This document shows positions 1-64,000 of a DNA stretch of 64,000 bases, piece after piece. The DNA comes from a bacterium (GTDB taxonomy: Bacteria; JAMCPX01). The translations under genes and the position numbers were made by a program. The stretch is from assembly GCA_021787665.1 (NCBI GenBank), contig JAJYLN010000004.1, positions 68,415-132,414 on the forward strand, read 5' to 3'. The notes beneath the pieces were generated by a model. It was not told where the DNA came from and ran no database searches. It saw only the letters and a program-made list of their open reading frames with translations. Position 1 is the first letter of the stretch. The number at the start of each line of letters is the position of its first letter.

Positions 1-159
1 CTTGGATTTCAACTCATCCAGTACCGTATACAGGATTTTCTCCGAGGTCGTCTTTTTACCCTGCTTCATGATGTAATTGATAAATTTCATGATCAGCGGG
101 TCACCAAACTTGACGTCCGGCAGAACATAATTGTGTATGACCTTTTTCTTCCTCGACAT
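1..159 (-). CDS. rpsG: 30S ribosomal protein S7, N-terminal part (gene runs off the window start)
   Basis: Minus-strand translation from ATG at 157-159 reads MSRKKKVIHNYVLPDVKFGDPLIMKFINYIMKQGKKTTSEKILYTVLDEL, an S7-like N-terminus; sits directly downstream of rpsL as in the str operon. Absent from the ORF track because it is truncated. Confidence 0.85.
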   Translation of the reverse strand, partial: MSRKKKVIHNYVLPDVKFGDPLIMKFINYIMKQGKKTTSEKILYTVLDELKSK

Positions 160-179
160 TTAATACCTCTCTGCCTGAC

Positions 180-554
180 TCACGCTTTCTGTCTCTTGAC
201 GCCGTACTTGGAACGGCCCTTTTTCCTCTCTTTTACCCCGGTGGTGTCCAGAGATCCCCGTATGATATGGTATCGTACCCCCGGCAAATCCCTGACCCTG
301 CCGCCCCTGACGAGCACGACGGCGTGCTCCTGCAATTCGTGGCCGATCCCCGGGATATAGGCAGTCACTTCCATCCCGTTCGTCAGACGTACTCGCGCCA
401 CCTTCCGCAGAGCAGAGTTCGGCTTCTTCGGTGTCGTCGTATATACCCGTATGCACACTCCTCTCCTCTGAGGGTTCCTCTGCAGCGCAGCAGCCTTGCT
501 CTTTGTCTTCATTCTCTTCCGTGCCCTTTTAATAAGCTGATTGATCGTTGTCAC
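180..554 (-). CDS. rpsL: 30S ribosomal protein S12
   Basis: 124-aa ORF with typical S12 sequence (TINQLIKR...[11 protein letters not shown]...[17 protein letters not shown]); start codon appears to be GTG. Confidence 0.96.
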
Positions 555-620
555 TTCTTACTCCCAAAAAGAAATTTTTCTTTTAAACATAAACGTCCTC
601 CTCTGTCAACAAGTTTTTAA

Positions 621-3600
621 CTACGGGAACGTCGTTCCCTTCGCTTCCACCTTCACCTCAACATTCTCCTCTTCATAGAAGGGCTCGATCCCGAGCTTCA
701 CATCACCGTAGTCTTCATGGCCCGTTCCTCCAGGTATAAGCCTCCCCAAGATGATGTTCTCCTTCAGGCCTTTCAGGTTATCGACCTTCCCCATGATGGC
801 TGCCTCCGTGAGTACCTTCGTCGTGTCCTGGAACGATGCGGCAGAAATAAAACTGTCCGTACTGAGCGAAGCCTTAGTTATCCCGAGGAGCATCTGCTCC
901 GCGACCGCTGGTTTCTGGCCCTTGTTGATTATCTTCTGGTTAACGTCTTCGAAGTAATACTTCTCTACGTGCTCGCCCGGCAGGAACATCGTATCTCCCG
1001 GCTCATTGATCTTGATCCTCCGCACCATCTGTCGGACTATCACCTCAATGTGCTTATCGTTTATCTTTACTCCCTGATATCGGTAGACCTCCTGTATCTC
1101 GTTCACGAGGAATTTGGCCAGCTCTTTCACACCGAGTACCCTGAGGATATCATGGGGATTTATCAGACCGTCCGTCAGGGGTTCGCCCGCCTTGACATGA
1201 TCCCCCTCCTGCACGTTGATGTGTCTGCCCTTGCTGATGTTGTATGTCTTCGATTCACCGATGGACGGACTGACGACGATCGTGGTTTTGCCCTTCACGT
1301 CATTGCTGAAATGCACCGTGCCGTCGATCTCCGAGATGATGGCGGACTCTTTCGGCTTACGTGCTTCGAAGAGGTCGACGACCCTGGGAAGACCGCCGGT
1401 AATATCTTTCGTCTTCGTTGTCTCGCGGGGTATCTTGGCAAGCATGTCGCCCGCCTTGACTTTCTCGCCGTCCTTTACGACGAGCTCCGCCTTGATGGGC
1501 AACGAAATGAACACCGGTGTGTTCGTGCCCGGCACCTTGACAGTAACGCCGTTCTCGTTCACGATGGATATGTGCGGCCGCTTGTCCGGGTCTTTCGATT
1601 CTATGATCATCTTCGTAGACCGACCGGTCTGCTCGTTCCATGTCTCCTCGACGGTGACACCCTCTTCGATATCTCCGTACCGTACGATGCCCCCGGCCTC
1701 GGTCAGGATCGGGCTCGCGTAGGGATCCCATGAAGCAAGGACGGTGTCTGCCTTTACCTTTGCGCCGTCCTCCACCTGCAGGGTCGCCCCGTAGACAATC
1801 TTGTACCGCTCCTTCTCTCTCCCGCTCTCTTCGGCGATTATGAACTCACCGTGTCGGTTCATGACGATTGTCTTGCCTTCCTCGCTCTTCACCGTCTTCA
1901 GCCCTATGAACTTGACGATGCCCTCGTACTTCGCCTCGAGCGAGTTCTGCTCGACCTTACGGCTCGCGGTACCACCAACGTGGAATGTCCGCATTGTCAA
2001 CTGGGTACCCGGCTCGCCAATCGACTGGGCCGCTATTACACCGACGGCCTCTCCGATATCGACCAGCTTACCCCGGGCAAGATCCTGGCCATAGCACCTG
2101 GCACAGACCCTGCCGCCCCTCGATCTGCATGTCAACACAGACCGGATAACGACACTCTCCACGCCCGCATCCTCTATCTTTTTGACCAGATCGTCGTTGA
2201 TCAGTTCGTTCGCCTTTACCAGGACCTCGCCGGAGAACGGGTCCACGACGTCCGTCAGGACCACCCTGCCCACGATTCTCTCGCCGAGGGTCTGTACGAC
2301 CTCTCCGTCGACGACCAGGGGCGTTACAACGATACCGTCCAGAGTGCCGCAGTCGTCGTCCTCTATGATGGCGTCCTGAGCCACGTCGACGAGCCTCCTC
2401 GTGAGGTACCCTGAGTTCGATGTCTTGAGCGCCGTATCGGCAAGGCCCTTCCGTGCGCCGTGCGTCGATATGAAGTACTCGAGGACGTTCAGGCCCTCCC
2501 TGAAATTCGATAGAATGGGGGTCTCCATGATATCGCCCGAGGGCTTCGTCATCAGTCCCCTCATGCCGGCAAGCTGCTTTATCTGCTCATCGCTGCCCCG
2601 TGCTCCGGAGTCTGCCATGATATAGATGGGGTTGAAGCTGGGCACCTTCCTGTTGACCCCGCCCCTGTTGACGATGACCTCTCCGGCGATCTCTTTCTTC
2701 ATCTCGAAGGCAACGTTCTCGCTCGCCTTTGCCCAAATGTCGATGATCTGGTTGTGCTTCTCCCCGGGCGACAGGAGCCTGTCGTTTGCCCTCTCGGTAA
2801 CCTGCCGAACCTCCTCGAGTGCCCGCTTTACGATGTCGGACTTCTTGGGCGGTATCTTCATGTCGTTGATCGATATGGAGATACCCGCCTCGGTCGCCAT
2901 TTTGAATCCGATGTCCTTTATCCTGTCCGCGAGCAATACGGTCTCTTTTTCGCCGGCGATCTTGTAGCAGAGATCGATAAGGTTGGCGATTTCTTTTTTA
3001 CCCATGACCTTATTGATGTTGTCGAAAGAGATGCTCGGGGGAAGCACCTCTGAGAGCATCGCGCGCCCTACGGTCGTTTCGTACATCTTGCCGTTGAGCC
3101 TCAATCGTATCTTTGCGTGGAGGTCGACCGCCCTGAGCTCGTACGCGGTCCTTACCTCCTCGTGGCTCGAGAAATATTTGCCTTCTCCTTTCACATACGC
3201 GCTCGGCTTGGTCATGTAGTAGAGGCCCAGAACGATGTCCTGCGTAGGATTGATGATGGGCTTTCCGTTCGCCGGGGAGAGGATATTGTTCGTGGACATC
3301 ATGAGTATCCTTGCCTCTGTTTGCGCCTCCACGGACAGCGGCACATGCACGGCCATCTGGTCACCGTCGAAATCTGCGTTAAACGCCGGACAGACGAGCG
3401 GGTGCAGGTGTATCGCCTTGCCTTCCACAAGCATGGGCTCGAACGCCTGTATCCCGAGCCTGTGGAGCGTCGGCGCCCTGTTCAGAAACACCGGGTGCTC
3501 AGTGATGACTTCCTCGAGGACGTCCCAGACCTCGGGCTTTTCCTTTTCCACCATCTTTTTCGCTGTCTTGATGGTCGTTGCGTAGCCATACTCTTCGAGC

Positions 3601-4754
3601 TTGTTATAAACGAAGGGTTTGAAGAGCTCTAGAGCGATCTGCTTGGGAAGGCCGCACTGGTGCAGCTTCAGTTCCGGCCCTACCACGATGACGGACCGCG
3701 CCGAATAGTCCACCCTCTTGCCGAGGAGGTTCTGTCTGAACCTGCCGTGCTTGCCCCGTATGGTCTCGCTGAGCGACTTCAGTTCCCTCCTGTTCGCCGA
3801 CGTGACCGTCTTGCCCCGCTTGCCGTTATCGATAAGGGCGTCGACAGCCTCCTGCAGCATCCTCTTCTCGTTCCGGATGATGATGTCCGGCGCATCTATC
3901 TCGAGGAGCTTCTTCAGCCTGTTGTTCCTATTGATGATCCTCCTGTAAAGATCGTTGAGGTCCGCCGATGCAAAGCGCCCTCCCTCCAGATGGACGAGCG
4001 GACGCAGCTCCGGAGGCAGAACCGGCAGGACCTCGAGGACCATCCATTCAGGCCTGTTGCCTGAATGTCTGAAGGCCTCGACGATCTTCAGCCTTTTCCC
4101 GAGCTTTTTCCTCTTCTGGTCGGAGGTCGTGCCCTTTATCTCGCGGCTGAGCTCCTTGGAAAGCTTCTCGAGGTTGACCCTGCTCAAGAGCTCACGGATT
4201 GCCTCGGCTCCCATTTTTGCGGTAAAGCCGGTCGGCCCGTACTGTTTCACGAGCTCGAGGTACTTCTCCTCCTTCAGCAACTCTTTCTCTTTCAGCGGCG
4301 TGCCCTTGGGGTCTATCACGATGTACGACTCGAAGTATACGACCCTCTCCAGCTCCCGCGCCGTAAGGTTGAGCATGTTTCCGATCGGACTCGGTATGTT
4401 CTTCAAAAACCAGATGTGCGCCACCGGGCAGACGAGCTCTATGTGTCCCATGCGTTCTCTCCTGACCTTGGACTGAATGACCTCTACGCCGCACTTCTCG
4501 CACACGACGCCGCGGTGCTTCATTCTCTTATATTTACCACATAGGCACTCGTAGTCCTTTATCGGACCGAAGATCTTTGCACAGAACAACCCATCCCTCT
4601 CCGGCTTGAAAGTTCGGTAGTTTATGGTCTCCGGCTTTTTCACCTCGCCGTGCGACCAGCTCCTTATCTTCTCCGGAGAAGCAATGCCGATCTTGACCGC
4701 TGCTACTTCGTTCGGATTCTTGGGCTTTTCGTGCTGAAAAAAACCTTCTTCCAT
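621..4754 (-). CDS. rpoC: DNA-directed RNA polymerase subunit beta-prime
   Basis: 1377-aa ORF with the zinc-binding CxxC...CxxC N-terminus and conserved NADFDGD catalytic motif (here [14 protein letters not shown]); follows rpoB. Confidence 0.98.
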
Positions 4755-4770
4755 GGTAACCTCCTGTGAA

Positions 4771-7700
4771 TCACTCCATCTGATCTTTTTCTATCAGGTC
4801 CACGTCCAGGGCCATACTCTTCAGTTCCCTCTTGAGCACATTGAAGGCTTCCGGTATTCCTGGCTCAAAATTGTGTTTCCCCTTCGTTATCGAGTCGAAG
4901 ATCCTCGTCCTACCCTGTATGTCGTCGGACTTAACCGTGATCATCTCTTGCAGCGAGTAGGCTGCCCCGTAAGCCTCGAACGCCCATACTTCCATCTCTC
5001 CGAGCCTCTGCCCTCCGAACTGGGCCTTTCCTCCGAGGGGCTGCTGGGTTACGAGAGAGTACGGGCCGACGGATCGTGCGTGTATCTTTTCCTCTACCAG
5101 GTGATGCAGTTTCATCATGTACATGACGCCGACCGTCACCTTTGCCCTAAACGGCTCGCCCGTCTTCCCGTCGTAGAGCACTATCTGCCCGTCCTCCGGC
5201 AAGTTTGAGATCTTCAGGAGTTCCTTTATCTCGTTCTCCGTGGCGCCGTTAAAGACCTCGGTCGTTACCCTGATGCCGTTCACCAGCCTCCCCGCATACT
5301 CGAGGAGCTCGCTGTCGCTGAGGTCATCCACGACCTTGACGATCCCTGTGTTGCTGTAAATGTCCTTAAGATAATCCCGCAGTTTTCCCGCGCTGTAGTT
5401 GTCATCGAGATACTCCTGGATCTGCTCACCCAGCTCCTTTGCGGCCCACCCGAGGTGCGTCTCGAGTATTTGGCCGACATTCAGCCTCGAAGGAACACCG
5501 AGCGGGTTCAGGATGATATCTATCGGTCTCCCGTCGGGCAGGAACGGCATGTCCTCGGCGGGCACGATTCTCGAAACAACTCCCTTGTTTCCGTGTCTGC
5601 CTGCCATCTTGTCGCCAGCGTACAGCTTCCGCTTCGTTGCAATAAAGACCTTCACCAGCTTGAAGACCCCTACGGGCAGCTCGTCGCCGCGCTTCAGCCT
5701 GTTTATCTTTTGATCGAAGATTGACTTGATCACATCCTTCTGCTCGATTGTCGAGTCGACGACCCGTCTTACCTTCTCCTGCAACTTGCTGCCTGCCATA
5801 AAATTGACCGACATCCATTTCTCCATCGGCAGCTTCGTGATGTGCTCGATGGTTATGGCGTCCCCGCGCTTGAGGGATATCTTCCTTCTCTCGTCCGAGA
5901 ACTTCTCTCCGACCTTCTCTCCTACGAGTAGCTTGCGCAGGTGCTCCTTCATCGTTTCCTCGATGATACCCAGCTCTTCTTCCTGATCGGCATGCAGCCG
6001 CACGAGTTCTTGGTCTTTCGTCCTGTCCTTGTCCGCCGAGGAGTTCTTCCTCGAAAAGATCCTGACGTCCACAACGGTGCCGTGGACACCCGGCTTTACC
6101 CGCAGGGACGTGTCCTTGACGTCCCCTGCCTTGTCCCCGAAGATCGCCTTGAGCAGCCTCTCCTCAGGTGTCGGCTGAGACTCACCCTTCGGTGTTACCT
6201 TCCCCACGAGTATATCACCCGCCTTGACCTCAGCGCCGATCCTGACAACGCCGTTCTCGTCCAGGTCCTTCAGGCTCTCCTCGCTGACATTGGGTATGTC
6301 CCTGGTTATCTCTTCTCTGCCGACCTTCAGTTCCCTGGCGGAGCACTCATACTCCTCGATGTGGATGGACGTAAAAATGTCTTCCTTGTTGATTCTCTCG
6401 CTCACGATGATCGAGTCCTCGTAGTTGTAACCGTTCCACGGCATAAAGGCCACGACGACATTCTTCCCGAGTGCCAGCTCTCCGTTAGCAACAGCCGCTC
6501 CGTCCGCAATCACATCTCCCTTTTTCACATGCTGTCCCGCCTTGACGATGGGCACCTGGTTCAGACACGTCCCCTGGTTCGACTTCTGGAACTTATGGAG
6601 ATTGTATATCTTAACGGTCGGTCCCTTGCTTCTGTTCATGTACTGGATAACGATCTTCTTGGCATCGACCGACGTCACGACACCGTCGTCCTCGGTCACG
6701 ACAACGACGCCCGAGTTCTTCGCAATGTAACCTTCGATCCCCGTGGCAACCAGCGGGGACTCCGTCTTTATGAGCGGCACCGCCTGTCTCTGCATGTTCG
6801 ATCCCATCAGTGCTCTGTTGGCGTCGTCGTGCTCGAGGAACGGTATCAGTGCTGCGGCAGCCGATACGAGCTGCACCGGAGAGACGTCCATGAGATCGAC
6901 TTCGTCACGGTGGACCATGAGGAACTCACCGTTCCTCCGCGCAGCGACATACTCCTCGATGATCTTTTTGTTGTGGTCGAGCGCCGTATTGGCCTGCGCT
7001 ATCGTTTTGTTCTCTTCATCGATCGCCGATACATACACGATCTCGTCGGTCGCGATGTTGTTTTTAACGACCCGGTAGGGCGTCCTGAGAAACCCGAACT
7101 CGTCCACCTTTGCGTAGGTGCTCATCGAAGCGATAAGACCGATGTTGGGTCCTTCCGGCGTCTCTATCGGACAGATTCTTCCGTAGTGGGTGGTATGGAC
7201 GTCCCTCACCTCGAAGCCTGCCCTCTCTCTGGTCAGTCCTCCCGGGCCGAGGGCAGATAGCCTCCTCTTGTGCGTGATCTCGGCAAGCGGGTTGGTCTGG
7301 TCCATGAACTGCGAAAGCTGGCTGCCTCCGAAAAACTCCTTGATCGCCGCGGTCACGGGCTTCGGGTTTATCAGCTCGGACGGCATGAGTGTCTGGAGAT
7401 CGTGGGTGAACTTTTCTTTTATCGTCTTCGCCATCCTCAAAAGACCAAGTTTGAATTGGTTTTCCAGGAGTTCCCCGACCGTCCTTACGCGCCGGTTGCT
7501 CAGGTGATCGATATCATCGACCTCTCCTTTGCCGTTCTTGAGGTCGAAGAGATATTTGACCGTATCAACGATGTCTTCCCTGTCCAGTATCGTAACGTCG
7601 AGGGGTATGTTCTTCCCGAGTCGGCTGTTTAGTTTCAGTCTGCCGACCCTCGTCAGGTTGTACTTCGCCTTTGAGAAGAACATGTCCTCATAGAAAGAGC

Positions 7701-8868
7701 GGGCTATCTCCGGGGTATAGGACTCGTTCGGCTTCAGCTTGGAATAGAACTCCTCAATCGCTTCCTGCTTTGCGGTCATCCTGTCAAGCAGCAGGGTGTC
7801 GCGCATGCCACCGCTTATGGATATGTTGTCGTAGAATATGAACTCCAGCTTCTCCACTCCGTTGGCGAGGAGCTTATCGAATATCTCCTTCGTGATGCCC
7901 TCGTTGCACTTCATGACGACATTGCCGTCCTTGTCCATCACGTTCCCGACCGATACTCTGCCATCGATGTCGTTATAGCGTACCGGGATAGATTTGATCT
8001 TGCGCGACGCTATTCTCCTCACCAGATTCCTGGTGATCTTCGTGCCCGCGGGCACCACAATCTCATCGGAGGCAGGATCTTTTATATCGAGGCTGAACTT
8101 CCTGTTCAAGAGGAGCTCGTAGTCCAGTTCCATCGTCAGCTGATTGCCCTTGACTTTGACAAACTCCGTCTTGTAGAACCTTCGCAGTATCTCCTCCTCC
8201 GTATAGCCGAGGGCCTTCAGGAGTACGGTCGCATAGAATTTCTTTTTCTTGTCCACTTTTACATACATGATATCTTTCTGATCGAACTCAAAATCGAGCC
8301 ATGACCCTTCGTAGGGTATAATCCTCGCCATGTAGACGGGCCTGCCCGTACTCTGAATCTTGAGCTTGTCGTACTCGAAGAACACGCCGGGTGAACGGTG
8401 CAACTGGCTGACGATGACCCTCTCGATCCCGTTTATTATGAAGGTTCCGTTCGATGTCATTATCGGTATCTCACCAAAAAACACCTCCTGCTCCTTTATA
8501 TCCCGTATGGTCTTCGTTTTTGTCTCCGGATCGACGTCCTTTAAGATAAGCCTTACCATGAGCTTCATGGGCATCGTGTACGTCAGGCTCTTTTCCTTAC
8601 ACTCATCGACGCTGTATGCAGGAGGATCCAGCAGGTACTTTACGAACTCGAGCGAAGCTGTCTCGTTGTAGTCCTTTATCGGGAAGACAACGTTGAAGGC
8701 ACCCTGAAGGCCAACATTGCCTCGTTCTTCGGGTTTGAGATCAGCCTGCAGAAACTGGTTAAAGGAATTCAACTGCACCTCGATAAGATCCGGGATGTCC
8801 ATCAGTGCATGGAACTTCCTGAAATCTTTTCTCGGCGCAAAAGACTCGTTTGATTCTTTGACAGTCAT
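4771..8868 (-). CDS. rpoB: DNA-directed RNA polymerase subunit beta
   Basis: 1365-aa ORF with typical RpoB sequence blocks; canonical position between rplL and rpoC. Confidence 0.98.
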
Positions 8869-8887
8869 ATCGTTATTTACCTCCCAC

Positions 8888-8932
8888 AGGAATAAAACAA
8901 TACCTCAACGTCTGTTACCGGGCCCGGTAGAT
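8888..8932 (-). promoter_or_regulatory. Perfect 14-nt palindrome (TACCGGGCCCGGTA) followed by a U-rich tract in the rplL-rpoB intergenic region; possible attenuator or partial terminator
   Basis: Palindrome at about 8916-8929; on the minus-strand transcript it is followed by ...UUGUUUUAUUCC. An rplL-rpoB attenuator is known in other bacteria. Confidence 0.3.
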
Positions 8933-9070
8933 ATCGTTACCTTGCCGATTCAGAAACAGCGGACAGGCCACTCCCTTGTCCTCCTATCGGTAACAGAAGG
9001 AGCACCGAGTGCCTGTCGCAGATATATCCTTCACGCCGTTCAGAACAACAACTTCTGTGCTTTCTGGTAT

Positions 9071-9499
9071 TTATTTAACTTCTACCTTTGCTCCGACCGC
9101 TTCAAGCTGTTGCTTTATTTTCGCTGCATCTTCCTTGGATACGCCTTCCTTGACCACCTTGGGAGCGGTTTCAACAAGCTCTTTTGCCTCTTTCAGGCCG
9201 AGACTCGTTATCACCCTGATCTCCTTGATGACCTTGATCTTTTCAGCGCCGGCGTCCGTCAGGCTGACAGTGAACTCTGTCTTCTCTTCTGCCGGCTGCT
9301 GCGGAGCAGCGCTGCTCTGGGCACCTGCAGCGACTGCAGCACCCATGACCGGCATCGCGGCTGCCTTAATGCCGAACTTGTCTTCGAGCGCTTTTACCAG
9401 TTCTGCAAGCTCCATAACATTCATCCTTGATATGGCAGACAGGATTTCGTCTTTGGTCAGCGTTACCTCTTTTTCAGCGAGGCCTTCCTTTGTAGTCAT
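9071..9499 (-). CDS. rplL: 50S ribosomal protein L7/L12
   Basis: 142-aa ORF with the Ala/Glu-rich hinge and conserved C-terminal domain ([14 protein letters not shown]...[10 protein letters not shown]). Confidence 0.96.
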
Positions 9500-9510
9500 T
9501 ACCTACCTCC

Positions 9511-10032
9511 TCATTTTTTTTGTTCGTTCTGTAGTATTCCATGCAAAACCGTTATCAACCCCGCTATCGGTGAAGCGGCAGCGTTGACAAGTCTGGACAT
9601 CGGCGCATTCAGCGTGCTCAACAGCATACCGACCAGGGCGTTCCTATCAGGCAGGGTAGAGAACAGAACCACCTTATCAGCGGCCATAAAAGAATGATTC
9701 ATGATACCTGCCTTGATGACCAGCAGTGGATTGTTCTTCGAAAACCCGACGATCTGTTTTGCGATCGCAGAGGGATCACCGTAGGCGAACATAACGGCGG
9801 TCGAGCCCGTGAATGTCTCCTCCGTAATCCCAGGTATCGTGTCCCTGATCGACAGGAGAAATAGCGTATTCTTGACTATTTTGAGGTCTCCGTCGCTCTT
9901 CCGCAGCTCTCTCCTGAGATTGGTGAGCTCTCCCACCTTCAGGCCCTTATACCCCGTGATAAAAATGGCCTTCGACTTCGCTATCTTTCCCTGTAACGTA
10001 GAAACGAGCTCCGCTTTGGATTGTTTATTCAT
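9511..10032 (-). CDS. rplJ: 50S ribosomal protein L10
   Basis: 173-aa ORF immediately upstream of rplL; sequence and position consistent with L10. Confidence 0.93.
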   Translation of the reverse strand: MNKQSKAELVSTLQGKIAKSKAIFITGYKGLKVGELTNLRRELRKSDGDLKIVKNTLFLLSIRDTIPGITEETFTGSTAVMFAYGDPSAIAKQIVGFSKNNPLLVIKAGIMNHSFMAADKVVLFSTLPDRNALVGMLLSTLNAPMSRLVNAAASPIAGLITVLHGILQNEQKK

Positions 10033-10060
10033 TGAGAACCTTCCTCACCGTATAGTGAAT

Positions 10061-10747
10061 TTATCGATACCGAGAAATTTCGAGCTTGATGCTCGGCCCC
10101 ATCGTCGTCGACAGGTAAGCACTCTTCAGGAACTGTCCCTTGGTCGTAGCGGGCTTCAGGGATTTGAACTTCTCCATCACCGCATCGAAGTTTCCAGCCA
10201 GCTTGTCCTCAGAGAAGGACTTCTTCCCTATCACCGTGTGTACCACTCCTCCCTTGTCGTTCTTTATCTCTATCTTGCCTGCCTTCGCATCTTTTACCGC
10301 CCTGGCAATCTCGAACGTCACGGTGCCGAGCTTGGGGTTCGGCATCAATTTCTTGGGTCCGAGGATCTTGCCGAGCTTGCTCACGATTCCCATGAGGTCC
10401 GGCGTCGCGATGACCGTGTCAAAATCGAGCCACCCGGCTATGACCTTGTTCACGAGCTCTTCGGAGCCGGCGTAGTCAGCGCCTGCATCCAGTGCCTCTT
10501 TTTCGTTCTTCGTGAAAACGGCTACCTTTACCTGCTTCCCGAGGCCATACGGCAGAACGACAGTCCCCCGTATGTTCTGATCGGTCTGTTTCGTATTGAT
10601 ACTGAGATTGACGGCCAGGTCCACGGTCTCATCGAACTTTGGTCCCTGAAGATCCTTCAGGAGCTTTATGCCGTCCTTAAATTCATACACGTTGTTCCGA
10701 TCAATCCGCTTCATCTCTTCGTTAAATTTTTTCCCGTGTCTTTTCAT
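10061..10747 (-). CDS. rplA: 50S ribosomal protein L1
   Basis: 228-aa ORF with L1-like sequence; canonical position between rplK and rplJ. Confidence 0.95.
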   Translation of the reverse strand: MKRHGKKFNEEMKRIDRNNVYEFKDGIKLLKDLQGPKFDETVDLAVNLSINTKQTDQNIRGTVVLPYGLGKQVKVAVFTKNEKEALDAGADYAGSEELVNKVIAGWLDFDTVIATPDLMGIVSKLGKILGPKKLMPNPKLGTVTFEIARAVKDAKAGKIEIKNDKGGVVHTVIGKKSFSEDKLAGNFDAVMEKFKSLKPATTKGQFLKSAYLSTTMGPSIKLEISRYR

Positions 10748-10758
10748 GATAGGCTACC

Positions 10759-11184
10759 TCAGCCGATTTCTACTCCCATACTCTTTGCCGTACCTTCTAT
10801 TATCTTCACCGCGCTATCGACATCATAAGCTCCCAGATCTGCCATCTTTTGGTTCGCAATGTCAACAAGCTGCGTCCTCGTGATCTTTCCCACCTTGTTC
10901 TTCTTGGGATCACCGGATCCCTTCTCGATCTTCAGGGCCATCTTTATCAATACAGACGCGGGTGGGGTCTTCGTAATAAACGAAAAAGTTCTGTCCGAAT
11001 AAATAGTCACTAACGCAGGTATAATCAAGCCTTCCTGCATCTTCGACGTTCTCGCGTTGAATGCCTTGCAGAACTCCATGATATTTACCCCATGCTGGCC
11101 GAGCGCCGGGCCCACCGGCGGGGCCGGGTTGGCCTTGCCGGCCGGTATCTGTAATTTGACTTTCGCTATCGCCGTTTTCGCCAT
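10759..11184 (-). CDS. rplK: 50S ribosomal protein L11
   Basis: 141-aa [47 protein letters not shown] is a typical L11 N-terminus. Confidence 0.96.
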
Positions 11185-11195
11185 CTCGTACTCCT

Positions 11196-11729
11196 TTAAT
11201 TTTTCTCAACCTGATTGAAGTTGACCTCAACCGGCGTCGATCTGCCGAATATGCTGACCAGCACCCGCAGCCTTCCCTTGTCGGCCTTTACCTCCTCGAC
11301 TATCCCGTTGAAGCTCGCAAACGGGCCGTCTATCACCCGTACGCTCTCGCCCGTTTCGAATGACAGCTTGGGTTTGGGCTTTACCGTCCTTTCCTGAATC
11401 TCAGAGATAAGCCGGTTCACTTCCTCGTCCGGCACGGAGGGGATTGACCTGATGTCCTTTCCCCCACCGACGAAGCCGGTGACCATAGGAGTGGACTTGA
11501 CAATATAAAAGGTTTCCTCGGTCGGTTCCAGTTGTATAAGGATATAGCCGGGAAAGAACTTCTGCTTTGACTTTTTCTTGACGCCATTGACGATCTCGAT
11601 CACGTCGGCCTGCGGTACCAATATGGTGCCGAAGAGAGGTTCCTTCCCTATCCCCTTGATCTTCTTGATCAGGGCGTCCTTCACCTTTTCCTCATAGCCG
11701 GAATATGTATGAACAACGTACCACTTCAT
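11196..11729 (-). CDS. nusG: Transcription termination/antitermination factor NusG
   Basis: NusG-like sequence begins at [16 protein letters not shown] (NGN domain) and ends with a KOW-like C-terminus; the track ORF 11196..11852 carries a spurious N-terminal extension. The ATG at 11727-11729 overlaps the secE stop (ATGA). Confidence 0.93.
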
Positions 11730-11929
11730 TTGAATATCAGGCTCATGATATAGCTGAAGCCGAGATCTGCGATATTGAGGTACACGGCCGTCAAGATCAC
11801 CACCACGATGATAACGACGGTCGACGTCGAGATCTGCTTCCTCGTAGGCCACGCCACCTTTTTCAGCTCGGTAATCACCTCGCTGTAGAAGAGCTTCACG
11901 CGTTCTGTAAAAGTTATCTCATTTTCCAT
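11726..11929 (-). CDS. secE: Preprotein translocase subunit SecE
   Basis: 67-aa ORF with a single C-terminal transmembrane helix, sitting between tRNA-Trp and nusG as in the conserved secE-nusG arrangement. Confidence 0.85.
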   Translation of the reverse strand: MENEITFTERVKLFYSEVITELKKVAWPTRKQISTSTVVIIVVVILTAVYLNIADLGFSYIMSLIFK

Positions 11930-11949
11930 AACTGTCTCTCTTATTAGTC

Positions 11950-12022
11950 CAGGTCAGGAGGGACTCGAACCCCCAACAGCCGGTTTTGGAGACCGGTACT
12001 CTACCAGTTGAGCTACTGACCT
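11950..12022 (-). tRNA. tRNA-Trp (anticodon CCA)
   Basis: Minus-strand sequence AGGTCAGTAGCTCAACTGGTAGAGTACCGGTCTCCAAAACCGGCTGTTGGGGGTTCGAGTCCCTCCTGACCT folds as a cloverleaf with anticodon loop CU-CCA-AA; canonical position upstream of secE. Confidence 0.85.
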
Positions 12023-12170
12023 ATTTGGTCTCCTTGTGTTCGGTATGCTTTCTGCAATGCGGACAGTACTTCCTGAGTCCCACCCTGTCGGGAGTATTCT
12101 TCTTGTTTTTCTCGCTCGTATAGTTCCTGTTCTTGCATACCGTGCATGCCAGAATAATCATTGTCCTCAT
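12021..12170 (-). CDS. rpmG: 50S ribosomal protein L33
   Basis: 49-aa ORF below the track length cutoff: [49 protein letters not shown], with two CxxC pairs typical of zinc-ribbon L33; lies between tuf and tRNA-Trp. Confidence 0.85.
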
Positions 12171-12195
12171 GTGTACCCCCGGGTAATCCCCCGTT

Positions 12196-13386
12196 TTACT
12201 CTACGATCTCCGTGACGACGCCTGCGCCCACCGTCTTTCCGCCTTCCCGGATCGCAAACCGCAGCCCCTTCTCCATCGCTATCGGCACGATCAGATCCCC
12301 TTCCAGCGTGATGTTGTCTCCCGGCATCACCATCTCCACGCCCTGCGGCAGCTTCACCACCCCAGTCACATCCGTCGTCCTGAAGTAGAACTGCGGCCGG
12401 TACCCCGTGAAAAACGGCGTGTGCCTCCCCCCTTCTTCCTTCGTCAATACATACAGCTCTCCCTTGAACTTCGTGTGCGGTGTGATGCTCCCTGGCTTCG
12501 CCACTACCTGCCCTCGTTCTACCTCTTCCTTCTTCGTCCCCCTCAATAATACCCCGATGTTGTCTCCAGCTCGCCCCTCGTCCAGTACCTTCCGGAACAT
12601 CTCTACCCCGGTCACCACCGTCTTCCCTGTCGGCTTTATCCCCACTATCTCTATCTCTTCCCCTACCGTTACCTTCCCTCGCTCCACTCTCCCTGTCACC
12701 ACCGTCCCTCGCCCGCTGATGCTGAATACATCCTCCACGGGCATCAAAAACGGCTTCTCGATCTCCCGCTGCGGCTCTGGTATGTAGCTGTCGATCGCCT
12801 CCATCAGCTTCATGATCGACCCTTCCCCCATCTCTCCCTTGTCTCCTTCCAATGCCTTGAGCGCACTCCCGATCACGACGGGCACCTTATCCCCAGGAAA
12901 CTTGTACTGCGTCAGAAGCTCTCTTACCTCGAGCTCCACAAGGTCCAACAGCTCCTTGTCGTCCACCATGTCAGCCTTGTTGATGTATACCACAATGTAC
13001 GGAACGCCTACCTGCCGCGCCAACAATATGTGCTCCCTCGTCTGAGGCATCGGTCCGTCCGCTGCACTTACCACAAGAATCGCCCCGTCCATCTGCGCCG
13101 CCCCGGTTATCATGTTCTTGATGTAGTCCGCATGCCCCGGACAGTCTACATGCGCATAGTGCCGCTTCGCTGTCTCGTACTCTACATGCGATATCGATAT
13201 CGTTATCCCGCGCTCCCGCTCCTCCGGCGCCTTGTCTATCTGATCAAATGGAATGAAATTCGCCAGCTTCTTCTCCGACAACACCTTCGTTATCGCTGCT
13301 GTCAACGTCGTCTTCCCGTGGTCGATATGCCCTATCGTCCCCACATTCAGGTGCGGCTTCTTCCGCTCAAATTTCGCCTTGCCCAT
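12196..13386 (-). CDS. tuf: Elongation factor Tu
   Basis: 396-aa [36 protein letters not shown] with GHVDHGKT P-loop, DCPGHADY and NKADMV GTPase motifs. Confidence 0.98.
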
Positions 13387-13430
13387 CTATTTCTTACCTC
13401 CTTCCCTGCATCATACTCCCTGCAATTTTA

Positions 13431-13503
<73 letters not shown>

Positions 13504-13506
13504 ATA

Positions 13507-13579
<73 letters not shown>

Positions 13580-13628
13580 TTAATCCTTTAAAAGTCAATC
13601 AAAACTATAAAACTCAATCCAGGAGCAA

Positions 13629-13713
13629 TGGAGAGGGAAGGATTCGAACCTTCGTAGGCGCTATGGCCGGCAGTTTTACAGACTGCTCCCTTTAGCCACT
13701 CGGGCACCTCTCC
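13629..13713 (-). tRNA. tRNA-Tyr (anticodon GUA)
   Basis: Minus-strand GGAGAGGTGCCCGAGTGGCTAAAGGGAGCAGTCTGTAAAACTGC... with long variable arm and perfect 7-bp acceptor stem; anticodon loop CU-GUA-AA. Confidence 0.85.
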
Positions 13714-13753
13714 CCGTTTTGCTCGTTTACCACCACGCAACGATACCTTACAC

Positions 13754-13826
13754 AGCTAGCGAGGGGACTCGAACCCTTAACCTGCTGATTACAAATCAGC
13801 TGCTCTACCAATTGAGCTACGCTAGC
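13754..13826 (-). tRNA. tRNA-Thr (anticodon UGU)
   Basis: Minus-strand GCTAGCGTAGCTCAATTGGTAGAGCAGCTGATTTGTAATCAGCAGGTTAAGGGTTCGAGTCCCCTCGCTAGCT; anticodon loop UU-UGU-AA. First gene of the Thr-Tyr-Gly-Thr-tuf cluster. Confidence 0.85.
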
Positions 13827-13842
13827 AAGTGATAAATTTTTG

Positions 13843-13870
13843 CTTATAACATATCAAAAAGTAGTGTCAA
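13843..13870 (-). promoter_or_regulatory. Sigma70-like promoter for the tRNA-tuf cluster (TTGACA, 16-nt spacer, TATAAG)
   Basis: On the minus strand TTGACA (rc of 13865-13870) and TATAAG (rc of 13843-13848) are separated by 16 nt, about 17 nt upstream of the first tRNA. Confidence 0.45.
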
Positions 13871-13889
13871 ACGTTTTTTTCACCGAAGC

Positions 13890-15616
13890 TTATCGCCTCC
13901 TGTCGACCGCATTCACGGCCCTGCCCGCGTACCCCTCGTTTTCTCTGGGAATTATACGTTCCCCTCCGTGTACCAGTATCGTGCAGCCGGTGCAGAGTTC
14001 CGGCGTTACCGTGTACGGCTGCTGCCGCATATCCTTGAATTCGGGCAGCAGTACGCACGGAGACCTGGTTATGACGACGGCAGGCCCGTGGAACGCCACA
14101 GCTTCACGTACGCACCTTTCTACCTCTCTGGTTACTGACGGGTCCACTGTCCTGACCCAGTCCACGCCAAGCGCCTTCACGATCCGCTCGAGTGATATGT
14201 CCGAACACGGGTTGCCGTGCAGATCCGTACCAGAAAGGGGGTTGTGCTGCGCGCCGGTCAGCGCCGTCGTATGGTTATCGAGGATCACGACGAGAATGTT
14301 GCTCCTGTTGTAGACCGCGTTGAGGAGCCCGGTCATGCCCGAATGCAGGAACGTAGAGTCTCCGATAACGGCAATCGTTTTCTTCCCGTTCTTCGGCACG
14401 ACGGTTTCTATGCCCACTGCCTGTCCTATGCCGGCCCCCCGAGTGAGACAGGTATGGACGGCCTTCAGAGGTTGATCGTAGGGTAGGGTATAGCACCCGA
14501 TGTCCCCGGCTATAAACGAGCGCAGTTTGCTTAACTGGTAAAAGACACTCCTGTGGGGACACCCGGGCAGAGAACGAGGGAATGCTGCAGCACGTCCGGC
14601 ATCCCGGTGGCCTGACCGGCTACCGGGCCTTCGGAAGCGTGTGGCCCTGCTGTAAACCTGCGTACGCTGTCCCTCATCACATCGGGTGTAAGCTCGGAAA
14701 CCGAAGGGACAAATTCCTTACCGCGTATCCCCGGGGAAAGGTGCTTGATCTGCATCTCCAGAAACGGATCGAGCTCTTCCACGACGAGCACCTTCCTGAA
14801 GTCCCTGGCGAATCCCTGTATACGTCCTGCAGGCAGGGGATTGGTCAGGGCTATCTTTAGAACGTTCGCGTGCGGCGCGACCTCCTTCACGTACTGGTAC
14901 GAGATGCCTGCTGTAATGATGCCATAGTCCGCAGTTCCCCTCTCCGTCCTGTTGAGAGGTAACTGTTCCGAGAACCATCCGAGTTCCTGAAGCTTTCCCT
15001 CGAGTGTCCGTCTCGCCCTGCGTGCGTTGGACGGCACCATGACTTTCCTGCCCGGGTCCTTCCCCGGAGCCGTGGGCTGTCCGGATCGTACGGGACCCTG
15101 CGGAAAAATGATTGATGTGGAATGCGAGACCCTTGTCGTCATACGCAGCAGCACCGGTAGATCGAAGCGCTCGCTTATCTCGAAGGTCCGTACCGTGAAC
15201 AGCCTCGCCTCTTCGCTGTCCGAAGGCTCGAGGATGGGGATCTTTGCTATGAGAGTGTACCAGCGGTTGTCCTGTTCGTTCTGAGAGCTGTGTATACCAT
15301 GATCATCAGCGGACACGACGACAAGACCGGCACCCACGCCCGTATACGCGAGCGTCATGAGCGGGTCAGACGCCACATTGAGTCCGACATGCTTCATCGT
15401 GACAATCGACCGTGCGCCGGCAAGGCAGGCACCTGACGCCGTCTCCAGTGCCACTTTCTCATTGACGGCCCAGTTTGCGAAGATGCCCTCGTAGCCTGCT
15501 ATACTCTCGAGGATCTCGGTAGACGGGGTGCCGGGATATCCGGTGGTAAATCTGCAACCTGCCTCAAAGCTGCCCCGTGCAATAGCCTCGTTGCCCGACA
15601 TCAGCACGCGTTCCAT
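13890..15616 (-). pseudogene. Indolepyruvate/2-oxoacid:ferredoxin oxidoreductase alpha-subunit-like gene (IorA-like), reading frame broken once
   Basis: Track ORF 14531..15616 (MERVLMSGNEAIARG...) is an IorA/PFOR-type N-terminal domain; the downstream frame (through ORF 13890..14417) continues without stops as PGCPHRSVFYQLSKLRSFIAGDIGCYTL..., the conserved TPP-binding region. The two halves differ by -1 at CCCGGGT (about 14561-14567). The C-terminus lacks complete 4Fe-4S Cys motifs and no iorB partner follows. Confidence 0.45.
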
Positions 15617-15655
15617 GAACCACCCCCAAGGGGCCGGCAGGAAAGTCCCGCCCTC

Positions 15656-16669
15656 TTATATCGTCCTTCCTATGGCCTTCGCGACCCTGCCGATGTCCCG
15701 GACCATGCGTTTGAACTCGTCCGGCCTGAGCGACTGCTCTCCGTCGCTCAGTGCCTTCTCGGGCTGCTGGTGTACTTCGACGATGATACCGTCGGCGCCG
15801 GCCGCTACCGCAGCCAGAGACATCGTCGCCACGATGTCCCTTCTACCGGTCCCGTGGCTCGGATCGACGATTACCGGGAGGTGGGTGAGCTTTTTGAGTA
15901 CCGGGATAGCGTTGAGATCAAGCGTATTGCGGGTCTCGGTCTCGAAGGTCCGTATGCCCCTCTCGCACAGGATGATCCTGTCGTTCCCCTTGCTCGCGAT
16001 ATATTCCGCAGACATGAGCAGTTCCTTTATCGTCGCAGAAAGTCCTCTCTTCAACAGGATAGGCCTGTTGGTGGAACCGAGTTCCTTCAGCAGTGCAAAG
16101 TTCTGCATGTTCCTCGCCCCGACCTGGAAAATATCCGTGTAGTCTGTCATAAGGCCGATGTCCCTGGTGTCCATGATCTCGGTCACTACGGGCATCCGCA
16201 GAGCACGCTTCGCAGCCCTCAATATCTCGAGCCCCTCCTTGCCCATCCCCTGAAACGAGTACGGGGAGGTCCGCGGCTTATAGGCGCCACCCCTCAGAAC
16301 AGACGCACCCGACGACTTCACGTCCCTCCCTATCTGCATGAGCATCTCCCTGCCCTCTATGGAGCACGGTCCTGCCATGACGACTATCCTCCTGCCTCCT
16401 ATGGTAACACCGCCGACCCGAATGAGTGTATCTTCTTTCCTGAACTCCCTGCTCACGACCTTGTAGGGGCTCAGTATCGGGAGCACCTTCTCGACTCCCG
16501 CAAACGTCGTGAGTGGCACATTGGCAAGATTCCTCTCGTCTCCTATGGCCCCGATTATCATGCGCTCCTTGCCTTTCGAGATATGGGGCCTCAGCTTCCT
16601 GTCCTTTATCGTCTTCAGAACATTCTCGATGTCCTTCTTTGATGCGTCGGGCTTCATCACAATTATCAT
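15656..16669 (-). CDS. 3-deoxy-7-phosphoheptulonate (DAHP) synthase with N-terminal regulatory domain
   Basis: 337-aa ORF; KDO8P/DAHP-synthase-like TIM-barrel core (VVMAGPCSIE, HLPVIVDPSHGTGRR) preceded by a roughly 70-aa N-terminal extension as in Thermotoga/Bacillus-type enzymes. Confidence 0.8.
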   Translation of the reverse strand: MIIVMKPDASKKDIENVLKTIKDRKLRPHISKGKERMIIGAIGDERNLANVPLTTFAGVEKVLPILSPYKVVSREFRKEDTLIRVGGVTIGGRRIVVMAGPCSIEGREMLMQIGRDVKSSGASVLRGGAYKPRTSPYSFQGMGKEGLEILRAAKRALRMPVVTEIMDTRDIGLMTDYTDIFQVGARNMQNFALLKELGSTNRPILLKRGLSATIKELLMSAEYIASKGNDRIILCERGIRTFETETRNTLDLNAIPVLKKLTHLPVIVDPSHGTGRRDIVATMSLAAVAAGADGIIVEVHQQPEKALSDGEQSLRPDEFKRMVRDIGRVAKAIGRTI

Positions 16670-16671
16670 GG

Positions 16672-17412
16672 TTAAACTCCCATCCTTAGTCTATTGGCGA
16701 GCCACCGGGGCAGCCCGGCTCGTAGTATTTTGTCGCAGGCTGTCTCCACGGCATAGCTCAATCTTTTAACAGTATATAGACGTCTGTCCGTGTCAAGTAT
16801 TCCATACGATGCGGTGTTGTCGTGGTCTCTGGGCTGTCCCACGCTGCCCACACTGATGATATACAGGCGCCGCTCATCAATGGCAACCGTATCGGCGTAG
16901 TCGACAACCAGCGCCCCGTCGCCACGAACCTCCCGCGACACGGTAAACCTGCGGTGAGCATGGCCAACAAACATGATCGAAAATCTCGCACCGAGAGCGG
17001 AGAAGGCCTTCTCCACGTCGGTCATGGTCACCACGTAATCGAATTCTTCGGGATCGACAGGGGAGTCGTGACTGAACAGCATGCCCTCGTAAGCAAAGGT
17101 GTACGCCGCGCTGCTCAGCCAGGACAGCGCAGCCTCCGAGAGCTTCCCTCTGGTCCACTGGATACCCTCTCTCGCATTGTCGTTGAAGTACGTCGTATCG
17201 AGCATACCCGCTGCCGCGGCATCGTGATTGCCCATGATGTTCCTCTGTGCCACCTCCTTCACGATGTTACAGCACGGCTGCGGGTCCGCGCCGTACCCCA
17301 CGACATCGCCGAGGGACACGACAAGGTCCGGCATAGACTTTCTCAGGTCCGCGACGACCGTGCTCAGGGCCTCGAGGTTACCGTGGACATCCGCTATGAC
17401 CGCAATCCTCAT
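16672..17412 (-). CDS. Metallophosphoesterase (calcineurin-like phosphoesterase family)
   Basis: 246-aa ORF with DVHGN and GNHD metal-binding motifs near the N-terminus. Confidence 0.75.
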   Translation of the reverse strand: MRIAVIADVHGNLEALSTVVADLRKSMPDLVVSLGDVVGYGADPQPCCNIVKEVAQRNIMGNHDAAAAGMLDTTYFNDNAREGIQWTRGKLSEAALSWLSSAAYTFAYEGMLFSHDSPVDPEEFDYVVTMTDVEKAFSALGARFSIMFVGHAHRRFTVSREVRGDGALVVDYADTVAIDERRLYIISVGSVGQPRDHDNTASYGILDTDRRLYTVKRLSYAVETACDKILRAGLPRWLANRLRMGV

Positions 17413-18122
17413 TTAACATTTTTCAGAAAGAACTCGGCCAGTAGTTCCTCGTCCTTCCTGGCCTTGGACTCTTCTTCCTTCCCGGCTACGGCATCCTCTT
17501 TCACCGGCAGCCCGATAAACCCGCTCTCAACTCTATAGACGTTCTCCTGTACGACGACCGAGTCCGGAAAGACCTCTGCACCTGCGGTCTTCAGCTCTTC
17601 CAAGGTCTTTATCTTGCCAACGAGCTTCTCGGTATCCGTACCGCTGTCCAGCGCGGTAAACTTAGCGGCCTGCTCGAGCTTGAACTTCGGTCTTGCCTTC
17701 GTCAGTATCGTGATGGTCTCTCCCTCGAGCAGAAGCTTTCCGCTCGCGTTGAGTTCGTCAAGGAGCTCCTGCGTGAAGAACACCTTTTCGGATATGCCCT
17801 TTGCTCCCTGGACCATGGCATTGCTCAACTTTGCTCCCACGAGGACAGCGCCCCTCATGTCCGCGTGGGTCAGGTCGGCGTTGCGTAGGTCCGCGTTGCG
17901 CATATTCGTATTGATGAGCACCGCATGCCTGAGCGACGCACCTGAGAGGTCAGCGCCGGACAGGTCGGTGTCCGTGAGGTCGGCGTACCTGAAGTTCGCG
18001 TTCCTGAACATCCCGCCGGACAGGTCCATCTTCTTCAGGTCGATGCCCTTGAGGTTCGCGCCTTCAAAGGAAGCCCCTTCTTTGACGCCTTTCTCAACGT
18101 CTTCCCTGCTGAGCAGCTTCAT
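17409..18122 (-). CDS. Pentapeptide-repeat protein
   Basis: Repeats of A(D/N)LSGADL-type pentapeptides (ANLKGIDL, ADLTDTDLSGADLSGASL, NADLRNADLTHADM). Likely start is the internal Met (MKLLSRED), whose ATG overlaps the upstream PilZ stop (ATGA); the track ORF to 18242 carries an Arg-rich spurious extension. Confidence 0.75.
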   Translation of the reverse strand: MKLLSREDVEKGVKEGASFEGANLKGIDLKKMDLSGGMFRNANFRYADLTDTDLSGADLSGASLRHAVLINTNMRNADLRNADLTHADMRGAVLVGAKLSNAMVQGAKGISEKVFFTQELLDELNASGKLLLEGETITILTKARPKFKLEQAAKFTALDSGTDTEKLVGKIKTLEELKTAGAEVFPDSVVVQENVYRVESGFIGLPVKEDAVAGKEEESKARKDEELLAEFFLKNVK

Positions 18123-18502
18123 GGAATATCTTTTATGAAGCCCTTTATCCTCTGTTTTGTCTCTTCTTTCATTCCGACGAATTCTATGCCGATGCCGCAA
18201 TCCGTGCCGTCCTTCTGCGCCTCGCTCTCTGTGGTCACCCACTTGACCACCCCCCGCGCCTCCAGAAGGTTTATGTCGTTCGGTATCGTAAACTTTATGA
18301 GCAGCGATTTTCCCACCGGCAGGGTCTTGCCGGTCTTGAGGAAAATACCACCCTCACTGAAGTTGGTCGAGTAATCGTAGAGATAAGCCTCGCTGTCCGG
18401 ATAATCCAGAAGCATTTTAACAGCCTCATCGTCGCTCGATACAACGACTACCCTAACCTTGACCCGGGGGGTCTTCCTTTGATTGGCGGTGACGTCCGTC
18501 AC
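18119..18502 (-). CDS. PilZ-domain protein (putative c-di-GMP receptor)
   Basis: 127-aa ORF with RxxxR (RKTPRVKVR) and DxSxxG (DYSTNFSEGG) PilZ signature motifs. Confidence 0.7.
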   Translation of the reverse strand: MTDVTANQRKTPRVKVRVVVVSSDDEAVKMLLDYPDSEAYLYDYSTNFSEGGIFLKTGKTLPVGKSLLIKFTIPNDINLLEARGVVKWVTTESEAQKDGTDCGIGIEFVGMKEETKQRIKGFIKDIP

Positions 18503-18514
18503 GATTGCTTCCAG

Positions 18515-18868
18515 CTACGAGGCCTGGGTGAGGGAAAGCTTGTCGATGAAGCTATGCAGCTTCTTCTGATCTTCTTCGCTCAACGTCTGGAATTCGACAC
18601 CCATGCCCGGAATAAGGTTGGTACCTTTTATCTGCTGTGGGTCATTTACCCACGATACCCGGCCCTTGACCTGAATGGGTACCCTTATGTCGGGGATAAC
18701 GAACTCGACCGAGATTACCGTATTTACCTTCAGAGGGTCCTTGGTGGATATGAACATGCCGCCCCTGCTGATGTTCATGGCGTAGTCAGAGATAAAGCTC
18801 GTGATGTCCCCGTATTTAACTTCGAGTTTGGTATCAATGCGCCTTGCATGGCGCTTATCATCAGACAT
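18515..18868 (-). CDS. PilZ-domain protein (putative c-di-GMP receptor), second tandem copy
   Basis: 117-aa ORF with RxxxR (RHARRIDTK) and DxSxxG (DYAMNISRGG) motifs; strong RBS (AAAAGGAGG) upstream. Confidence 0.7.
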   Translation of the reverse strand: MSDDKRHARRIDTKLEVKYGDITSFISDYAMNISRGGMFISTKDPLKVNTVISVEFVIPDIRVPIQVKGRVSWVNDPQQIKGTNLIPGMGVEFQTLSEEDQKKLHSFIDKLSLTQAS

Positions 18869-18926
18869 ACGTACCTCCTTTTAAAAGGATACTACATCAT
18901 ACAGAGAATTACAATGAAAGCGTTTT

Positions 18927-20492
18927 TTAAAAGGAGAAACACCCCGTGGCGCCGGGGGGACACGACGCCACGGTTATGGTATGGACGGAGAGACGGCCCT
19001 TTGCATAGCCGAGGACGTCCGTGGCGGGATCGAAGCTCACGGAGCCGTCGGTCGTGGTGACGGTAAAGCCGCCCGGGAAATGGAGAGGGGGGATGAATAT
19101 CTCCGTCTGTCCGGTGCCTATACCGTCCTCCTTATACGTATAGGTGAAGGCGGTCGTCGTGAACGTGGAGGGATCGATCGTAACGGGGTAGCTTATGCTG
19201 ACCGGCGTACCGGCTGTGAGCATGGGATACGGCCTTGAGAGGACGTCGATGCCGTCAAAGACAGGGCCCCCGGTCTGGTCAACCAGCGGCCTGGGGGTAC
19301 CGTCCGGGTAGTACGGGCTCATGTTATCGTCGTTGACGGTGTTGTAGTCCCAGTCGAACCAGCCCGCATCGAACAGGTCGAAGTCGTTGAGCAGCGTGAC
19401 CATGTAGGCCGCACTGCCCGGGCTGCTGTAGCCCGTGCCGGTCTCGTCGACAACGCACGGCACTCTCATGGCAGTGCCGTCGTCCCTGATCTGGGTAAAG
19501 CTCGGCACAATAATGGTGGTGTCCGTCCCATAGGATGGGTTAATGCTCAGGGGATAGAAATGCGGGACGAACACGAGGTTAGGGAACTCTTCCGGAAAGG
19601 TCGTACCGCTGATGGCGGTCTTATAGCTGTTCAGCAGGTTCGTCAGCACCACGGACGGCTCGAACGCAATGATATGGTACGGGTCCACGGCCCTTATCGC
19701 CCTAATCATCTTCTCATAGAACGGCACCAGCCCCTTCGTCTCGAAGTCCGGAGACGTCAGGGGATAGTCCTTGCCCGGGAACGGCTCGTTCATAATCTCG
19801 TACCCGAGCACATTCGATGTAGAGCTGAACCTCTGCGCTACCGCTTGGAATACCGCTGCGTAGTGCTCCTGCAGCCCGGTCCCGTCCGGCGCAGCGCGAT
19901 CGTCCCACAGGTCCTGGAACGACTGCAAAACCTGGGGGAGGCCGTAGTTTGCTGCCCAGGTGGTACTGCATTCGGTGGGTGAATAGCCGCCGAGCACACA
20001 GGCCCACGCGGGCGCACCGTCGCCGTCGCAGAACGACTCGCTGTAGAGGTCCTGGTGCATGTCGATCAGCACCCACAGCCCGTTGTCCTTGCACGCCTGT
20101 ACCTCCTGCTGGACCCGATCGAGATAGCCCGTGTCTATGACGCCCGGGGTTGGCTCGAGCGCGGCCCAGACAACGATCAGCCTGACGGCGTTCAGTCCGA
20201 GCCCCCTGAGCCTCGCGAAGTTCTGTTCAAGGTTCTGGTCCAGGGTCTCGCCGGTTATCACGGTGTCTGTAAAGGGGAGATACGGGGGATGTTTCGCCGG
20301 GTCGTTCACATTCATCCCGTGTACAATGATCACCCTGCCCTGCGTGTCCCTGATCCACGTCCCGTCGGACCAGGCTACAGCGTGTACCACGCCCGGCCTG
20401 CCTGCCTTCTTTGCCGAGCATCCTGCACAGCAAGCCACCACTCCGAGCGCTGCGAAGAACATACCTGCGAGGGACAACACTCCATCCTTCAT
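18927..20492 (-). CDS. Glycoside hydrolase family 5-like lipoprotein (cellulase/endoglycoceramidase-like), copy 1
   Basis: 521-aa ORF with lipoprotein-type signal peptide (LGVVACCAGCS), GH5-like blocks (VIIVHGMNV..., NAVRLIVVWAALEP, catalytic MNEP) and paralogy to ORF 44760..46367. Confidence 0.65.
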   Translation of the reverse strand: MKDGVLSLAGMFFAALGVVACCAGCSAKKAGRPGVVHAVAWSDGTWIRDTQGRVIIVHGMNVNDPAKHPPYLPFTDTVITGETLDQNLEQNFARLRGLGLNAVRLIVVWAALEPTPGVIDTGYLDRVQQEVQACKDNGLWVLIDMHQDLYSESFCDGDGAPAWACVLGGYSPTECSTTWAANYGLPQVLQSFQDLWDDRAAPDGTGLQEHYAAVFQAVAQRFSSTSNVLGYEIMNEPFPGKDYPLTSPDFETKGLVPFYEKMIRAIRAVDPYHIIAFEPSVVLTNLLNSYKTAISGTTFPEEFPNLVFVPHFYPLSINPSYGTDTTIIVPSFTQIRDDGTAMRVPCVVDETGTGYSSPGSAAYMVTLLNDFDLFDAGWFDWDYNTVNDDNMSPYYPDGTPRPLVDQTGGPVFDGIDVLSRPYPMLTAGTPVSISYPVTIDPSTFTTTAFTYTYKEDGIGTGQTEIFIPPLHFPGGFTVTTTDGSVSFDPATDVLGYAKGRLSVHTITVASCPPGATGCFSF

Positions 20493-20602
20493 GGAAAGTT
20501 ATTTTTATGATACTCTTTCATGCATGTCAAATCTTCCTACTCCTTGCTTCCCACTTCTTTAAATCTATGGTACTGTCCACGCAGAAGTCGGAGAAGATCG
20601 TT

Positions 20603-21877
20603 ATGGACAAGTTCATCATAGAGGGCGGAAATATGCTTCACGGGACCGTCAGGATAAGCGGCGCCAAAAATGCTGCGCTGCCGGCGATGGCAGCGGCGCT
20701 GCTCACGAACGAGGACGTCCACCTCAACAGGGTACCGTCCCTTGCCGACGTCAGCACCATGGTCGCTCTCCTCGGGAAGATGGGCGTCCGCACGGACGGT
20801 CCCGGGAGCGGCCCCTTATCCATGAGCATGACGATCAACGCGTCCGGCATAAACACCTACGAGGCACCCTATGACCTGGTGAAGACGATGCGGGCGTCGG
20901 TCCTGGTATTGGGCCCGCTCGTCGCGCGCTACGGAAGCGCCCGGGTATCGATACCCGGCGGCTGCGCCATCGGCAGCAGGCCCATAGACCTCCACCTCAA
21001 GGGCCTCGCAGCCCTCGGGGCACGCGTATCGATGTACCACGGGTACATCGATGTGACGGCACGGCAGCTCAAAGGTACGAGGATATCGTTCGATACCATT
21101 ACGGTGACCGGCACGGAGAACCTCATCATGGCAGCTTCCCTCGCGCACGGGACCACCGTTCTGGAGAATGCTGCCCGGGAGCCGGAGGTGGTGAGCCTCG
21201 TGGATCAGCTCGTCAGGATGGGGGCAAGGATACACGGAGCCGGCACGGCTACGGTCACCATAGAAGGGGTCGACAGACTCCACGGATGCAGCATGGACAT
21301 CATACCGGACAGGATAGAGGCAGGCACCTACATGATAGCGGCAGCGGCTGCAGGCGGAGAAGTCGAGATAGCAGACTGCAGCCCGGACCACGTCCGTGCG
21401 CTCCTGACCATGATGCGAGCAGCCGGTATAGACTATAACGAGACCGATCACGGCGTCGTCGTACGGAAGGAAAGGTCCGCGCGGATCAAAAGCCTGAACG
21501 TGAAAACGATGCCGTACCCGGATTTCCCCACGGATCTCCAGGCACAGCTCATGGCACTCATGACGCAGGGCGACGGCACGAGCGCTATCGCCGAGACCAT
21601 ATTCGAGAATAGGTTCATGCATGTCCCGGAGCTCAGGCGCATGGGCGCGGACATCAGGACCCAAGGGAACGTTGCAATCGTAAGGGGTGAGACGAAACTG
21701 ATGGGCGCACAGATCATGGCAACGGATCTGCGGGCAAGCGCCTCCCTGGTCATTGCCGGCCTTATCGCTGAGGGAACCACCGAGGTGTCGAGGATCTACC
21801 ATCTTGACAGGGGGTACGAGTTCATGGAAAACAAGCTGTCAGGGATAGGAGCAAGACTGAAGAGGGTGAAGACATGA
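20603..21877 (+). CDS. murA: UDP-N-acetylglucosamine 1-carboxyvinyltransferase
   Basis: From ATG at 20603: [34 protein letters not shown], a MurA N-terminus with a GGAG-like RBS upstream; the track ORF from 20411 is an in-frame upstream extension. Confidence 0.95.
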
Positions 21878-22518
21878 TGAGACGTGCATGCATACGGATA
21901 GGCCTGCCCAAGGGCAGGATGCTGGAGGACTCGGTAAAGGCCCTGAATAAGGTCGGCATCGACTTTTCGTCGGCGCTCGGAAGGTCCCGCAGCCTCAGGT
22001 TCGAATCTTCCGACCGGACCGCAGAGGCAATCATCATCAGGGCCGTTGACCTGCTGACGTATGTCGAGTACGGAGCGGTCGACATGGGTATCATCGGCTA
22101 CGACCTCATCAGGGAGCAGGGACGTGACGTCATCACCGCACTCGCGCTGGACTTCGGCGTGTGCAGACTTTCCGTGTCGGGTCCCTCTGGCTACGATACC
22201 CGGAGAGGCGCCAGCCTGTCCGGCATACGCGTCGCAACGAAGTATCCCCGCCTTACAGCGCAGTACTTCAAGGGAAAGGGCCTCCCGGTGGACATTGTGA
22301 AGCTTTACGGCGCCGTGGAGGTCGCCCCGCTTTTCGGCATCTCGGACATTATCGTGGACCTCGTCTCCACAGGAGAGACCCTGAAGATCAACGGACTTCA
22401 GGAGCGAGAGGTCGTGATGCGCTCCTCCGCCCGGCTCGTCGTGAATAGAGCGTCGATGAGGACCAAGCAGGAAGGCATCGACGACATCATAGCGAAGCTC
22501 AAAAAGGCTATGGTATGA
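21874..22518 (+). CDS. hisG: ATP phosphoribosyltransferase (short form)
   Basis: 214-aa ORF with HisG-like sequence (RIGLPKGRMLEDS..., LVSTGETLK); start overlaps the murA stop and it is followed by hisD. Confidence 0.9.
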   Translation: MMRRACIRIGLPKGRMLEDSVKALNKVGIDFSSALGRSRSLRFESSDRTAEAIIIRAVDLLTYVEYGAVDMGIIGYDLIREQGRDVITALALDFGVCRLSVSGPSGYDTRRGASLSGIRVATKYPRLTAQYFKGKGLPVDIVKLYGAVEVAPLFGISDIIVDLVSTGETLKINGLQEREVVMRSSARLVVNRASMRTKQEGIDDIIAKLKKAMV

Positions 22519-23777
22519 TACGGACGGTCCGCGCGTCTCAAATCACGTCCATCCTCTCCGGTCGGAGGAGCAGATCCAGAAATATCGAGGCTGCGGTACG
22601 CAGGATCGTCGATGAGGTACGCCGCAGCGGTGATGAGGCGCTGTTCAGATTTCGCAGGCTCTACGACCGTATCGACTCGGACAAACTCATGGTCGGTCGC
22701 CATGCCATGGATCATGCCCTGCGCATCGTCGATGGCGGTACGAAAAAGGCGATAGAAGTCGCTATAGAGCGGGTAACGCGGTTCCACGAGTACGAGAAAA
22801 GGCATAGGTCCTCCTGGCGGGTCACCGAGAGCAGGGGTGTTTCGTACGGCGAGTTCTTTACACCTGTGGAGAGCGTGGGGCTGTATGTGCCGGGCGGCAG
22901 CGCGTCGTACCCCTCCTCGGTCGTCATGAACGCCGTGCCGGCCATCGTCGCAGGAGTACCGGACATCGTGATGGCCACGCCCTCCCCGAGCATCCCGGTG
23001 CTCGCTGCCGCGCGTATGCTCGGCATCAGGACGGTATACTCGATGGGCGGCGCGCACGCCATAGCCGCGCTGGCCTACGGCACGCGGCACGTCCGCAGGG
23101 TAGACAAGATAGCGGGACCAGGCAACCGGTACGTCACACTCGCGAAGAAGCTCGTATTCGGCGACGTGGGCATCGACACGATAGCAGGTCCAAGCGAGGT
23201 GGTCGTGGTAACGGACGGCAGCATGGACCCGTCGTTCGCTGCTGCCGACCTGATGGCCCAGGCGGAGCACGACGAACTCGCCATGAGCGTTCTGATAGCG
23301 CCAAATCAGACATTCATCGGGACGGTCGATCGCGAGATCCAGAAGCTGGTCCGTACCATGGGAAGAAAGACGACCATTTGCAAGAGCCTGAGGAAGAACG
23401 GCTTTGCAGTCGTCGCCGCTACGAGGAACAAAGCGATGAAGATAGCGAACTCGATAGCCCCGGAGCACCTCGAGCTCGCCGTGAAGAACCCACAGTCGTA
23501 CCTCGGTCAGGTGAGACATGCAGGTGCCGTGTTCCTCGGCGCTTACACGCCAGAAGTCATCGGGGACTATGTCGCAGGGCCGGATCATGTGCTCCCGACG
23601 GCCGGCGCTGCGCGGTTCTCGTCAGGTCTGGGCGTGGACGATTTCAGGAAGAAGACCACGCTGCTCCGGGTAACGCGCAGCGGCTTTTCCCGGCTCGCTC
23701 CCTACGCCGAGCAGCTCGGCACCACCGAGGGGCTGGGCGCCCATGCCCTGGCGGTCCGGATACGTACGAAGAAATAA
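22515..23777 (+). CDS. hisD: Histidinol dehydrogenase
   Basis: 420-aa ORF with conserved HisD blocks (GPGNRYV, AGPSEVVVV, QAEHD, PEHLEL); overlaps the hisG stop. Confidence 0.95.
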   Translation: MIRTVRASQITSILSGRRSRSRNIEAAVRRIVDEVRRSGDEALFRFRRLYDRIDSDKLMVGRHAMDHALRIVDGGTKKAIEVAIERVTRFHEYEKRHRSSWRVTESRGVSYGEFFTPVESVGLYVPGGSASYPSSVVMNAVPAIVAGVPDIVMATPSPSIPVLAAARMLGIRTVYSMGGAHAIAALAYGTRHVRRVDKIAGPGNRYVTLAKKLVFGDVGIDTIAGPSEVVVVTDGSMDPSFAAADLMAQAEHDELAMSVLIAPNQTFIGTVDREIQKLVRTMGRKTTICKSLRKNGFAVVAATRNKAMKIANSIAPEHLELAVKNPQSYLGQVRHAGAVFLGAYTPEVIGDYVAGPDHVLPTAGAARFSSGLGVDDFRKKTTLLRVTRSGFSRLAPYAEQLGTTEGLGAHALAVRIRTKK

Positions 23778-23847
23778 GTACTTTTATCCAAAAAGTGATC
23801 GGGGAAGAGATGGGGCAGGAAGGGGAAAGACCCCGAACCATGTACGA

Positions 23848-25905
23848 CTACCGGAACAAAAGGCCGACCCTATAGATCGCAAAGCTTATCATGAACGCCA
23901 CGACCAGGGGATACACGATACCGATGGCAAGGAGCTTGTTGTCGTGCAACTCCTTTTTCATGGTAACGACCGTTGCGAGACACGGTATATACAGCGTCTG
24001 GAAGATGATGAATACGTACGCGACGAGCGGGGTCATGGCCTGCTTCAGGGCGGCGCCCAGAGCCTGCTCGTTTGCAGCGTTGAAGAGCACGCTCAGGGTC
24101 GCAATAGAGGTCTCCTTCGCAGTGAAGCCGGTAATCAGCGCAACGAGTATACGCCAGTCGAACCCTATGACCCTGCCGGCGGGCTCCATCCACCGACCTA
24201 CGATACCCAGCACGCTCTGGTTTATCGTGTGCCCCGGGAAGTGCGACAGGAACCAGATGATAATCGTGAAGGATACGATGTACGTGCCCGCCCTCTTGAA
24301 GAAGCTCACCGTCTTATTCCATGCGTACAGGCCAACGGTCCTGACATTGGGTTTCCGGTACAGGGGAAGCTCGATGATCAGGGGAGAGCGCTCCCCCTGC
24401 AGCACGGTCTTCCTGAGCAACAGCCCGGTCACCACGACGACGGCGAAGCTCGTCCCTATCACCGAGACCATGACGAGCGCGGCGTCGCCCGGGAAGAACA
24501 CGCTCACGAACATGCTCGTCACGACGAACCGCGCGGAGCAGGGTATGAACGGGTTGATAAGCACGGAGAGCTTCCGGTCGGTCTCGTTGTCCATCACCCG
24601 CGAGCACATGACCCCTGGCACGTTGCACCCGTAGCCCGAGAGCAGACAGATGAAGCTCTTGCCGTGGAGCCCGAGCAGGTGCATGACTCTGTCCATGATA
24701 AAGGTCGATCGGGCGAGCATACCCGTATCCTCAAGGATGCCGAGGAAGATAAAGAATATGAAGATGAGGGGAAAAAACGAGACCACTGTTCCCACTCCGC
24801 CGATGACGCCGTTGATGACCAGCCCCCTTACCCAGGCGGGTGCGCCCCGGAGCAGCCCGGAGAAGGCAGCGTCCAGCAGTTCGAACGACCTGCTTAAAAA
24901 CGCAGCGAGCGGGTTACTGAGGCTGAAGGTCGCCCAGAACATGAACCCGAGAATCGCGACGATGATCGCGAGTCCCAGGAACTGGTTGGTGAGCAGGTGG
25001 TCGAGCTTGTCCGTAAATGTTATCACGTTCAGTTTCAGAGGCGTCTCGGACTTCGAGGTGATTCGGTGAATCCAGTCATAGCGCGAGTCCGCTATCGTGA
25101 CGATGAGCCTCTCGGCAGCGGACTGCACGTTCTTTACGAAGCCGTAATCACCCGGATTCATGACGGACCTCAGGGTCTCTACGACATGCTCGTCTCCCTC
25201 GAGTATTTTCATGGACAACCAACGGACGTTATCGGACGGCAGGTCATATCTCCGGAGCCTGACCGAGAGGTCCGAGATGAGGCCCTCTATCTCCCTCGTG
25301 TACTGGATCGGGGCCGGCTCGAACCGCCTCCTGCACTCCGCGAGATCGCTGACAGCGGTCAGGAGTTCCCTGATACCCTTGTTCTTTACAGCCACGACCG
25401 GGACGACTGGTACACCGAGGCTCTTCTCGAACTCTTCGACATGGATCTCCACGCCCTTCGATGCGGCGAGGTCCACCATGTTCAGCGCTACTACAACCCT
25501 GGCACCGGTCTCGAGAATCTGTTCGAGCAGGTACATGTTGCGGTCCAAGTTGGAGGCATCGATGATCGACACGACGACGTCCGGGTGCTGCTCCACGATA
25601 TAGGTCGCCGCGATGGTCTCCTCGATGGAGCCGGACGAGAGGCTGTACGTGCCGGGCAGGTCTACGATCCGGAAGGTCCTGCCGTTGAAGACGATAACTC
25701 CTTCCTTCTTCTCGACCGTCTTGCCCGGCCAGTTGCCCACATGCTGGCTAAGGCCGGTCAGGATATTGAAGACCGTACTCTTGCCAACGTTGGGGTTACC
25801 GGCAAGTGCGACTGTAATGGTCTCCCCGTTGCCGGGCAGGGATACGCCTGACCCGCCGTCATGGCAGGGTTCTGCGGCAAGACTTTTTAAGTACTTGTTT
25901 TTCAC
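23848..25905 (-). CDS. feoB: Ferrous iron transport protein B
   Basis: 685-aa ORF with N-terminal G-domain (ALAGNPNVGKST, DLPGTYS) followed by a polytopic membrane domain; no feoA-sized ORF upstream. The true start may be slightly internal. Confidence 0.9.
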   Translation of the reverse strand: MKNKYLKSLAAEPCHDGGSGVSLPGNGETITVALAGNPNVGKSTVFNILTGLSQHVGNWPGKTVEKKEGVIVFNGRTFRIVDLPGTYSLSSGSIEETIAATYIVEQHPDVVVSIIDASNLDRNMYLLEQILETGARVVVALNMVDLAASKGVEIHVEEFEKSLGVPVVPVVAVKNKGIRELLTAVSDLAECRRRFEPAPIQYTREIEGLISDLSVRLRRYDLPSDNVRWLSMKILEGDEHVVETLRSVMNPGDYGFVKNVQSAAERLIVTIADSRYDWIHRITSKSETPLKLNVITFTDKLDHLLTNQFLGLAIIVAILGFMFWATFSLSNPLAAFLSRSFELLDAAFSGLLRGAPAWVRGLVINGVIGGVGTVVSFFPLIFIFFIFLGILEDTGMLARSTFIMDRVMHLLGLHGKSFICLLSGYGCNVPGVMCSRVMDNETDRKLSVLINPFIPCSARFVVTSMFVSVFFPGDAALVMVSVIGTSFAVVVVTGLLLRKTVLQGERSPLIIELPLYRKPNVRTVGLYAWNKTVSFFKRAGTYIVSFTIIIWFLSHFPGHTINQSVLGIVGRWMEPAGRVIGFDWRILVALITGFTAKETSIATLSVLFNAANEQALGAALKQAMTPLVAYVFIIFQTLYIPCLATVVTMKKELHDNKLLAIGIVYPLVVAFMISFAIYRVGLLFR

Positions 25906-25930
25906 TCGCTATGGCTCACTATTGAAAGTG

Positions 25931-25957
25931 GTTATCATTAATATAATAGCAAGTCAA
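25931..25957 (-). promoter_or_regulatory. Fur-box-like AT-rich element and TTGACT -35-like hexamer upstream of feoB
   Basis: Minus strand reads TTGACTTGCTATTATATTAATGATAACCAC; the core TAATGATAA matches the central part of the Fur consensus GATAATGATAATCATTATC. Iron-responsive regulation of feoB is expected from established knowledge. Confidence 0.3.
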
Positions 25958-26128
25958 CGCAAAATATTCAACTGGCTCGTCCTTCCTATCCTACTCTGCC
26001 AAGGCTCGAGCCAGAGGTCCCTTCGCTTCTGGAGGGGCTGCGTCCTTCGGCAGCGGATGTATACCAGCTCCGAAGGAGTCGTAACAGGGAACGATTCACG
26101 GTACAGGTAGGGTAAACACGAAGAGCCC

Positions 26129-26917
26129 TTAGGGTGTAGCGGCGAGCATGGCGGACGCCTCTGCCGAGTAGCCCGCGCCCTCGTGGACTATGAGCGGCGG
26201 AATGATACTGGGCCGCCCGCCTCTTCCCTTCCGTGCGGTCATCAAAAACACGTCCGATGGTCTTGCTGCGGTCCTATGGACAAACCTGAGCTGCTCGATG
26301 GCGAATCCCCGCATGTTCATGAAGATCTCGTCTATCCTGCGGGTAGTAAACAACATGATCAGGACGCCGTCGGGCCTGAGCAGATACCTCGCTGCGGCGA
26401 AGAGGGCCTCGAGGGTAAGCGACCGGTCGTGGTGCGAGGCTGCGATAGGTTCTCTGGGGCTTATCTTGCCGGTGCCGTACCGGTAAAAGGGCGGGTTCGT
26501 CACGATGGCATGGAACGACTGCGGCCTGAACAGGGTCTTATATGCATTGATGTCCCCGTGGATAAACGCGACCCTGTCTCCGCACGAGTGCAGCCCGAGG
26601 TTTTTCAAAGAAGCCCGGTGGTGCACCTGGTTTATCTCGACGCCGGTAACATCCACGACCCCGGCGACCTTGGACAGCAGGATGCAGGTACTACCGGATG
26701 CGGAGCCTATTTCGAGCACCCGACCGGTGACGTGCCTCTTGGCGAAGTCGTACAGGATGACCGTGTCGATATTTACCCGGTACCCTTGTTCCGGCTGGTA
26801 AAACCTGAACCCGGGGCTTATGATGCTATCAAGGGTGTAGCCGACCATACTGGCCGGTGGTGCAGCCCCGCGCCTTCTCTGGCCCGGCGTGCTGTTAGCT
26901 TCGGACTTCCGAACCAC
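26129..26917 (-). CDS. SAM-dependent methyltransferase (N6-adenine tRNA methyltransferase-like, NPPF motif)
   Basis: Contains the class I SAM fold (VLEIGSASG) and IVTNPPFY motif; a likely internal start at MVGYTLDSI would shorten the Arg-rich N-terminus. Downstream of ahcY in the same orientation. Confidence 0.7.
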   Translation of the reverse strand: MVRKSEANSTPGQRRRGAAPPASMVGYTLDSIISPGFRFYQPEQGYRVNIDTVILYDFAKRHVTGRVLEIGSASGSTCILLSKVAGVVDVTGVEINQVHHRASLKNLGLHSCGDRVAFIHGDINAYKTLFRPQSFHAIVTNPPFYRYGTGKISPREPIAASHHDRSLTLEALFAAARYLLRPDGVLIMLFTTRRIDEIFMNMRGFAIEQLRFVHRTAARPSDVFLMTARKGRGGRPSIIPPLIVHEGAGYSAEASAMLAATP

Positions 26918-26942
26918 AGGTCTCCGGCACAGCAGCGCGGGC

Positions 26943-28214
26943 TTACGTTCCGCTTTCCCATGACGCTAAATACGTCTTCTGACGCAGGGTAAGGCTGTCG
27001 ATGTCTATGCCGAGTGTCTTCAGTTTTATGACGGCGATGTTCCTGTCGATGTCGTCGGGAACCGGATAGACGACCGCATCGAGCCTCCGCGCGTTTTCCT
27101 TCAGGTACATCACCGAGAGGGCCTGGTTGGCAAAGCTCATGTCCATGACGCTCGAAGGGTGCCCTTCGGCGGACGACAGGTTGACGAGCCTGCCATTCGC
27201 GAGCACGTAGATGCTGCGCCCGTTGGGCAGGCGGTATTCCTCGACGAGATCTCTGACCTCGCTGCGGCCTTTCGCTATGTTCCTCAAGGTTCCCAGGTCG
27301 AGCTCGACGTTGAAATGCCCGGAATTGGCCACGATGGCGCCGTCTTTCATGCTCATGAACTCGTTTCTGGATATGACGGTCGTGTCGCCGGTTACCGTGA
27401 CGAACAGGTCTCCGATCTTTGCCGCATCGGCGATGGGCATGACATCGTACCCGTCCATGACTGCCTCGAGCGCCCTGATTGGATCGACTTCCGTGATGAT
27501 GACTCTCGCCCCCATGCCTTTCGCGCGCATGGCAACGCCTCTGCCACACCAGCCATACCCGCAAACGACGAAAACGGACCCTGCGATCAGCCTGTTCGTG
27601 GCACGCAGGATTCCGTCTATCGTACTCTGGCCCGTACCGTAACGGTTATCGAACAGGTGCTTCGTATAGGCGTCGTTGACCGATATGATGGGATACGCGA
27701 GTTTCTTCTCTTTCGCCATGCTCCTGAGCCGTATGACACCGGTCGTCGTCTCCTCGGTCCCACCGATGATGCCTTTCAGGAGCGTGCGCTTCTTCGTATG
27801 GATCGTACTGACAAGGTCGGCCCCGTCATCCATCGTTACCATGGGCCTCGTCTCGAGTACGGACATGATATGCCGGTAGTAGGTGTCCGTATCCTCCCCC
27901 TTCTTCGCGAAGGTTGGCACATCGAAATACTTCACGAGTGCCGCTGCGACGTCGTCCTGGGTGCTCAGCGGGTTCGATGCCGCGAGCGCCACCTCCGCGC
28001 CACCCGCCTTCAGAACGCGCATAAGATTTGCGGTCTCCGTGGTCACATGCAGGCACGCCCCGATCCGCAGCCCCTTGAGTGGTTTACGCCTGGCGAAGTC
28101 CTTCTCCACGAGCTTCAACACCCCCATCGATCGGTATGCCCATTCGATGCGCTGCTTCCCGGCCTTCGCCGTGTCCATATCTTTCACGTCGTATGACATC
28201 GTCCCCGTCTTCAT
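26943..28214 (-). CDS. ahcY: Adenosylhomocysteinase
   Basis: 423-aa ORF with typical AhcY sequence and the NAD-binding glycine-rich motif ([11 protein letters not shown]); start overlaps the metK stop. Confidence 0.95.
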
Positions 28215-29368
28215 CTGCCCACCTCTTTCAACAGCGCCCGCATTTTATCGGTCCTTTCCCAGGTGAACTCTTTCTCTGTCCTGCCAAAATGTCCGTAGGC
28301 AGCGGTCTTGCGGTACTTCGGTTCCAGGAGACTCAGCTCCTGAATGACGCCGGCAGGATCCATGCGGAACACCCTGCACACGGCTTTCTCCAGCTTTTCG
28401 TTGGGGACCTTACCGGTACCGAAGGTGTCCACCATGATGGAGACCGGATCCGGCACGCCTATCGCGTAGGCGAGCTGTACCTCGCAACGGGCGGCCAGGC
28501 CGGACGCAACGATATTCTTGGCGACATACCGCGCTATATACGCCCCGCTCCGGTCGACCTTCGAGGGGTCCTTGCCGGAGAGTGCGCCGCCACCGTGTCT
28601 GCCGAACCCGCCGTAGGTGTCCACGATGATTTTCCTGCCCGTGAGCCCTGTGTCGCCATGGGGTCCCCCGATGACGAACCTGCCGGTCGGGTTAATAAAG
28701 TACTTCGTATCTTTCCGCATGAGGTCCGCAGGTATGACCCTCCTGATGACCTCTTCTATGATGGCCTCTTTCAGCCTGCCATTCGGGACGTCCTCGGTGT
28801 GCTGTGCCGCTATGACGATCGCCTTTATACCCACCGGCTTGTTGTCCTGATACTCGAAGGTAACCTGGGACTTCCCGTCCGGACGCAGGAACTCCAGCGT
28901 GCCGCTGTGCCGCACCGCTGCCAGCCTCCTGACAAGCGCGTTGGCATAGAATATCGGGGCCGGCATGAAGGTCTTTGTCTCGTCGATCGCATACCCGAAC
29001 ATCATGCCCTGGTCCCCGGCGCCGAGCTTGTTGCTGCCCCTGTTGACTCCCCGGGCGATGTCAGGTGATTGCTGCTTTACCGAGACGATAACGCCGCAGG
29101 ATCTCCAGTCATAGCCCATATCAGGGTCGTCATAGCCGATGTCCCGTATGACCTCCCGCGCGATGTCAGCGAATGGAATACTCGCCTTCGTGGTTATCTC
29201 GCCCGCGATGATCGCAAGGCCTGTCGTTACGAGGGTCTCACACGCGACCCTTGCGTGCTTGTCACCGGCGAGCGCGGCATCGAGAATAGCATCCGATACC
29301 TGATCCGCAAGCTTGTCCGGGTGCCCCTCGGTCACAGACTCGGACGTAAATAAATACCTGTTCTTCAT
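28211..29368 (-). CDS. metK: S-adenosylmethionine synthetase
   Basis: 385-aa ORF: [56 protein letters not shown] are hallmark MetK motifs. Confidence 0.97.
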
Positions 29369-29465
29369 TCCATACTCCTTTGATTGTTTTTATTCCGTTG
29401 GAAACTTCTTTGACCCGCTCTCTGTGTGTAGCACACATAACAAACGCGGACAAAAACGGAATTGC

Positions 29466-29493
29466 ATCATACATGAATCTCTTGACGAGTCAA
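29466..29493 (-). promoter_or_regulatory. Sigma70-like promoter for metK (TTGACT, 16-nt spacer, TATGAT)
   Basis: Minus strand reads TTGACTCGTCAAGAGATTCATGTATGAT, leaving a roughly 90-nt leader before metK. I could not recognise a SAM-I riboswitch core in the leader. Confidence 0.45.
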
Positions 29494-29531
29494 CAGAAAA
29501 CGCACCGGTACGCCGGAAGTCCTGCTTACAG

Positions 29532-30305
29532 TCACATCCCCACGATATGATAGCCAGCATCCACGAAGAGCACCTCGCCGGTTACTCCGCTGCTCATAGG
29601 TGAGAGGAGGAACAATGCGGCATCGCCGACCTCGTCCGCCGTTATGTTCCTTCCGAGGGGGGCCTTCTGGGGGTAGTATTCCATCATCTTGAGAAAGCCC
29701 TTTATCCCTCTCGCGGAGAGGGTGTTGACTGGCCCGGCCGATACACCATTGACCCGTATATTGCTCCTGCCGAGATCGTATGCGAGGTATCGTATAATAC
29801 TCTCGAGTGCCGATTTGGCTATCGCCATCACGTTGTAGCCCGGGATAACTACCTGGGAGGCTATGTAGGTCATTGCTATGATGCTTCCTCCCTCCTTCAT
29901 TAGCGGGGCGGCGTGTCTGGTAAGGGAGACGAGGGAGTACGAGCTTATGTCGAGCGCCGTGAGGAAGCCCTGTCTCGACATGTTGAGAAAACTACCGCCC
30001 AACTCTTCTCTCGGCGCGAAGGCGACACTGTGCACGAGTGCATGGATCGCATCATGTTTTCCGGCAATTTCACGGAACATTCCCTCAACCATGCCCTCGT
30101 TCTGTACGTCGCACTCGAAGATTCCGAGCGGAGCCATCCCGACAACCGCCTCTTCCACCCGCTCCTTCAGCGACTGGTTCGCATAGGTAAAGTACAGCCC
30201 CATCCCTGCCTGCTGCAGCTTCTGTGCGATATGCAGGGCTATGCTATGTTTGTTCACCACGCCGGTCACGAGACCGGTTTTTCCGTTGAGATCTATCGTA
30301 TACAT
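29532..30305 (-). CDS. fabI: Enoyl-[acyl-carrier-protein] reductase (NADH)
   Basis: 257-aa ORF with short-chain dehydrogenase fold and FabI-like catalytic Tyr/Lys region (YNVMAIAKSALES). Confidence 0.9.
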   Translation of the reverse strand: MYTIDLNGKTGLVTGVVNKHSIALHIAQKLQQAGMGLYFTYANQSLKERVEEAVVGMAPLGIFECDVQNEGMVEGMFREIAGKHDAIHALVHSVAFAPREELGGSFLNMSRQGFLTALDISSYSLVSLTRHAAPLMKEGGSIIAMTYIASQVVIPGYNVMAIAKSALESIIRYLAYDLGRSNIRVNGVSAGPVNTLSARGIKGFLKMMEYYPQKAPLGRNITADEVGDAALFLLSPMSSGVTGEVLFVDAGYHIVGM

Positions 30306-30321
30306 AGTCTGATCGTGAAAC

Positions 30322-30350
30322 GGGCGCCCGCCGCAAAGCGGCGGGTGCCC
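30322..30350 (-). terminator. GC-rich hairpin downstream of the DsbA-family gene (possible terminator, weak U-tract)
   Basis: Stem of about 13 bp (GGGCACCCGCCGC / GCGGCGGGCGCCC) followed on the minus strand by GUUUCACG. Confidence 0.35.
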
Positions 30351-30404
30351 GTCACTATCTGCTCCATCACAGGTCGTTTTTATCTGTCCAGCCTCACCCT
30401 CGCA

Positions 30405-31349
30405 CTACTTCAGTATCGCGTTTATGGCCTGCTCGAAATTTTGTTCAGGCTGTGCGCCGGTGATGATCCTGCCGTTTATCACGAAGGTGGGCGTCCCGGT
30501 AACCCCTATGCTGCTGCCCTCCTGCTGATCGGCCTCCACCTTGTCCTTTGTTTGCTGATTGTTCACGCACGCCTTGAACTTGCCCATAGAGAGCCCCTGC
30601 GCCTTCGCATAGCTGTTCAGCTTGTCGTTGATAGTTGCGGGTGTTATGGAACCCTGCTCCTGGAAGAGGTGGTTGTAGAAGTACCAGAAGGCGTCATGCT
30701 TCTGCAGGTACGCACAATCGGCGCCGATAGCCGCTATCATCGCCCAGGGGTGCATCGGCAGAGGGAAGCTCTTGTAGACGAGCCGTATCCTGCCCTTGTA
30801 CTTGTGCAGCAGGTCTTCGACTGTGCCGTACGCCCTGCCGCAGAACGGGCATTCGAAGTCGGTGAACTCCACCATGGTTACCTTTGCATCTGCCGGCCCT
30901 CTCGACGGCGAGCCCTTCAGGGTAATCTTGCTCAGCGTTTCCTTGAAGGGGTCTTCTGTCAGGTTCAGGACACTGCCGATTATCACGCGCGTGCGGTCCT
31001 TCGTTACATAGATGGTCTGCGTCTGCTTACGTGGACCCTGCGCGATCGTCACGACGGCCTGATCGAGTCCCGAGATATCCGAGGCCTTTATCTTGCTGAC
31101 GGAGAGGTTGACGCTCGGCGGGATATTGAATGCCTTGCGCATATACGAGGCTATCTTTCCCTGAATGCCGGCCTGGTGCTCCTCTGCGGCAGGCTGAACT
31201 ACCGGGGCAGGCTGCTGTTCCTGGCCCTGCACAGGGTTCTGTACAGGCTGTGGTGCGGCCCCGTTCGGGGCCGTAGCCGCCTCTTTCTTCGAGCATCCAG
31301 CGACCATCACGAAGGCGGCCACGATCAAGAGTATCAAGTTTTTTCTCAT
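30405..31349 (-). CDS. DsbA-family thiol:disulfide oxidoreductase lipoprotein
   Basis: 314-aa ORF with lipobox (MVAGCS), a Pro/Gln-rich linker and thioredoxin-fold active site CPFC (FTDFECPFCGRAY); 12 nt downstream of the acylase gene. Confidence 0.8.
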   Translation of the reverse strand: MRKNLILLIVAAFVMVAGCSKKEAATAPNGAAPQPVQNPVQGQEQQPAPVVQPAAEEHQAGIQGKIASYMRKAFNIPPSVNLSVSKIKASDISGLDQAVVTIAQGPRKQTQTIYVTKDRTRVIIGSVLNLTEDPFKETLSKITLKGSPSRGPADAKVTMVEFTDFECPFCGRAYGTVEDLLHKYKGRIRLVYKSFPLPMHPWAMIAAIGADCAYLQKHDAFWYFYNHLFQEQGSITPATINDKLNSYAKAQGLSMGKFKACVNNQQTKDKVEADQQEGSSIGVTGTPTFVINGRIITGAQPEQNFEQAINAILK

Positions 31350-31361
31350 TTCGTTCTCCTT

Positions 31362-34313
31362 TTACTTTATGTTCATCGGTTTATATGCGAATGCCCGGAA
31401 AAGGTCAACCTGATCGCCGAAGTTGGGGCCGACCGTGCCGGTGCCGTCCGGGTTGAGCCGTATAAAACCGTTCTCTCCCGGCGCAACGACGTTCTCGCCG
31501 AAGATAGGGTCGGTCAGATTGATGATCTGCATGTACGTGCTCCTGTTCTGGGACGGCGCCTTGCCGAAGCTCGTCGGTGGATTTATCGTGCCCATCAGCA
31601 TAGGGAATTGCTGTCCCTGAAAGTTGTCCAGTCCATCGAAGTTTATGTCATCGACCGGGATGTAGCCCCATGTCGTCGGGTCGGCCGGACTGAAGCTCGG
31701 GGGGAACCCCCCGCCGCTTGCCGGCTGACCCTTTGCAAGCTGGTCCATGGCGAGCTCGAGCGCGTAGATAATGACGTGGTCCCGATCCATCGGTACCCCG
31801 GCGGGGAGCACGGCGAACGCATAATAACTGCCCTGAGTAAAGCCGGCAAGCCCGGCCAGATAGTTTGCCGAGGTCGTCCCGGTGAAGCTCAGGGGAACGC
31901 CGGTGGCCGGGTCATCGAACAGGTGGAGCATCATATTGTAGGTACACTCGCCAAGAATGCCGCTCATCATGCCTCCATACAGCACCTGCCGTATAGCTTC
32001 CCACCACTTTGCGAAGATCATGGCACCGGGCTGTCCTATGACCGGGCTATAGCCGGCTACGCCGTACGTGATGGAATAGCCCGCCGGAGTGAAAATCTGG
32101 GTGGGGTCGGTAAAATAGCTGTTCCAGTTCTTAAGGATAGTAACCGCCTGGGTGATAAACGTCGATGTTGTCATGGTCACGAGAGGATCCTGTACACTCT
32201 TCAGATCCGCGTACGCGTTCTCAATGAACGGAATAAAATAAGGGCCCGCGACCGTTACATTCTGGTCCCCGTTGATCGTACCGACGTCCTTCTCGATGTT
32301 CTCCATGGCGGCGACGGTCAGTTTGTTCGGATTATGGGAGATGAGGAATGCCATCCTGTCCGACCGGAATATCTGACCCCAGTGCTCATCGCCGCCGTTG
32401 CCTTCCATGATGACACCGGGCACATTGAGAGGCTTGGTGTTCCAGTTTACCAGATAGCCGTTCGGTGGGTTTACGGAGTACAGCCATGAGCTGTACGGGA
32501 CAAACAGCTGTCCTCCCGGCCATGCGGACCATTCCCCGCTGCCGTCCCCCGGGTACGGCAGCCGATCGTCATAGCCCGCCGGGAAATGCGGCTCGCTGCC
32601 CGCAGACCAGAACGATATGTTGCCGCGCTGGTCCGCATACATGAAGTTATGTAGGGAGGTCACCTTTGCAACCGCGTCATTGAAGTCGAGCCAGTTCTTT
32701 GCGATGTTCATCCCCACAAACCCTTCGATGGTCGAATATTCCGTCTTCCAGAATGCTACCCTGTAGGTATAGGCGAGGCCGTGTGCGAGATCGAAAGAGA
32801 TCACGGGACCGTGGAAGTGCTGGCTATCGTCCACCCTGAATACATTGTAGGCAATGGGGCCCGGCCCGGTCGGGTTCCCGGCCTGATCGAGGTAGGATGC
32901 CGGCGCAGAAGGGTCCTCCCCGGCGTAATGGATCGTGTCCGAGATCCTCTCCATAGGGAGGTAGCTCCCGTTGTAGAGCACGCTGTAGTTGCTATTCGCG
33001 GTCTGGGGGTTGGTCGTAAATCCGGCACCCGCGGTATCGACCTGTTCGACATAGATCGTGGAGTCCTCTATCTCGCCGGATGTGGTCGTCCATCCATAGT
33101 CCTTCGTCATGCCGATAAGAATGACCGGCTCGCCCGGTATCTTCATACCGCCGACCGTTATGTCAGGGCTGTGCAGATACATCTCGTTGTCGATATTCGG
33201 CGTGGCGAAGCCCTCCTGCGGCCCGCCCCACAGGAGGGCTGAGTTGGTTGCCGATAGGGTGGGTGTGACTGCCCATGCGTTGCTGCCTTCCGTAAAGAAT
33301 ACGCCTAAATTTTTCCTCGTCTCAGTCATCTTCTGTATGTTGCCGTAAAAATCTTCGATGGCCTTCTCTACCGAGCTCCGCGGGATCGACGCGAGGAACG
33401 AATATTGATCCTGCGCAGGACTACCCGTCTGGTACGTATGAAGACTCGTCAGCGAGACACCTGGAGGAATCTGCGGCTTCGTCTGCATGGGCCCGCCCGG
33501 CATGATAGCGGTCCCTCCGGGCGAATTGTTCGGGATCGTGGTCGGTGCATTCGGGTCGTTGAGCCATCTGATATCATCGAAGACCTGTCCTGCATCGGTC
33601 GCTGCATTCGTAGCGCTCATACCCTGGCTCTGTTCAAACCAGCCTTTTAAATAATCAAGGTCGCCGAGGTCCTGAAGCTGTCTGCCGCCTCCCGATCCGA
33701 AAAAATCAACCAGGAGGTCGACAACCGCCATGACGTCCTCAGGTGTCCAGGGGCCCGGCTCGAACACCGTATTGCCGCCCGGCGCGGGCAGGAGCTTATA
33801 CGTTACGCCCCCCGGCAGGCCGTACCGGGATGTCAGTGATCTGAGATACCCGCCAAGCTGAAAAAATTCGTAGGGAACCTTCGCAAAGGCCGGATCCGAA
33901 TACAGGCTTTTGATATATGCATTTATGCCGTCGCAGTACGCAAGTATCGCATCCTTCGTCGTCGTGTCGGTAATGGCATTGAATGCGGCCTCCCGCTCCT
34001 GCGGCGTATAATAGAGGTACTGCCTCAGGGGTATGTCGGCGGCCCCGAGTGCCGGCAGGCCAATGATCTCGGACAGCGTTCCCGACCCGGCCCGTCTCAT
34101 CAGCTCCATCTGGACTAGCCTGTCCTGAGCGTCGGCCCAGCCTACGCCATAGAAAAGCGAATAATCATTGCCTGCATAGATGTGTGCGACCCCATAGCTA
34201 TCGCGCACGATTGTCGGCAGTTTCGAGCCGGATGACGACTTCGAGCAGCTCTGGATAGAGATGGCCGTGACCGCAAGTAAGCACAGAAGCGTTGCAGTGC
34301 ATGCTCTTTTCAT
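31362..34313 (-). CDS. Penicillin amidase (S45 Ntn-hydrolase) family protein, putative lipoprotein
   Basis: 983-aa ORF; signal peptide with lipobox (SIQSCS); internal GSNAWAV...LWGGPQEGF...LHSP block matches the beta-subunit N-terminal nucleophile region (SN.W) of penicillin/AHL acylases. Confidence 0.75.
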   Translation of the reverse strand: MKRACTATLLCLLAVTAISIQSCSKSSSGSKLPTIVRDSYGVAHIYAGNDYSLFYGVGWADAQDRLVQMELMRRAGSGTLSEIIGLPALGAADIPLRQYLYYTPQEREAAFNAITDTTTKDAILAYCDGINAYIKSLYSDPAFAKVPYEFFQLGGYLRSLTSRYGLPGGVTYKLLPAPGGNTVFEPGPWTPEDVMAVVDLLVDFFGSGGGRQLQDLGDLDYLKGWFEQSQGMSATNAATDAGQVFDDIRWLNDPNAPTTIPNNSPGGTAIMPGGPMQTKPQIPPGVSLTSLHTYQTGSPAQDQYSFLASIPRSSVEKAIEDFYGNIQKMTETRKNLGVFFTEGSNAWAVTPTLSATNSALLWGGPQEGFATPNIDNEMYLHSPDITVGGMKIPGEPVILIGMTKDYGWTTTSGEIEDSTIYVEQVDTAGAGFTTNPQTANSNYSVLYNGSYLPMERISDTIHYAGEDPSAPASYLDQAGNPTGPGPIAYNVFRVDDSQHFHGPVISFDLAHGLAYTYRVAFWKTEYSTIEGFVGMNIAKNWLDFNDAVAKVTSLHNFMYADQRGNISFWSAGSEPHFPAGYDDRLPYPGDGSGEWSAWPGGQLFVPYSSWLYSVNPPNGYLVNWNTKPLNVPGVIMEGNGGDEHWGQIFRSDRMAFLISHNPNKLTVAAMENIEKDVGTINGDQNVTVAGPYFIPFIENAYADLKSVQDPLVTMTTSTFITQAVTILKNWNSYFTDPTQIFTPAGYSITYGVAGYSPVIGQPGAMIFAKWWEAIRQVLYGGMMSGILGECTYNMMLHLFDDPATGVPLSFTGTTSANYLAGLAGFTQGSYYAFAVLPAGVPMDRDHVIIYALELAMDQLAKGQPASGGGFPPSFSPADPTTWGYIPVDDINFDGLDNFQGQQFPMLMGTINPPTSFGKAPSQNRSTYMQIINLTDPIFGENVVAPGENGFIRLNPDGTGTVGPNFGDQVDLFRAFAYKPMNIK

Positions 34314-34345
34314 ATCAGCCCCTCCTTTATCAGCAGACGTCAGAA

Positions 34346-34374
34346 AATATGGATTATTTTAGCAGGACCGGCAC
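34346..34374 (-). promoter_or_regulatory. Sigma70-like promoter for the acylase-DsbA operon (TTGCAA, 17-nt spacer, TAAAAT)
   Basis: Minus strand reads TTGCAAATCTGTGCCGGTCCTGCTAAAAT, about 30 nt upstream of the acylase ATG and just downstream of the preceding terminator. Confidence 0.45.
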
Positions 34375-34390
34375 AGATTTGCAAGCTCAC

Positions 34391-34421
34391 GATAAAAAGG
34401 GGCGAAGCACCGCTTCGCCCC
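34391..34421 (-). terminator. Rho-independent terminator after Ser/Thr-rich lipoprotein A
   Basis: Minus-strand RNA GGGGCGAAGC-GGU-GCUUCGCCCC followed by UUUUU, about 35 nt past the stop codon. Confidence 0.7.
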
Positions 34422-34454
34422 TGCCGATCCGGATACTTTGACTCTGTCGCTGTA

Positions 34455-35699
34455 TTACTTTATCCCGCACACTTGGGAGGCCGTCCCGCCGTTTACACTC
34501 ACGTCTGCACAGTCGCATGCCTGGCCGGTGAAGTTTAGGGTCAGGGTCTTGTCTGCAGTGAGCGTGAGCGTGCCGCCAGTGGGCCATTGACCGTTGCACG
34601 AGCTGTCATCGAACGTCACGTTGGTCAGCGTAGCCGTAAACTTGCCCGCATAGCTCGTCGACGAAGTCACAATCGTACCGCACGTGGACGTGCCACTCTC
34701 CGTGATTACGGCGCCGAAAGTGCCTGTGCCGTTGACTGTCCTCGTCGTGCTTGATGACACGCTTATAGTCATGGAGGCCTTGTTGTAGGCGCCCTGCTTC
34801 AGACTCAGGGATCCACCGCCGCTCGATGTGCCGGACGCGTCCATCTCGTTCCCATCATCGACACTGAACGCGAGCTGCGAAGGGCTGCCGGAGAACGCAT
34901 TGTCCACGTTCTCCCATCCGCTGAACGTGCCGGTAATGGTGTCGTTGCATGCGTCACCCGAGGGGGCACTGCTCACGCTGCCGGTCAGGGTGATCGATCC
35001 CTTGTTCGCGAAGCTGACGCTGGTCGTGCCCTGCACCAGGCCGGTGCCGTTTTCCGCGATGCTGCCTGCCACACTCACCTGCTCGCTTCCGCCGCTGGTA
35101 AACTGCATCCCTATCGTCAGGTTGAGTGTTGTGTTGATGCTCACATCCCCAACGCTGCTATCATAGCTCCCCTTGAGGGACGCGGTCCCGTTCAATGTCT
35201 GCGTATTCCCGGTGCTGGGGTCGACGCACGAGACTTTGGTCCACGTCAACGTCAGGTCTACGGTCCCCGAACCCGTGGTCCCGGTAGAGTTGTCCACTAT
35301 GGACGAGGGAGAGCACCCGCTCCCACTCGTCGCCGCGAGCTTCAACACCGACAAGGCGTTCAGTGCGGCGCCTTTGAACGACTGCGGCCTAACAACAAGC
35401 GTGTTTGCATTGTTGAGGACATAGGCAAGGATACTAACCTGTGGCCCAGCGGAGACCACGCTCGATACATCCGTGGGCACGCCCTGCGAGACAACCGACG
35501 AAATGACCTGACCCGCTGCACCGCCCACATTCGATACCGAAAGGCTTGCAGTAGGTATGGAATTAAGGGCACCGGAGACATTCCCACTTCCCCCGGAGCT
35601 CGTCGAGCTGCCGCATCCCGCACCGAAGCTGACTGCACCGGCGACCAACCCTACAATCGATAGCATACCGATCTTCTTTATGGGCTTCTTCATAGACAT
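34455..35699 (-). CDS. Ser/Thr/Gly-rich putative surface lipoprotein (paralog A), function unknown
   Basis: 414-aa ORF with signal peptide plus Cys (LVAGAVSFGAGCGSS); low-complexity S/T/G-rich sequence with scattered Cys pairs; paralogous to ORF 35835..37040; no catalytic motif recognised. Confidence 0.6.
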   Translation of the reverse strand: MSMKKPIKKIGMLSIVGLVAGAVSFGAGCGSSTSSGGSGNVSGALNSIPTASLSVSNVGGAAGQVISSVVSQGVPTDVSSVVSAGPQVSILAYVLNNANTLVVRPQSFKGAALNALSVLKLAATSGSGCSPSSIVDNSTGTTGSGTVDLTLTWTKVSCVDPSTGNTQTLNGTASLKGSYDSSVGDVSINTTLNLTIGMQFTSGGSEQVSVAGSIAENGTGLVQGTTSVSFANKGSITLTGSVSSAPSGDACNDTITGTFSGWENVDNAFSGSPSQLAFSVDDGNEMDASGTSSGGGSLSLKQGAYNKASMTISVSSSTTRTVNGTGTFGAVITESGTSTCGTIVTSSTSYAGKFTATLTNVTFDDSSCNGQWPTGGTLTLTADKTLTLNFTGQACDCADVSVNGGTASQVCGIK

Positions 35700-35715
35700 A
35701 CCTCCTTCTTTCTCT

Positions 35716-35744
35716 AAACTATCCTATACGTTATCGCTTGTCAA
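35716..35744 (-). promoter_or_regulatory. Promoter-like block upstream of lipoprotein A (TTGACA, 17 nt, TAGTTT), duplicated upstream of paralog B
   Basis: Minus strand GTGTGATCCGGATTATTGACAAGCGATAACGTATAGGATAGTTT; nearly the same block precedes paralog B. Confidence 0.35.
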
Positions 35745-35769
35745 TAATCCGGATCACACCCCATGCCAA

Positions 35770-35798
35770 ACAAAAAAGGGCGAAGCTACGCTTCGCCC
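35770..35798 (-). terminator. Rho-independent terminator after Ser/Thr-rich lipoprotein B
   Basis: Minus-strand RNA GGGCGAAGC-GUA-GCUUCGCCC followed by UUUUUUG; nearly identical to the terminator at 34391-34421. Confidence 0.7.
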
Positions 35799-35834
35799 TT
35801 CCAGTTATTCTACAACGGTTATATTTTCCCTGTA

Positions 35835-37040
35835 TTACCAGCACACCTGCGACGAAGTGGCACCGGTTACCGCGGCACAGCACTGTCCGGTACTACAACT
35901 GCTGCTGCTATAGGTAAAGACAAATGACTGAGCTCCGCTGGTAATCGTTAGTGTACCGCTCGAGGGGCAAAAGGTGCACACCGTGCTATCATAGGTGAGG
36001 TTGTCAAATGCAAATGAGTACTTCCCGGAATAGCTTGTTGTACCGGTCGTAATGCTTTGTCCATTGACAAGGTACGCCACACCTGCCGTACCGCTTCCAT
36101 TCAACACCGTCGTGGTTGCGGTCGTTGATATGGTCAGCGACGGGGTCGTCTGCAGATAGCTTCCCATCTTGATAGTGCCATTCGAAGTTGACGCATCGAA
36201 TTCATGGCCTTCGTTCAAAACCAGGGTAAATAATGAGGCATTCCCACTGAAGGTATCGTCAATGCTAAACCATCCTGAAAAGCCTACACTGCCCTGAGAA
36301 CTTGATTCTGAGCCCGTTAGATTAAGCGTTCCATCGACGGTATACTGAGCACTTGAAGATCCGCTAACCATGCCGCTGCCGGTGAAGGTAATACCGCCGT
36401 TCCATGTCATATTCATTGAAGCGCCGGAGAAGGTTTCGCCAAAGGAAAAATTGGTATAGGTAAGCTGTAAATCTGCCGTACCTGCACTTGAATCATACGT
36501 GCCTAACCATGAGACTACCCCATTTAAATTCATGGTAACGCCGCTGTAAGTACACGAAATGCCGTTATAGTCAACTTTTACGTCAACATTGGTCACGCTT
36601 CCGCTCGTTGTACTGTTATCCGTAACCGTAGGCGTGGCGCTGCAACCACTGTATTGAAGCGTTTTAAGAGAATTCAATTGATCGAGGATGGTCTGTTTCA
36701 GATACGTCGGTTTAATCACCAGCTTCGAAGGATTTTGAGTAATCATCGCTATCCCAAATGTCGGCAGATTAGTCGGATCTCCCGTCGGACTGTTTGTAAT
36801 AGACCCGACACTGGTGCTCTGATTAGCATAATTCGACGCATCCTGATTCACGGTCAAAGCCTGACTTGCGGCACCGCCGACATTTGACACCGAAAGGCTT
36901 GCGTTCGGAAGGGAGCTGAGCCCACCGGAAACATTACTTCCCCCATTGGATCCGGAGCTTGACGTGCTGCCGCAACCTGTACCGAGGCTGACCGCTCCGG
37001 CAGTCAGCAGTACAATGATTAGCATACTGAGTTTTTTCAT
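35835..37040 (-). CDS. Ser/Thr/Gly-rich putative surface lipoprotein (paralog B), function unknown
   Basis: 401-aa ORF with signal peptide plus Cys (LLTAGAVSLGTGCGS); N-terminal 60 residues nearly collinear with paralog A (GCGS.SSSGS..VSG.L.S.P.ASLSVSNVGGAA.Q). Confidence 0.6.
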   Translation of the reverse strand: MKKLSMLIIVLLTAGAVSLGTGCGSTSSSGSNGGSNVSGGLSSLPNASLSVSNVGGAASQALTVNQDASNYANQSTSVGSITNSPTGDPTNLPTFGIAMITQNPSKLVIKPTYLKQTILDQLNSLKTLQYSGCSATPTVTDNSTTSGSVTNVDVKVDYNGISCTYSGVTMNLNGVVSWLGTYDSSAGTADLQLTYTNFSFGETFSGASMNMTWNGGITFTGSGMVSGSSSAQYTVDGTLNLTGSESSSQGSVGFSGWFSIDDTFSGNASLFTLVLNEGHEFDASTSNGTIKMGSYLQTTPSLTISTTATTTVLNGSGTAGVAYLVNGQSITTGTTSYSGKYSFAFDNLTYDSTVCTFCPSSGTLTITSGAQSFVFTYSSSSCSTGQCCAAVTGATSSQVCW

Positions 37041-37062
37041 AGACTTGCCTCCTTTTTCTGCT

Positions 37063-37091
37063 AAGTTATTCTATAGTATCGTGCTTGTCAA
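37063..37091 (-). promoter_or_regulatory. Promoter-like block upstream of lipoprotein B (TTGACA, 17 nt, TAACTT)
   Basis: Minus strand TGTGATCTTGATCATTGACAAGCACGATACTATAGAATAACTT; shares the TGTGATC..GAT.ATTGACAAGC core with the block upstream of paralog A. Confidence 0.35.
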
Positions 37092-37290
37092 TGATCAAGA
37101 TCACAGGTCAACAATTTCATAACGATTCTTATGATTACTGAGCTCCCCAAGACACAGGGCCTTTGCTATTGTTTTTACTCTATACCTATCAAGAATATAT
37201 AGTTACCTTACTCCATACACAGAGGCGTAGCCCCATAATTCCCCCCCTGGGAATTGAGTACCCAAAAAAGTGCTTGTAAAATCGTAAAAG

Positions 37291-38661
37291 TTGTTTCACT
37301 ATAGACAGATGGATAGCACGACAGTGGACAGGATCGCCGGGCGGTTGTCTGCGCTTGCACGGGAGCACGCGGTGGAGGGATACGAGGCGTACCTTTCCGA
37401 GACGAGCAAGACCTCCATCTCTCTCGACGATAACCGGGGCATAGAAACACTGCACGCCGATGAGGAGCGTGCTATCGCCGTACGGGTACTCAGGGACCAA
37501 CGGCTCGGCTTCTCGTTCAGCTTCAACCCCTCGGACATCGCCCTCGAAGAGGCCTTCAAAAGGGCCCTGGACAGCACCGCGGTGCTCGAGAGGCATCCCT
37601 TCTCCTTCGTGGGAAACAGCCCGGACACCGCAGGCGCGGACCTATTCTACGACAGTACTATAGAGAGCACGCCGAACGAGTACAAGCTCGGTCTGCTGAA
37701 CGCGCTTATCGACGCGGTACACATCGATAGGAGGATCGTGAAGGTGGAAAAGCCTTCCTACGAGGAGACGATCTCCTCCGTGAGTGTGATGAACTCTTCC
37801 GGCGTACTGAAGCAGTCGAGGACTACCAGGTTCGGTCTGGGCCTGTCCGTGATCGCACGGCAGGACCGCGATTCCAACATTACCTGGGACTTTCAGGGGG
37901 CAAACACCTTCGGCACACTCGACGCGCACAGGCTCGGAAAAGGCTGTGCGGCGCTGGCCCTGAAGACGCTCGGTGGCGAAAGGCTGCGGACCGGGTCCTA
38001 CGATGCAGTGTTTACCCAGCTCGTCGCGTCGCAGTTCCTCGGCATACTGGCGCGCTCGTTCGCCGCGGACGCCGTGTACAAGAAGACCTCCCTGCTCGCG
38101 GACAGGCTCGGTCAGCGGGTCCTTCCGGAGCACATCACGATCACGGACGACCCCTTGCTGAAGGACGGGCTGGGGTCCGTGCCCTTCGACGCCGAGGGCT
38201 CGCCTTCCGTACGCAAGCCGCTTGTAGATAACGGCGTTGCAGCTACCTTCCTCTACGACAATCTCTACGCGTCGCTCATGGCGGCGCATACGACCGGCAA
38301 TTCAGTACGGCCCTCAGTCACCCAACCACCGTCCATAGGCTCCACCAACCTTGTCCTGGGCTCCGACAGGACCGGTGAAGAGGACTTGGAGCGGGCGCTC
38401 TACGATGGCCCGGTCATAACGGAGCTCATGGGCGTGCACACGGTCAACCCGGTGACCGGGGAATTTTCCCTGGGCGCGCGGGGATACGCCGTAAAGTCCG
38501 GGGTCTTCCATGCACCCCTGAAGGACATCACGGTTGCCGGTAACCTGTTCGACCTTCTGATGAAGGTCCGGGCCACCGGCCGGGATCAGCTTCTCTACGG
38601 CACGATCATGACACCGTCGCTCCTCATAACGCAACTGAAGATCGCGGGGGCGGACGCATGA
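37291..38661 (+). CDS. TldD/PmbA-family metalloprotease
   Basis: 456-aa ORF (likely start at MDSTTVDR, 37309) with the conserved C-terminal TldD/PmbA region (GS.NLVL..G...LITELMG.HT.NPVTGEFSLGARG). Confidence 0.75.
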   Translation: MFHYRQMDSTTVDRIAGRLSALAREHAVEGYEAYLSETSKTSISLDDNRGIETLHADEERAIAVRVLRDQRLGFSFSFNPSDIALEEAFKRALDSTAVLERHPFSFVGNSPDTAGADLFYDSTIESTPNEYKLGLLNALIDAVHIDRRIVKVEKPSYEETISSVSVMNSSGVLKQSRTTRFGLGLSVIARQDRDSNITWDFQGANTFGTLDAHRLGKGCAALALKTLGGERLRTGSYDAVFTQLVASQFLGILARSFAADAVYKKTSLLADRLGQRVLPEHITITDDPLLKDGLGSVPFDAEGSPSVRKPLVDNGVAATFLYDNLYASLMAAHTTGNSVRPSVTQPPSIGSTNLVLGSDRTGEEDLERALYDGPVITELMGVHTVNPVTGEFSLGARGYAVKSGVFHAPLKDITVAGNLFDLLMKVRATGRDQLLYGTIMTPSLLITQLKIAGADA

Positions 38662-39371
38662 AGACAGTGTCCTTCGGCAAAACCAACGTGGGCATGAAGC
38701 GTACCCACAACGAGGACGCATTCTACCGTAACGACGAAAGGGGATTGTATATCGTGGCGGACGGTATGGGGGGCCACCGGGCCGGCGAGGTAGCGAGCAA
38801 GATGGCCGTGGACAGCATCGAAAGCCACCTGCAAGGCCAGAAGCACATGGACGACCGTTCGCTCGTCGACGCTATTTACGTCGCAAATAACAACATCTTC
38901 AAGTCTGCAGCCGCGAACAGCCGGTACACCGGCATGGGGACGACGGTCGTATCGGTACTGATGACCGACGCGCTGGTCTCGCTGTGCCATGTCGGGGACT
39001 CGAGGGCATACCTGTTACGCGAGGGCAGGCTGATACAGCTCACCGAGGACCACACCTATGTAAACGAGCAGTTCAAGAACGGTCTGATCACAGAGCAACA
39101 GATGGAGACCCATGCAATGAAGAACGTCCTCACGAGGTCGCTCGGCTTCTCCGAGAAGCTGGAGATCGCATCGCAGAAGCTCGACCTACACCCGTTAGAC
39201 AGGTACATACTCTGCTCGGACGGGCTTACGCACATGGTCCGGGACGAGGTTATCGCGGAGATCGCCAGCATACCGGATGCCGTCCACGCGGTGTCCACGC
39301 TGATCGACGTGGCCAACACGAACGGCGGAGACGACAACATCACGGTGCTGGTTATCGATGCGGTCGAGTGA
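38658..39371 (+). CDS. PP2C-family Ser/Thr protein phosphatase
   Basis: 237-aa ORF with ADGMGGH metal-binding motif and GDDNITV C-terminal motif; start overlaps the stop of the TldD/PmbA gene. Confidence 0.85.
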   Translation: MKTVSFGKTNVGMKRTHNEDAFYRNDERGLYIVADGMGGHRAGEVASKMAVDSIESHLQGQKHMDDRSLVDAIYVANNNIFKSAAANSRYTGMGTTVVSVLMTDALVSLCHVGDSRAYLLREGRLIQLTEDHTYVNEQFKNGLITEQQMETHAMKNVLTRSLGFSEKLEIASQKLDLHPLDRYILCSDGLTHMVRDEVIAEIASIPDAVHAVSTLIDVANTNGGDDNITVLVIDAVE

Positions 39372-39383
39372 TGTGTACAGCAC

Positions 39384-40838
39384 ATGGAGACCCGCTCGCA
39401 TAAGACGAAGATCGTCTGCACCATAGGACCCTCATCCAGCTCGCCCGACGTCATCGGCAGGCTGATACGGGCAGGCATGGACGTTGCACGGCTCAACCTT
39501 TCCCACGGCACGGTCTCCGAGCATATCCGGACGATGGGCCTCGTCAGATCCGTGGCCAGGGGCATCGGCAGGACCGTAGGCATCATGATCGACCTGCCGG
39601 GACCCAAGATCAGGGTGGGGACCCTCAGACACGCGCCCGTATTCTTAAAAAAGCACGACATCGTCACCCTGGTACAGGGAGGCGCCTCAGACGACAGCCG
39701 CGTTATTCCTGTGGAGATGGAAGGCCTTGCGGACGCGGCCTATAGAAACGACGTCATCTACCTGAACGACGGCTTCATACAGCTCAAGGTCATCGCCGTG
39801 GGCAAGGACGGGGTGTCGTGCAGGGTCGTAATCGGGGGGACACTGTTGTCGCACAAGGGCCTGAACATACCCGGGATGCTCCCGGACACCGGGGCAATTA
39901 CGGGCCGCGACGCACGCATCATTGACACCTTTTCCAGCCGGGGCGCCGACATCTTCAGCATATCGTTCGTGCGGTCCCGGGACGACGTTATCAGGGTAAG
40001 GGCACGTGCCCGGCGAAGTGGCCACGACCCGGTGATAGTCGCAAAGATCGAGCGCCGGGAGGCGGTGAAGCGCATCGACGCCATCCTGGACGTGGCGGAC
40101 GGCATCATGATCGCGCGCGGGGATCTCGGCGTCGAGATACCGATCGAGCGAGTGCCGGTCGTCCAGAAGATGCTCATCCGCAGAGCGAATGACCGGAACA
40201 GGGTCGTCATCACGGCCACGCAGATGTTGCTCTCGATGACCGAGCACATACGTCCCACGCGTGCGGAGGTAACGGATGTGGCAAACGCCATCCTCGACGG
40301 CACCGATGCGGTCATGCTGTCCGAGGAGACCGCGATGGGGGACTATCCGTTAGAGACCGTCAGGATGATGGGCCGTATAGCCTCGATAACCGAGGCGCAG
40401 AGAGAGGAGATCGGATGTCCGTACGACAGCGGCCTGCCAGGTACCGGCCGGACGCGGGAAAGGGGAACAGCCGAATACGGGATGGCGCTCAATGTCCGGG
40501 ACATCGTCCGGACCATGCGGATTAAACTGGTAGTGGCTGTACATACGCGCTACACGGCCGTACACAGCATCTCGAGGATCAAGTCAGGATGCTGGATCGT
40601 ATCCACGGCTCTCCCCGGAAAAGGCACACACCTGCTGAACCTGTCGTATGGCGTACTTCCGGTGCAGGAAAGCGCGCATGCCCCGGGGAAGGTCCTAACG
40701 GGATACCTGCGCAGGAACGGGCTGGTCAGGCCGGGTGATAGGGTGCTCAGGATCGAGGGATCCCCTGACCATGGCCATGAGGGCATCGCTTCTCTGGACA
40801 TCATGACGATGCGGGGTAACGCATGGAAAGGCTTTTGA
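39384..40838 (+). CDS. pyk: Pyruvate kinase
   Basis: 484-aa ORF: KTKIVCTIGPSS, MDVARLNLSHG, MIARGDLGVEIP are canonical pyruvate kinase motifs. Confidence 0.9.
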   Translation: METRSHKTKIVCTIGPSSSSPDVIGRLIRAGMDVARLNLSHGTVSEHIRTMGLVRSVARGIGRTVGIMIDLPGPKIRVGTLRHAPVFLKKHDIVTLVQGGASDDSRVIPVEMEGLADAAYRNDVIYLNDGFIQLKVIAVGKDGVSCRVVIGGTLLSHKGLNIPGMLPDTGAITGRDARIIDTFSSRGADIFSISFVRSRDDVIRVRARARRSGHDPVIVAKIERREAVKRIDAILDVADGIMIARGDLGVEIPIERVPVVQKMLIRRANDRNRVVITATQMLLSMTEHIRPTRAEVTDVANAILDGTDAVMLSEETAMGDYPLETVRMMGRIASITEAQREEIGCPYDSGLPGTGRTRERGTAEYGMALNVRDIVRTMRIKLVVAVHTRYTAVHSISRIKSGCWIVSTALPGKGTHLLNLSYGVLPVQESAHAPGKVLTGYLRRNGLVRPGDRVLRIEGSPDHGHEGIASLDIMTMRGNAWKGF

Positions 40839-42274
40839 CCTTGTCCTGCATAAAGCTTGCCGGACTGATACGGGGCAGAGAGGTTACCTCCGTTGAGGTA
40901 GTCAGGGCACATATCGATCACATCAAAAAAGTGAACCCCTTGCTCAATGCGGTCGTAAAGGACCGCTTCGAGGCTGCACTGACCGAGGCCGCAGAGGCCG
41001 ATAGGAAGGTCAGGGAGTTGCCGGCCGACACCTTACCCCCGCTTCACGGTGTCCCTTTCACCGTGAAAGAGAGTTTCACGCTCAGCGGCATGCCGAATGC
41101 TTCAGGGCTCGTTGCCCGCAGGGGCATAATTTCGGAAAGGGATGCGACCGTAGTTGCGAGGCTGCGGAGGGCCGGGGCCATCCCACTCGGCGTCACAAAC
41201 ACCCCGGAGCTGTGCATGTGGATGGAGACGAACAACAGGCTCTACGGCAGGACCCGCAACCCTTATGACCCCGGCCGTATCGTAGGCGGCAGCTCCGGCG
41301 GCGAAGGCGCGATCATAGGGGCCGGGGGCTCGCCGTTCGGTGTAGGCGCTGATATAGGCGGCTCCATACGGATGCCGGCATTCTTCAACGGCGTGTTCGG
41401 ACACAAGCCGACCGGCGGGCTCGTACCCAATACCGGACAGCATCCCATGGCGCGCAACGATGCACGTACCTATCTCACGACTGGTCCTCTTGCGCGCAGG
41501 GCCGAGGATCTCATGCCCCTGCTGAAGATTATGGCAGGCCCGGACGGCATAGACCCTGGATGTGCGGACATGAAGATCGGCAGCATCGCCGACGTCAGCA
41601 TCAAGGGTCTGACCGTGATCGATGTGGAGGACAACGGTAGTACCCGCGTTAGCGCAGACCTGGGGGAAGCGCAGCGCAGAGTGGCCGCGTTCCTCGGGAC
41701 ACGAGGCGCCGTGGTAAAGGAAACGAAGATACCTGCGCTCAGGGACTCGCTCGACATCTGGTCGTCCCTGCTCTACGCGGCAGACCAGGAGTCGTTCAGC
41801 GTCATGCTCGGCAACGGCAGGAAGATAAGCCCTCTCCTGGAGTTCATCAGATGGTCGATCGGCAGATCGACGCATACCTTCCCGGCCATCGTGCTCGCGG
41901 CATTCGAGGGCCTGCCCGGACTCGTGCCCTGGCGCACGAAGAGGTTCGTCGAGGCCGGCAAGGCCCTCCGCAAGGAGATCGTACGGCTGATGGGGCCCGG
42001 CGGTATCATGCTGTATCCGTCCTATTCCCGCCCTGCTCCGAAGCACAACGTGCCTCTGCTGACCCCGTTCGACTGGGTCTACACCGCAATCCTTGCCATG
42101 ATGGAGGTCCCGGTCACCCAGGTGCCGCTCGGTCTGAACAAGGAAGGCCTGCCCCTGGGGATCCAGGTCGCGGCCATGCACGGCAACGACCACCTCACGA
42201 TCGCGGTCGCCCTCGAGCTCGAGAAGGCATACGGCGGCTGGGTGCCACCCAAGATCGGCCTGCTCAATTATTGA
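40823..42274 (+). CDS. Amidase-signature family protein
   Basis: 483-aa ORF with the amidase signature (GGSSGGEGAIIGAGGSPFGVGADIGGSIRMPA) and Ser-cisSer-Lys triad context; overlaps the end of pyk. Confidence 0.8.
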   Translation: MERLLTLSCIKLAGLIRGREVTSVEVVRAHIDHIKKVNPLLNAVVKDRFEAALTEAAEADRKVRELPADTLPPLHGVPFTVKESFTLSGMPNASGLVARRGIISERDATVVARLRRAGAIPLGVTNTPELCMWMETNNRLYGRTRNPYDPGRIVGGSSGGEGAIIGAGGSPFGVGADIGGSIRMPAFFNGVFGHKPTGGLVPNTGQHPMARNDARTYLTTGPLARRAEDLMPLLKIMAGPDGIDPGCADMKIGSIADVSIKGLTVIDVEDNGSTRVSADLGEAQRRVAAFLGTRGAVVKETKIPALRDSLDIWSSLLYAADQESFSVMLGNGRKISPLLEFIRWSIGRSTHTFPAIVLAAFEGLPGLVPWRTKRFVEAGKALRKEIVRLMGPGGIMLYPSYSRPAPKHNVPLLTPFDWVYTAILAMMEVPVTQVPLGLNKEGLPLGIQVAAMHGNDHLTIAVALELEKAYGGWVPPKIGLLNY

Positions 42275-43340
42275 ACGGCTCTTCGCGCCAGTAGAGGAGC
42301 GTGAACGAATGGCTCGCCCTGTTCCTGTAGAACACCGCCCGCACGATATACGTGACGCCATTCCCGATGATACCGATGCCATCCACCGAGAAGTAGTCGC
42401 TCTTCACATCGATGTACCCGTTCACGGACATGACGTCCGGGTTGTTCGGATCGACGCCCACCTTCGTAAGTTCATTCATGAAGTCCCCGATGGACAGAAA
42501 GGGGGTCTGCTCCCGTGCCGACACGATGTCCTGGACCTGAGAATTGTCCAGATTGTACATCGCCTTCAGCAGTATCGGGGAGGCTGTGTTCACGTTGATC
42601 TTGAACGACGAGACCGGGTTGTAGTATTTCGGGAACACCGTGAGGATCGGGCTGTCCATAGCATCCGGCGGAGGGATCTCGCCGGGCTGCCCGGTGATAC
42701 CCATGAGGGCATTGAACACCTTGGCATCGATGCCCTTTATCATCTTCAGCTCGGTTATCGAGTCCAGGGGCGCGTCCTTCGCCATATACGGAGGGTCGAG
42801 GCTGGAGTAATAGTCGCTCTCTGCGCCGTTGGGCCGGGGAAGCTCGTCCGAGTCTATCCAGTCCTCGATCGCGTCCACGACAGAGGGGTCGATCTTCAGG
42901 GCTTCAAAGAGCCTCCTGCAGATGCCGTCGAGCGTCTGGTTCGCCGTGAGGGTGTCCGAGCCTATCAGCGCATTGATATCAAACTTGCCGGCCTCGTCGC
43001 TGATCATACCACGCATAATGCCTATGGTCTGGTCCTTGATCATGACCGGGAGGGGAAAACTGGCTATCTGTGACCAGAGCTGGGCGTTCTTGTTGAACTC
43101 CCCGACCACGGCGTAATCGGCAGTGGGACTCGTATTCATATCGGAGAGCAGGATGCTTTTCTCAATCTCGAGAGCTGCAATGGCGATGCGCCGCGCCTGA
43201 AGGCTGTCGCGCATGCGGGCCGTTATATCGATATTCACCCTCGTCGTGTACGCAAACTCCACCACCACAGCGGCAAGTATTGCCACGATCAGCAGGACGA
43301 TGATCAGCGCTTGTCCCCTCTCCCGGTCCCTGCGCGTCAT
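42264..43340 (-). CDS. gspK: Type II secretion / pseudopilus protein GspK-like
   Basis: N-terminal hydrophobic segment (QALIIVLLIVAILAAVVVEFAY) and overall GspK-like sequence; likely start at MTRRDRERG, whose ATG overlaps the gspJ stop. The track ORF to 43463 is a spurious extension. Confidence 0.65.
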   Translation of the reverse strand: MTRRDRERGQALIIVLLIVAILAAVVVEFAYTTRVNIDITARMRDSLQARRIAIAALEIEKSILLSDMNTSPTADYAVVGEFNKNAQLWSQIASFPLPVMIKDQTIGIMRGMISDEAGKFDINALIGSDTLTANQTLDGICRRLFEALKIDPSVVDAIEDWIDSDELPRPNGAESDYYSSLDPPYMAKDAPLDSITELKMIKGIDAKVFNALMGITGQPGEIPPPDAMDSPILTVFPKYYNPVSSFKINVNTASPILLKAMYNLDNSQVQDIVSAREQTPFLSIGDFMNELTKVGVDPNNPDVMSVNGYIDVKSDYFSVDGIGIIGNGVTYIVRAVFYRNRASHSFTLLYWREEPFNN

Positions 43341-44050
43341 GGTCCCATCCTCAGTCTCACGATCTCCCTGAAGGGCACGTCGACGCCGTTCCTGTCCTTC
43401 AATATGAGCTGTATGAGGACCGCGTACGGCAGATGGTTCATGCCCTGTAGTCTCGTATCCCACTGATCAGTCCACTGCTTCGTGTTGGCATCGAAAAAGT
43501 AGAAGGCGATGCTGACAGCGGACCTCGTTATGATGAAACCGGGGCCCTGCGTCAGGGGCTCGGCTACGAAAAATGGCTGCTCCCGGTGGACGAGGTAGAC
43601 CTTGTTCTTCCCTTCATCGATTTGGGTGTCGTATGCTATCGCCGCATAGTCGGAGCCCTGGACCTGGTTACCCACCGGTATATTCACGTGCGAGAGGGTC
43701 GTAAAGTACAGCCGATCCATCGGGTTGCCGTCCCACTCGTCCTTTATCCCGATAAAATAGGTGTACGGGCTTATCAGACCGGCAGGGTTTATGTCCAGAT
43801 AGGCGCTTGAGAGTTCCCGCTTCAGGTGCGCCATGATCTGCATGCCTGTCTGGTACACCTCGTTACGCCGTTCCACGTAGGACTTCGCATTGAAGGCCGT
43901 GAAGAATGAAAGGTAAACGAACGAGAGGATGGTGCCGAGTATGGCGATCGATATGAGTGCCTCCAGCAGGGTGAAGCCCCGAGAGGAGAGGTGGGATGTA
44001 CGGTCCTCCCCGCACACTTTTTTTCCGACTCTTCTGGCACCGGTGATCAT
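43337..44050 (-). CDS. gspJ: Type II secretion pseudopilin GspJ-like (prepilin-type N-terminal domain)
   Basis: Prepilin cleavage/methylation motif (RGFTLLEALISIAILG) followed by a GspJ-like periplasmic domain; the exact start is uncertain. Confidence 0.6.
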   Translation of the reverse strand: MITGARRVGKKVCGEDRTSHLSSRGFTLLEALISIAILGTILSFVYLSFFTAFNAKSYVERRNEVYQTGMQIMAHLKRELSSAYLDINPAGLISPYTYFIGIKDEWDGNPMDRLYFTTLSHVNIPVGNQVQGSDYAAIAYDTQIDEGKNKVYLVHREQPFFVAEPLTQGPGFIITRSAVSIAFYFFDANTKQWTDQWDTRLQGMNHLPYAVLIQLILKDRNGVDVPFREIVRLRMGP

Positions 44051-44163
44051 ATAAAACACGGATAGACTATCACAGCGATGCCCCCTGTCAATACGGCCAG
44101 AATCGGATTACTCCCTTGGCAAAGAGCAACGGGTGTGCTACGGAGACAGTACAGCCGTATCTT

Positions 44164-44700
44164 ATGACCTACGATATCCTGATACTGAACCCTGTCAGCG
44201 GCATCAGCGGCGACAGGGTGCTTTCATGCCTTGCCGCTCTCGGCATCGATGAGTCATTCATGAACCGCGTCCTGTCCGAGACCGGGATAGGGAATGAGGT
44301 ACGTGTCCGCATCACGACAGAAAAACGCAGGGGCATACAGGGCAGCCGAGTGACATTCGGGTTCACGGACCCGGTGATGCGCACGCCGGACGAGATGAGA
44401 GAGAAGGTCCGCACCAGCGGGCTGACAGACACGGTAAAGTCTTGTGCGCTGAGTGTCATAGACGCCCTGATAGACGCTGAGGCAGGGGTGCACGGAAGTG
44501 ACAGGCGCCATGTCCGCTTCCACGAACTCGCCCATCCGGACACCATCGCAGATGCCGTCATCGTGTCGGGCGCCCTGGAGCACCTCGGCTTTGTCCCGGC
44601 GAAGAGCGTGGAGGAGGCGCTGAGCATGGCGATGGAGGTCCACGGAAAGTCTGCAAGCATAGCATGCGTCCAGAACCCCCCGGCTTTCAACAGGCAATAG
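44164..44700 (+). pseudogene. LarC-like (DUF111, nickel-pincer cofactor biosynthesis) N-terminal fragment, truncated
   Basis: MTYDILILNPVSGISGDRVLSCLAALGIDE and VHGSDRRHVRFHELAHPDTIADAVIVSGALEHLG resemble the LarC N-domain, but the ORF stops after about 180 aa, where full-length LarC is about 400 aa; the second GH5 copy starts 60 nt downstream. Confidence 0.4.
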
Positions 44701-44759
44701 CTGACATGCTAAGACAGTGTATGCTATCGATTACTCAGGCATGGTTTCGATAAAGGGAG

Positions 44760-46367
44760 ATGCTATTCATGTCCTTTATGAAAAAATTCACCTCCATACT
44801 CGTACCCGCCGTGCTGGCGGCGCTGGTCTCCGGATGCTCGGGCGGCAAGGTCTCCGGCGGCAACCACACGGCTGTATGGTCAGACGGGACATGGCTCAGG
44901 GACACGCAGGGCAGGGTGATCATCGTCCACGGCATGAATGTCAGCGAGACCGCGAAGCACTCCCCATACCAGCCCTTCACGGTCACAACGCTGACCGGCA
45001 GCACCCTGACACAAAACCTGGAGCAGAACTTCGCAAGAATGAAGGGCCTCGGGCTGAATGTCGTCAGGCTGCTGGTACTATGGGCCGGGCTCGAGCCCAC
45101 CCCCGGCACCATCAATACCGGCTACCTCGATCAGATAGAGGCGGAGGTCCAAGCCTGCAAGGACAACGGCCTGTGGGTGCTCCTCGACATGCATCAGGAC
45201 CTCTACAGCGAGTCGTTCTGCTTTGGCGACGGCGCGCCGTCCTGGGCATGCGACCTGACGGGATACGACGTATCCCAATGTACCATAAACACCAGCAACC
45301 CGAATATCGCGCTGTGGGGCCTCAACTATACGCTACCGGGAGTGCGCCAGTCGTTCCAGAATCTCTGGGACGACGCACCAGCGCTGGACGGCCTCGGCCT
45401 GCAGGAGCACTACCGCGCCGCGCTCCAGGCACTCGCTCGTACATTTAGCCCTGCAACGAATCTGCTGGGCTACGACATCATGAACGAGCCATATCCGGGC
45501 ACCTATCCGCTGTTCACGCCGGCGTTCGAGCAGCAGGCACTCGTGCCGTTCTACGAGAAGATGGTAAAGGGCATAAGGGCAGCGGACCCGGTGCATGTGA
45601 TTGCCTTCGAGGCAGCCAATCCCCTGTGCAGCGTGGCTACCGGCTTTAAAACCGGCATCAGCCAGACGACCTTTTCCCGGGAGTTCCCGGGACTGCTGTT
45701 CGAGCCCCATTTTTACCCGTTAAACCCGGTTGACGTCTCCTCTATCGCACCGGGCCTCACTGCCCTGAAGACACTGGGTCTTATCATGAAGGTGCCCTGG
45801 CTGGTTGGAGAATTCGGCGTGAATTACACCACCCCGGGCAGCGCGGAGTACCTCCTGGCGTTGCTGAACAGCTTCGACACCTGCACGATAGGCTGGATCG
45901 AGTGGTCGTATGACGGCGATTACGCGCCCGGCCCTTACGATACGACGAGGCCTGACATGAGCCCGTATTACCCGGATGGCACGCCACGCCCCCTTACGGA
46001 CAAGAGCGGCACGCAGGACTTCTACGGTATCGATATCATCTCCAGGCCGTACCCGATGCTCACCGCCGGTACCCCGGTGAGTATCGGCTATCCCATAACG
46101 GCCGATCCCGGCAGCTTTACAACGACGGCCTTCACATACACGTACAAAGAGGACGGGATCGGACACGGCGCGACCGAGATATTCCTGCCCCCGGCGCACT
46201 TCCCTGAAGGCTTTACCGTCACAACATCCGACGGAACAGCAAGCTTCGATACCACGACGGACATCCTCAGCTATTACCGGGGACCACGGTCCGTACACAC
46301 CATAACCGTCGCGCCCTGTGACCAGCCCGGCCCGGCCTGCATCGGCGTCTCTCTATCGTCTCGATGA
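44760..46367 (+). CDS. Glycoside hydrolase family 5-like lipoprotein, copy 2 (paralog of 18927..20492)
   Basis: 535-aa ORF, likely start at MKKFTSILVPAVLAALVSGCS (lipobox); roughly 70 percent identical by eye to copy 1 at protein level, with long near-identical nucleotide stretches. Confidence 0.65.
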   Translation: MLFMSFMKKFTSILVPAVLAALVSGCSGGKVSGGNHTAVWSDGTWLRDTQGRVIIVHGMNVSETAKHSPYQPFTVTTLTGSTLTQNLEQNFARMKGLGLNVVRLLVLWAGLEPTPGTINTGYLDQIEAEVQACKDNGLWVLLDMHQDLYSESFCFGDGAPSWACDLTGYDVSQCTINTSNPNIALWGLNYTLPGVRQSFQNLWDDAPALDGLGLQEHYRAALQALARTFSPATNLLGYDIMNEPYPGTYPLFTPAFEQQALVPFYEKMVKGIRAADPVHVIAFEAANPLCSVATGFKTGISQTTFSREFPGLLFEPHFYPLNPVDVSSIAPGLTALKTLGLIMKVPWLVGEFGVNYTTPGSAEYLLALLNSFDTCTIGWIEWSYDGDYAPGPYDTTRPDMSPYYPDGTPRPLTDKSGTQDFYGIDIISRPYPMLTAGTPVSIGYPITADPGSFTTTAFTYTYKEDGIGHGATEIFLPPAHFPEGFTVTTSDGTASFDTTTDILSYYRGPRSVHTITVAPCDQPGPACIGVSLSSR

Positions 46368-46501
46368 GCCGGACCAGCACCCTGTTGTCACGCACCGGCA
46401 AGCGGAGAATAGCGACGACCGGCTTGAGGAGGCAGTTGTGAGGCATCTTTGGCCAGAGGAAGGGATAGACACGTTGTCCCTCACACAAAAGAGAATTTCA
46501 A

Positions 46502-46573
46502 AGCGGGCGACCGGGGTCGAACCGGCGACGTCAAGCTTGGGAAGCTTGCATTCTACCACTGAATTACGCCCGC
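46502..46573 (-). tRNA. tRNA-Gly (anticodon CCC)
   Basis: Minus-strand GCGGGCGTAATTCAGTGGTAGAATGCAAGCTTCCCAAGCTTGACGTCGCCGGTTCGACCCCGGTCGCCCGCT; 7-bp acceptor stem, anticodon loop UU-CCC-AA. Confidence 0.8.
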
Positions 46574-47015
46574 AGTACTGTAACCGTTATCAGGATTGAG
46601 AACGGAAGTCAATCCAGGTCCAGCCGGGCTATTGCCCACCCCAAAGTCTGTGGGGACTTTACTGCCGTCTTCGATCTTCGAGCCCAGGGAAATTCCTCCC
46701 TTTGGAAACGGGAGAGGGGCACCCATCGGGCACACGGGGTACCAAAGCTAAGCCGGCTACCCATGCAAAGCCATGGGTCGCTTACGACGAGGGATCTTCT
46801 TTCGATGGCATTATGACTCTTCGTTTCGTAAAAATATTGCTAACATTATTCTGTTAACTTTTCCTTAACAATACTAAGCATTTACTATGATGATATACCT
46901 TAATAAGGTGCCTGTATCGTTGTCTATCTCCTGAAACAGCTTGGTTTAGCATGTTTATTTTATTGGTAAAGAGGCGAATGGGCAAGAAGAAGCGGTTATC
47001 CTCTGAGGAAAGACG

Positions 47016-47408
47016 ATGAAAGAAGGTTCTCGTATTAGAATCTTACGCTTCCTTACCATTGTTATGATGATAGGGTATGCGGCGGGGTGTGGGAGTAGTG
47101 CCAAGAGTTACGCCACTCATACGTATATTGTAGGTGTGTGGCCGGTCGGTATTGCTATAGACGCATCCGGAAATATCTGGGTTACAAGTTCTCATGATAA
47201 CACAATAACAAAATTAAGCCCAACAGGGGAAACCATTGGAGAGTATAATACTGCTGGTGAAACCCCATTTGGCATAGCGATAGACAGTGGGGGCAATGTA
47301 TGGGTTGCGAATAATGGTTTCCCCCAGGAGAGCAATACGGTAACCGAATTAGTCGGTGTTGCAAAAGGTCCCCAGTATTGGCCGTACAAAGGACCACAGT
47401 GGCCGTGA
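47016..47408 (+). CDS. Small lipoprotein with beta-propeller (SBBP/NHL-like) repeats, AT-rich gene
   Basis: 130-aa ORF with lipobox (AAGCGSS) and repeats of the type GIAIDASGNIWVTSSHDNTITKLSPTGE / GIAIDSGGNVWVAN; codon usage is visibly AT-richer than neighbouring genes and it is preceded by an AT-rich leader. Confidence 0.55.
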   Translation: MKEGSRIRILRFLTIVMMIGYAAGCGSSAKSYATHTYIVGVWPVGIAIDASGNIWVTSSHDNTITKLSPTGETIGEYNTAGETPFGIAIDSGGNVWVANNGFPQESNTVTELVGVAKGPQYWPYKGPQWP

Positions 47409-47425
47409 GGCGAATTGACAAAAAG

Positions 47426-48343
47426 TCATAGGCGGACAAGATCCGGATGCAGGCCGGCGTCCTGCATCAACATATCTTGTATCTCCTGCGCGTGGTAGGA
47501 GCTGCGCACAAACGGGCCGGCGTACACAGACCGTAGACCGATCGACCTGCCGAAGCGTTCGTACTCCCGGTACCTGTCTTCGCCGATGTACGCACGCACA
47601 GGCAGGTGCCGCAGGCTGGGCGCGAGGTATTGTCCTATGGTCACGATGTCGCACCCTGCCTCCTTCAGGTCCACGAGCACGCACTTTACCTCGTCGACGG
47701 TCTCCCCGAGCCCGACCATCAGTCCGGACTTCACCGGTATGTCCTTGTGGGCCTTTACAAACCTGAGGAGGCCGAGCGAGCGGCTGTACAGCGCGCGCGG
47801 CCTCACCATGTCGTAGAGCGAGGGCACCGTCTCCACGTTGTGGTTGAACACATCGAAATCCGAAGCGATCAGGCGCAGGAACGCCCCTTCGTCTCCCTGG
47901 AAATCCGGGGTAAGGACTTCAATCGACACAGCAGGATTGGACTGCTTTACTGCCGCCACGACCTTGCAGAAATGGTCGGCCCCGCCGTCGGCAAGGTCGT
48001 CTCGCGTTACGGATGTTATGACAGCATGGCGTATGCCGAGCAGCCTGACGGCTTCCGCCACCCGCTGCGGCTCGTGCGGGTCGGGCCCTGCCGGGAGGCC
48101 TTTGTCGATCGAGCAGAACCTGCATCCCCGCGTGCACACATCGCCCATGATGAGGAAGGTCGCCCGGCCAGCTTCGAAGCATTCTCCGATATTGGGGCAG
48201 CGTGCTGACTCGCATACCGTGTGGAGGTCATGCGTCCGCAGGAGGCCCTTCGTCGCATGCACGCCCTGACCGAGGACAATCTGCTTCCTCAGATAATCCG
48301 GCAGCCTCCTCCCAGCCCCTGTCCGATCCATATCCCGCGCCAC
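47426..48343 (-). CDS. lipA: Lipoyl synthase
   Basis: 305-aa ORF with radical-SAM cluster motif CTRGCRFC and the auxiliary cluster CESARCPNIGEC. Confidence 0.95.
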   Translation of the reverse strand: MARDMDRTGAGRRLPDYLRKQIVLGQGVHATKGLLRTHDLHTVCESARCPNIGECFEAGRATFLIMGDVCTRGCRFCSIDKGLPAGPDPHEPQRVAEAVRLLGIRHAVITSVTRDDLADGGADHFCKVVAAVKQSNPAVSIEVLTPDFQGDEGAFLRLIASDFDVFNHNVETVPSLYDMVRPRALYSRSLGLLRFVKAHKDIPVKSGLMVGLGETVDEVKCVLVDLKEAGCDIVTIGQYLAPSLRHLPVRAYIGEDRYREYERFGRSIGLRSVYAGPFVRSSYHAQEIQDMLMQDAGLHPDLVRL

Positions 48344-48348
48344 GTCTC

Positions 48349-49101
48349 CTACACGACCCTGTTGTGCAACCTTCCGATGCCCTGGATCTCGACCTCGATG
48401 ACATCGCCCTTGTTCACCGGACCTATGCCCGGCGGTGTGCCGGTCGATACGACGTCCCCGGGTAGCAGGGTCATGACGTGCGAGACAAAGCTGATGATAC
48501 GATAGACAGAGAACTGCATGTCCGATGTATTGCCTTCCTGTCTGAGCGTGCCGTTCACGTACGTCCGTATGGAGAGGCCACCCGGATCGAGGTCCGTCTC
48601 GATGTGAGGGCCTATGGGTGCGAAGGTGTCGAAGCCCTTCGCCCTGGTATACTGGACATCCTTTGCCTGGAGATCCCGTGCGGTCACATCGTTCATTATC
48701 GTGAATCCGAAGATGTAGCCGGCCGCCGCCTCCTCGGCGACGTCCTTTGCCTTTCTGCCGATGACGACCGCGAGCTCGCCCTCGTAGTCGACCCTGGCCG
48801 ACGCGCCGGGATAAACGATATCTTCCCGGTCGCCGATCACGGCCGTGGTCGGCTTGAGGAAGATGAGCGGCTCGTCCGGCATCGGCTTACCGAACTCTTT
48901 CGCGTGGGCCCTGTAGTTGAGTCCCACGGCGACTATCTTCGAAGGCTCGACAGGGGGCAGCATTCTCGCCTCGTACGGCCGGACCACTCTACCGTCTTCC
49001 ACCATACCGCTGAATGGCGGCGCCGCGAGCAGGTACACCTCCGCGTCCTTCAGTACGCAGTAGCGTGCCGTTCCTTCGAGGAAACATCTTCCTATCTTCA
49101 T
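48349..49101 (-). CDS. Fumarylacetoacetate hydrolase (FAH) family protein
   Basis: 250-aa ORF with FAH-fold blocks (KIVAVGLNY, EPLIFLKP, DYEGELAVVIG, GDVVSTGTPPG). Confidence 0.85.
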   Translation of the reverse strand: MKIGRCFLEGTARYCVLKDAEVYLLAAPPFSGMVEDGRVVRPYEARMLPPVEPSKIVAVGLNYRAHAKEFGKPMPDEPLIFLKPTTAVIGDREDIVYPGASARVDYEGELAVVIGRKAKDVAEEAAAGYIFGFTIMNDVTARDLQAKDVQYTRAKGFDTFAPIGPHIETDLDPGGLSIRTYVNGTLRQEGNTSDMQFSVYRIISFVSHVMTLLPGDVVSTGTPPGIGPVNKGDVIEVEIQGIGRLHNRVV

Positions 49102-49152
49102 ACTTCTATCTTCATATACCTATCCCGAAATTGCAATGGAGGAGCACGCCGC

Positions 49153-50415
49153 TCACCTGTCGATCGGCTCGACGTGGATGTTTACCACCGAGTGGGGGAT
49201 GGATCGGTTGATGTCTGCCTCCAGCATATCGCAGATACCGTGTGCCTGTTCCACGGAGAGGTCCCGGGGCAGCTCCAGGTGGAAGTCTATCATGTACCTC
49301 TTCTCGGTGTGCCTGATAGTAAGGTCGTGGAACTTCATCCCATGCGACGTTATCACGTCGGCTATCGACGCGCGGGGCGCGGGCCGGCCCGGTCCCCCGG
49401 CCGCTTGGTCGGCCCCGGTCGCCGTATCGGGCTCAGCGTGGATGACGACGTCCGCGTCGTAGCCGAGCGCTGACAGATCCTGCTCGATCCTCTCGGTGAT
49501 GTCGTGCACCTGCTTGAACGGGAGCGTCTCCGGCACGCTGATGTGCATGTCTATGAATACTTTGCTGTTGCTGTGCCTGATCCGTATGTTATGCACGTCC
49601 GTCACGCCGCTGATCCTGATCGTGCTGGACCTTATCTGCTCTGCCAGTCCCTCCGGGGCCCTGTCAAGAAGGATGAGGACCGTCTTTCTGCCGAGCCTGT
49701 AGCTCGCCGTGAGCACGAGCAGGGCAACGGCTATGGCTGAGAGGGGGTCAGCCTCCGGGAAGCCTGCCCTCGTGGCTACCAGTCCTATGATGACCACGGA
49801 AGAGCTCAGGATGTCGCTGGAGAAGTGCAGCGCGTCTGCTTCGAGCGCCTGGCTGTTATACTTTTTCGCTGTCCTGGCAAGTACCTTCGCTCTCGATGCG
49901 TCGACCAGAATAGCGAGTGCCATGACGCCGAAGGACATCCAGGTTACCTCTATCGAGACCGAAGCGACGAACAGCCGCAGCACTGCTTTGTCTATGATCA
50001 CCAGACTGGTGGCGACGAGCAGGCCCGCCTCTATCAGCGCGGACAGGCTCTCGTACTTGCCGTAGCCGTAGTTGTACCTCGTGTCCGCGGGCATGTCGGA
50101 TACCCGTACGGTAAAGTACGTCAGCAGTGCGGCCCCGAGATCGAGCATCGAGTGTATGGCCTCGGAGATGATACCGAGGCTCCCGGTCGCGATACCCACA
50201 ACCAGCTTGATCACGATCAGGAACACGCTCGCCGCGACCGAGCTCAGGGCGACACGCTGCTTTATGGTCGATGGAGCCTGTTTACCCATGGGGACAGTAT
50301 CCCATACGCCGGCGACGTGATCAATACTTATGGGGGCCCTCTCCCCTGCGCGATCATGACGAGAGGGTTGTTGACGAGAAAACGTTCTTTTTTGTTGCAA
50401 AGGTTGACTGTTCAT
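49153..50415 (-). CDS. Cation diffusion facilitator (CDF) family transporter with two tandem C-terminal cytoplasmic domains
   Basis: Six-helix membrane domain with the HSMLDLGAAL motif, then two successive CTD-like segments (ISGVTDVHNIRIRHSNSKVFIDMHISV... and HGMKFHDLTIRHTEKRYMIDFHLEL...). Likely real start at MGKQAPSTIK. Confidence 0.75.
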   Translation of the reverse strand: MNSQPLQQKRTFSRQQPSRHDRAGERAPISIDHVAGVWDTVPMGKQAPSTIKQRVALSSVAASVFLIVIKLVVGIATGSLGIISEAIHSMLDLGAALLTYFTVRVSDMPADTRYNYGYGKYESLSALIEAGLLVATSLVIIDKAVLRLFVASVSIEVTWMSFGVMALAILVDASRAKVLARTAKKYNSQALEADALHFSSDILSSSVVIIGLVATRAGFPEADPLSAIAVALLVLTASYRLGRKTVLILLDRAPEGLAEQIRSSTIRISGVTDVHNIRIRHSNSKVFIDMHISVPETLPFKQVHDITERIEQDLSALGYDADVVIHAEPDTATGADQAAGGPGRPAPRASIADVITSHGMKFHDLTIRHTEKRYMIDFHLELPRDLSVEQAHGICDMLEADINRSIPHSVVNIHVEPIDR

Positions 50416-50438
50416 TTCGTCGTGCGTAGCTTTGCCGT

Positions 50439-51929
50439 ATGGAGATGAACAGGAAGCCCCTCAAGATAGCGGTGTACGCAGCGATCGGCGTCCTCTGGGC
50501 CATCAGCATGGCGTACCTGTTGAGGTCCGTACACGATGATACCTTCGCGTCGTACCGTCCGGAGACAAGGATCGTGGCAGGCGCTCTGTCGGAGTGGATG
50601 GGGCTCTATATGGGTACCAGGAAGATAGGCTATGACCACGAAGAGATGTTGCCCTCGAAGGGCGGTTTCGTCTTCAGGACCCGGCTGTTCATGCGGATCA
50701 TGCTCATGGGACATGAAAAAGACATAACCACGGTAGCGGACTCTACTACGGACAGCAACTACCTCCTGAAGGACCTGAACTTCTCCCTGAAGACCGCCGG
50801 CATGGAGATTGCCGCGCGGGGCAGGATCGAGCACGAAACGCTGTTCCTGCATATGATCGGCCCCGGGGGAGAGACCACCCGGCAGATACCGCTCAAGGAG
50901 CCCATCCTGGATTCCGACAGTATTGTGATGCGGATCGTGAAAGACGGGTTCGGGAGGTCCGTGTACAACTTTTATACCTTTGACCCCACGGTCCAGCAGA
51001 CCCTCCCGGTACGTGTCAGGATACTGGGCAGGGAGGAAAAGACCATCATGAACAGTCCCGTCAGTACGTTTAAGTTGCGGGTCGCTATAAAGGACATGAG
51101 TGAGACCATGTGGGTCACTCCCCAGGGAGAGACCGTGGAAGAGATAAGCCCTCTCGGCTTCAGGGCCGTGCTCGAGCCCCGGGCGATCGCGCTCACGAAG
51201 GGCTGGGGCAAGGAGCCCGTAGACCTCATAGCAGCGACAGCGATTCGGGCGCAGGGGATCAGCATAACCTATCCTGCCGAGGTCCGGAGCATGGAGGCCT
51301 ACGTTACCGGCATGACGGGTAGCGAGCTGCTGCCGTCCTTCGACTTCCAGACCCAGCAGGGTGACCTCGTGACAGTCCGAACGCCGGCGGACATCCGGTC
51401 CTATCGGTTACCGTACCGGGGCGCTGAGGACCTGCACGGGCTCTCCGTCCGGCAGGAGCTGAAAAGCTCGCCCCTGATCAATGCGGATAACCGGAACATT
51501 ATCGACACCGCACGATCGATATTGAACGGCGAGACGGACGCGAGGAAGGCTGCGGCGATGATCAACCGGTGGGTGTACGTCCATGTGAAGGACAGTTATA
51601 CGGTTGCGCTGCCCCGCTCCATAGACCTGTTGCAGTCGCCGAAAGGGGACTGCAAGGCACATACTATCCTGTTTACCGCACTCGCGCGGGCCGTCGGTAT
51701 CCCCACGAAGATGGCGATGGGCGTCGTGCTGATGGGCGACGGGTACTTCTACTATCATGCGTGGCCGCTCGTCTACCTGGGCGGATGGGTACCCGTGGAC
51801 CCGACGCTCGGAGAGTTCCCTGCGGACGCGACGCACATCGTCCTTGCGAGCGGCGACCTTACCAACTGGATGAATATCCTCGGCGTGGTCGGCAAGCTCA
51901 GGATAGACATCATGAGGGCACGACCGTAG
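50439..51929 (+). CDS. Transglutaminase-like cysteine peptidase superfamily protein (membrane-anchored)
   Basis: 496-aa ORF with N-terminal TM helix and a C-terminal transglutaminase core (GDCKAHTILFTALARAVGIP ... YYHAWPLVYLGGWVPVDPT). Confidence 0.7.
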   Translation: MEMNRKPLKIAVYAAIGVLWAISMAYLLRSVHDDTFASYRPETRIVAGALSEWMGLYMGTRKIGYDHEEMLPSKGGFVFRTRLFMRIMLMGHEKDITTVADSTTDSNYLLKDLNFSLKTAGMEIAARGRIEHETLFLHMIGPGGETTRQIPLKEPILDSDSIVMRIVKDGFGRSVYNFYTFDPTVQQTLPVRVRILGREEKTIMNSPVSTFKLRVAIKDMSETMWVTPQGETVEEISPLGFRAVLEPRAIALTKGWGKEPVDLIAATAIRAQGISITYPAEVRSMEAYVTGMTGSELLPSFDFQTQQGDLVTVRTPADIRSYRLPYRGAEDLHGLSVRQELKSSPLINADNRNIIDTARSILNGETDARKAAAMINRWVYVHVKDSYTVALPRSIDLLQSPKGDCKAHTILFTALARAVGIPTKMAMGVVLMGDGYFYYHAWPLVYLGGWVPVDPTLGEFPADATHIVLASGDLTNWMNILGVVGKLRIDIMRARP

Positions 51930-51948
51930 GCTCGGAGGGAGACGGTCC

Positions 51949-52797
51949 CTACTCCAGCCTCGTTGCGAACCAGTCCACGATCCTGGGGAGCACCTGTGAC
52001 ATATGTTCGAGGAGGAGCATGTGTGCTGCGCCTTCTATCTCCACGTAGGTATGGAGATTACCCTTCAGCGCATAGAATGCCCTCTCCGAGACCTCCTTGG
52101 GTATGATCTCGTCCTTTGTGCCCGTTATGATCATCGTGGGAGGCATGGGCAGTCCCTGGAGAGTCGGCACATAGTCCTTCAGGGAGGATATCGCCCGTAC
52201 TGTGTAATACCCGGTGTACAGCTTGCTGCCCCTGAATATCTTCAGCATCTTCTGGTTATTGAAGACCCTATGCCAATCGAGGTACATGGACGTCGGGGAC
52301 CTGAGTGCCGGAAAGCGGCTGGTAAGATAGGAGAAAAGCGGCAGCAATTTCTTGTTGATCCCCGGGTACCTGACGATGTTGGTAAATTCCTTATAAACGA
52401 GCGCTGCGTTGTGCGCCACGGCCGCGCCTACCGGCAGGCCTTCCAGCGCGGCGTAGAAGACCACGATGCCACCCTGGCTGCTCCCCATGATGCCTATTTT
52501 TCCGGCATACTTCCCTTTCGCGTAGGACACGGTGTCTCGCAGGTTTTCTATGAGCATGGCAAGCGTAAAGTCACCGCGTTTCCCGGAAGAGTGCCCGTGG
52601 CCTATGGGATCGATACCGATTACATTGAATCCCTGGTACGCGAGCGCCTCGAGGAACGTCGCATAGAACTCGGACGCCGCCCCGGTGCCCGGGAAGAAGA
52701 CGACGGTCTTGTTCACGCCTGTATTGTTGAACACATCGAGGTGTATGCGTCCGCCGGTAGAGTTTATGAAAGTCTCTTCTCTTGTTATCCTACCCAT
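51949..52797 (-). CDS. Alpha/beta hydrolase (lysophospholipase / monoacylglycerol lipase-like)
   Basis: 282-aa ORF with HGHSSG oxyanion region and nucleophile elbow GSSQGG. Confidence 0.8.
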   Translation of the reverse strand: MGRITREETFINSTGGRIHLDVFNNTGVNKTVVFFPGTGAASEFYATFLEALAYQGFNVIGIDPIGHGHSSGKRGDFTLAMLIENLRDTVSYAKGKYAGKIGIMGSSQGGIVVFYAALEGLPVGAAVAHNAALVYKEFTNIVRYPGINKKLLPLFSYLTSRFPALRSPTSMYLDWHRVFNNQKMLKIFRGSKLYTGYYTVRAISSLKDYVPTLQGLPMPPTMIITGTKDEIIPKEVSERAFYALKGNLHTYVEIEGAAHMLLLEHMSQVLPRIVDWFATRLE

Positions 52798-52850
52798 GGG
52801 CCTTGTGTCCGCTCTGTATGACTTCCGTCCGCCGATCGCACCATAGATCC

Positions 52851-52876
52851 GGAGGGGCGGTTACCCCCGCCCCTCC
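52851..52876. repeat. Perfect 10-bp GC-rich inverted repeat (GGAGGGGCGG / CCGCCCCTCC) in the SPFH-hydrolase intergenic region
   Basis: Read directly from the sequence; no adjacent U-tract on either strand, so it is not a canonical intrinsic terminator; could be an RNA stability element or protein binding site. Confidence 0.3.
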
Positions 52877-52893
52877 GTGGTAGGTCCGAGTAT

Positions 52894-53649
52894 TTATTTA
52901 TTCTCCTGCAGCTTCCTGACGAAGGCGCTCACCAGGTCGAGCGGCATCGGGAATATGACCGTGGAGTTGTTTGAGGCTGCGATCTCTGTCAGGGTGTTCA
53001 GATACCGCAACTGCAGTGAGGCAGGCTCCTTGCTGAGGATAGCGGCTGCTTCGGAGTATTTCTGCGATGCCTGGAGCTCTCCCTCGGCATTGATCACCTT
53101 GGCCCTCCTGTCCCTCTCGGCTTCTGCCTGACGGGCCATCGCCCTTTGCATGTCCTGGGGAAGGTCGATCTGTTTGACTTCGACCGTAGAGACCTTGATG
53201 CCCCAGGGGGAGGTGTGCTTGTCTATGACTTCCTGCAGCTCCATGTTGATCTTCTCCCGCTCGGACAGCAGTTTGTCGAGTTCGCCCTGACCGCACACGC
53301 TCCTCAGGGTCGTCTGGGCGATCTGCGACGTTGCAAAGAGGTAGTTCTCCACCTCGGTGATCGCCTTGTTCGGGTCGATCACCTTGAAGTATACCACCGC
53401 GTTGACTTTGATGGAGACGTTGTCCTTCGTAATGACGTCCTGGGAGGGCACGTCGAGGGTAATCACCCGCGTACTCACTTTGAACATCTTGTCTATGAAC
53501 GGGATCACGTAGATGATGCCCGGCCCTTTGGCGCCTATCAGCCTGCCCAGCCTGAATATGACCGCCCGGTCGTACTCCTTCAGAATCTTGATGCCCGACA
53601 TGAGCACGAGCACTATAAAGATAAAAACAATACCCGTTACACTGTACAT
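52894..53649 (-). CDS. SPFH/band-7 (stomatin-like) protein
   Basis: 251-aa ORF with N-terminal TM segment and SPFH domain ([10 protein letters not shown]..., [18 protein letters not shown]), Ala/Glu-rich coiled-coil C-terminus; 3 nt downstream of nfeD. Confidence 0.85.
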
Positions 53650-53651
53650 GT

Positions 53652-54935
53652 TCAGTCCTCCTTCTTTTTTATTCTTAATACCATATCATGGTTCACGTCA
53701 TCAATAATAATGTTATCCCCGACCTTTATATCCGTCTGGTCGGACAGTGCGTCCCAATACGCGCCGTCGATAAATACCTTGATCCGGTCACCGTTCACGG
53801 CCTTTACGATACCCTCCTGACCAATGAGTCCCTCTTTCCCTGTTTTCGGCCTCTGCAACCTCACCCTGAGCGCGAGCCCCAGCGCTACGACAAAGAACAG
53901 TGCGGTCAGCAGTGCCGCCACGAGAATGAGTACCCATGAGACGGTGAACGAGGAGGACGAGGTATCGAACAGAAGGAGGGAGCCGAGTACAAACGAGGCG
54001 ATGCCTCCCACCGCAAGCATCCCGTGGCTCATCACCTTTACCTCCAGGATGAACAGTACGATCGAGAGCAGTATCAAGAGGATGCCTCCATAATTGACAG
54101 GTATAGTCTGAAACGATACAAAAGCAAGGATAAGCGACAGGGCGCCGATGACGCCGGGGAATATCGCCCCCGGGCTTGCGAGCTCGAAGAAAACGCCCCA
54201 CATACCCACGATCATGAATATGTACGCGATGTTCGGGTCGCTGACCACGAGGAGCACCCGCTCCCTCAGCGTCATCCGGATACGGCTGAGTGCCGCCCCC
54301 TTCGTGCGTAACGTATAGACACCCGATGTCTTCGTGATCTTCATCCCGTTGATGACCTTGAGGAGAGCCGGGACCGTAGGGGCGACGACGTCGATCACGT
54401 GGATTCTGAGTGCCTCTTCCGCCGGAACGGACACGCTCTGCCGCACGGACTCGGCTGCCCACCCGGCGTTGCGTCCTTTCTGCGCGGCGAGGCTCCTGAT
54501 GTAGGCGACCGCATCGTTCGTTACCTTCTTCTCCATCTCTTTCCCCAGCTTCTGTCCCATGGTGACCGGGTGCGCCGCGCCGATATTAGTGCCGGGTGCC
54601 ATCGCTGCTATGTCCGATGACATGACGATGAATACGCCTGCAGATGCGGCCCTCGAGCCCGACGGGTACACGTACGCAATGACCGGCAGTCTGGCATCCT
54701 CGATGGACTTCACGATAGTCCGCATGGACGTATCGAGCCCGCCCGGCGTGTCCATGGTCATAAGCAGTGCGCTGGCCCCGTCCTTCTCTGCCTGTCGTAT
54801 GGCACGGGGTATGTAGGATGCATACGCAGGTCCTATGGGGCCGTCTATGGATACCTCATCCACATGGTACTCCGCAGCGCGGCATATGACCGAGCATGAT
54901 AACGTCAACAGAACTATCAGGATTAGCCGTTTCAT
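53652..54935 (-). CDS. NfeD-family membrane-bound serine protease
   Basis: 427-aa ORF: signal peptide, ClpP-class protease domain, multi-TM region and C-terminal OB-fold segment; classic partner of the adjacent SPFH gene. Confidence 0.85.
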
Positions 54936-54965
54936 ATGGTCAATCTCAAGGCATGAGAAAAGAGA

Positions 54966-55670
54966 CTATCGCTTGGTTGTCGGGGCAGCACGTCCGAGCT
55001 CCGTCAACACCAGCTTCATATCGTCCCACACCAGCCTCTTATCTTTTTCGTTGCGCAGGAGGTATGCCGGATGGAAGGTCGGCATGACCCGTAAACCGTT
55101 GTAGCTGAAGAATTTCCCCCGCATGTCCGATATCCTCATCTGAGGCGGCAGCCCAAGCATCGTTGCCGTGGCGTATTTGCCAAGGGTAACGATGACTCTC
55201 GGTCTGATGATGTCGATCTGATCGAACAGATACGGAGAACACGCCCGAATCTCGTCTTCGCCCGGCTCCCTGTTTCCCGGCGGCCTGCATTTTATGACGT
55301 TCGCGATGAAGACCTCCTCCCTGCTCATACCCATCGCCCTTATGATGTCCGTGAGCAGCCTGCCCGCCCTGCCGACGAAAGGCCTGCCCTCCCTGTCTTC
55401 GTCAGACCCGGGTGCCTCGCCTATGAACATGAGGGACGTGCTGTGGCTGCCTTCTCCCGGCACGGTTTTGGTCCTTGTCTCCTTGAGTCTGCACTTGCTG
55501 CAATCGGACACAGCGAGCTGGATATTTTTCAGGGACAGCGCCCTGTTGCTCTGGAGTCGGGCGTCCGCTCCCTCTGTCCCGGCGGCGATGGCGGGCATGG
55601 GGAATCCCTCGTAGCCGAGCTCTTTCAAGTATCGCACGTACTCAACCAGCGATTCGATATGCTCCCTCAT
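54966..55670 (-). CDS. Uracil-DNA glycosylase, family 4
   Basis: 234-aa ORF with CSKCRL... Fe-S Cys context and the family-4 motif FIGEAPGSDEDREGRPFVGRAG. Confidence 0.85.
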   Translation of the reverse strand: MREHIESLVEYVRYLKELGYEGFPMPAIAAGTEGADARLQSNRALSLKNIQLAVSDCSKCRLKETRTKTVPGEGSHSTSLMFIGEAPGSDEDREGRPFVGRAGRLLTDIIRAMGMSREEVFIANVIKCRPPGNREPGEDEIRACSPYLFDQIDIIRPRVIVTLGKYATATMLGLPPQMRISDMRGKFFSYNGLRVMPTFHPAYLLRNEKDKRLVWDDMKLVLTELGRAAPTTKR

Positions 55671-55671
55671 G

Positions 55672-55846
55672 AATCAGTATATAAGCACAGCGGTATGGAA
55701 AAGGCAAAATAAATCAGTATAGCTGATGGGGAAAGCCCGGGACGATAAAGTCTTTGAGCTTCCGGTAATCTTCATCTGTAAAAAATAGCTCCTTACGCCC
55801 CTGACCTCGTGTGCACAGTTTGGTAGAGAGCGTCTTTATAGATCAG
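55672..55846. promoter_or_regulatory. Repeated ATCAGTATA motif (three copies, one as the palindrome ATCAGTATAGCTGAT) in the divergent intergenic region between the UDG and lipid-kinase genes
   Basis: Copies at about 55673-55681, 55713-55727 (palindromic) and inverted at 55837-55846 (TATAGATCAG); a candidate operator set. Confidence 0.25.
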
Positions 55847-55946
55847 CCTCATGGCCATGGGGTTGCATGGACAAACCCTCCGCTACCGTGTATAGTCTGT
55901 ACCGAACAGACGGTATCCGCTACGATAATTCAAAAAGGAGGAAGAA

Positions 55947-57017
55947 ATGATTTTACACTGCTGCATCATTAATAATATGAATGCCGGCAAGAACAAGGCG
56001 CATGCGTACAATAAGAGTAACTTCATACCCCACATCGTCAATGATACCTTTGCCATGGATACCTACTCGATGGATGACCTCGGCGTTGCTCTGGATTTCG
56101 TAAAGAAAGAGGGGATTAACCTGCTCATGATCAACGGGGGCGACGGCACCATGCAGATGACCATGACGGAGCTCATCAAGCACCTGCCGGAGGACAGGAT
56201 ACCCATCATCCTCCCCCTCAGGGGTGGGACGATGAATATGGTCGCAAACAACCTCGGCGTACGGAAATCGCCGATAGATACGGTGCGCATCATCATGCGC
56301 CATGTCGCTGCCTTCAACAGGGGTGAAGAGGATCTCTCCACGATACCGCTCAAGGTGCTCAAGATCAAGGACGCGCGGTACGGCGTGCGGTACGGCTTTA
56401 CCTTCTCGAACGGGGTCGTGTACAGGATACAGAAGGCGTACTACGCGACCGGCAATCCCTCGTTCCAGACGGCTGCAAACCTTACGACGGCGCTCATCGG
56501 CAGCTTTGTCCTCGGTACCCCGACCGGAAGAAAATATTTCGAGAGGATGAAGGTATGCATAGAGATAGACGGCAGAACTTATCCGTACGACAAGGTCATG
56601 CTGAGCGTCGCCTCTGTCCTAAAAAAACTTGTCCTATGGTTCAAGCCTTTCTATGAGTCGGAAAAGAAGGGACTGGACAAGTTCTATTTCCTCGCAGTGT
56701 CCATGGACTCTTTTACCATCATAGCTAACATACGGGCGTTATCGACCGGTAAGCTTCGCTCTGAAAAATCATTCAACAACGTCGCGCACGAAATACGGAT
56801 ACAAGCGGAGGGTGGGTACGGCGTCGACGGGGAACTGACCGAGGACGTACCGTCGGACGTCACCATCACGGAAGGCCCCCCGATCAACTTCCTCGTGGTA
56901 CCCGAGTCCATAAGGACCACGACGATGGGATTTACCTTCAAACACTGGCTGAACAGCGATCTCATCATAAACCATAACAATGCGAAGAGCCCAGCCGCAT
57001 ACCTGTTGCCGGCCTGA
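55947..57017 (+). CDS. Diacylglycerol kinase catalytic-domain (YegS/BmrU-like lipid kinase) family protein
   Basis: 356-aa ORF with the DAGK_cat glycine-rich motif (LLMINGGDGT); strong RBS (AAGGAGG) upstream of the ATG. Confidence 0.7.
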   Translation: MILHCCIINNMNAGKNKAHAYNKSNFIPHIVNDTFAMDTYSMDDLGVALDFVKKEGINLLMINGGDGTMQMTMTELIKHLPEDRIPIILPLRGGTMNMVANNLGVRKSPIDTVRIIMRHVAAFNRGEEDLSTIPLKVLKIKDARYGVRYGFTFSNGVVYRIQKAYYATGNPSFQTAANLTTALIGSFVLGTPTGRKYFERMKVCIEIDGRTYPYDKVMLSVASVLKKLVLWFKPFYESEKKGLDKFYFLAVSMDSFTIIANIRALSTGKLRSEKSFNNVAHEIRIQAEGGYGVDGELTEDVPSDVTITEGPPINFLVVPESIRTTTMGFTFKHWLNSDLIINHNNAKSPAAYLLPA

Positions 57018-57030
57018 AGGACAAAAAGAG

Positions 57031-57070
57031 AAAGGGCCCCCGCGGTCCAAAGGATCGTGCGGGCCCTCGT
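57031..57070. terminator. GC-rich hairpin between convergent genes (likely terminator, mainly for the minus-strand gene)
   Basis: Stem GGGCCCC...GGGGCCC around 57034-57066; on the minus strand it is followed by CUUUCUCUUUUUGUCC. Confidence 0.4.
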
Positions 57071-57102
57071 TACTTCCTCCTGAAACGTTACAGAGAAGGA
57101 AT

Positions 57103-57549
57103 CTACTTGCAGTTACCGATGCGCTTGCCCTGAAAGTGGTACGTCATGTGCATCGTGTGGATGTTCTTTCCCTCGGTGTCCATTACCATGGAGCCTTTGT
57201 AGCTCGTGCCATTGCTGTAGGTCATCTCGCCCGTGCTCGTCATCCCGTGCTTGCCCGTACATACCATCTTCCAGGTAACATGGTTGCCTGAGGCCTTGTA
57301 GTCCTGAACCTTGCAGTTCTCATCCTTTGAGGTCTTGGGGACCGTCTTCTCGGGGTCCTGTACATCCTTGGGGGTGATGCACTTGGTCTGCGTTATGGGT
57401 TTCATGGCAAACGGCATGGGCATACCCTTCATCTCCATGGAAGTCGTAATCTCCCAGAGGCCTGCCTTCATGCGCGGTGAGACCGCAAGGCAAACCGTAA
57501 CAAGCGATAGTACCAGAACCATTGAGCCGATCATCGTTTTTGAGTTCAT
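57103..57549 (-). CDS. Secreted hypothetical protein (DUF3617-like, GLWE motif)
   Basis: 148-aa ORF with signal peptide and a GLWEITT motif reminiscent of DUF3617 proteins; assignment is tentative. Confidence 0.45.
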   Translation of the reverse strand: MNSKTMIGSMVLVLSLVTVCLAVSPRMKAGLWEITTSMEMKGMPMPFAMKPITQTKCITPKDVQDPEKTVPKTSKDENCKVQDYKASGNHVTWKMVCTGKHGMTSTGEMTYSNGTSYKGSMVMDTEGKNIHTMHMTYHFQGKRIGNCK

Positions 57550-57570
57550 CTATGTTCCTCCTTATTGTTT

Positions 57571-60339
57571 TTATTTCAGTGGTATGAGCAGGGTCGCGAT
57601 CGTCCCGGTCATATCGAGTCCGATATCCTGACCGCTCACCGTGGGTCTGCCGATGGGCACCTCGTAGCTGTCCGTTATCAGGGCGCTGCCGGCGTGATGA
57701 CCAGCATAGTTCACCGTGACCTGCGCCGGTCCAGGTGTGAGCCTGAACAGCCTGAGCACGATCCCGCGCTGGTCCATCGACAGCTTCACGTCTGTGATCA
57801 TCGCGTTGTCCGTGACGGACGCAAGGCTGTAGGCCGGCGGCAGTGTCCCTGTGTGGACCGAGGTTACCACGGCGGTGAGCGGTGCGCTGAACGCGTAGCC
57901 ATCCTGCGTGAAGAAGTCGCCCCCCACATGCGGCATCAGCGCATACACGCTGGTGTGGACGTCCGGGTCGCTGCTGCATTGGCCCATAGCGGAGCAGCTT
58001 GCGAACGCATTCCGTACCAGTCCCATCAGGATACGGCCCGCGCTGTTGAAGGACCACATCTCGTTGCCCAGGTCGAACACCGCCATGCCGGTATCTCCCT
58101 GTGCCGGGTCAAGCAGGTCTACCCACTCGACCCCGGGCCAGAACTGCGGCGTGTACAGGGACGTAAACGGCCTCTGGATGATGCCGTACGGGATCGCCAT
58201 CCTATCGATCCCATCGGTGATCGTCGTGCTGAACGCTGCAACGGAGGTCGTATTGTCCGGCACGGACATCGTCGTGGACAGGTCGATCCGCCGCAGGTCC
58301 GTGTACACGGTATAGGTGCGCGTGACTGTGCCGTACGGCCCCTGGGTCTGTACGGATATCGTGGTAAACAGGGGACCCTGTGCGGTCACTGTGTACGAAG
58401 AGGTCGTCTGGGACAGCGCGTATTCCCGCTGGAACACGCCCCCGGCAGCCGGCTCAGAGCCGATCTCCCAGGGGTCCCCGGTGTCATCGTAGTATACGAT
58501 GTCGTTGGAAGGCCCGCTCAGCATCTCCCTCGAAGATGCGCTGTCCACAAGGGAGGTCATGGCGTAGCCGGCGTCCTTGCCCAGTACCAGTCTCTCGTAC
58601 GGATTGGTAAGGATGACGTCGCCGATGGCATCCGTGGTCATACCCACCCCGCTGATAGGCGGAGAACTATGGGACACGGCCGTGTAGGTAGCGTAGCCCA
58701 GAGCAGGCACGCCGTCCGCATAGAACTCTACCGTTGCGTTCCTGAGGCTGCCGTCCGGAAAAGTCGCAGACGTGATGATCTGTGCTGTCACCGTGCTGCC
58801 GGACTGGTCAAGGATCCCTATACTCGTAGTACCGGGGCCCGTGAACGAGAGCTCTGCCTGTGCGAGATCTGTCCTTGCATAACCGGAGGGGTTGAACACT
58901 ATGATAGGGTCCCCGCTGATACCGGAGGTGTCTATCTTTCCCGCGATGTAAGTGGTCGCGGACTGCTGGAGCAGGGTCGCACCGGTGAATGATGTCTGGA
59001 GCAGGGGGACCTGCTCGGTGTAGTACACCGAGTCGGCGCTCGTCCCGGGGATGAAGTCGTGGTGGTCGGAGCGGAGGAACGGCTCCCAGACGTCGGTGAA
59101 GGTGCCCGCAGGGTAGGTATAGCCTGCGAGGGATGCTATCACGGAGTAGAGCTGTGCGGAGGTGAGTGCATAGGTCGTCTCCCGCGCGAGCTTCTTGAGC
59201 TTTGGTCTTGTGCCGTAGTAGCCGGTAAAGTACGGATTGAGGTCGACCGCGTAGGTTGGTAGCTTGTCCGTGTGAAAAGAAACGAGCTTCATGTAGTCCT
59301 CGAATGTCGCGAGAGTGATGTACACGCCAGTGGAGGTGAACATCGTGGCGTCCCATCCGGCAACCTGCTCCGGCAGATACTGGTCCGGGGGCATAAAGTC
59401 TTTGCCAACCGGAAGGAACATGTACCCGGTCGGCGATACAGGCTTCAACTGGCTAATAAGACCGCTGAGCACGCCGTTTATATATGCCTGGTTGGTCCCC
59501 CCTGAATAGAGCGCGTCTCCTTCGCCGTAGCTGCCGGGCACGAAGTGGGCGAGTACCGTGGCGCCTCCGGTACCTTTCCATACGAAATCTATGGAGCCTG
59601 TGCTGAAGAGAAGCGCTGCAAAGCTGTTGGGGGTCACGGGCGCAGAACCGAGCCATTGGCTCATACTCGAGTTCCCCGGGACCCTCGTAAAGCCCACATA
59701 CTTATACCCGAGCGAGGCGAGGATGTCCGGCAGGCTCTGGGCGTGGCCAAAGCTGTCCGGCTGCCATGCCGTTACGGGCTTTATCCCTGCCAGATCACCC
59801 ACCCACAGATTGCCGTAGAGCCAGTCCATAATGAGCGACTCCCCGGTAGGCAGGTTAGTGTCCGGACTCGTCATGCCTCCGCCCACGATCCGGAGGTGGC
59901 CGTTCTCCAGATATTTTATGATCCTGGCGTGATCCTCCGGGTGGACCTCCCAGTATTTTTGTAAGAACGCAATCTCGCATATCGAGTAATAGTAACCCGG
60001 GTAGGTATCGAGCATATCGAGCGCCTGTTTGATAATATCGTTAACGCTGTCGCCCAGATAGCCTTTGTAGAAGTAGCCGTCGAATGTCGTTCTCCAGTCT
60101 ATGTCCCAGTGCGAGGACTGGCTGACGATCATGACCTGCTTCGCAGTCGTGGGTATCCCGAGGAGCGAGCGGATCTGGGGCTCGGTGTCCGCGGTCAGGA
60201 TATTCGGCGCGCTGGCCCCCTTACCACCACAGGACGCGGCCATGCCTGCAAAGAGCAGTACTGGTACCAGGTAATATCTATAGATCATACCTTTTCTTCG
60301 TTTTCGGACAATTTGCGACACAGCACCCTCGCTATGCAT
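57571..60339 (-). CDS. Glycoside hydrolase family 38-like (alpha-mannosidase) lipoprotein
   Basis: N-terminal lipobox (MAASCGG), then SQSSHWDIDWRTTF resembling the GH38 HxHxDxxW metal-binding start and a QPDSFGH block; about 900 aa, consistent with GH38. Likely real start at the internal MIYRYY. Confidence 0.6.
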   Translation of the reverse strand: MHSEGAVSQIVRKRRKGMIYRYYLVPVLLFAGMAASCGGKGASAPNILTADTEPQIRSLLGIPTTAKQVMIVSQSSHWDIDWRTTFDGYFYKGYLGDSVNDIIKQALDMLDTYPGYYYSICEIAFLQKYWEVHPEDHARIIKYLENGHLRIVGGGMTSPDTNLPTGESLIMDWLYGNLWVGDLAGIKPVTAWQPDSFGHAQSLPDILASLGYKYVGFTRVPGNSSMSQWLGSAPVTPNSFAALLFSTGSIDFVWKGTGGATVLAHFVPGSYGEGDALYSGGTNQAYINGVLSGLISQLKPVSPTGYMFLPVGKDFMPPDQYLPEQVAGWDATMFTSTGVYITLATFEDYMKLVSFHTDKLPTYAVDLNPYFTGYYGTRPKLKKLARETTYALTSAQLYSVIASLAGYTYPAGTFTDVWEPFLRSDHHDFIPGTSADSVYYTEQVPLLQTSFTGATLLQQSATTYIAGKIDTSGISGDPIIVFNPSGYARTDLAQAELSFTGPGTTSIGILDQSGSTVTAQIITSATFPDGSLRNATVEFYADGVPALGYATYTAVSHSSPPISGVGMTTDAIGDVILTNPYERLVLGKDAGYAMTSLVDSASSREMLSGPSNDIVYYDDTGDPWEIGSEPAAGGVFQREYALSQTTSSYTVTAQGPLFTTISVQTQGPYGTVTRTYTVYTDLRRIDLSTTMSVPDNTTSVAAFSTTITDGIDRMAIPYGIIQRPFTSLYTPQFWPGVEWVDLLDPAQGDTGMAVFDLGNEMWSFNSAGRILMGLVRNAFASCSAMGQCSSDPDVHTSVYALMPHVGGDFFTQDGYAFSAPLTAVVTSVHTGTLPPAYSLASVTDNAMITDVKLSMDQRGIVLRLFRLTPGPAQVTVNYAGHHAGSALITDSYEVPIGRPTVSGQDIGLDMTGTIATLLIPLK

Positions 60340-60700
60340 CTTTCGTGACGATGTCCAGCAGTTGCCTGCTGTTCACGGGCTTCGTCATAAAATAATCGCA
60401 TCCGCTATTGATGGCCCGCGCCTTGTCCTCCGGCCTGCCGTGCGAAGTTATGATGACGACCTTGATGTGCTTCAGATCGCTGTTGCTTTTGATGAACCGG
60501 CATATGGCATCGCCGTTCATCTCCGGCATGACGAGGTCGAGCAGCGCAACCCTGGGACGAAGGAGCTGGATCTTCTTCAGCGCTTCGGTGCCGGTTTTCG
60601 CCTTGATAATCTCGTAGCCCGTCTTCTTCAAAAGGATCTCCTCGAGCATAAGCACGGTGTCCATATCGTCTGCTATCACGAGCTTTTCTCTTTCCACCAT
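60332..60700 (-). CDS. Single-domain response regulator (CheY-like receiver)
   Basis: 122-aa ORF with receiver-domain acidic pocket (IADDMD), phospho-acceptor Asp context (ALLDLVMPEMNG) and conserved Lys (TKP). Confidence 0.8.
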   Translation of the reverse strand: MVEREKLVIADDMDTVLMLEEILLKKTGYEIIKAKTGTEALKKIQLLRPRVALLDLVMPEMNGDAICRFIKSNSDLKHIKVVIITSHGRPEDKARAINSGCDYFMTKPVNSRQLLDIVTKDA

Positions 60701-60912
60701 ACATCCTCCGGATGGAGGCGACGTTAGTATATTTCCCTCCGTCCTGCAACAGCTTTCTGCGGATCAAGGAAAAGGCGCTTCAGGGGTGAGGTGCCGGTTT
60801 ACATAAATAGAGACAGAGTTTTCATCGAAGAAGGGGGCAGTCGCGAGTAACAGAGTTTCCCACGATAAGGATGGATTCCCCTCTTGACAGGTGTATTTTA
60901 AAACAAAGAGAT

Positions 60913-60943
60913 CACTATAAAAAACAGGGCGGTACGTACGCCC
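60913..60943 (-). terminator. Rho-independent terminator downstream of the second beta-propeller-repeat gene
   Basis: Minus-strand RNA GGGCG-UACGUAC-CGCCC followed by UGUUUUUUAUAG, about 38 nt past the stop at 60981. Confidence 0.55.
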
Positions 60944-60980
60944 AGCTATTGTAATTTATTGTTTTATTGCATTTAAGATT

Positions 60981-61439
60981 TTATTCACCGCTATAAGGCA
61001 ATACCGGATTTCCGTATGGAAAATATTGTGGATTCGGTGCTACACCATCAACTTTGGTTACGGTAGGTGCGCCGCCAGCACATACTACCCATACATTCCC
61101 AGAATGATCTATAGCTATATAATCATCAGGGCTATCACCACCTCTGAGAGAACTGACGATATCATAAAATGTATTAATTATTGAACCTGATGAACTTAGC
61201 TCAATAAGATTACCAAAGTCTAATACCCATACATTGCCATTTGTGTCTATAGCTACCGATAACAGATAATCACCCAATGAAGTACCGCTTGTCACTGAGT
61301 ATATCCCAAGGATTACACCATTTGGACTCAGCTTAGATATCGTATTGCCATTTTTACCAGCTACCCACACATTACCAGAAGGATCTATAGCAATACTTCT
61401 CGGCATATTGGATACTGTGAAGGAACAAATAGGTGTCAT
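60981..61439 (-). CDS. Beta-propeller (SBBP/NHL-like) repeat protein without signal peptide, AT-rich gene; paralog of 47016..47408
   Basis: 152-aa ORF with repeats SIAIDPSGNVWVAGKNGNTISKLSPNG, VAIDTNGNVWVLD, IAIDHSGNVWVV and a C-terminus (GVAPNPQYFPYG) resembling the paralog (GVAKGPQYWPYKGPQWP); AT-rich codon usage. Confidence 0.5.
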   Translation of the reverse strand: MTPICSFTVSNMPRSIAIDPSGNVWVAGKNGNTISKLSPNGVILGIYSVTSGTSLGDYLLSVAIDTNGNVWVLDFGNLIELSSSGSIINTFYDIVSSLRGGDSPDDYIAIDHSGNVWVVCAGGAPTVTKVDGVAPNPQYFPYGNPVLPYSGE

Positions 61440-61609
61440 GTTTTGACATATGACTCTAAGGCCGTGATGGCGGTTGCCAAGCTCTTGTTCGCCGCGAGTT
61501 CAGCTTCGAATCGCACCAACACCTTGCGCAATGCACTGTAGTGCATCCCTCCAAATATCTTACCTGCTTCCCGATTGCTCAGATGGGTGTATTTGTACAC
61601 CAAATACAT
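61436..61609 (-). CDS. 57-aa mini-ORF resembling the DnaA C-terminal DNA-binding domain (domain IV); possibly a gene remnant
   Basis: Minus-strand ORF MYLVYKYTHLSNREAGKIFGGMHYSALRKVLVRFEAELAANKSLATAITALESYVKT; with in-frame upstream residues (LPRRTA) it matches the DnaA domain-IV pattern PRQ.AMYL-x15-FGG with identical spacing. Its TGA stop overlaps the ATG of the downstream gene (ATGA). Below the ORF-track cutoff. Confidence 0.35.
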   Translation of the reverse strand: MYLVYKYTHLSNREAGKIFGGMHYSALRKVLVRFEAELAANKSLATAITALESYVKT

Positions 61610-61861
61610 CGCAGTCCTCCGAGGTAGGTTAGCCCTCAGGTTCCTGTTATAAATAGAGTCCTGGCCAACACCGTCAGGTATGCATCCTTGTCTACCAGAA
61701 TCGCTTTGTACCTACCCCGGAATAGGTGCCCAATCGGGTCATGACACCGATTAAAATACAACCACCCTTATGTCTTACCAAATCAAAAGTCAAACCGTAT
61801 AGAACTCTACAAGTTAAACGGGGGTTGTCTTCTGCAGGAGAAGGAATCCGGAAAGGGGCAC

Positions 61862-61890
61862 AAAAAGAGGGCGGTCGGATGACCGCCCTC
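61862..61890 (-). terminator. Rho-independent terminator downstream of groEL
   Basis: Minus-strand RNA GAGGGCGGUC-AUCC-GACCGCCCUC (perfect 10-bp stem) followed by UUUUUG, about 30 nt past the groEL stop. Confidence 0.7.
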
Positions 61891-61922
61891 GATTTCGAAC
61901 AAAGTTGTGTATTTGTTGTGCC

Positions 61923-63575
<1,653 letters not shown>

Positions 63576-63669
63576 TTATATTATTATTTCATCGGCACAG
63601 GGATAGCCCTGCCCGTACAATTAATTAAAATATAAGCTATAGTTGTATGTTATCAAGAGATAGTATCGA

Positions 63670-64000
63670 TCAGTCAAGTAAACCGACGACAAGGACGTCC
63701 CTGCCAGGCGCAAAAACGAAGTGTATGACCCCGTCCTTGCCCTCCGCACCCCGGGGCGGGTTCGCGTCCCATGTGGCTCTCCTGCACGCGGCCATTGCCA
63801 TACGGTCCCATGCCGCAGAGCCGGAGGACCTCAGCAGCTTCACGGATATCAGATTGCCCGTTTTGTCCATGTTGGCCTCGACGTACGCATGGCTGTCGAT
63901 ACTGTTTATCTCGTCCGCAGTCATGTCGCTGTTGCGTATGTCGAACACGAACTGATCGAATATCCTGTACGCGACCCGCCGTACAAAGCCGGCATAAACG
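63670..64000 (-). CDS. TonB C-terminal domain-like protein, partial (gene extends beyond the window end)
   Basis: C-terminal region GNLISVKLLRSSGSAAWDRMAMAACRRATWDANPP...GVIHFVFAP resembles the TonB/TolA C-terminal domain; the frame stays open upstream to the window edge. Confidence 0.4.
   Translation of the reverse strand, partial: VYAGFVRRVAYRIFDQFVFDIRNSDMTADEINSIDSHAYVEANMDKTGNLISVKLLRSSGSAAWDRMAMAACRRATWDANPPRGAEGKDGVIHFVFAPGRDVLVVGLLD

Follow-up and report, generated by a model that had tools for sequence, protein, structure and literature searches.

A frame-broken iorA-like gene at a C CCG GGT heptamer is most likely a pseudogene remnant of an iorAB operon

On the minus strand of the 64,000-nucleotide stretch of bacterial DNA analyzed here (the window), an iorA-like gene loses its reading frame at a CCCGGGT heptamer, and a formal −1 slip at this heptamer regains a conserved cysteine motif. 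The locus therefore raises the question of whether the break is bridged by the ribosome in a functional gene, whether the nucleotide sequence is in error, or whether the gene has decayed. We consider it very probable that the locus is a non-functional pseudogene remnant of an iorAB operon, which related bacteria have kept intact.

The frame break in the iorA-like gene

The iorA-like open reading frame (ORF1) runs on the minus strand from 15616 to 14531 and encodes 361 residues, with the break located at tgC CCG GGT gt. Its C-terminal end reads ...LVLCPGVPTGVSFTS*, and the terminus is alternatively cited as ...CPGVPTGVSFTS. The CCCGGGT heptamer occupies 14567..14561 on the minus strand, and the minus-strand read at the junction is ctc gtt ctc tgc ccg ggt gtc ccc aca gga gtg tct ttt acc agt taa. 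Across the heptamer the −1 frame gives ...GCPHRSVFYQLSKLRSFIAGDIGCYTL..., restoring LCPGCPHR...GDIGCYTL, and remains open until the stop codon at 13892..13890. Re-reading the T of GGT yields a product of 575 residues with both PF01855 and PF02775.

A tblastn search with the intact IorA of L003, the closest syntenic ortholog, returned two HSPs, each in its own frame, with an overlap at the CPGC motif. The first aligned L003 residues 1-354 to window 15616..14555 with 74.6% identity, and the second aligned residues 351-552 to window 14567..13962 with 75.7% identity. Frame 0 contains the first cysteine codon (TGC) and frame −1 the second (TGT), which places the missing base within C-CCG-GG-T. Both the re-read sequence and the tblastn result agree with an initial reading made from the letters alone (the sequence-only reading), according to which the minus-strand frame is lost at tgC CCG GGT g and a −1 slip regains CPGCPH/GDIGCYTL.

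The 5′ part of the putative iorA pseudogene (14563..15616, minus strand, frame 0) extends through the POR_N-like domains as far as the first Cys-Pro-Gly of CPGCPH, as delimited by PF01855 and tblastn, while ORF1 as called continues out of frame past CPGCPH to the stop at 14531 on the same strand. The probable 1-nt deletion site (14561..14567, minus strand) was placed by alignment to L003 and holds C CCG GGT as the remnant of TGC CCG GGN TGY. The 3′ part (13977..14562, minus strand, −1 frame) is the TPP-binding domain by PF02775 and tblastn, and it contains the motifs GCPHR, GDIGCYTL, GDSTFLHSG, and DNHTTALTG up to CTGCTI, where homology to IorA stops. The motif regained at the junction had been described as TPP-binding; on the basis of PFOR-family structures, we instead take CPGC...GDIGC to supply the cysteine ligands of the proximal [4Fe-4S] cluster. 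The TPP/Mg motif is presumably the GDSTFLHSG...DN stretch, which lies farther downstream.

Against TIGR03336 (IOR_alpha), the 575-residue frame-repaired product scored 585.8 bits over model positions 2-560 of 595. This is under the curated equivalog cut-off of 650.9 bits, and model positions 561-595 are missing from the product.

The iorAB operon in related bacteria

A protein search identified thousands of IorA homologs, of which the closest intact one (P0001, 604 residues) is 75% identical; the sole 100% match was the 361-residue ORF1 itself. The loci of three relatives (L003, L004, and L005) were used for comparison. The frame-repaired product is 62-75% identical to the IorA proteins of the syntenic relatives, and the gene is an iorA by descent, with 75% amino acid and 77% nucleotide identity to L003 iorA and identical flanking genes. 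Another intact homolog (P0017, 64% identical) was considered as a paralog from the same genome and rejected, as it sits in the syntenic locus of a more distant organism and is an ortholog.

In all three relatives the genes are ordered PilZ, pentapeptide protein, metallophosphoesterase, DAHP synthase (DAHPS), iorA (599-604 residues), and iorB (196-202 residues). DAHP synthase, whose reaction opens the aromatic amino-acid pathway, is the upstream neighbor of iorA in all close relatives, and in the window it is intact (15656..16669, minus strand, 337 residues), 91% identical to the L003 protein and of equal length. In L003 and L004, iorB is followed by tRNA-Thr, Tyr, Gly, and Thr genes and tuf. 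The same four tRNAs are present in the window as tRNA-Thr(TGT), Tyr(GTA), Gly(TCC), and Thr(GGT) (13431..13826, minus strand), followed by tuf at 13386..12196, and because they lie 3′ of iorB in the ortholog, they fix the right-hand edge of the deletion described below. Among the homologous loci with enough flanking sequence, 60 of 67 have iorB directly downstream of iorA. The frame break was found in none of the relatives, all 72 intact homologs being encoded in a single frame, with the nearest relative retrieved 75% identical at the amino acid level.

Several further features of the region were observed. DAHP synthase followed by iorAB is a consistent arrangement in the clade (window 13431..16669, minus strand; L003 6793..10860; L005 6596..10410), and in L005 a phenylacetate-CoA-ligase-like AMP-binding gene lies 3′ of iorB in place of the tRNA-tuf cluster. 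Tandem PilZ-domain genes encoding 127 and 117 residues are present at 18119..18868 (minus strand), where L003 has one such gene and the more distant L005 has two. In L004/L007 (3101..9289), tuf is directly followed by the S10 operon (rpsJ, rplC, and further genes); the window tuf (12196..13386) is 89.5% identical in nucleotides to the L004 gene and is followed by rpmG-secE-nusG-rplK, the match stopping exactly at the tuf stop codon. Either the tuf copies of the two organisms have different neighbors, or the tuf repeat has produced a chimeric join in one MAG contig. The cluster at 621..13386 (minus strand) comprises tuf, a tRNA (11950..12022), rpmG, secE, nusG, rplK, rplA, rplJ/L, rpoB, and rpoC, and appears intact and colinear; Rfam at the gathering threshold identified only tRNAs in this tuf-rpoC cluster and no ribosomal-protein leader. 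The window also harbors two GH5 cellulase-family paralogs, each with a Glyco_hydro_5_C domain, at 18927..20492 (minus strand, 521 residues) and 44760..46367 (plus strand, 535 residues), which are ~68% identical in nucleotides and lie on opposite strands 24 kb apart.

Two lesions relative to the intact locus

When the window was aligned to L003 DNA, iorA was 77% identical from its start to window position 13977. The coding-region alignment contains exactly one 1-nt gap, which falls at window 14562; here TGC CCG GGC TGC CCT CAC in L003 stands opposite TGC CCG GG- TGT CCC CAC in the window. Homology to L003 then ends just past CTGCACGATA (Cys-Thr-Gly-Cys-Thr-Ile) and restarts at AAAAAAACGTTTGACA before the first tRNA, L003 9642..10409 (768 bp) being replaced by window 13976..13881 (96 bp). 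In L003, these 768 bp encode the last ~58 iorA codons with the Fe-S cysteine motifs and all of iorB. The 96-nt filler (13881..13976, minus strand) directly precedes the tRNA-tuf cluster and includes the fortuitous stop codon at 13892..13890. Searches of the filler with blastn-short and tblastn (E <= 10-50) identified no remnants of iorB or of the ferredoxin domain, only chance 7-9-mers, and the placement of the filler across multiple gaps by MAFFT is not meaningful.

Neither an iorB partner of the PF01558 family nor a second iorA was found by tblastn in the 64-kb window. The C-terminal 2x[4Fe-4S] ferredoxin-type cysteine motifs are gone from the window product, with CTGC alone left; a canonical CxxCxxCxxxC within the last 95 residues is present in 65 of the 72 intact homologs and does not occur in the window product. 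The tblastn search and the motif comparison thus confirm the missing iorB partner and the degenerate C-terminal ferredoxin motifs pointed out in the sequence-only reading.

The locus resembles a functional IorA (TIGR03336, composed of PF01855, PF02775, and a 4Fe-4S dicluster domain and encoded in an iorAB operon) in its domain order and in the upstream DAHP synthase. It differs in that the frame is broken inside CPGC, the dicluster ferredoxin domain and iorB are deleted, the score is under the family cut-off, and five near-invariant residues are replaced. None of the attributes by which a functional IorA would be recognized, namely a score above the cut-off, a continuous frame, a ferredoxin domain, and an iorB partner, was found.

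The position of the break, where the PorA-like portion of IorA meets the PorB-like portion, could also suggest a gene fission, by which an alpha-like chain of 361 residues and a beta-like chain would form a complex like the four-subunit 2-oxoacid:ferredoxin oxidoreductases, whose PorA and PorB are distinct polypeptides. The Pfam domains do split cleanly, with PF01855 on ORF1 and PF02775 on ORF2. However, ATG, GTG, and TTG are all missing from the −1 frame over the 53 codons before and the 48 codons after the second cysteine codon, and a chain starting at the first possible start (GTG at 14417) would be devoid of CPGCPH, GDIGCYTL, and the GAGIG stretch; the PF02775 match itself starts only at profile position 38. 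The ferredoxin domain and a gamma-like IorB would still be missing, and the evolutionary rate is elevated. PorA/PorB-like split subunits were therefore rejected, as there is no start codon near the motif in the −1 frame, and we attach almost no credence to a fission.

The heptamer as a slippery site

The sequence-only reading had entertained C CCG GGU as a functional slippery site. Programmed −1 ribosomal frameshifting at this heptamer would produce a full-length IorA-like protein as a means of regulated expression. The heptamer does match X_XXY_YYZ formally in the zero frame, a tandem −1 slip yields exactly the conserved CPGCPH, and the downstream frame is open for ~225 codons with recognizable TPP-domain motifs. 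However, C CCG GGN is found in frame at the same position in 9 of the 72 intact homologs, including the closest relative, because TGC-CCG-GGN encodes Cys-Pro-Gly, and its presence therefore needs no selection for slippage. Whenever a base drops out of TGC CCG GGN TGY, the heptamer that remains inevitably allows a formal −1 slip to restore the motif. The window contains 14 copies of CCCGGGT against 12.3 +/- 3.6 expected, which is at the level of chance, and C_CCG_GGN also occurs in frame in rpoB, four times in a GH5 gene, and at two more positions in ORF1.

Two of the checks suggested in the sequence-only reading, a comparison of orthologs and a search for a downstream RNA structure, went against slippage. 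The orthologs that carry the heptamer carry it within an intact frame, and no relative shares the frame break. Downstream folds of 51 and 91 nt were no better than shuffles (z = −0.27 and −0.92, respectively; pseudoknots not explicitly included), and no SD-like stimulator was identified within 30 nt upstream of the heptamer.

Well-known −1 frameshifting sites of bacteria are A_AAA_AAG in dnaX and A_AAA_AAG/A_AAA_AAA in IS3 and IS911, which are accompanied by SD-like and stem-loop or pseudoknot stimulators. The only feature that the window has in common with such sites is the formal X_XXY_YYZ in the zero frame; unlike them, it has no stimulators, its break is unconserved, and its heptamer belongs to those that shift poorly in E. 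coli (PMC4066793). In that study, Sharma et al. (2014) measured all heptamers in E. coli, an organism other than the one considered here, and termed C_CC.G_GG.C and C_CC.G_GG.U poor frameshifters, with GGN codons in the A-site being weak for frameshifting (PMC4066793). In addition, a protein made across both frames would come without the ferredoxin domain and without IorB, and near-invariant residues are substituted in it. A functional trans-frame product is not plausible, and the comparative data already largely refute programmed frameshifting; we judge it extremely unlikely.

A weaker form of the same idea is that low-level spontaneous −1 slippage rescues the indel, giving a 575-residue IorA-like TPP protein without a ferredoxin domain that retains some activity. 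If true, this would explain why there is a single small indel and why the catalytic motifs are kept, and another 2-oxoacid oxidoreductase in the genome might, for example, lend it a gamma or ferredoxin subunit. We assign this possibility only a minimal probability. Transcriptional slippage requires long A/T runs, for which C3G3 is unsuitable, and was rejected on general knowledge.

Sequencing error or real mutation

Under an artefact of sequencing or assembly, the true sequence would be TGC CCG GGN TGT, a base would have been dropped in the C3G3 run, and there would be no frameshift in vivo. The break does fall within a short homopolymer stretch (CCCGGG), the kind of sequence most prone to indel errors. 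To our knowledge, three-base runs are not error-prone on short-read platforms. Across both lesions the window, the ENA MEGAHIT contig k141_116177 (ERZ27233565), and Logan SRR13170411 agree at 100% of positions; these are three different assemblies with differing contig ends and identity over 2.2-12 kb, but all three carriers of the sequence could stem from one shared read set.

The quality of the surrounding assembly and the second lesion argue further against an artefact. Both rpoB (1365 residues) and rpoC (1377 residues) are single full-length ORFs with all domains, and the syntenic neighbors of iorA have exactly the lengths seen in L003, which indicates that the assembly is not indel-ridden; ~8 kb of rpoB/rpoC and all syntenic neighbors are free of frame breaks. 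No intact allele of the species was found among 5.8 billion proteins, the next best match being 75% identical, and the junction, searched both as it stands and with the base put back, had 0 matches in JGI metagenome contigs. Neither the loss of ~770 bp including iorB nor the excess of changes at conserved sites can result from a 1-nt error, and with the base restored, the locus would still be truncated and partnerless.

The homopolymer sequencing error raised as an alternative in the sequence-only reading is thus weakened by the three identical assemblies and by the independent damage, while the possible origin of the assemblies in one read set continues to speak for it. Sequencing error is unlikely as the cause of the frame break, and we consider it quite improbable that an artefact accounts for the locus. 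With or without a single-base error, the 3′ deletion and the substitution pattern predict that the locus is non-functional.

Substitution pattern and decay

Amino acid changes were polarized with five outgroups. The window lineage carries 48 private amino acid substitutions compared to 11 in L003 (relative-rate test, p ~1e-6). Changes in the window at positions that are >=97% conserved among 69 other homologs include P106H, R345H, P347L, M393R, and M453L, and R449H falls within the DNRTTAMTG motif. In a leave-one-out count of violations at >=97% conserved positions, the window had 6, compared to a mean of 0.67 and a maximum of 4 for the other sequences. Three-taxon dN branch lengths came to ~0.099 (window) and ~0.038 (L003). 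Because of saturation of dS to the outgroups, synonymous rates are unpolarized and a branch-specific omega assumes equal dS on both sister branches.

Three neighboring genes served as controls and have changed almost equally in both lineages, with window to L003 changes of 12:7 for DAHPS, 8:3 for the metallophosphoesterase, and 10:8 for the pentapeptide protein (pooled 30:18); the contrast of iorA with the pooled neighbors is of marginal significance (Fisher p = 0.048). Over the whole gene, dN/dS relative to L003 is 0.13, which implies purifying selection over most of the divergence and a recent relaxation. The catalytic motifs CPGCPH (after repair), GDIGCYTL, GDSTFLHSG, and DN survive, and one small indel in ~1650 nt is somewhat below the expectation for long neutral decay.

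A local cluster of changes was observed just upstream of the motif (14568..14588, minus strand), where RPP(I) has become HSL(V) through R345H, P346S, and P347L at consecutive near-invariant residues. This requires at least 4 point changes within 12 nt, an unusually dense arrangement beside the deletion site.

Among the explanations offered in the sequence-only reading, the early-stage pseudogene is the one favored by these data, with iorB and the C-terminal Fe-S motifs lost, an excess of substitutions in the window lineage, and the relatives intact. The locus is like other bacterial unitary pseudogenes formed by frameshift and deletion in its 1-base indel, in the loss of its 3′ end and operon partner, in a non-synonymous rate raised on the affected lineage alone, and in the intact orthologs of its relatives. 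There is no notable difference from these cases, the decay in the window being recent.

Proposed history of the locus and its implications

The ancestral order was most likely DAHP synthase, iorA (~600 residues), iorB (~196 residues), four tRNAs, and tuf. In this lineage a deletion or replacement removed the last ~58 iorA codons, which hold two ferredoxin-type [4Fe-4S] motifs, together with all of iorB, leaving 96 unrelated bases, and one base was lost in the glycine codon of the Cys-Pro-Gly-Cys cluster-binding motif. CCCGGGT is then what is left of TGC-CCG-GGN-TGY after the base loss, and its slippery appearance arises by construction. After inactivation or relaxed selection, excess amino acid changes probably accumulated in the remaining coding sequence, some of them at near-invariant positions. 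No recoding would take place, and the product of a rare spontaneous −1 slip would be without the electron-transfer domain and the partner subunit. The single-base gap, the deletion, the lack of iorB in the window, the rate asymmetry, and the intact genes of relatives are direct observations, and from them we infer both the order of the two lesions and the absence of residual function at the locus.

The locus is an ordinary and fairly recent pseudogene. It carries a caution for frameshift scans, as Cys-Pro-Gly (TGC CCG GGN) and similar motifs give X_XXY_YYZ heptamers by coding necessity. A 1-nt deletion in such a motif always mimics restoration by a −1 slip, and the observation that a slip restores the motif is therefore no evidence of recoding.

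For the organism, the pairing of DAHPS with iorAB hints at a functional tie of IOR to aromatic amino-acid metabolism that has been given up here. The loss by this lineage of an iorAB module that its relatives keep beside DAHP synthase adds a small datum on aromatic 2-oxoacid metabolism.

Follow-up and report, generated by a model that had tools for sequence, protein, structure and literature searches.

Genes A and B, which lie next to each other on the minus strand of the 64-kb stretch of DNA analyzed here (the window), are probably ancient paralogs. They would belong to a small family of envelope proteins with a lipid anchor and no characterised member, and each gene would form a self-contained transcription unit. 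We put the probability of this reading at roughly 0.6. The coordinates of the genes, their predicted signals and their neighbors are collected in Table 1.

Table 1. Features of the A/B locus (positions within the window)
Feature	Position	Strand	Description
Gene A	35835..37040	minus	ORF, 401 aa; precursor of lipoprotein type
Gene B	34455..35693	minus	412-aa paralog of A; start at second ATG
Conserved box TGTGATCTTGATCA, upstream of A	37092..37105	minus	inverted repeat; right end runs into -35 hexamer
Predicted A promoter	37063..37091	minus	TTGACA 37086..37091, 17-nt spacer, TAACTT 37063..37068
Gene A AGGAGG	37048..37053	minus	Shine-Dalgarno
Predicted gene A intrinsic terminator	35774..35802	minus	13-bp stem, 3-nt loop, T-run; dG -22.9 kcal/mol, z -4.9
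Variant box TGTGATCCGGATTA, upstream of B	35745..35758	minus	from promoter alignment
Predicted B promoter	35716..35744	minus	TTGACA 35739..35744, 17-nt spacer, TAGTTT 35716..35721
Gene B AGGAGG	35701..35706	minus	Shine-Dalgarno
Predicted gene B intrinsic terminator	34398..34422	minus	11-bp stem, 3-nt loop, T-run; dG -23.0 kcal/mol, z -2.9
Acylase promoter-like site	34356..34384	minus	TTGCAA-17-TAAAAT, TG before; similar sequence in same place in L013
S45 penicillin-G-acylase-like gene	31362..34313	minus	983 aa; Penicil_amidase, E 5e-99; leader IQS before Cys
DsbA/BdbD-like gene	30405..31349	minus	314 aa; thioredoxin-fold lipoprotein; leader VAG before Cys; CPFC active-site motif

Two paralogous lipoprotein precursors

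A sequence-only reading of the window had described two adjacent genes for Ser/Thr/Gly-rich proteins of about 400 aa. Both are present, and their products are paralogs with 37% identity over the full length (BLASTP, E 4e-43). The longest ORF of gene B (34455..35699) encodes 414 aa, but the second ATG is the likely start, since this leaves 7 nt to the AGGAGG, the spacing of gene A, and is what the public gene calls use (P0001, 412 aa). The mature proteins consist of 31–33% Ser and Thr and 12–14% Gly, with just 7–9% charged residues and a pI of about 4.1. Each has nine cysteines, one in the lipobox and eight more. Aromatic residues make up 8.7% of A and 4.4% of B, and the C-termini read VCW and GIK, respectively. 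The very low charge, the wealth of Ser and Thr and the strong signals for expression point to abundant structural or surface components of the cell envelope, not to enzymes. N-glycosylation was considered and dropped: N-x-S/T sequons are only slightly above the expectation from composition (p 0.14–0.17 for A and B, 0.004–0.6 for homologs).

The lipoprotein character proposed earlier was examined with a PROSITE-like rule that demands K or R in residues 1–7, then an uncharged hydrophobic stretch and a lipobox of the form [LIVMFWSTAG]2-[LIVMFYSTAGCQ]-[AGS]-C, with the Cys at about position 15–35. Gene A (LGTG before Cys23) and gene B (FGAG before Cys27, numbered from the 35693 start) both fit it. 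Of the 28 aligned family sequences, 18 pass; the other ten are N-terminally truncated or near-misses (e.g. P0020, P0025, P0026, P0028), and nearly all full-length members pass. This supports the view of A and B as precursors of lipoprotein type with predicted lipid anchoring. Like lipoproteins of the PS51257 type processed by Lgt and LspA, the family has a basic n-region, a hydrophobic core and a lipobox, its Cys is invariant at position 20–32, and small residues follow at +2 and +3 (CGSS). It differs from them in its mature domain, for which neither Pfam nor NCBIfam nor the PDB yielded a described lipoprotein family. The leaders had also been called near-identical. They are in fact more conserved than the bodies, but with 15/23 and 25/37 identical positions within the first 70 alignment columns (11/46 and 99/274 beyond them), near-identical is too strong a word.

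A small family without annotation

Homologs are rare. Sequence searches of 5.8 billion proteins returned 3 and 7 matches, and a profile search of 1.84 billion proteins returned 23 representatives. All 23 representatives come from MAGs of uncultured "Deltaproteobacteria". A scan of GTDB species genomes gave only 2 loci, a yield held down by its use of a single peptide pattern. The family is small and uncharacterised, and it is limited to a few uncultured sediment bacteria of one bacterial lineage.

As had been anticipated, no known family was recognized. Neither protein matches a Pfam or NCBIfam profile, the core domain has no Pfam match in any of the 28 members, and searches of PDB sequences with single sequences and with the 28-sequence profile gave nothing significant. 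The sole NCBIfam match for B is at chance level (0.033; 14.9 bits, where the cut-off is 60) and falls on the leader; PDB sequence matches to the beta-helix of phage gp5 (E 0.4–0.7) are likewise at chance level. The partial homolog P0002 is named FapA by NCBI. This assignment (PF03961) was rejected, since P0002, like A and B, reaches no Pfam family at E <= 1 and none of the 28 members matches; only the Ser/Thr/Gly-rich beta composition is held in common with FapA. The label is misleading and should not be propagated.

Regulatory signals of the cassettes

The upstream block reported to be common to both genes is borne out by TGTGATCNNGATNATTGACAAGC: the window has exactly two copies of it, at 35736..35758 and 37083..37105 on the minus strand, with none expected from shuffles. 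Both copies begin 65 nt upstream of the ATG. The arrangement is not confined to this locus: in other genomes, family genes at unrelated loci have TGTGATCTTGATCA-TTGACA at the same distance of 65 nt from the ATG, and 9 of 11 distinct family promoters carry the box between -62 and -66 relative to the ATG, the two without it being L002/L009 and L023. The loci that bear it include proteins only 37–46% identical, with unrelated flanks, and each has a single occurrence. The promoter geometry (TTGACA, 17-nt spacer, TAnnnT) is common to all seven aligned family promoters. The B ortholog in L012/L013 carries CGTGATCCGGATCA as its box. Elsewhere in the window the box was not found, and other CRP-like sites there were not beyond chance. 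A metagenome scan with the 19-mer box gave seven matches. Two precede family genes; the remaining five were discarded, as they have no downstream Shine-Dalgarno sequence and start codon and look like chance.

The core of the CRP consensus is TGTGATCTAGATCACA (PMC2504297). The A box contains an inverted repeat of the TGTGA-N6-TCACA type, and its 16-bp core TGTGATCTTGATCATT has 13 of 16 positions in common with the E. coli CRP consensus core. The copy before B is a weaker match (TGTGATCCGGATTATT). The A box also overlaps the -35 hexamer, which is a likeness to class II CRP promoters (E. coli site AAATGTGATCTAGATCACATTT). In class II architecture, a CRP or FNR site overlaps the -35 element and is centred near -41.5. 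FNR sites read TTGAT-N4-ATCAA, and Rex operators are of the TGTGA-N6-TCACA type. Given the overlap with the -35 hexamer and its 17-nt spacing to TAnnnT, the box centre would lie about 41.5 bp before the transcription start of A, which is placed from the predicted promoter. There are differences as well. The right half-site of the box is TCATT, not TCACA, and the A and B promoters keep a perfect TTGACA, whereas activator-dependent class II promoters usually lack a perfect -35 hexamer; such a hexamer fits repression equally well. A tblastn search of the window and the fetched loci with E. coli CRP and FNR gave no homolog below E 0.1. The box is probably a transcription-factor site. It also contains two GATC motifs.

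The terminators, too, are almost identical, as had been claimed: GGGCGAAGC-N3-GCTTCGCCC followed by a T-run stands after both genes and occurs exactly twice, with none expected. Each combines a GC-rich hairpin with a U-run (tails of T5–T6). Terminators of the same type follow family genes in L006, L007, L012/13, L021, L023 and L025. The two window terminators share the stem GGGCGAAGC, a derived state: at six other loci the stem reads GGGCGGC or, in the case of L006, something close to it. An Rfam scan of 34000–37400 identified no RNA family. Other genomes carry the cassette of promoter, ORF and terminator as a recurring whole, which supports the earlier description of each gene with its own promoter-like block and terminator and the prediction that A and B are separate transcription units.

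Origin of the tandem

The sequence-only reading had explained the locus by duplication of the whole unit, after which the bodies diverged. Several observations speak against this. In the tree, A and B belong to two distinct old clades that both have orthologs elsewhere, and B joins P0010, P0013, P0009 and P0012 before it joins A. One low-GC relative carries the A and B orthologs at unlinked loci. Synonymous divergence between A and B has reached saturation (pS 0.75), and the split appears to be ancient rather than a recent tandem duplication. Moreover, the composition of A is atypical in all three tandem-bearing genomes: its GC3 is 0.52 in the window against 0.69–0.80 and 0.47–0.48 in L012/L013 against 0.72–0.81, while B has 0.74–0.81 and the neighbors 0.69–0.80. 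The low-GC stretch coincides with cassette A. The low GC3 of gene A could in principle reflect gene-specific codon selection and not transfer. Plain tandem duplication in situ, with both copies of one ancestral cassette diverging in place, would account for the head-to-tail units of identical geometry, for the similar cassette ends and for the conservation of the tandem in L012 and L013; against the tree, the unlinked orthologs and the foreign composition of A, we consider it unlikely.

As the origin of the tandem, we favor insertion of the compositionally foreign cassette A, probably in the common ancestor of the three high-GC genomes and next to a B-acylase-DsbA cluster already in place there. 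The low-GC lineage is not an obvious donor, because its A-clade orthologs have no box. Limited homogenisation of the A and B cassette ends would have followed. Old homogenisation is plausible in view of the synonymous divergence, with pS of 0.51 in codons 1–62 and 0.79–0.86 in the remainder, and of the derived stem common to both window terminators. Recent gene conversion between A and B was rejected, as there are no near-identical tracts and the best stretches are 73–78% identical over 76–95 nt.

Predicted fold

In the product of gene A, the signal peptide is followed by a linker of Ser and Gly, the conserved SLPNASLSVSNVGGAA motif and a helical stretch of poor conservation; an all-beta domain with eight Cys (about residues 135 to 401) makes up the rest. 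AF2 models of A and B, for which the alignments were shallow (10 and 28 sequences), show about 12 long strands, with pLDDT of 80–85 in the beta domain (for A, 72.5 overall and about 85 in that domain). The strand faces alternate between hydrophobic (Val/Leu/Ile/Phe/Gly) and Thr/Ser/Asn/Asp, and the hydrophobic face of the sheet contains 17% Gly. The beta domain shows no internal duplication (hhalign probability 1%). Foldseek found nothing significant in the PDB (best E 0.014, TM-score <= 0.25).

The alternating strands, together with the C-terminal Trp of A, recall the walls of outer-membrane beta-barrels such as TonB-dependent transporters and porins, and the proteins could be barrels or pore-forming lipoproteins whose meander sheet is a barrel wall, closed alone or by oligomerisation. 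Sequence identity between such walls and the family is just 4–8%, however, and the structural scores above speak against membership, as does the Gly content of the hydrophobic face. Features typical of barrels are absent, be it the aromatic beta-signal at the C-terminus, the girdles of aromatic residues or the scarcity of Cys: the family has a lipoprotein leader, few aromatics (B in particular, which ends in Lys), no consistent C-terminal aromatic signal and eight conserved Cys beside a dedicated DsbA-like neighbor, which is unusual for barrel proteins. The likeness is generic and no evidence of membership, and we regard a barrel as quite unlikely.

Neighboring genes

The S45 acylase and DsbA pair noted downstream is confirmed by profile matches and by synteny conserved in relatives. 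The Penicil_amidase match is near full length (profile positions 3–668 of 675), and the nearest solved relatives of the acylase are penicillin G acylases. The DsbA-like protein matches Thioredoxin_4 (3e-30) and DSBA (2.5e-22), with DsbA/BdbD among its solved relatives. Because of its own promoter-like site, the pair would form a third, separate transcription unit. A literature search on acylase, lipoprotein and DsbA gave nothing relevant.

A and B might be hydrophobic-ligand binders that partner the acylase, the sheet capturing an acylated substrate (an N-acyl compound or a lipopeptide) and presenting it. The order B - acylase - DsbA is kept in the window, L013 and L004 even though the B orthologs are just 51–74% identical, lipoprotein leaders on all four products would bring them into the same compartment, and one face of the sheet is extensively hydrophobic. 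The distribution of the genes points elsewhere. A DsbA-like gene lies directly downstream or one gene away in the window, L004, L013, L007/L008 and L023; such a gene follows family genes in four contexts, and in three of those genomes an acylase intervenes. In L007/L008 and L023 it follows with no acylase, and L002/L009 and L006 have neither neighbor. The earlier suggestion of an envelope-remodelling locus is not supported; the consistent link of the family genes is the DsbA-like gene, not the acylase. With the acylase also behind the terminator of B on a promoter of its own, and no structural match to known lipid-binding folds, we give this partnership little credence.

The arrangement rather resembles Cys-containing secreted proteins encoded beside a DsbA/BdbD/ScsC-like oxidoreductase: a gene for a CPFC thioredoxin-fold lipoprotein lies directly downstream in four independent contexts, and the family alignment has conserved Cys columns. 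It differs from such systems in that the family gene and the DsbA-like gene are separate units, the latter with its own conserved promoter.

Constraint on the family

The proteins had also been taken for variable surface proteins, with variation of the locus expected among relatives. A and B orthologs in related genomes are one-to-one and 74–81% identical, similar to the adjacent acylase, DsbA and PmbA genes (70–77%), although copy number and location of the family genes do differ. Both genes appear to be under purifying selection, with gene-wide dN/dS values, at near-saturated dS, of 0.09 for A and 0.23 for B, which puts A inside and B slightly above the 0.06–0.20 spanned by their neighbors. 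Simple-sequence repeats, homopolymer tracts, invertible segments and silent cassettes were not found at the locus, nor were flanking inverted repeats (except for the two terminators) or tandem repeats of note. It is therefore very improbable that A and B are contingency antigens whose duplicated cassettes are diversified by selection while conserved ends allow exchange, even if the better conserved leader and regulatory ends, the lower synonymous divergence of the first 62 codons, the concerted change of both window terminators, the variable copy number and location and the low identity of the L004 B ortholog (51%, against 72% for the adjacent acylase) fit that idea; the two genes represent old clades, and the N-terminal motif, conserved family-wide and placed with high confidence in the structure model, would have a structural role beyond that of a handle for recombination.

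A model for the A/B units

For A and B as ancient paralogs of a lipid-anchored envelope family, we propose the following. In each unit, the 14-bp inverted-repeat box would be joined to a consensus -35 hexamer. A short leader containing a strong ribosome-binding site would come next, then the coding sequence, and last a terminator with a GC-rich hairpin. A dimeric regulator of CRP/FNR type (or Rex type) on the box would switch both promoters, with the site centre near -41.5 if it is an activator and by occluding the -35 hexamer if it is a repressor. The precursors would be exported, lipidated and cleaved at the lipobox Cys by Lgt and LspA. The mature protein would fold as a large amphipathic antiparallel beta-sheet with a Val/Leu/Ile/Phe/Gly face opposite a Thr/Ser/Asn/Asp face, stapled by up to four disulfides that the DsbA-like lipoprotein of the adjoining gene would introduce. 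Regulation, lipidation, disulfides, location and abundance are all inferred here from what is directly seen, the sequence features and their conservation. A bolder version is a long shot: a new fold class of lipid-anchored, disulfide-stapled half-barrels, matured by a dedicated DsbA-like partner and under CRP-type regulation, that would sit at or within the outer envelope of uncultured acid-mine-sediment bacteria as a surface layer or an oligomeric pore. The two GATC motifs of the box might then permit methylation-sensitive switching.

This is mostly annotation work, with no bearing on any long-standing open question. Two "hypothetical proteins" become members of a defined family, recognizable by its lipoprotein leader and conserved N-terminal motif, its all-beta domain and its four candidate disulfides. 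With a third of its residues Ser or Thr, less than 10% charged and a predicted open meander sheet that has no close structural match, the family is a reasonable target for structure determination, and the box could serve as a lead to the regulator, and to the other genes under its control, in these uncultured bacteria.

A narrow family of cysteine-containing, predicted lipoproteins

Genes A and B, the paired paralogs, belong to a family of narrow distribution that lacks annotation and whose members are predicted Cys-containing lipoproteins of all-beta type. The two proteins can be aligned over their full length (37% identity, E 4e-43). Gene B likely starts at its second ATG at 35693, since AGGAGG then precedes it at a distance of 7 nt, the spacing of gene A, and the public gene call for B itself (P0001, 412 aa) uses the same start. 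After the predicted lipid Cys, both proteins consist of 31–33% Ser+Thr and 12–14% Gly with only 7–9% charged residues; they have a pI of ~4.1 and eight further Cys each. The leaders, called near-identical in the sequence-only reading, are indeed more alike than the rest of the proteins (24–36% identity), but only at about 65–68% identity.

Comparisons with Pfam, NCBIfam and PDB sequences gave no match for either protein. Word-seeded searches of 5.8 billion proteins returned 3 and 7 relatives, and no more than 23 emerged when 1.84 billion cluster representatives were searched in full with a HMMER profile. All named sources are uncultured 'Deltaproteobacteria bacterium' or 'bacterium' MAGs, one of them probably of sediment origin, to judge by its isolate name, FK_Sedi_A_Bin.102. 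The core region gave zero Pfam matches in 28 aligned members; extra domains occur in two distant members from the profile search, the fusions P0015 (481 aa) and P0018 (714 aa): a fibronectin type III (fn3) domain at the N-terminus of one and an NHL/SGL beta-propeller at the C-terminus of the other. Added domains of these types are typical of extracytoplasmic proteins. P0002, a partial homolog, is named 'FapA family protein' by NCBI, but Pfam gives no support for this at E <= 1.

The leaders of nearly all full-length members fit the PROSITE-style lipoprotein rule, with the cleavage context ...G-C-G-S-S, which supports the lipoprotein prediction. After the linker, the alignment shows a conserved motif, (S/N)SLPNAxL(T/S)VxNVGxAAxQ, then a weakly conserved stretch and a beta-rich domain that is well conserved. 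The Cys columns corresponding to residues 158, 368, 395, 397 and 411 of B are (nearly) invariant, and additional Cys pairs are specific to single clades.

AlphaFold2 models built with family alignments reached a mean pLDDT of 72.5 for A (pTM 0.72; ~85 across residues 135–401, ~90 in the conserved N-terminal motif) and 63.6 for B (~80 across residues 127–414). Both display about 12 long antiparallel strands (15–19 residues) that form a simple meander, after which come short strands with Cys. The predicted strands are two-faced, with V/L/I/F/M/G on one side and T/S/N/D on the other; Thr and Ser account for 39% of the polar face in A and 53% in B. No internal duplication was detectable, and Foldseek returned no significant structural match (best E 0.014, TM-score <=0.25). 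The eight Cys, the Gly-rich hydrophobic face, the few aromatics (4.4% in B) and the C-terminal Lys of B argue against a classical transmembrane barrel.

A predicted operator-promoter conserved in the family

The main new result is the regulatory block, which is a conserved, family-specific element. The 64 kb window contains exactly two copies of the block TGTGATCNNGATNATTGACAAGC, one before each gene as first claimed, where chance predicts none. Both units share one geometry: the box begins 65 nt before the ATG and is followed by TTGACA, a 17-nt spacer and TAnnnT, and the last 22 nt contain AGGAGG. The box, (G)TGTGATCTTGATCA, was found joined to TTGACA 62–66 nt 5' of family-gene ATGs at several loci from other genomes (see table). 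This 14-mer is present in a single copy per locus at a constant position, and the DNA further upstream is unrelated among these loci. The box is missing only from A-clade genes of low-GC genomes (L002/L009) and from P0013 (L023). In the form TGATCTTGATCA it carries a pair of GATC motifs at a 7-bp distance, one of which is lost from the window's B copy, TGATCCGGATTA.

Because the box overlaps the -35 hexamer, its centre would lie about 41.5 bp upstream of the predicted transcription start, as in class II CRP/FNR promoters. Rex operators also have the pattern TGTGA-N6-TCACA, which they share with this type of box. The box core TGTGATCTTGATCATT agrees at 13 of 16 core positions with AAATGTGATCTAGATCACATTT, the strongest known E. 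coli CRP site (PMC2504297). A repressor that occludes the -35 hexamer would likewise fit the perfect TTGACA. Given this and the Rex pattern, we limit the conclusion to a dimeric regulator of such a type: the box is probably a site for a CRP/FNR- or Rex-type protein, be it activator or repressor. No CRP/FNR gene was found in the window or the fetched loci, and no further box-like sites elsewhere in the window.

Positions of the features discussed. L0xx, fetched loci from other genomes in their own coordinates; P00xx, homologous proteins.
Feature	Locus	Position	Strand	Remarks
Gene A	window	35835..37040	minus	401 aa ORF
Gene B	window	34455..35699	minus	414 aa; 412 aa from second ATG
First 62 codons, A and B	window	36855-37040 and 35508-35693
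Low-GC segment	window	35800-37290		gene A and upstream intergenic
PmbA-gene A interval	window	37041-37290
Box TGATCTTGATCA	window	37092-37105		also L004, L006, L007, L012, L021, L025
Box	L004			P0010, 51% identical to B
Box	L006, L021			P0003, P0008, 37-44% identity
Box	L007/L008			P0009, 46% identity
Box	L025			P0012
Box	L012, L013			orthologs of A and B
Family terminator, B	window	34398-34422	minus
Family terminator, A	window	35774-35802	minus
Family terminator	L006	11200-11221
Family terminator	L007	about 11255-11280
Family terminator	L021	1302-1323
Family terminators	L012	4345-4370 and 5625-5650
Family terminators	L023, L025
DsbA-like gene promoter element	L007	11290-11345
DsbA-like gene promoter element	L023	about 1800-1860
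DsbA-like gene promoter element	L025	about 1510-1570
Acylase	window	31362-34313		983 aa
858-aa ORF	window	29913-32489	plus	antisense to acylase and DsbA genes
Enoyl-CoA hydratase gene, 65-aa ORF	L012	1680-2711
455-470 aa protein gene	L002	8476-9843		also L009, L003
~800 aa gene	L004	1-1165
~800 aa gene	L006	1341-3806
~800 aa gene	L007	17735-20197

Predicted self-contained transcription units

The hairpin GGGCGAAGC-N3-GCTTCGCCC with a T-run is likewise present in exactly two copies in the window, one after each gene, with a folding energy of about -23 kcal/mol each. Every family gene examined is closed by a AAAGGGCGGC-loop-GCCGCCCTTT type hairpin. The next genes have promoters of their own, a promoter-like TTGCAA-17-TAAAAT for the acylase and a conserved TTGACC...TATAA element for the DsbA-like gene in L007, L023 and L025. 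This latter element can be written as (G/A)TTGACCTTTTnAnATCTTTnACnTATAA. With a hairpin behind the family genes and a separate promoter for the next gene, the cassette of promoter, ORF and terminator described by the sequence-only reading is accurate and holds family-wide; the tandem pair with its shared promoter blocks and matching terminators is real.

Origin of the tandem pair

In a neighbour-joining tree, A groups with P0005, P0006 and P0007, while B, together with P0002, P0010 and P0013, is united first with the P0009/P0012 clade and only then with A. In a relative of low GC content, the A ortholog adjoins the trp operon and the B ortholog precedes the acylase-DsbA pair (both with locus-tag prefix M1381); two closer relatives, L012 and L013, retain the tandem. 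Gene A is compositionally foreign: its GC3 is 0.52, against 0.74 for B and 0.69–0.80 for the neighbours, and the low-GC stretch (about 35.8–37.3 kb) coincides with cassette A. The same contrast in L012/L013 (A 0.47–0.48, B 0.81, neighbours 0.72–0.78) suggests a lateral acquisition of cassette A that predates the divergence of these genomes. Its insertion beside a resident B cluster in the ancestor of the three genomes is the most economical reading. Gene-specific codon bias is an alternative explanation for the low GC3 of A. A local duplication is less likely than insertion as the origin of the tandem, and a recent tandem duplication is not supported, given the separate clades, the saturated synonymous sites (pS 0.75) and the foreign composition of A.

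Overall GC is 0.46–0.51 across gene A and its upstream intergenic region and 0.55–0.63 on either side. PmbA and gene A, directly divergent in the window, are separated in L012 by an enoyl-CoA hydratase gene and a 65-aa ORF; the edge beside cassette A is thus a rearrangement point. In low-GC genomes, a Ser/Thr-rich, lipoprotein-like protein of 455–470 aa with no Pfam match is encoded before the A ortholog, and further upstream lie an ORF of 77 aa and a gene for a B12-binding radical SAM protein.

Between A and B, pS is 0.51 in the first 62 codons and 0.79–0.86 further on. This low 5' value reflects an old gene conversion or else nucleotide-level constraint; recent conversion would have left near-identical tracts, and none exist between the two genes. 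Among conserved residues, 64% of codons are identical in this segment, compared with 35–43% in the rest. Both window terminators carry the derived stem GGGCGAAGC/GCTTCGCCC, while six other loci have GGGCGGC/GCCGCCC (L006 a close variant), and these two shared compensated changes point to concerted evolution. Together with the low 5' pS, they suggest that the cassette ends of A and B were homogenised long ago.

No support for antigen-like variability

A and B had been proposed to be variable surface proteins, which the comparison with L012/L013 does not support. A (about 80% identity) and B (about 74%) lie near their neighbours acylase (70%), DsbA-like and PmbA (77% each); FabI and MetK reach 85% and 90%. 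The dN/dS values of 0.09 (A) and 0.23 (B), against 0.06–0.20 for neighbours, are rough because dS is near saturation. Simple-sequence repeats, invertible elements and silent cassettes were all absent. By these gene-wide figures, both proteins evolve like ordinary envelope proteins.

Genomic neighbours and possible role

A gene for a DsbA-like lipoprotein with a CPFC motif directly follows the family gene in L007/L008 and L023, and it follows the acylase in the window, L013 and L004. The recurrent genomic link of the family thus appears to be disulfide formation, which fits the conservation of its Cys columns. The acylase is an S45 protein similar to penicillin G acylases and has a lipoprotein leader of its own; it accompanies the B clade only, and the 'envelope remodelling' role proposed for the locus is conjecture.

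The acylase leader is of the type IQS|C, and the protein is longer than solved full-length relatives (770–824 aa); its L013 ortholog is split into ORFs of 701 and 288 aa, probably by a frameshift or assembly error. Three loci that differ otherwise share a gene of ~800 aa, with Phosphoesterase and choice_anch_I/Lactonase domains, located within 6–9 kb of the family gene. The 858-aa antisense ORF is almost certainly a spurious frame of GC-rich DNA and no gene.

Taken together, the A/B family carries a predicted, conserved CRP/FNR-like operator-promoter and, as far as gene order indicates, a recurrent DsbA-like neighbour. Our best guess is that the proteins are abundant, disulfide-stabilised envelope or surface proteins under a global regulator; we place a confidence of about 0.6 in the overall picture and much less in any specific role.

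Follow-up and report, generated by a model that had tools for sequence, protein, structure and literature searches.

Two overlapping ORFs on the minus strand occupy the locus that we analysed within a 64-kb stretch of bacterial DNA (hereafter the window). The first, of 57 codons (61436..61609, here called the mini-ORF), would encode 57 amino acids beginning MYLVYKYTHLSNREAGKIFGGMHYSALRKV, exactly as quoted in a previous reading made from the DNA letters alone (hereafter the sequence-only reading). Its stop codon overlaps, in an ATGA also correctly reported by that reading, the start codon of the second, an AT-rich ORF of 152 codons (60981..61439). The upstream limit of the locus is the candidate intrinsic terminator of groEL (61867..61890, minus strand), which consists of a 10-bp stem with 8 GC pairs and a T-run. 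Upstream of the mini-ORF ATG the frame stays open for 34 more codons, yielding 91 open codons altogether, and the translation shows that the first residues of the DnaA-like motif NLPRRTAMYLV are encoded 5' of this ATG, as had been implied. An SD-like GGAGG motif is found 6 nt 5' of the same ATG. The identical 57-aa product is called on three contigs, all from the same organism, and nowhere else.

The DnaA domain IV signature that had been noticed in the mini-ORF is real. When the proposed profile-HMM check was run on the extended translation, Bac_DnaA_C (Pfam, PF08299) matched the 76-78 aa conceptual translation with E=4e-6 and 27.2 bits, a score below the gathering score of 31.5 bits. The match spans only profile positions 24-61 of 69, the first ~23 positions being missing, and the mini-ORF region holds no complete domain IV above the gathering threshold. 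Similarly, the last ~65 positions of TIGR00362, the NCBIfam DnaA equivalog, matched the extended translation with E=1.4e-5. Comparison of the single 76-aa sequence with PDB sequences by phmmer gave no match, and a family profile and a fold search were needed. The family profile recovered DnaA chains from the PDB at E=4e-18 to 5e-14, and the AlphaFold2 model predicted for the 78-aa conceptual translation with the family alignment as input (pLDDT 89.6) is a helical bundle whose best PDB match is DnaA domain IV 1j1v_A (TM 0.82, rmsd 1.9 A, 75 columns), with a TM of 0.83 to 3pvp. It should be noted that this predicted domain IV fold, an HTH bundle, is that of the 78-aa translation. The ATG-defined ORF comprises residues 22-78 only of the model; its product would start midway through the second helix, helix 1 and half of helix 2 being absent, and the ORF does not encode the first third of the HTH domain.

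The window copy thus shares with DnaA domain IV (PF08299; 1j1v, 3pvp, 8btg) the HTH fold, the AMYL and FGG landmarks and family-profile homology (E=4e-18), but it differs in the recognition helix, where MHYSALRK stands against RDHTTVIHA. The complete segment reads GGMHYSALRK in the window and GGihySaVsKA in the family consensus versus GGRDHTTVIHA in B. subtilis DnaA, and the residues of the GGRDHTTV segment that read the DnaA box are not found in the HTH of the window copy. Domains I-III are also lacking: the AAA+ domain III (Bac_DnaA, PF00308) was detected upstream neither in three-frame translations nor in the ORF list, in agreement with the earlier statement that the rest of DnaA is missing. 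The homology of the HTH domain to DnaA domain IV is genuine, but the family to which the domain belongs is one of transposases.

This membership is seen in the relatives of the HTH. When 1.84 billion cluster representatives were searched exhaustively with phmmer, 93 hits were obtained at E<=1e-3, nearly all of which align through their very C-terminal end. The best relative, P0004 (E=2.5e-30), shares 77% amino acid identity with the window translation over 78 residues (tblastn). The long hits, of 256-334 aa (for instance P0021, 322 aa; P0023, 326 aa; P0072, 334 aa; and P0040, 266 aa), have the architecture Y1_Tnp (PF01797, IS200-like HUH) followed by Bac_DnaA_C. Among 93 aligned sequences (the window translation and 92 hits), Bac_DnaA_C was detected in 80, Y1_Tnp in 7 and PF00308 in a single one. 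Word-indexed searches with the 76-aa HTH translation and with a Y1 fragment of 43 aa yielded nothing beyond the ORF itself and two fragments of 67 aa, and a scan of the genome contigs for the HTH found one distant locus only, at 41% identity. The nearest relatives lie in unrelated genomic contexts, a dispersion that is as expected for a mobile element.

Proteins with this architecture are known. Di Nocera et al. 2013 (PMC3733652) described TIRYTs, tyrosine transposase genes flanked by terminal inverted repeats (TIRs), in elements termed TIRtrons; many of the TIRs carry a GGGGWSAS motif and some overlap the 3' end of the gene ("3'ov"). Quentin et al. 2018 (PMC6006769) defined the TnpA_REP-like Y1 subclass 2.1.2, with C-terminal Bac_DnaA_C or HTH_23/28, considered subclass 2.1 to be equivalent to these TIRYTs, and mapped subclass 2.1.2 onto group 1 of the RAYTs in Bertels et al. 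2017. The C-terminal HTH of the window is closest to that of such Y1 and HTH proteins, which places its descent among the TIRYTs or TnpA_REP subclass 2.1.2. The statement of the sequence-only reading that descriptions of stand-alone DnaA-domain-IV proteins are poor is not applicable here, because the combination of Y1 and Bac_DnaA_C has already been published (PMC6006769, PMC3733652).

In agreement with this descent, a fragment of Y1_Tnp (IS200-like HUH) is encoded at 61660..61761 on the minus strand, in another frame than the mini-ORF. Its 33 residues, LYFNRCHDPIGHLFRGRYKAILVDKDAYLTVLAR, correspond to residues 86-118 of full-length relatives, with 73% identity to P0023 and 64% to P0021 (tblastn); identity reaches 78% with P0002 and 71% with P0003, which carries PF01797. 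The fragment adjoins the HTH region in the order and orientation found in full-length relatives. It ends in "...LAR", directly before the position of YVHLNP in P0023, and continues as TLFITGT followed by a stop codon; the catalytic motif of class 2, defined as Y---NP in PMC6006769, is absent from the window copy. Likewise, no frame contains a counterpart of the HUH segment (NHYHL, about residues 57-61 of P0023), or of residues 1-85 and ~119-249 as a whole. The window copy therefore lacks ~215 of ~325 codons, including 85 N-terminal and ~130 internal ones, as well as the left TIR and the promoter. At the deletion junction (61660..61676, minus strand), the Y1 segment (frame 2) and the HTH segment (frame 1) overlap by ~12-16 nt, ACGGTGTTGGCCAGG: the tblastn segments overlap at 61660-61672 and DNA homology to the relative L002 starts at 61674-61676. 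This overlap suggests that the ~130-codon deletion and the frameshift may have been mediated by microhomology.

At the other end of the relic, the DNA from 61432 to 61674 (minus strand) is homologous by blastn to the 3' end of TIRtrons, comprising the HTH-coding part and the right TIR. The alignment with L002 shows 83.5% identity over 243 nt (61674..61432) and stops precisely at the TIR tip. The right TIR itself (61432..61454) has 23 nt, reads GGTGTCATGTTTTGACATATGAC on the plus strand and overlaps the mini-ORF stop codon. A 23-nt TIR consensus derived from the ends of all relatives, GGTGTCAGGTCTTGACATnTGAC, has a single match in the 64-kb window, namely this site with 2 mismatches, and none in 100 shuffles. 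The 23-nt repeat recurs at both ends of three relatives: L086, full-length with 326 aa (arms at 108-136 and 1118-1146); L002, internally deleted with a true ORF of 199 aa (5891-5922 and 6534-6565); and L085, a mini-element of ~257 bp with both TIRs and a 65-aa fusion ORF (1717-1742 and 1951-1976). The flanks beyond GGTGTC are unrelated. In all three relatives, as in the window, the right copy of the TIR overlaps the stop codon of the gene. Similarly to published TIRtrons, the window TIR overlaps the 3' end of a gene, and its tip, GGTGTCAG, fits GGGGWSAS at 7 of 8 positions. The TIR is unlike a DnaA box, as noted for these elements in PMC6006769.

These neighbours of the mini-ORF bear directly on its parentage. 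Similarity to DnaA domain IV in both sequence and fold would be compatible with descent from a true dnaA paralog, or from a replication protein related to DnaA such as a plasmid or prophage initiator, but the 93 nearest relatives are TIRYT C-termini or fragments, the AAA+ DnaA domain being present in only one; the recognition helix (GGMHYSALRK) departs from its DnaA counterpart (GGRDHTTVIHA), the vicinity shows no detectable trace of an AAA+ domain, and a Y1_Tnp fragment and a TIR flank the mini-ORF. We regard this origin as extremely improbable, and a true DnaA remnant is ruled out by the flanking Y1 fragment and TIR. The suggestion of the sequence-only reading that the mini-ORF is a remnant of a DnaA-like gene is thus right as to the remnant and wrong as to the DnaA-like parent, since the Y1_Tnp fragment and the TIR lie within the same 330 nt.

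Only one of the two ends of a TIR pair, the right one, is present in the window. A search of the 64 kb with the TIR consensus, allowing 3 mismatches, returned the right end only. Alignment of the left end of L002 to 61640-61900 gave a non-significant score of 27 compared to 24±4 for shuffled sequences. The left ends of L002, L085 and L086 showed no similarity to the DNA upstream of 61761, and blastn with these three elements gave no match upstream of 61731. No further TIRYT copies were found in the window by tblastn of the fragments, and an Rfam scan of 60700-62000 returned nothing at E<=1. A metagenome scan recovered two loci with orthologs of the neighbouring response regulator (L005 and L006, 82-84% identity), neither of which has groEL, GH38, the mini-ORF or the NHL-repeat ORF nearby; these loci are not syntenic with the window locus, and they gave no intact or empty orthologous site.

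A substitute left end could in principle make the region a MITE-like miniature that is still mobilisable, running from the right TIR at 61432 to 61740..61752. An inverted repeat, AATAGGTGTCATG / CATGACACCGATT, does bracket ~320 nt there, with 92% complementarity over 13 nt, a match attained by no more than 10 of 500 shuffled sequences, and real mini-derivatives with both TIRs exist, such as L085 of ~257 bp. However, the match of the 13-nt arm to the 23-nt TIR does not go beyond the first 9-10 positions, and the arm is located within the coding remnant NRCHD, the Y1 homology (YFN) extending upstream of it. The consensus search recognized the right end only, and further copies are absent from the window. 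A mobilisable miniature is therefore very unlikely in our view. The 61740-61752 match was rejected as a left TIR because it is marginal and lies inside a coding remnant; it probably arose by chance. With a single TIR left, the window copy is not expected to be mobilised, not even in trans.

Taken together, these results make it highly probable (about 0.9) that the region 61432..61761 is an immobile, decayed TIRtron relic and that the mini-ORF is what is left of the HTH tail of its TIRYT transposase, its start codon being an internal methionine of that tail. The ancestral element would have been a TIRtron with TIRs of ~23 nt and a single TIRYT of ~325 aa, a TnpA_REP-like Y1 HUH single-strand DNA transposase of subclass 2.1.2 combining a Y1 HUH domain with a DnaA-domain-IV-type HTH. 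In an intact element, DNA cutting and rejoining would be the task of the Y1 domain, with its HUH motif and the tyrosine of Y---NP, and the HTH presumably places the TIRYT on the element ends, a role that the literature leaves open. One deletion would have removed the left TIR together with the promoter that it contains and codons 1-85, including the HUH motif. Another would have removed ~130 internal codons with the catalytic tyrosine and shifted the frame, probably through recombination at a short microhomology. The 33-residue Y1 fragment, the last ~78 HTH codons and the right TIR are left over, the mini-ORF corresponding to the part of the HTH tail downstream of the internal methionine. The AT-rich ORF adjoins the end of the element, and a base change in the TIR created the apparent ATG of that ORF.

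Compared with TIRYTs and TIRtrons as published, the window copy retains the domain order, with a Y1_Tnp fragment preceding a DnaA-like HTH, and a homologous HTH (E down to 2.5e-30), and its relatives are dispersed in unrelated contexts. It differs as a dead relic devoid of HUH, Y---NP, ~215 of ~325 codons, left TIR and promoter. With the TnpA of IS200/IS605 and with RAYT/TnpA_REP (PF01797) it shares the upstream fragment GHLFRGRYKAILVDKDAYL, which is the conserved segment before the class-2 Y1 catalytic helix. Those systems, however, rely on subterminal hairpins or on REP sequences and are devoid of a DnaA-like HTH, whereas the ends of the window element are plain TIRs and its catalytic core is deleted. 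As regards MITE-like non-autonomous derivatives, the internal deletions of L085 and L002 are of the same kind as that of the window copy, which differs in keeping only one TIR.

The sequence-only reading had also proposed a stand-alone small DNA-binding protein co-expressed with the downstream propeller gene. This finds no support: the first third of the domain, the promoter and the left end of the element are all missing, and the start codon of the propeller ORF is a product of the TIR. More broadly, the truncated HTH might act as a functional small protein, either a TIR-binding trans regulator or inhibitor of TIRYT, the inhibitor being conceivable by analogy with truncated-transposase inhibitors of other elements, or a domesticated regulator co-expressed with the NHL-repeat ORF. 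We consider this quite unlikely. The open frame, with its ATG and a GGAGG at 6-nt spacing, and the well folded helical bundle predicted for the 78-aa conceptual translation would suit such a protein, but helix 1 and half of helix 2 would be missing from the ATG-defined product, and a partner TIR or TIRYT copy is absent from the 64 kb. Moreover, GGAGG-N6-ATG is also found inside L002, a relative with an intact frame; the SD-like motif thus occurs within intact genes as well, where it stems from conserved codons, and that of the mini-ORF is fortuitous, its GGAGG being a by-product of the conserved P-R-R codons.

Transcription of the mini-ORF is likewise poorly provided for. The intact left ends of relatives carry a promoter-like TTGACA-16/17-TAGTAT with the -35 hexamer within the TIR, ending 6-7 nt before the ATG, and this segment is absent from the window copy. 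No promoter-like site was found between the groEL terminator and the mini-ORF. The terminator itself is strong, lies 260 nt upstream of the mini-ORF and, judging from its sequence, should insulate the relic from groEL transcription. The relic is probably not expressed and without function.

Independent internal-deletion derivatives are common in the family (P0004/L002, P0006/L085, P0013 and P0016), and among them P0006, P0013 and P0016 have retained an ATG-initiated C-terminal HTH, which could be taken to favour a functional small protein. This retention is, however, an ascertainment effect because the HTH was the search query. In addition, the right TIR extends into the 3' end of the gene, and any remnant that bears this TIR must therefore keep HTH codons. 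Pairwise dN/dS values among the window, L002 and L085 copies are low, ranging from 0.15 to 0.28, which speaks against decay; these values cannot, however, separate evolution before decay from evolution after it and, in our interpretation, mostly reflect evolution before decay. As a counterpoint to a decayed TIRtron, translation of the 91-codon HTH frame is possible on the strength of its open frame, good SD-like motif and ATG.

The downstream ORF was described as an AT-rich beta-propeller-repeat gene, and both parts of this description hold. Its GC content is 0.37-0.41 compared to ~0.58 nearby, and its 152 codons (60981..61439, minus strand) specify three NHL/Vgb-lyase-like blades followed by a C-terminal PQYFPYG tail. 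Pfam profiles matched it above their cut-offs, namely NHL PF01436 (32.1 bits, cut-off 20), which identifies the blade repeat, Reg_prop (30.4, cut-off 20.4), SGL (30.4, cut-off 26.3) and SBBP repeats, and its homologs belong to the same repeat or propeller families, including NHL, SGL and Vgb_lyase. Canonical NHL propellers have six blades; the 152 residues contain only three IAID..GNVWV blades, too few to close a canonical propeller within one chain. No signal peptide was found in this ORF, whereas a paralog within the window (47016..47408, 36% identity) has a lipoprotein signal peptide.

Similarity of the NHL-repeat ORF to its relatives starts at about residues 8-13, and the start of P0103, MATSIAIDPSGNVWV, corresponds to the window ORF from Met12 (ATG 61406..61404). 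The ORF is not called by the gene caller of the ENA contig. Its first three codons, including the ATG at 61439..61437, lie within the TIR, where the canonical stretch CCTGACACC is replaced by CATGACACC in the window. Most probably, this ORF represents either a gene truncated at its 5' end or one truly starting at Met12, and would simply adjoin the relic. Since the ATG lies inside the TIR and was made by a base change there, the ATGA overlap is accidental and was not selected for coupling. Translational coupling of the two ORFs, as previously proposed, consequently lacks support.

A promoter-like TTGGCA-16-TAGAGT (61453..61480, minus strand), a consensus match only, is present inside the 3' end of the mini-ORF and is directed outward, across the TIR, to the NHL-repeat ORF; L085 has the same site at 1925..1952. 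Promoter-like sites are no more numerous in the region than in shuffles. One could speculate that HTH-only TIRtron remnants are kept as TIR-binding dampers of transposition in trans or as co-opted small regulators and that, in addition, this outward site and the TIR-borne ATG would allow the truncated NHL-repeat gene to be transcribed with almost no leader, a combination that we hold to be quite improbable.

The element family is already known, and what the window contains is a dead member of this family rather than a new type of replication or regulatory protein. The locus raises no new biological question and its chief value is for annotation: before a short ORF far from an origin is annotated as DnaA-like on a sub-threshold Bac_DnaA_C match, its flanks should be inspected for Y1_Tnp fragments and for inverted repeats of the GGTGTCAGG type. 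It also illustrates TIRtron decay, in which repeated internal deletions spare the 3' HTH codons, overlapped by the right TIR, and it shows how a mutated TIR can give a neighbouring gene fragment a spurious start codon. Downstream of the NHL-repeat ORF, a terminator-like hairpin with a T-run is found at 60927..60943 on the minus strand.

The left ends that have remained intact in two loci carrying internally deleted relatives of the TIRtron, L002 and L085, each carry a promoter-like site, at positions 5918..5953 of L002 and 1738..1772 of L085. In both cases the -35 hexamer TTGACA lies inside the terminal inverted repeat (TIR) and the -10 hexamer TAGTAT ends only 6-7 nt upstream of the transposase ATG, a spacing suggesting that the transposase mRNA is leaderless or near-leaderless. 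It should be noted that the real start of P0004, the transposase derivative encoded in L002, was overlooked by the gene caller, the true ORF being 199 aa long with the N-terminus MGRQLRIEYPG.

At about 257 bp, the L085 copy (1719..1974) is a TIRtron in miniature that retains an intact 23-nt TIR at both ends. It contains a 65-aa ORF, P0006, in which codons 1-25 of the transposase are joined to the final 40 codons of the helix-turn-helix (HTH) region, the junction being a shared 'GKIF' microhomology. This copy belongs to the element lineage of the relic found in the window, and represents a MITE-like form of it that arose by deletion.

A second promoter-like site, TTGGCA-16-TAGAGT, faces outward from the right end and is kept both in the window (61453..61480, minus strand) and in L085 (1925..1952, plus strand), where it occupies the final HTH codons immediately inside the right TIR. 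These two sites are consensus matches only. In the window, the putative promoter is directed toward the AT-rich NHL-repeat ORF (60981..61439, minus strand). A 130-aa paralog of this ORF (36% identity) is present elsewhere in the window, at 47016..47408 on the plus strand; it possesses a signal peptide of the lipoprotein type and shares with the NHL-repeat ORF a C-terminal 'GPQYWPYKGPQWP' tail. Like the NHL-repeat ORF, it lies in a low-GC islet (GC of 0.34-0.47 vs about 0.6 for the genome), and small NHL-like proteins of two to three blades seem to appear in such AT-rich islets of the source genome.

Regarding the surroundings of the relic, orthologs of the adjoining response regulator were found in two metagenome loci, L005 and L006, with 82-84% identity. 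Their neighbourhoods lack both groEL and the gene for the GH38 alpha-mannosidase, so that the available relatives do not share the gene order seen around the relic. The groEL terminator and the Y1 transposase fragment are separated by about 105 nt (61762..61866, minus strand) in which no similarity could be detected, either to the left ends of TIRtrons or to any other sequence tested; this stretch could be a scar left by a deletion or intergenic DNA native to the locus.

The TIR tip (61428..61440) and a site within the Y1 coding remnant (61740..61752) form the two arms of a 13-nt inverted repeat with 92% complementarity. The arm in the remnant encodes NRCHD, with a Cys at a position occupied by Lys or Arg in most aligned relatives. 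Such a repeat was reached in 10 of 500 shuffled sequences, and it is probably due to chance.

Finally, in the exhaustive phmmer search of 1.84 billion cluster representatives with the HTH translation of the relic, five separate stretches of P0038 (673 aa) and of P0059 (534 aa) each aligned to the query, so that both proteins are predicted to contain tandem arrays of DnaA-domain-IV-like HTH units.
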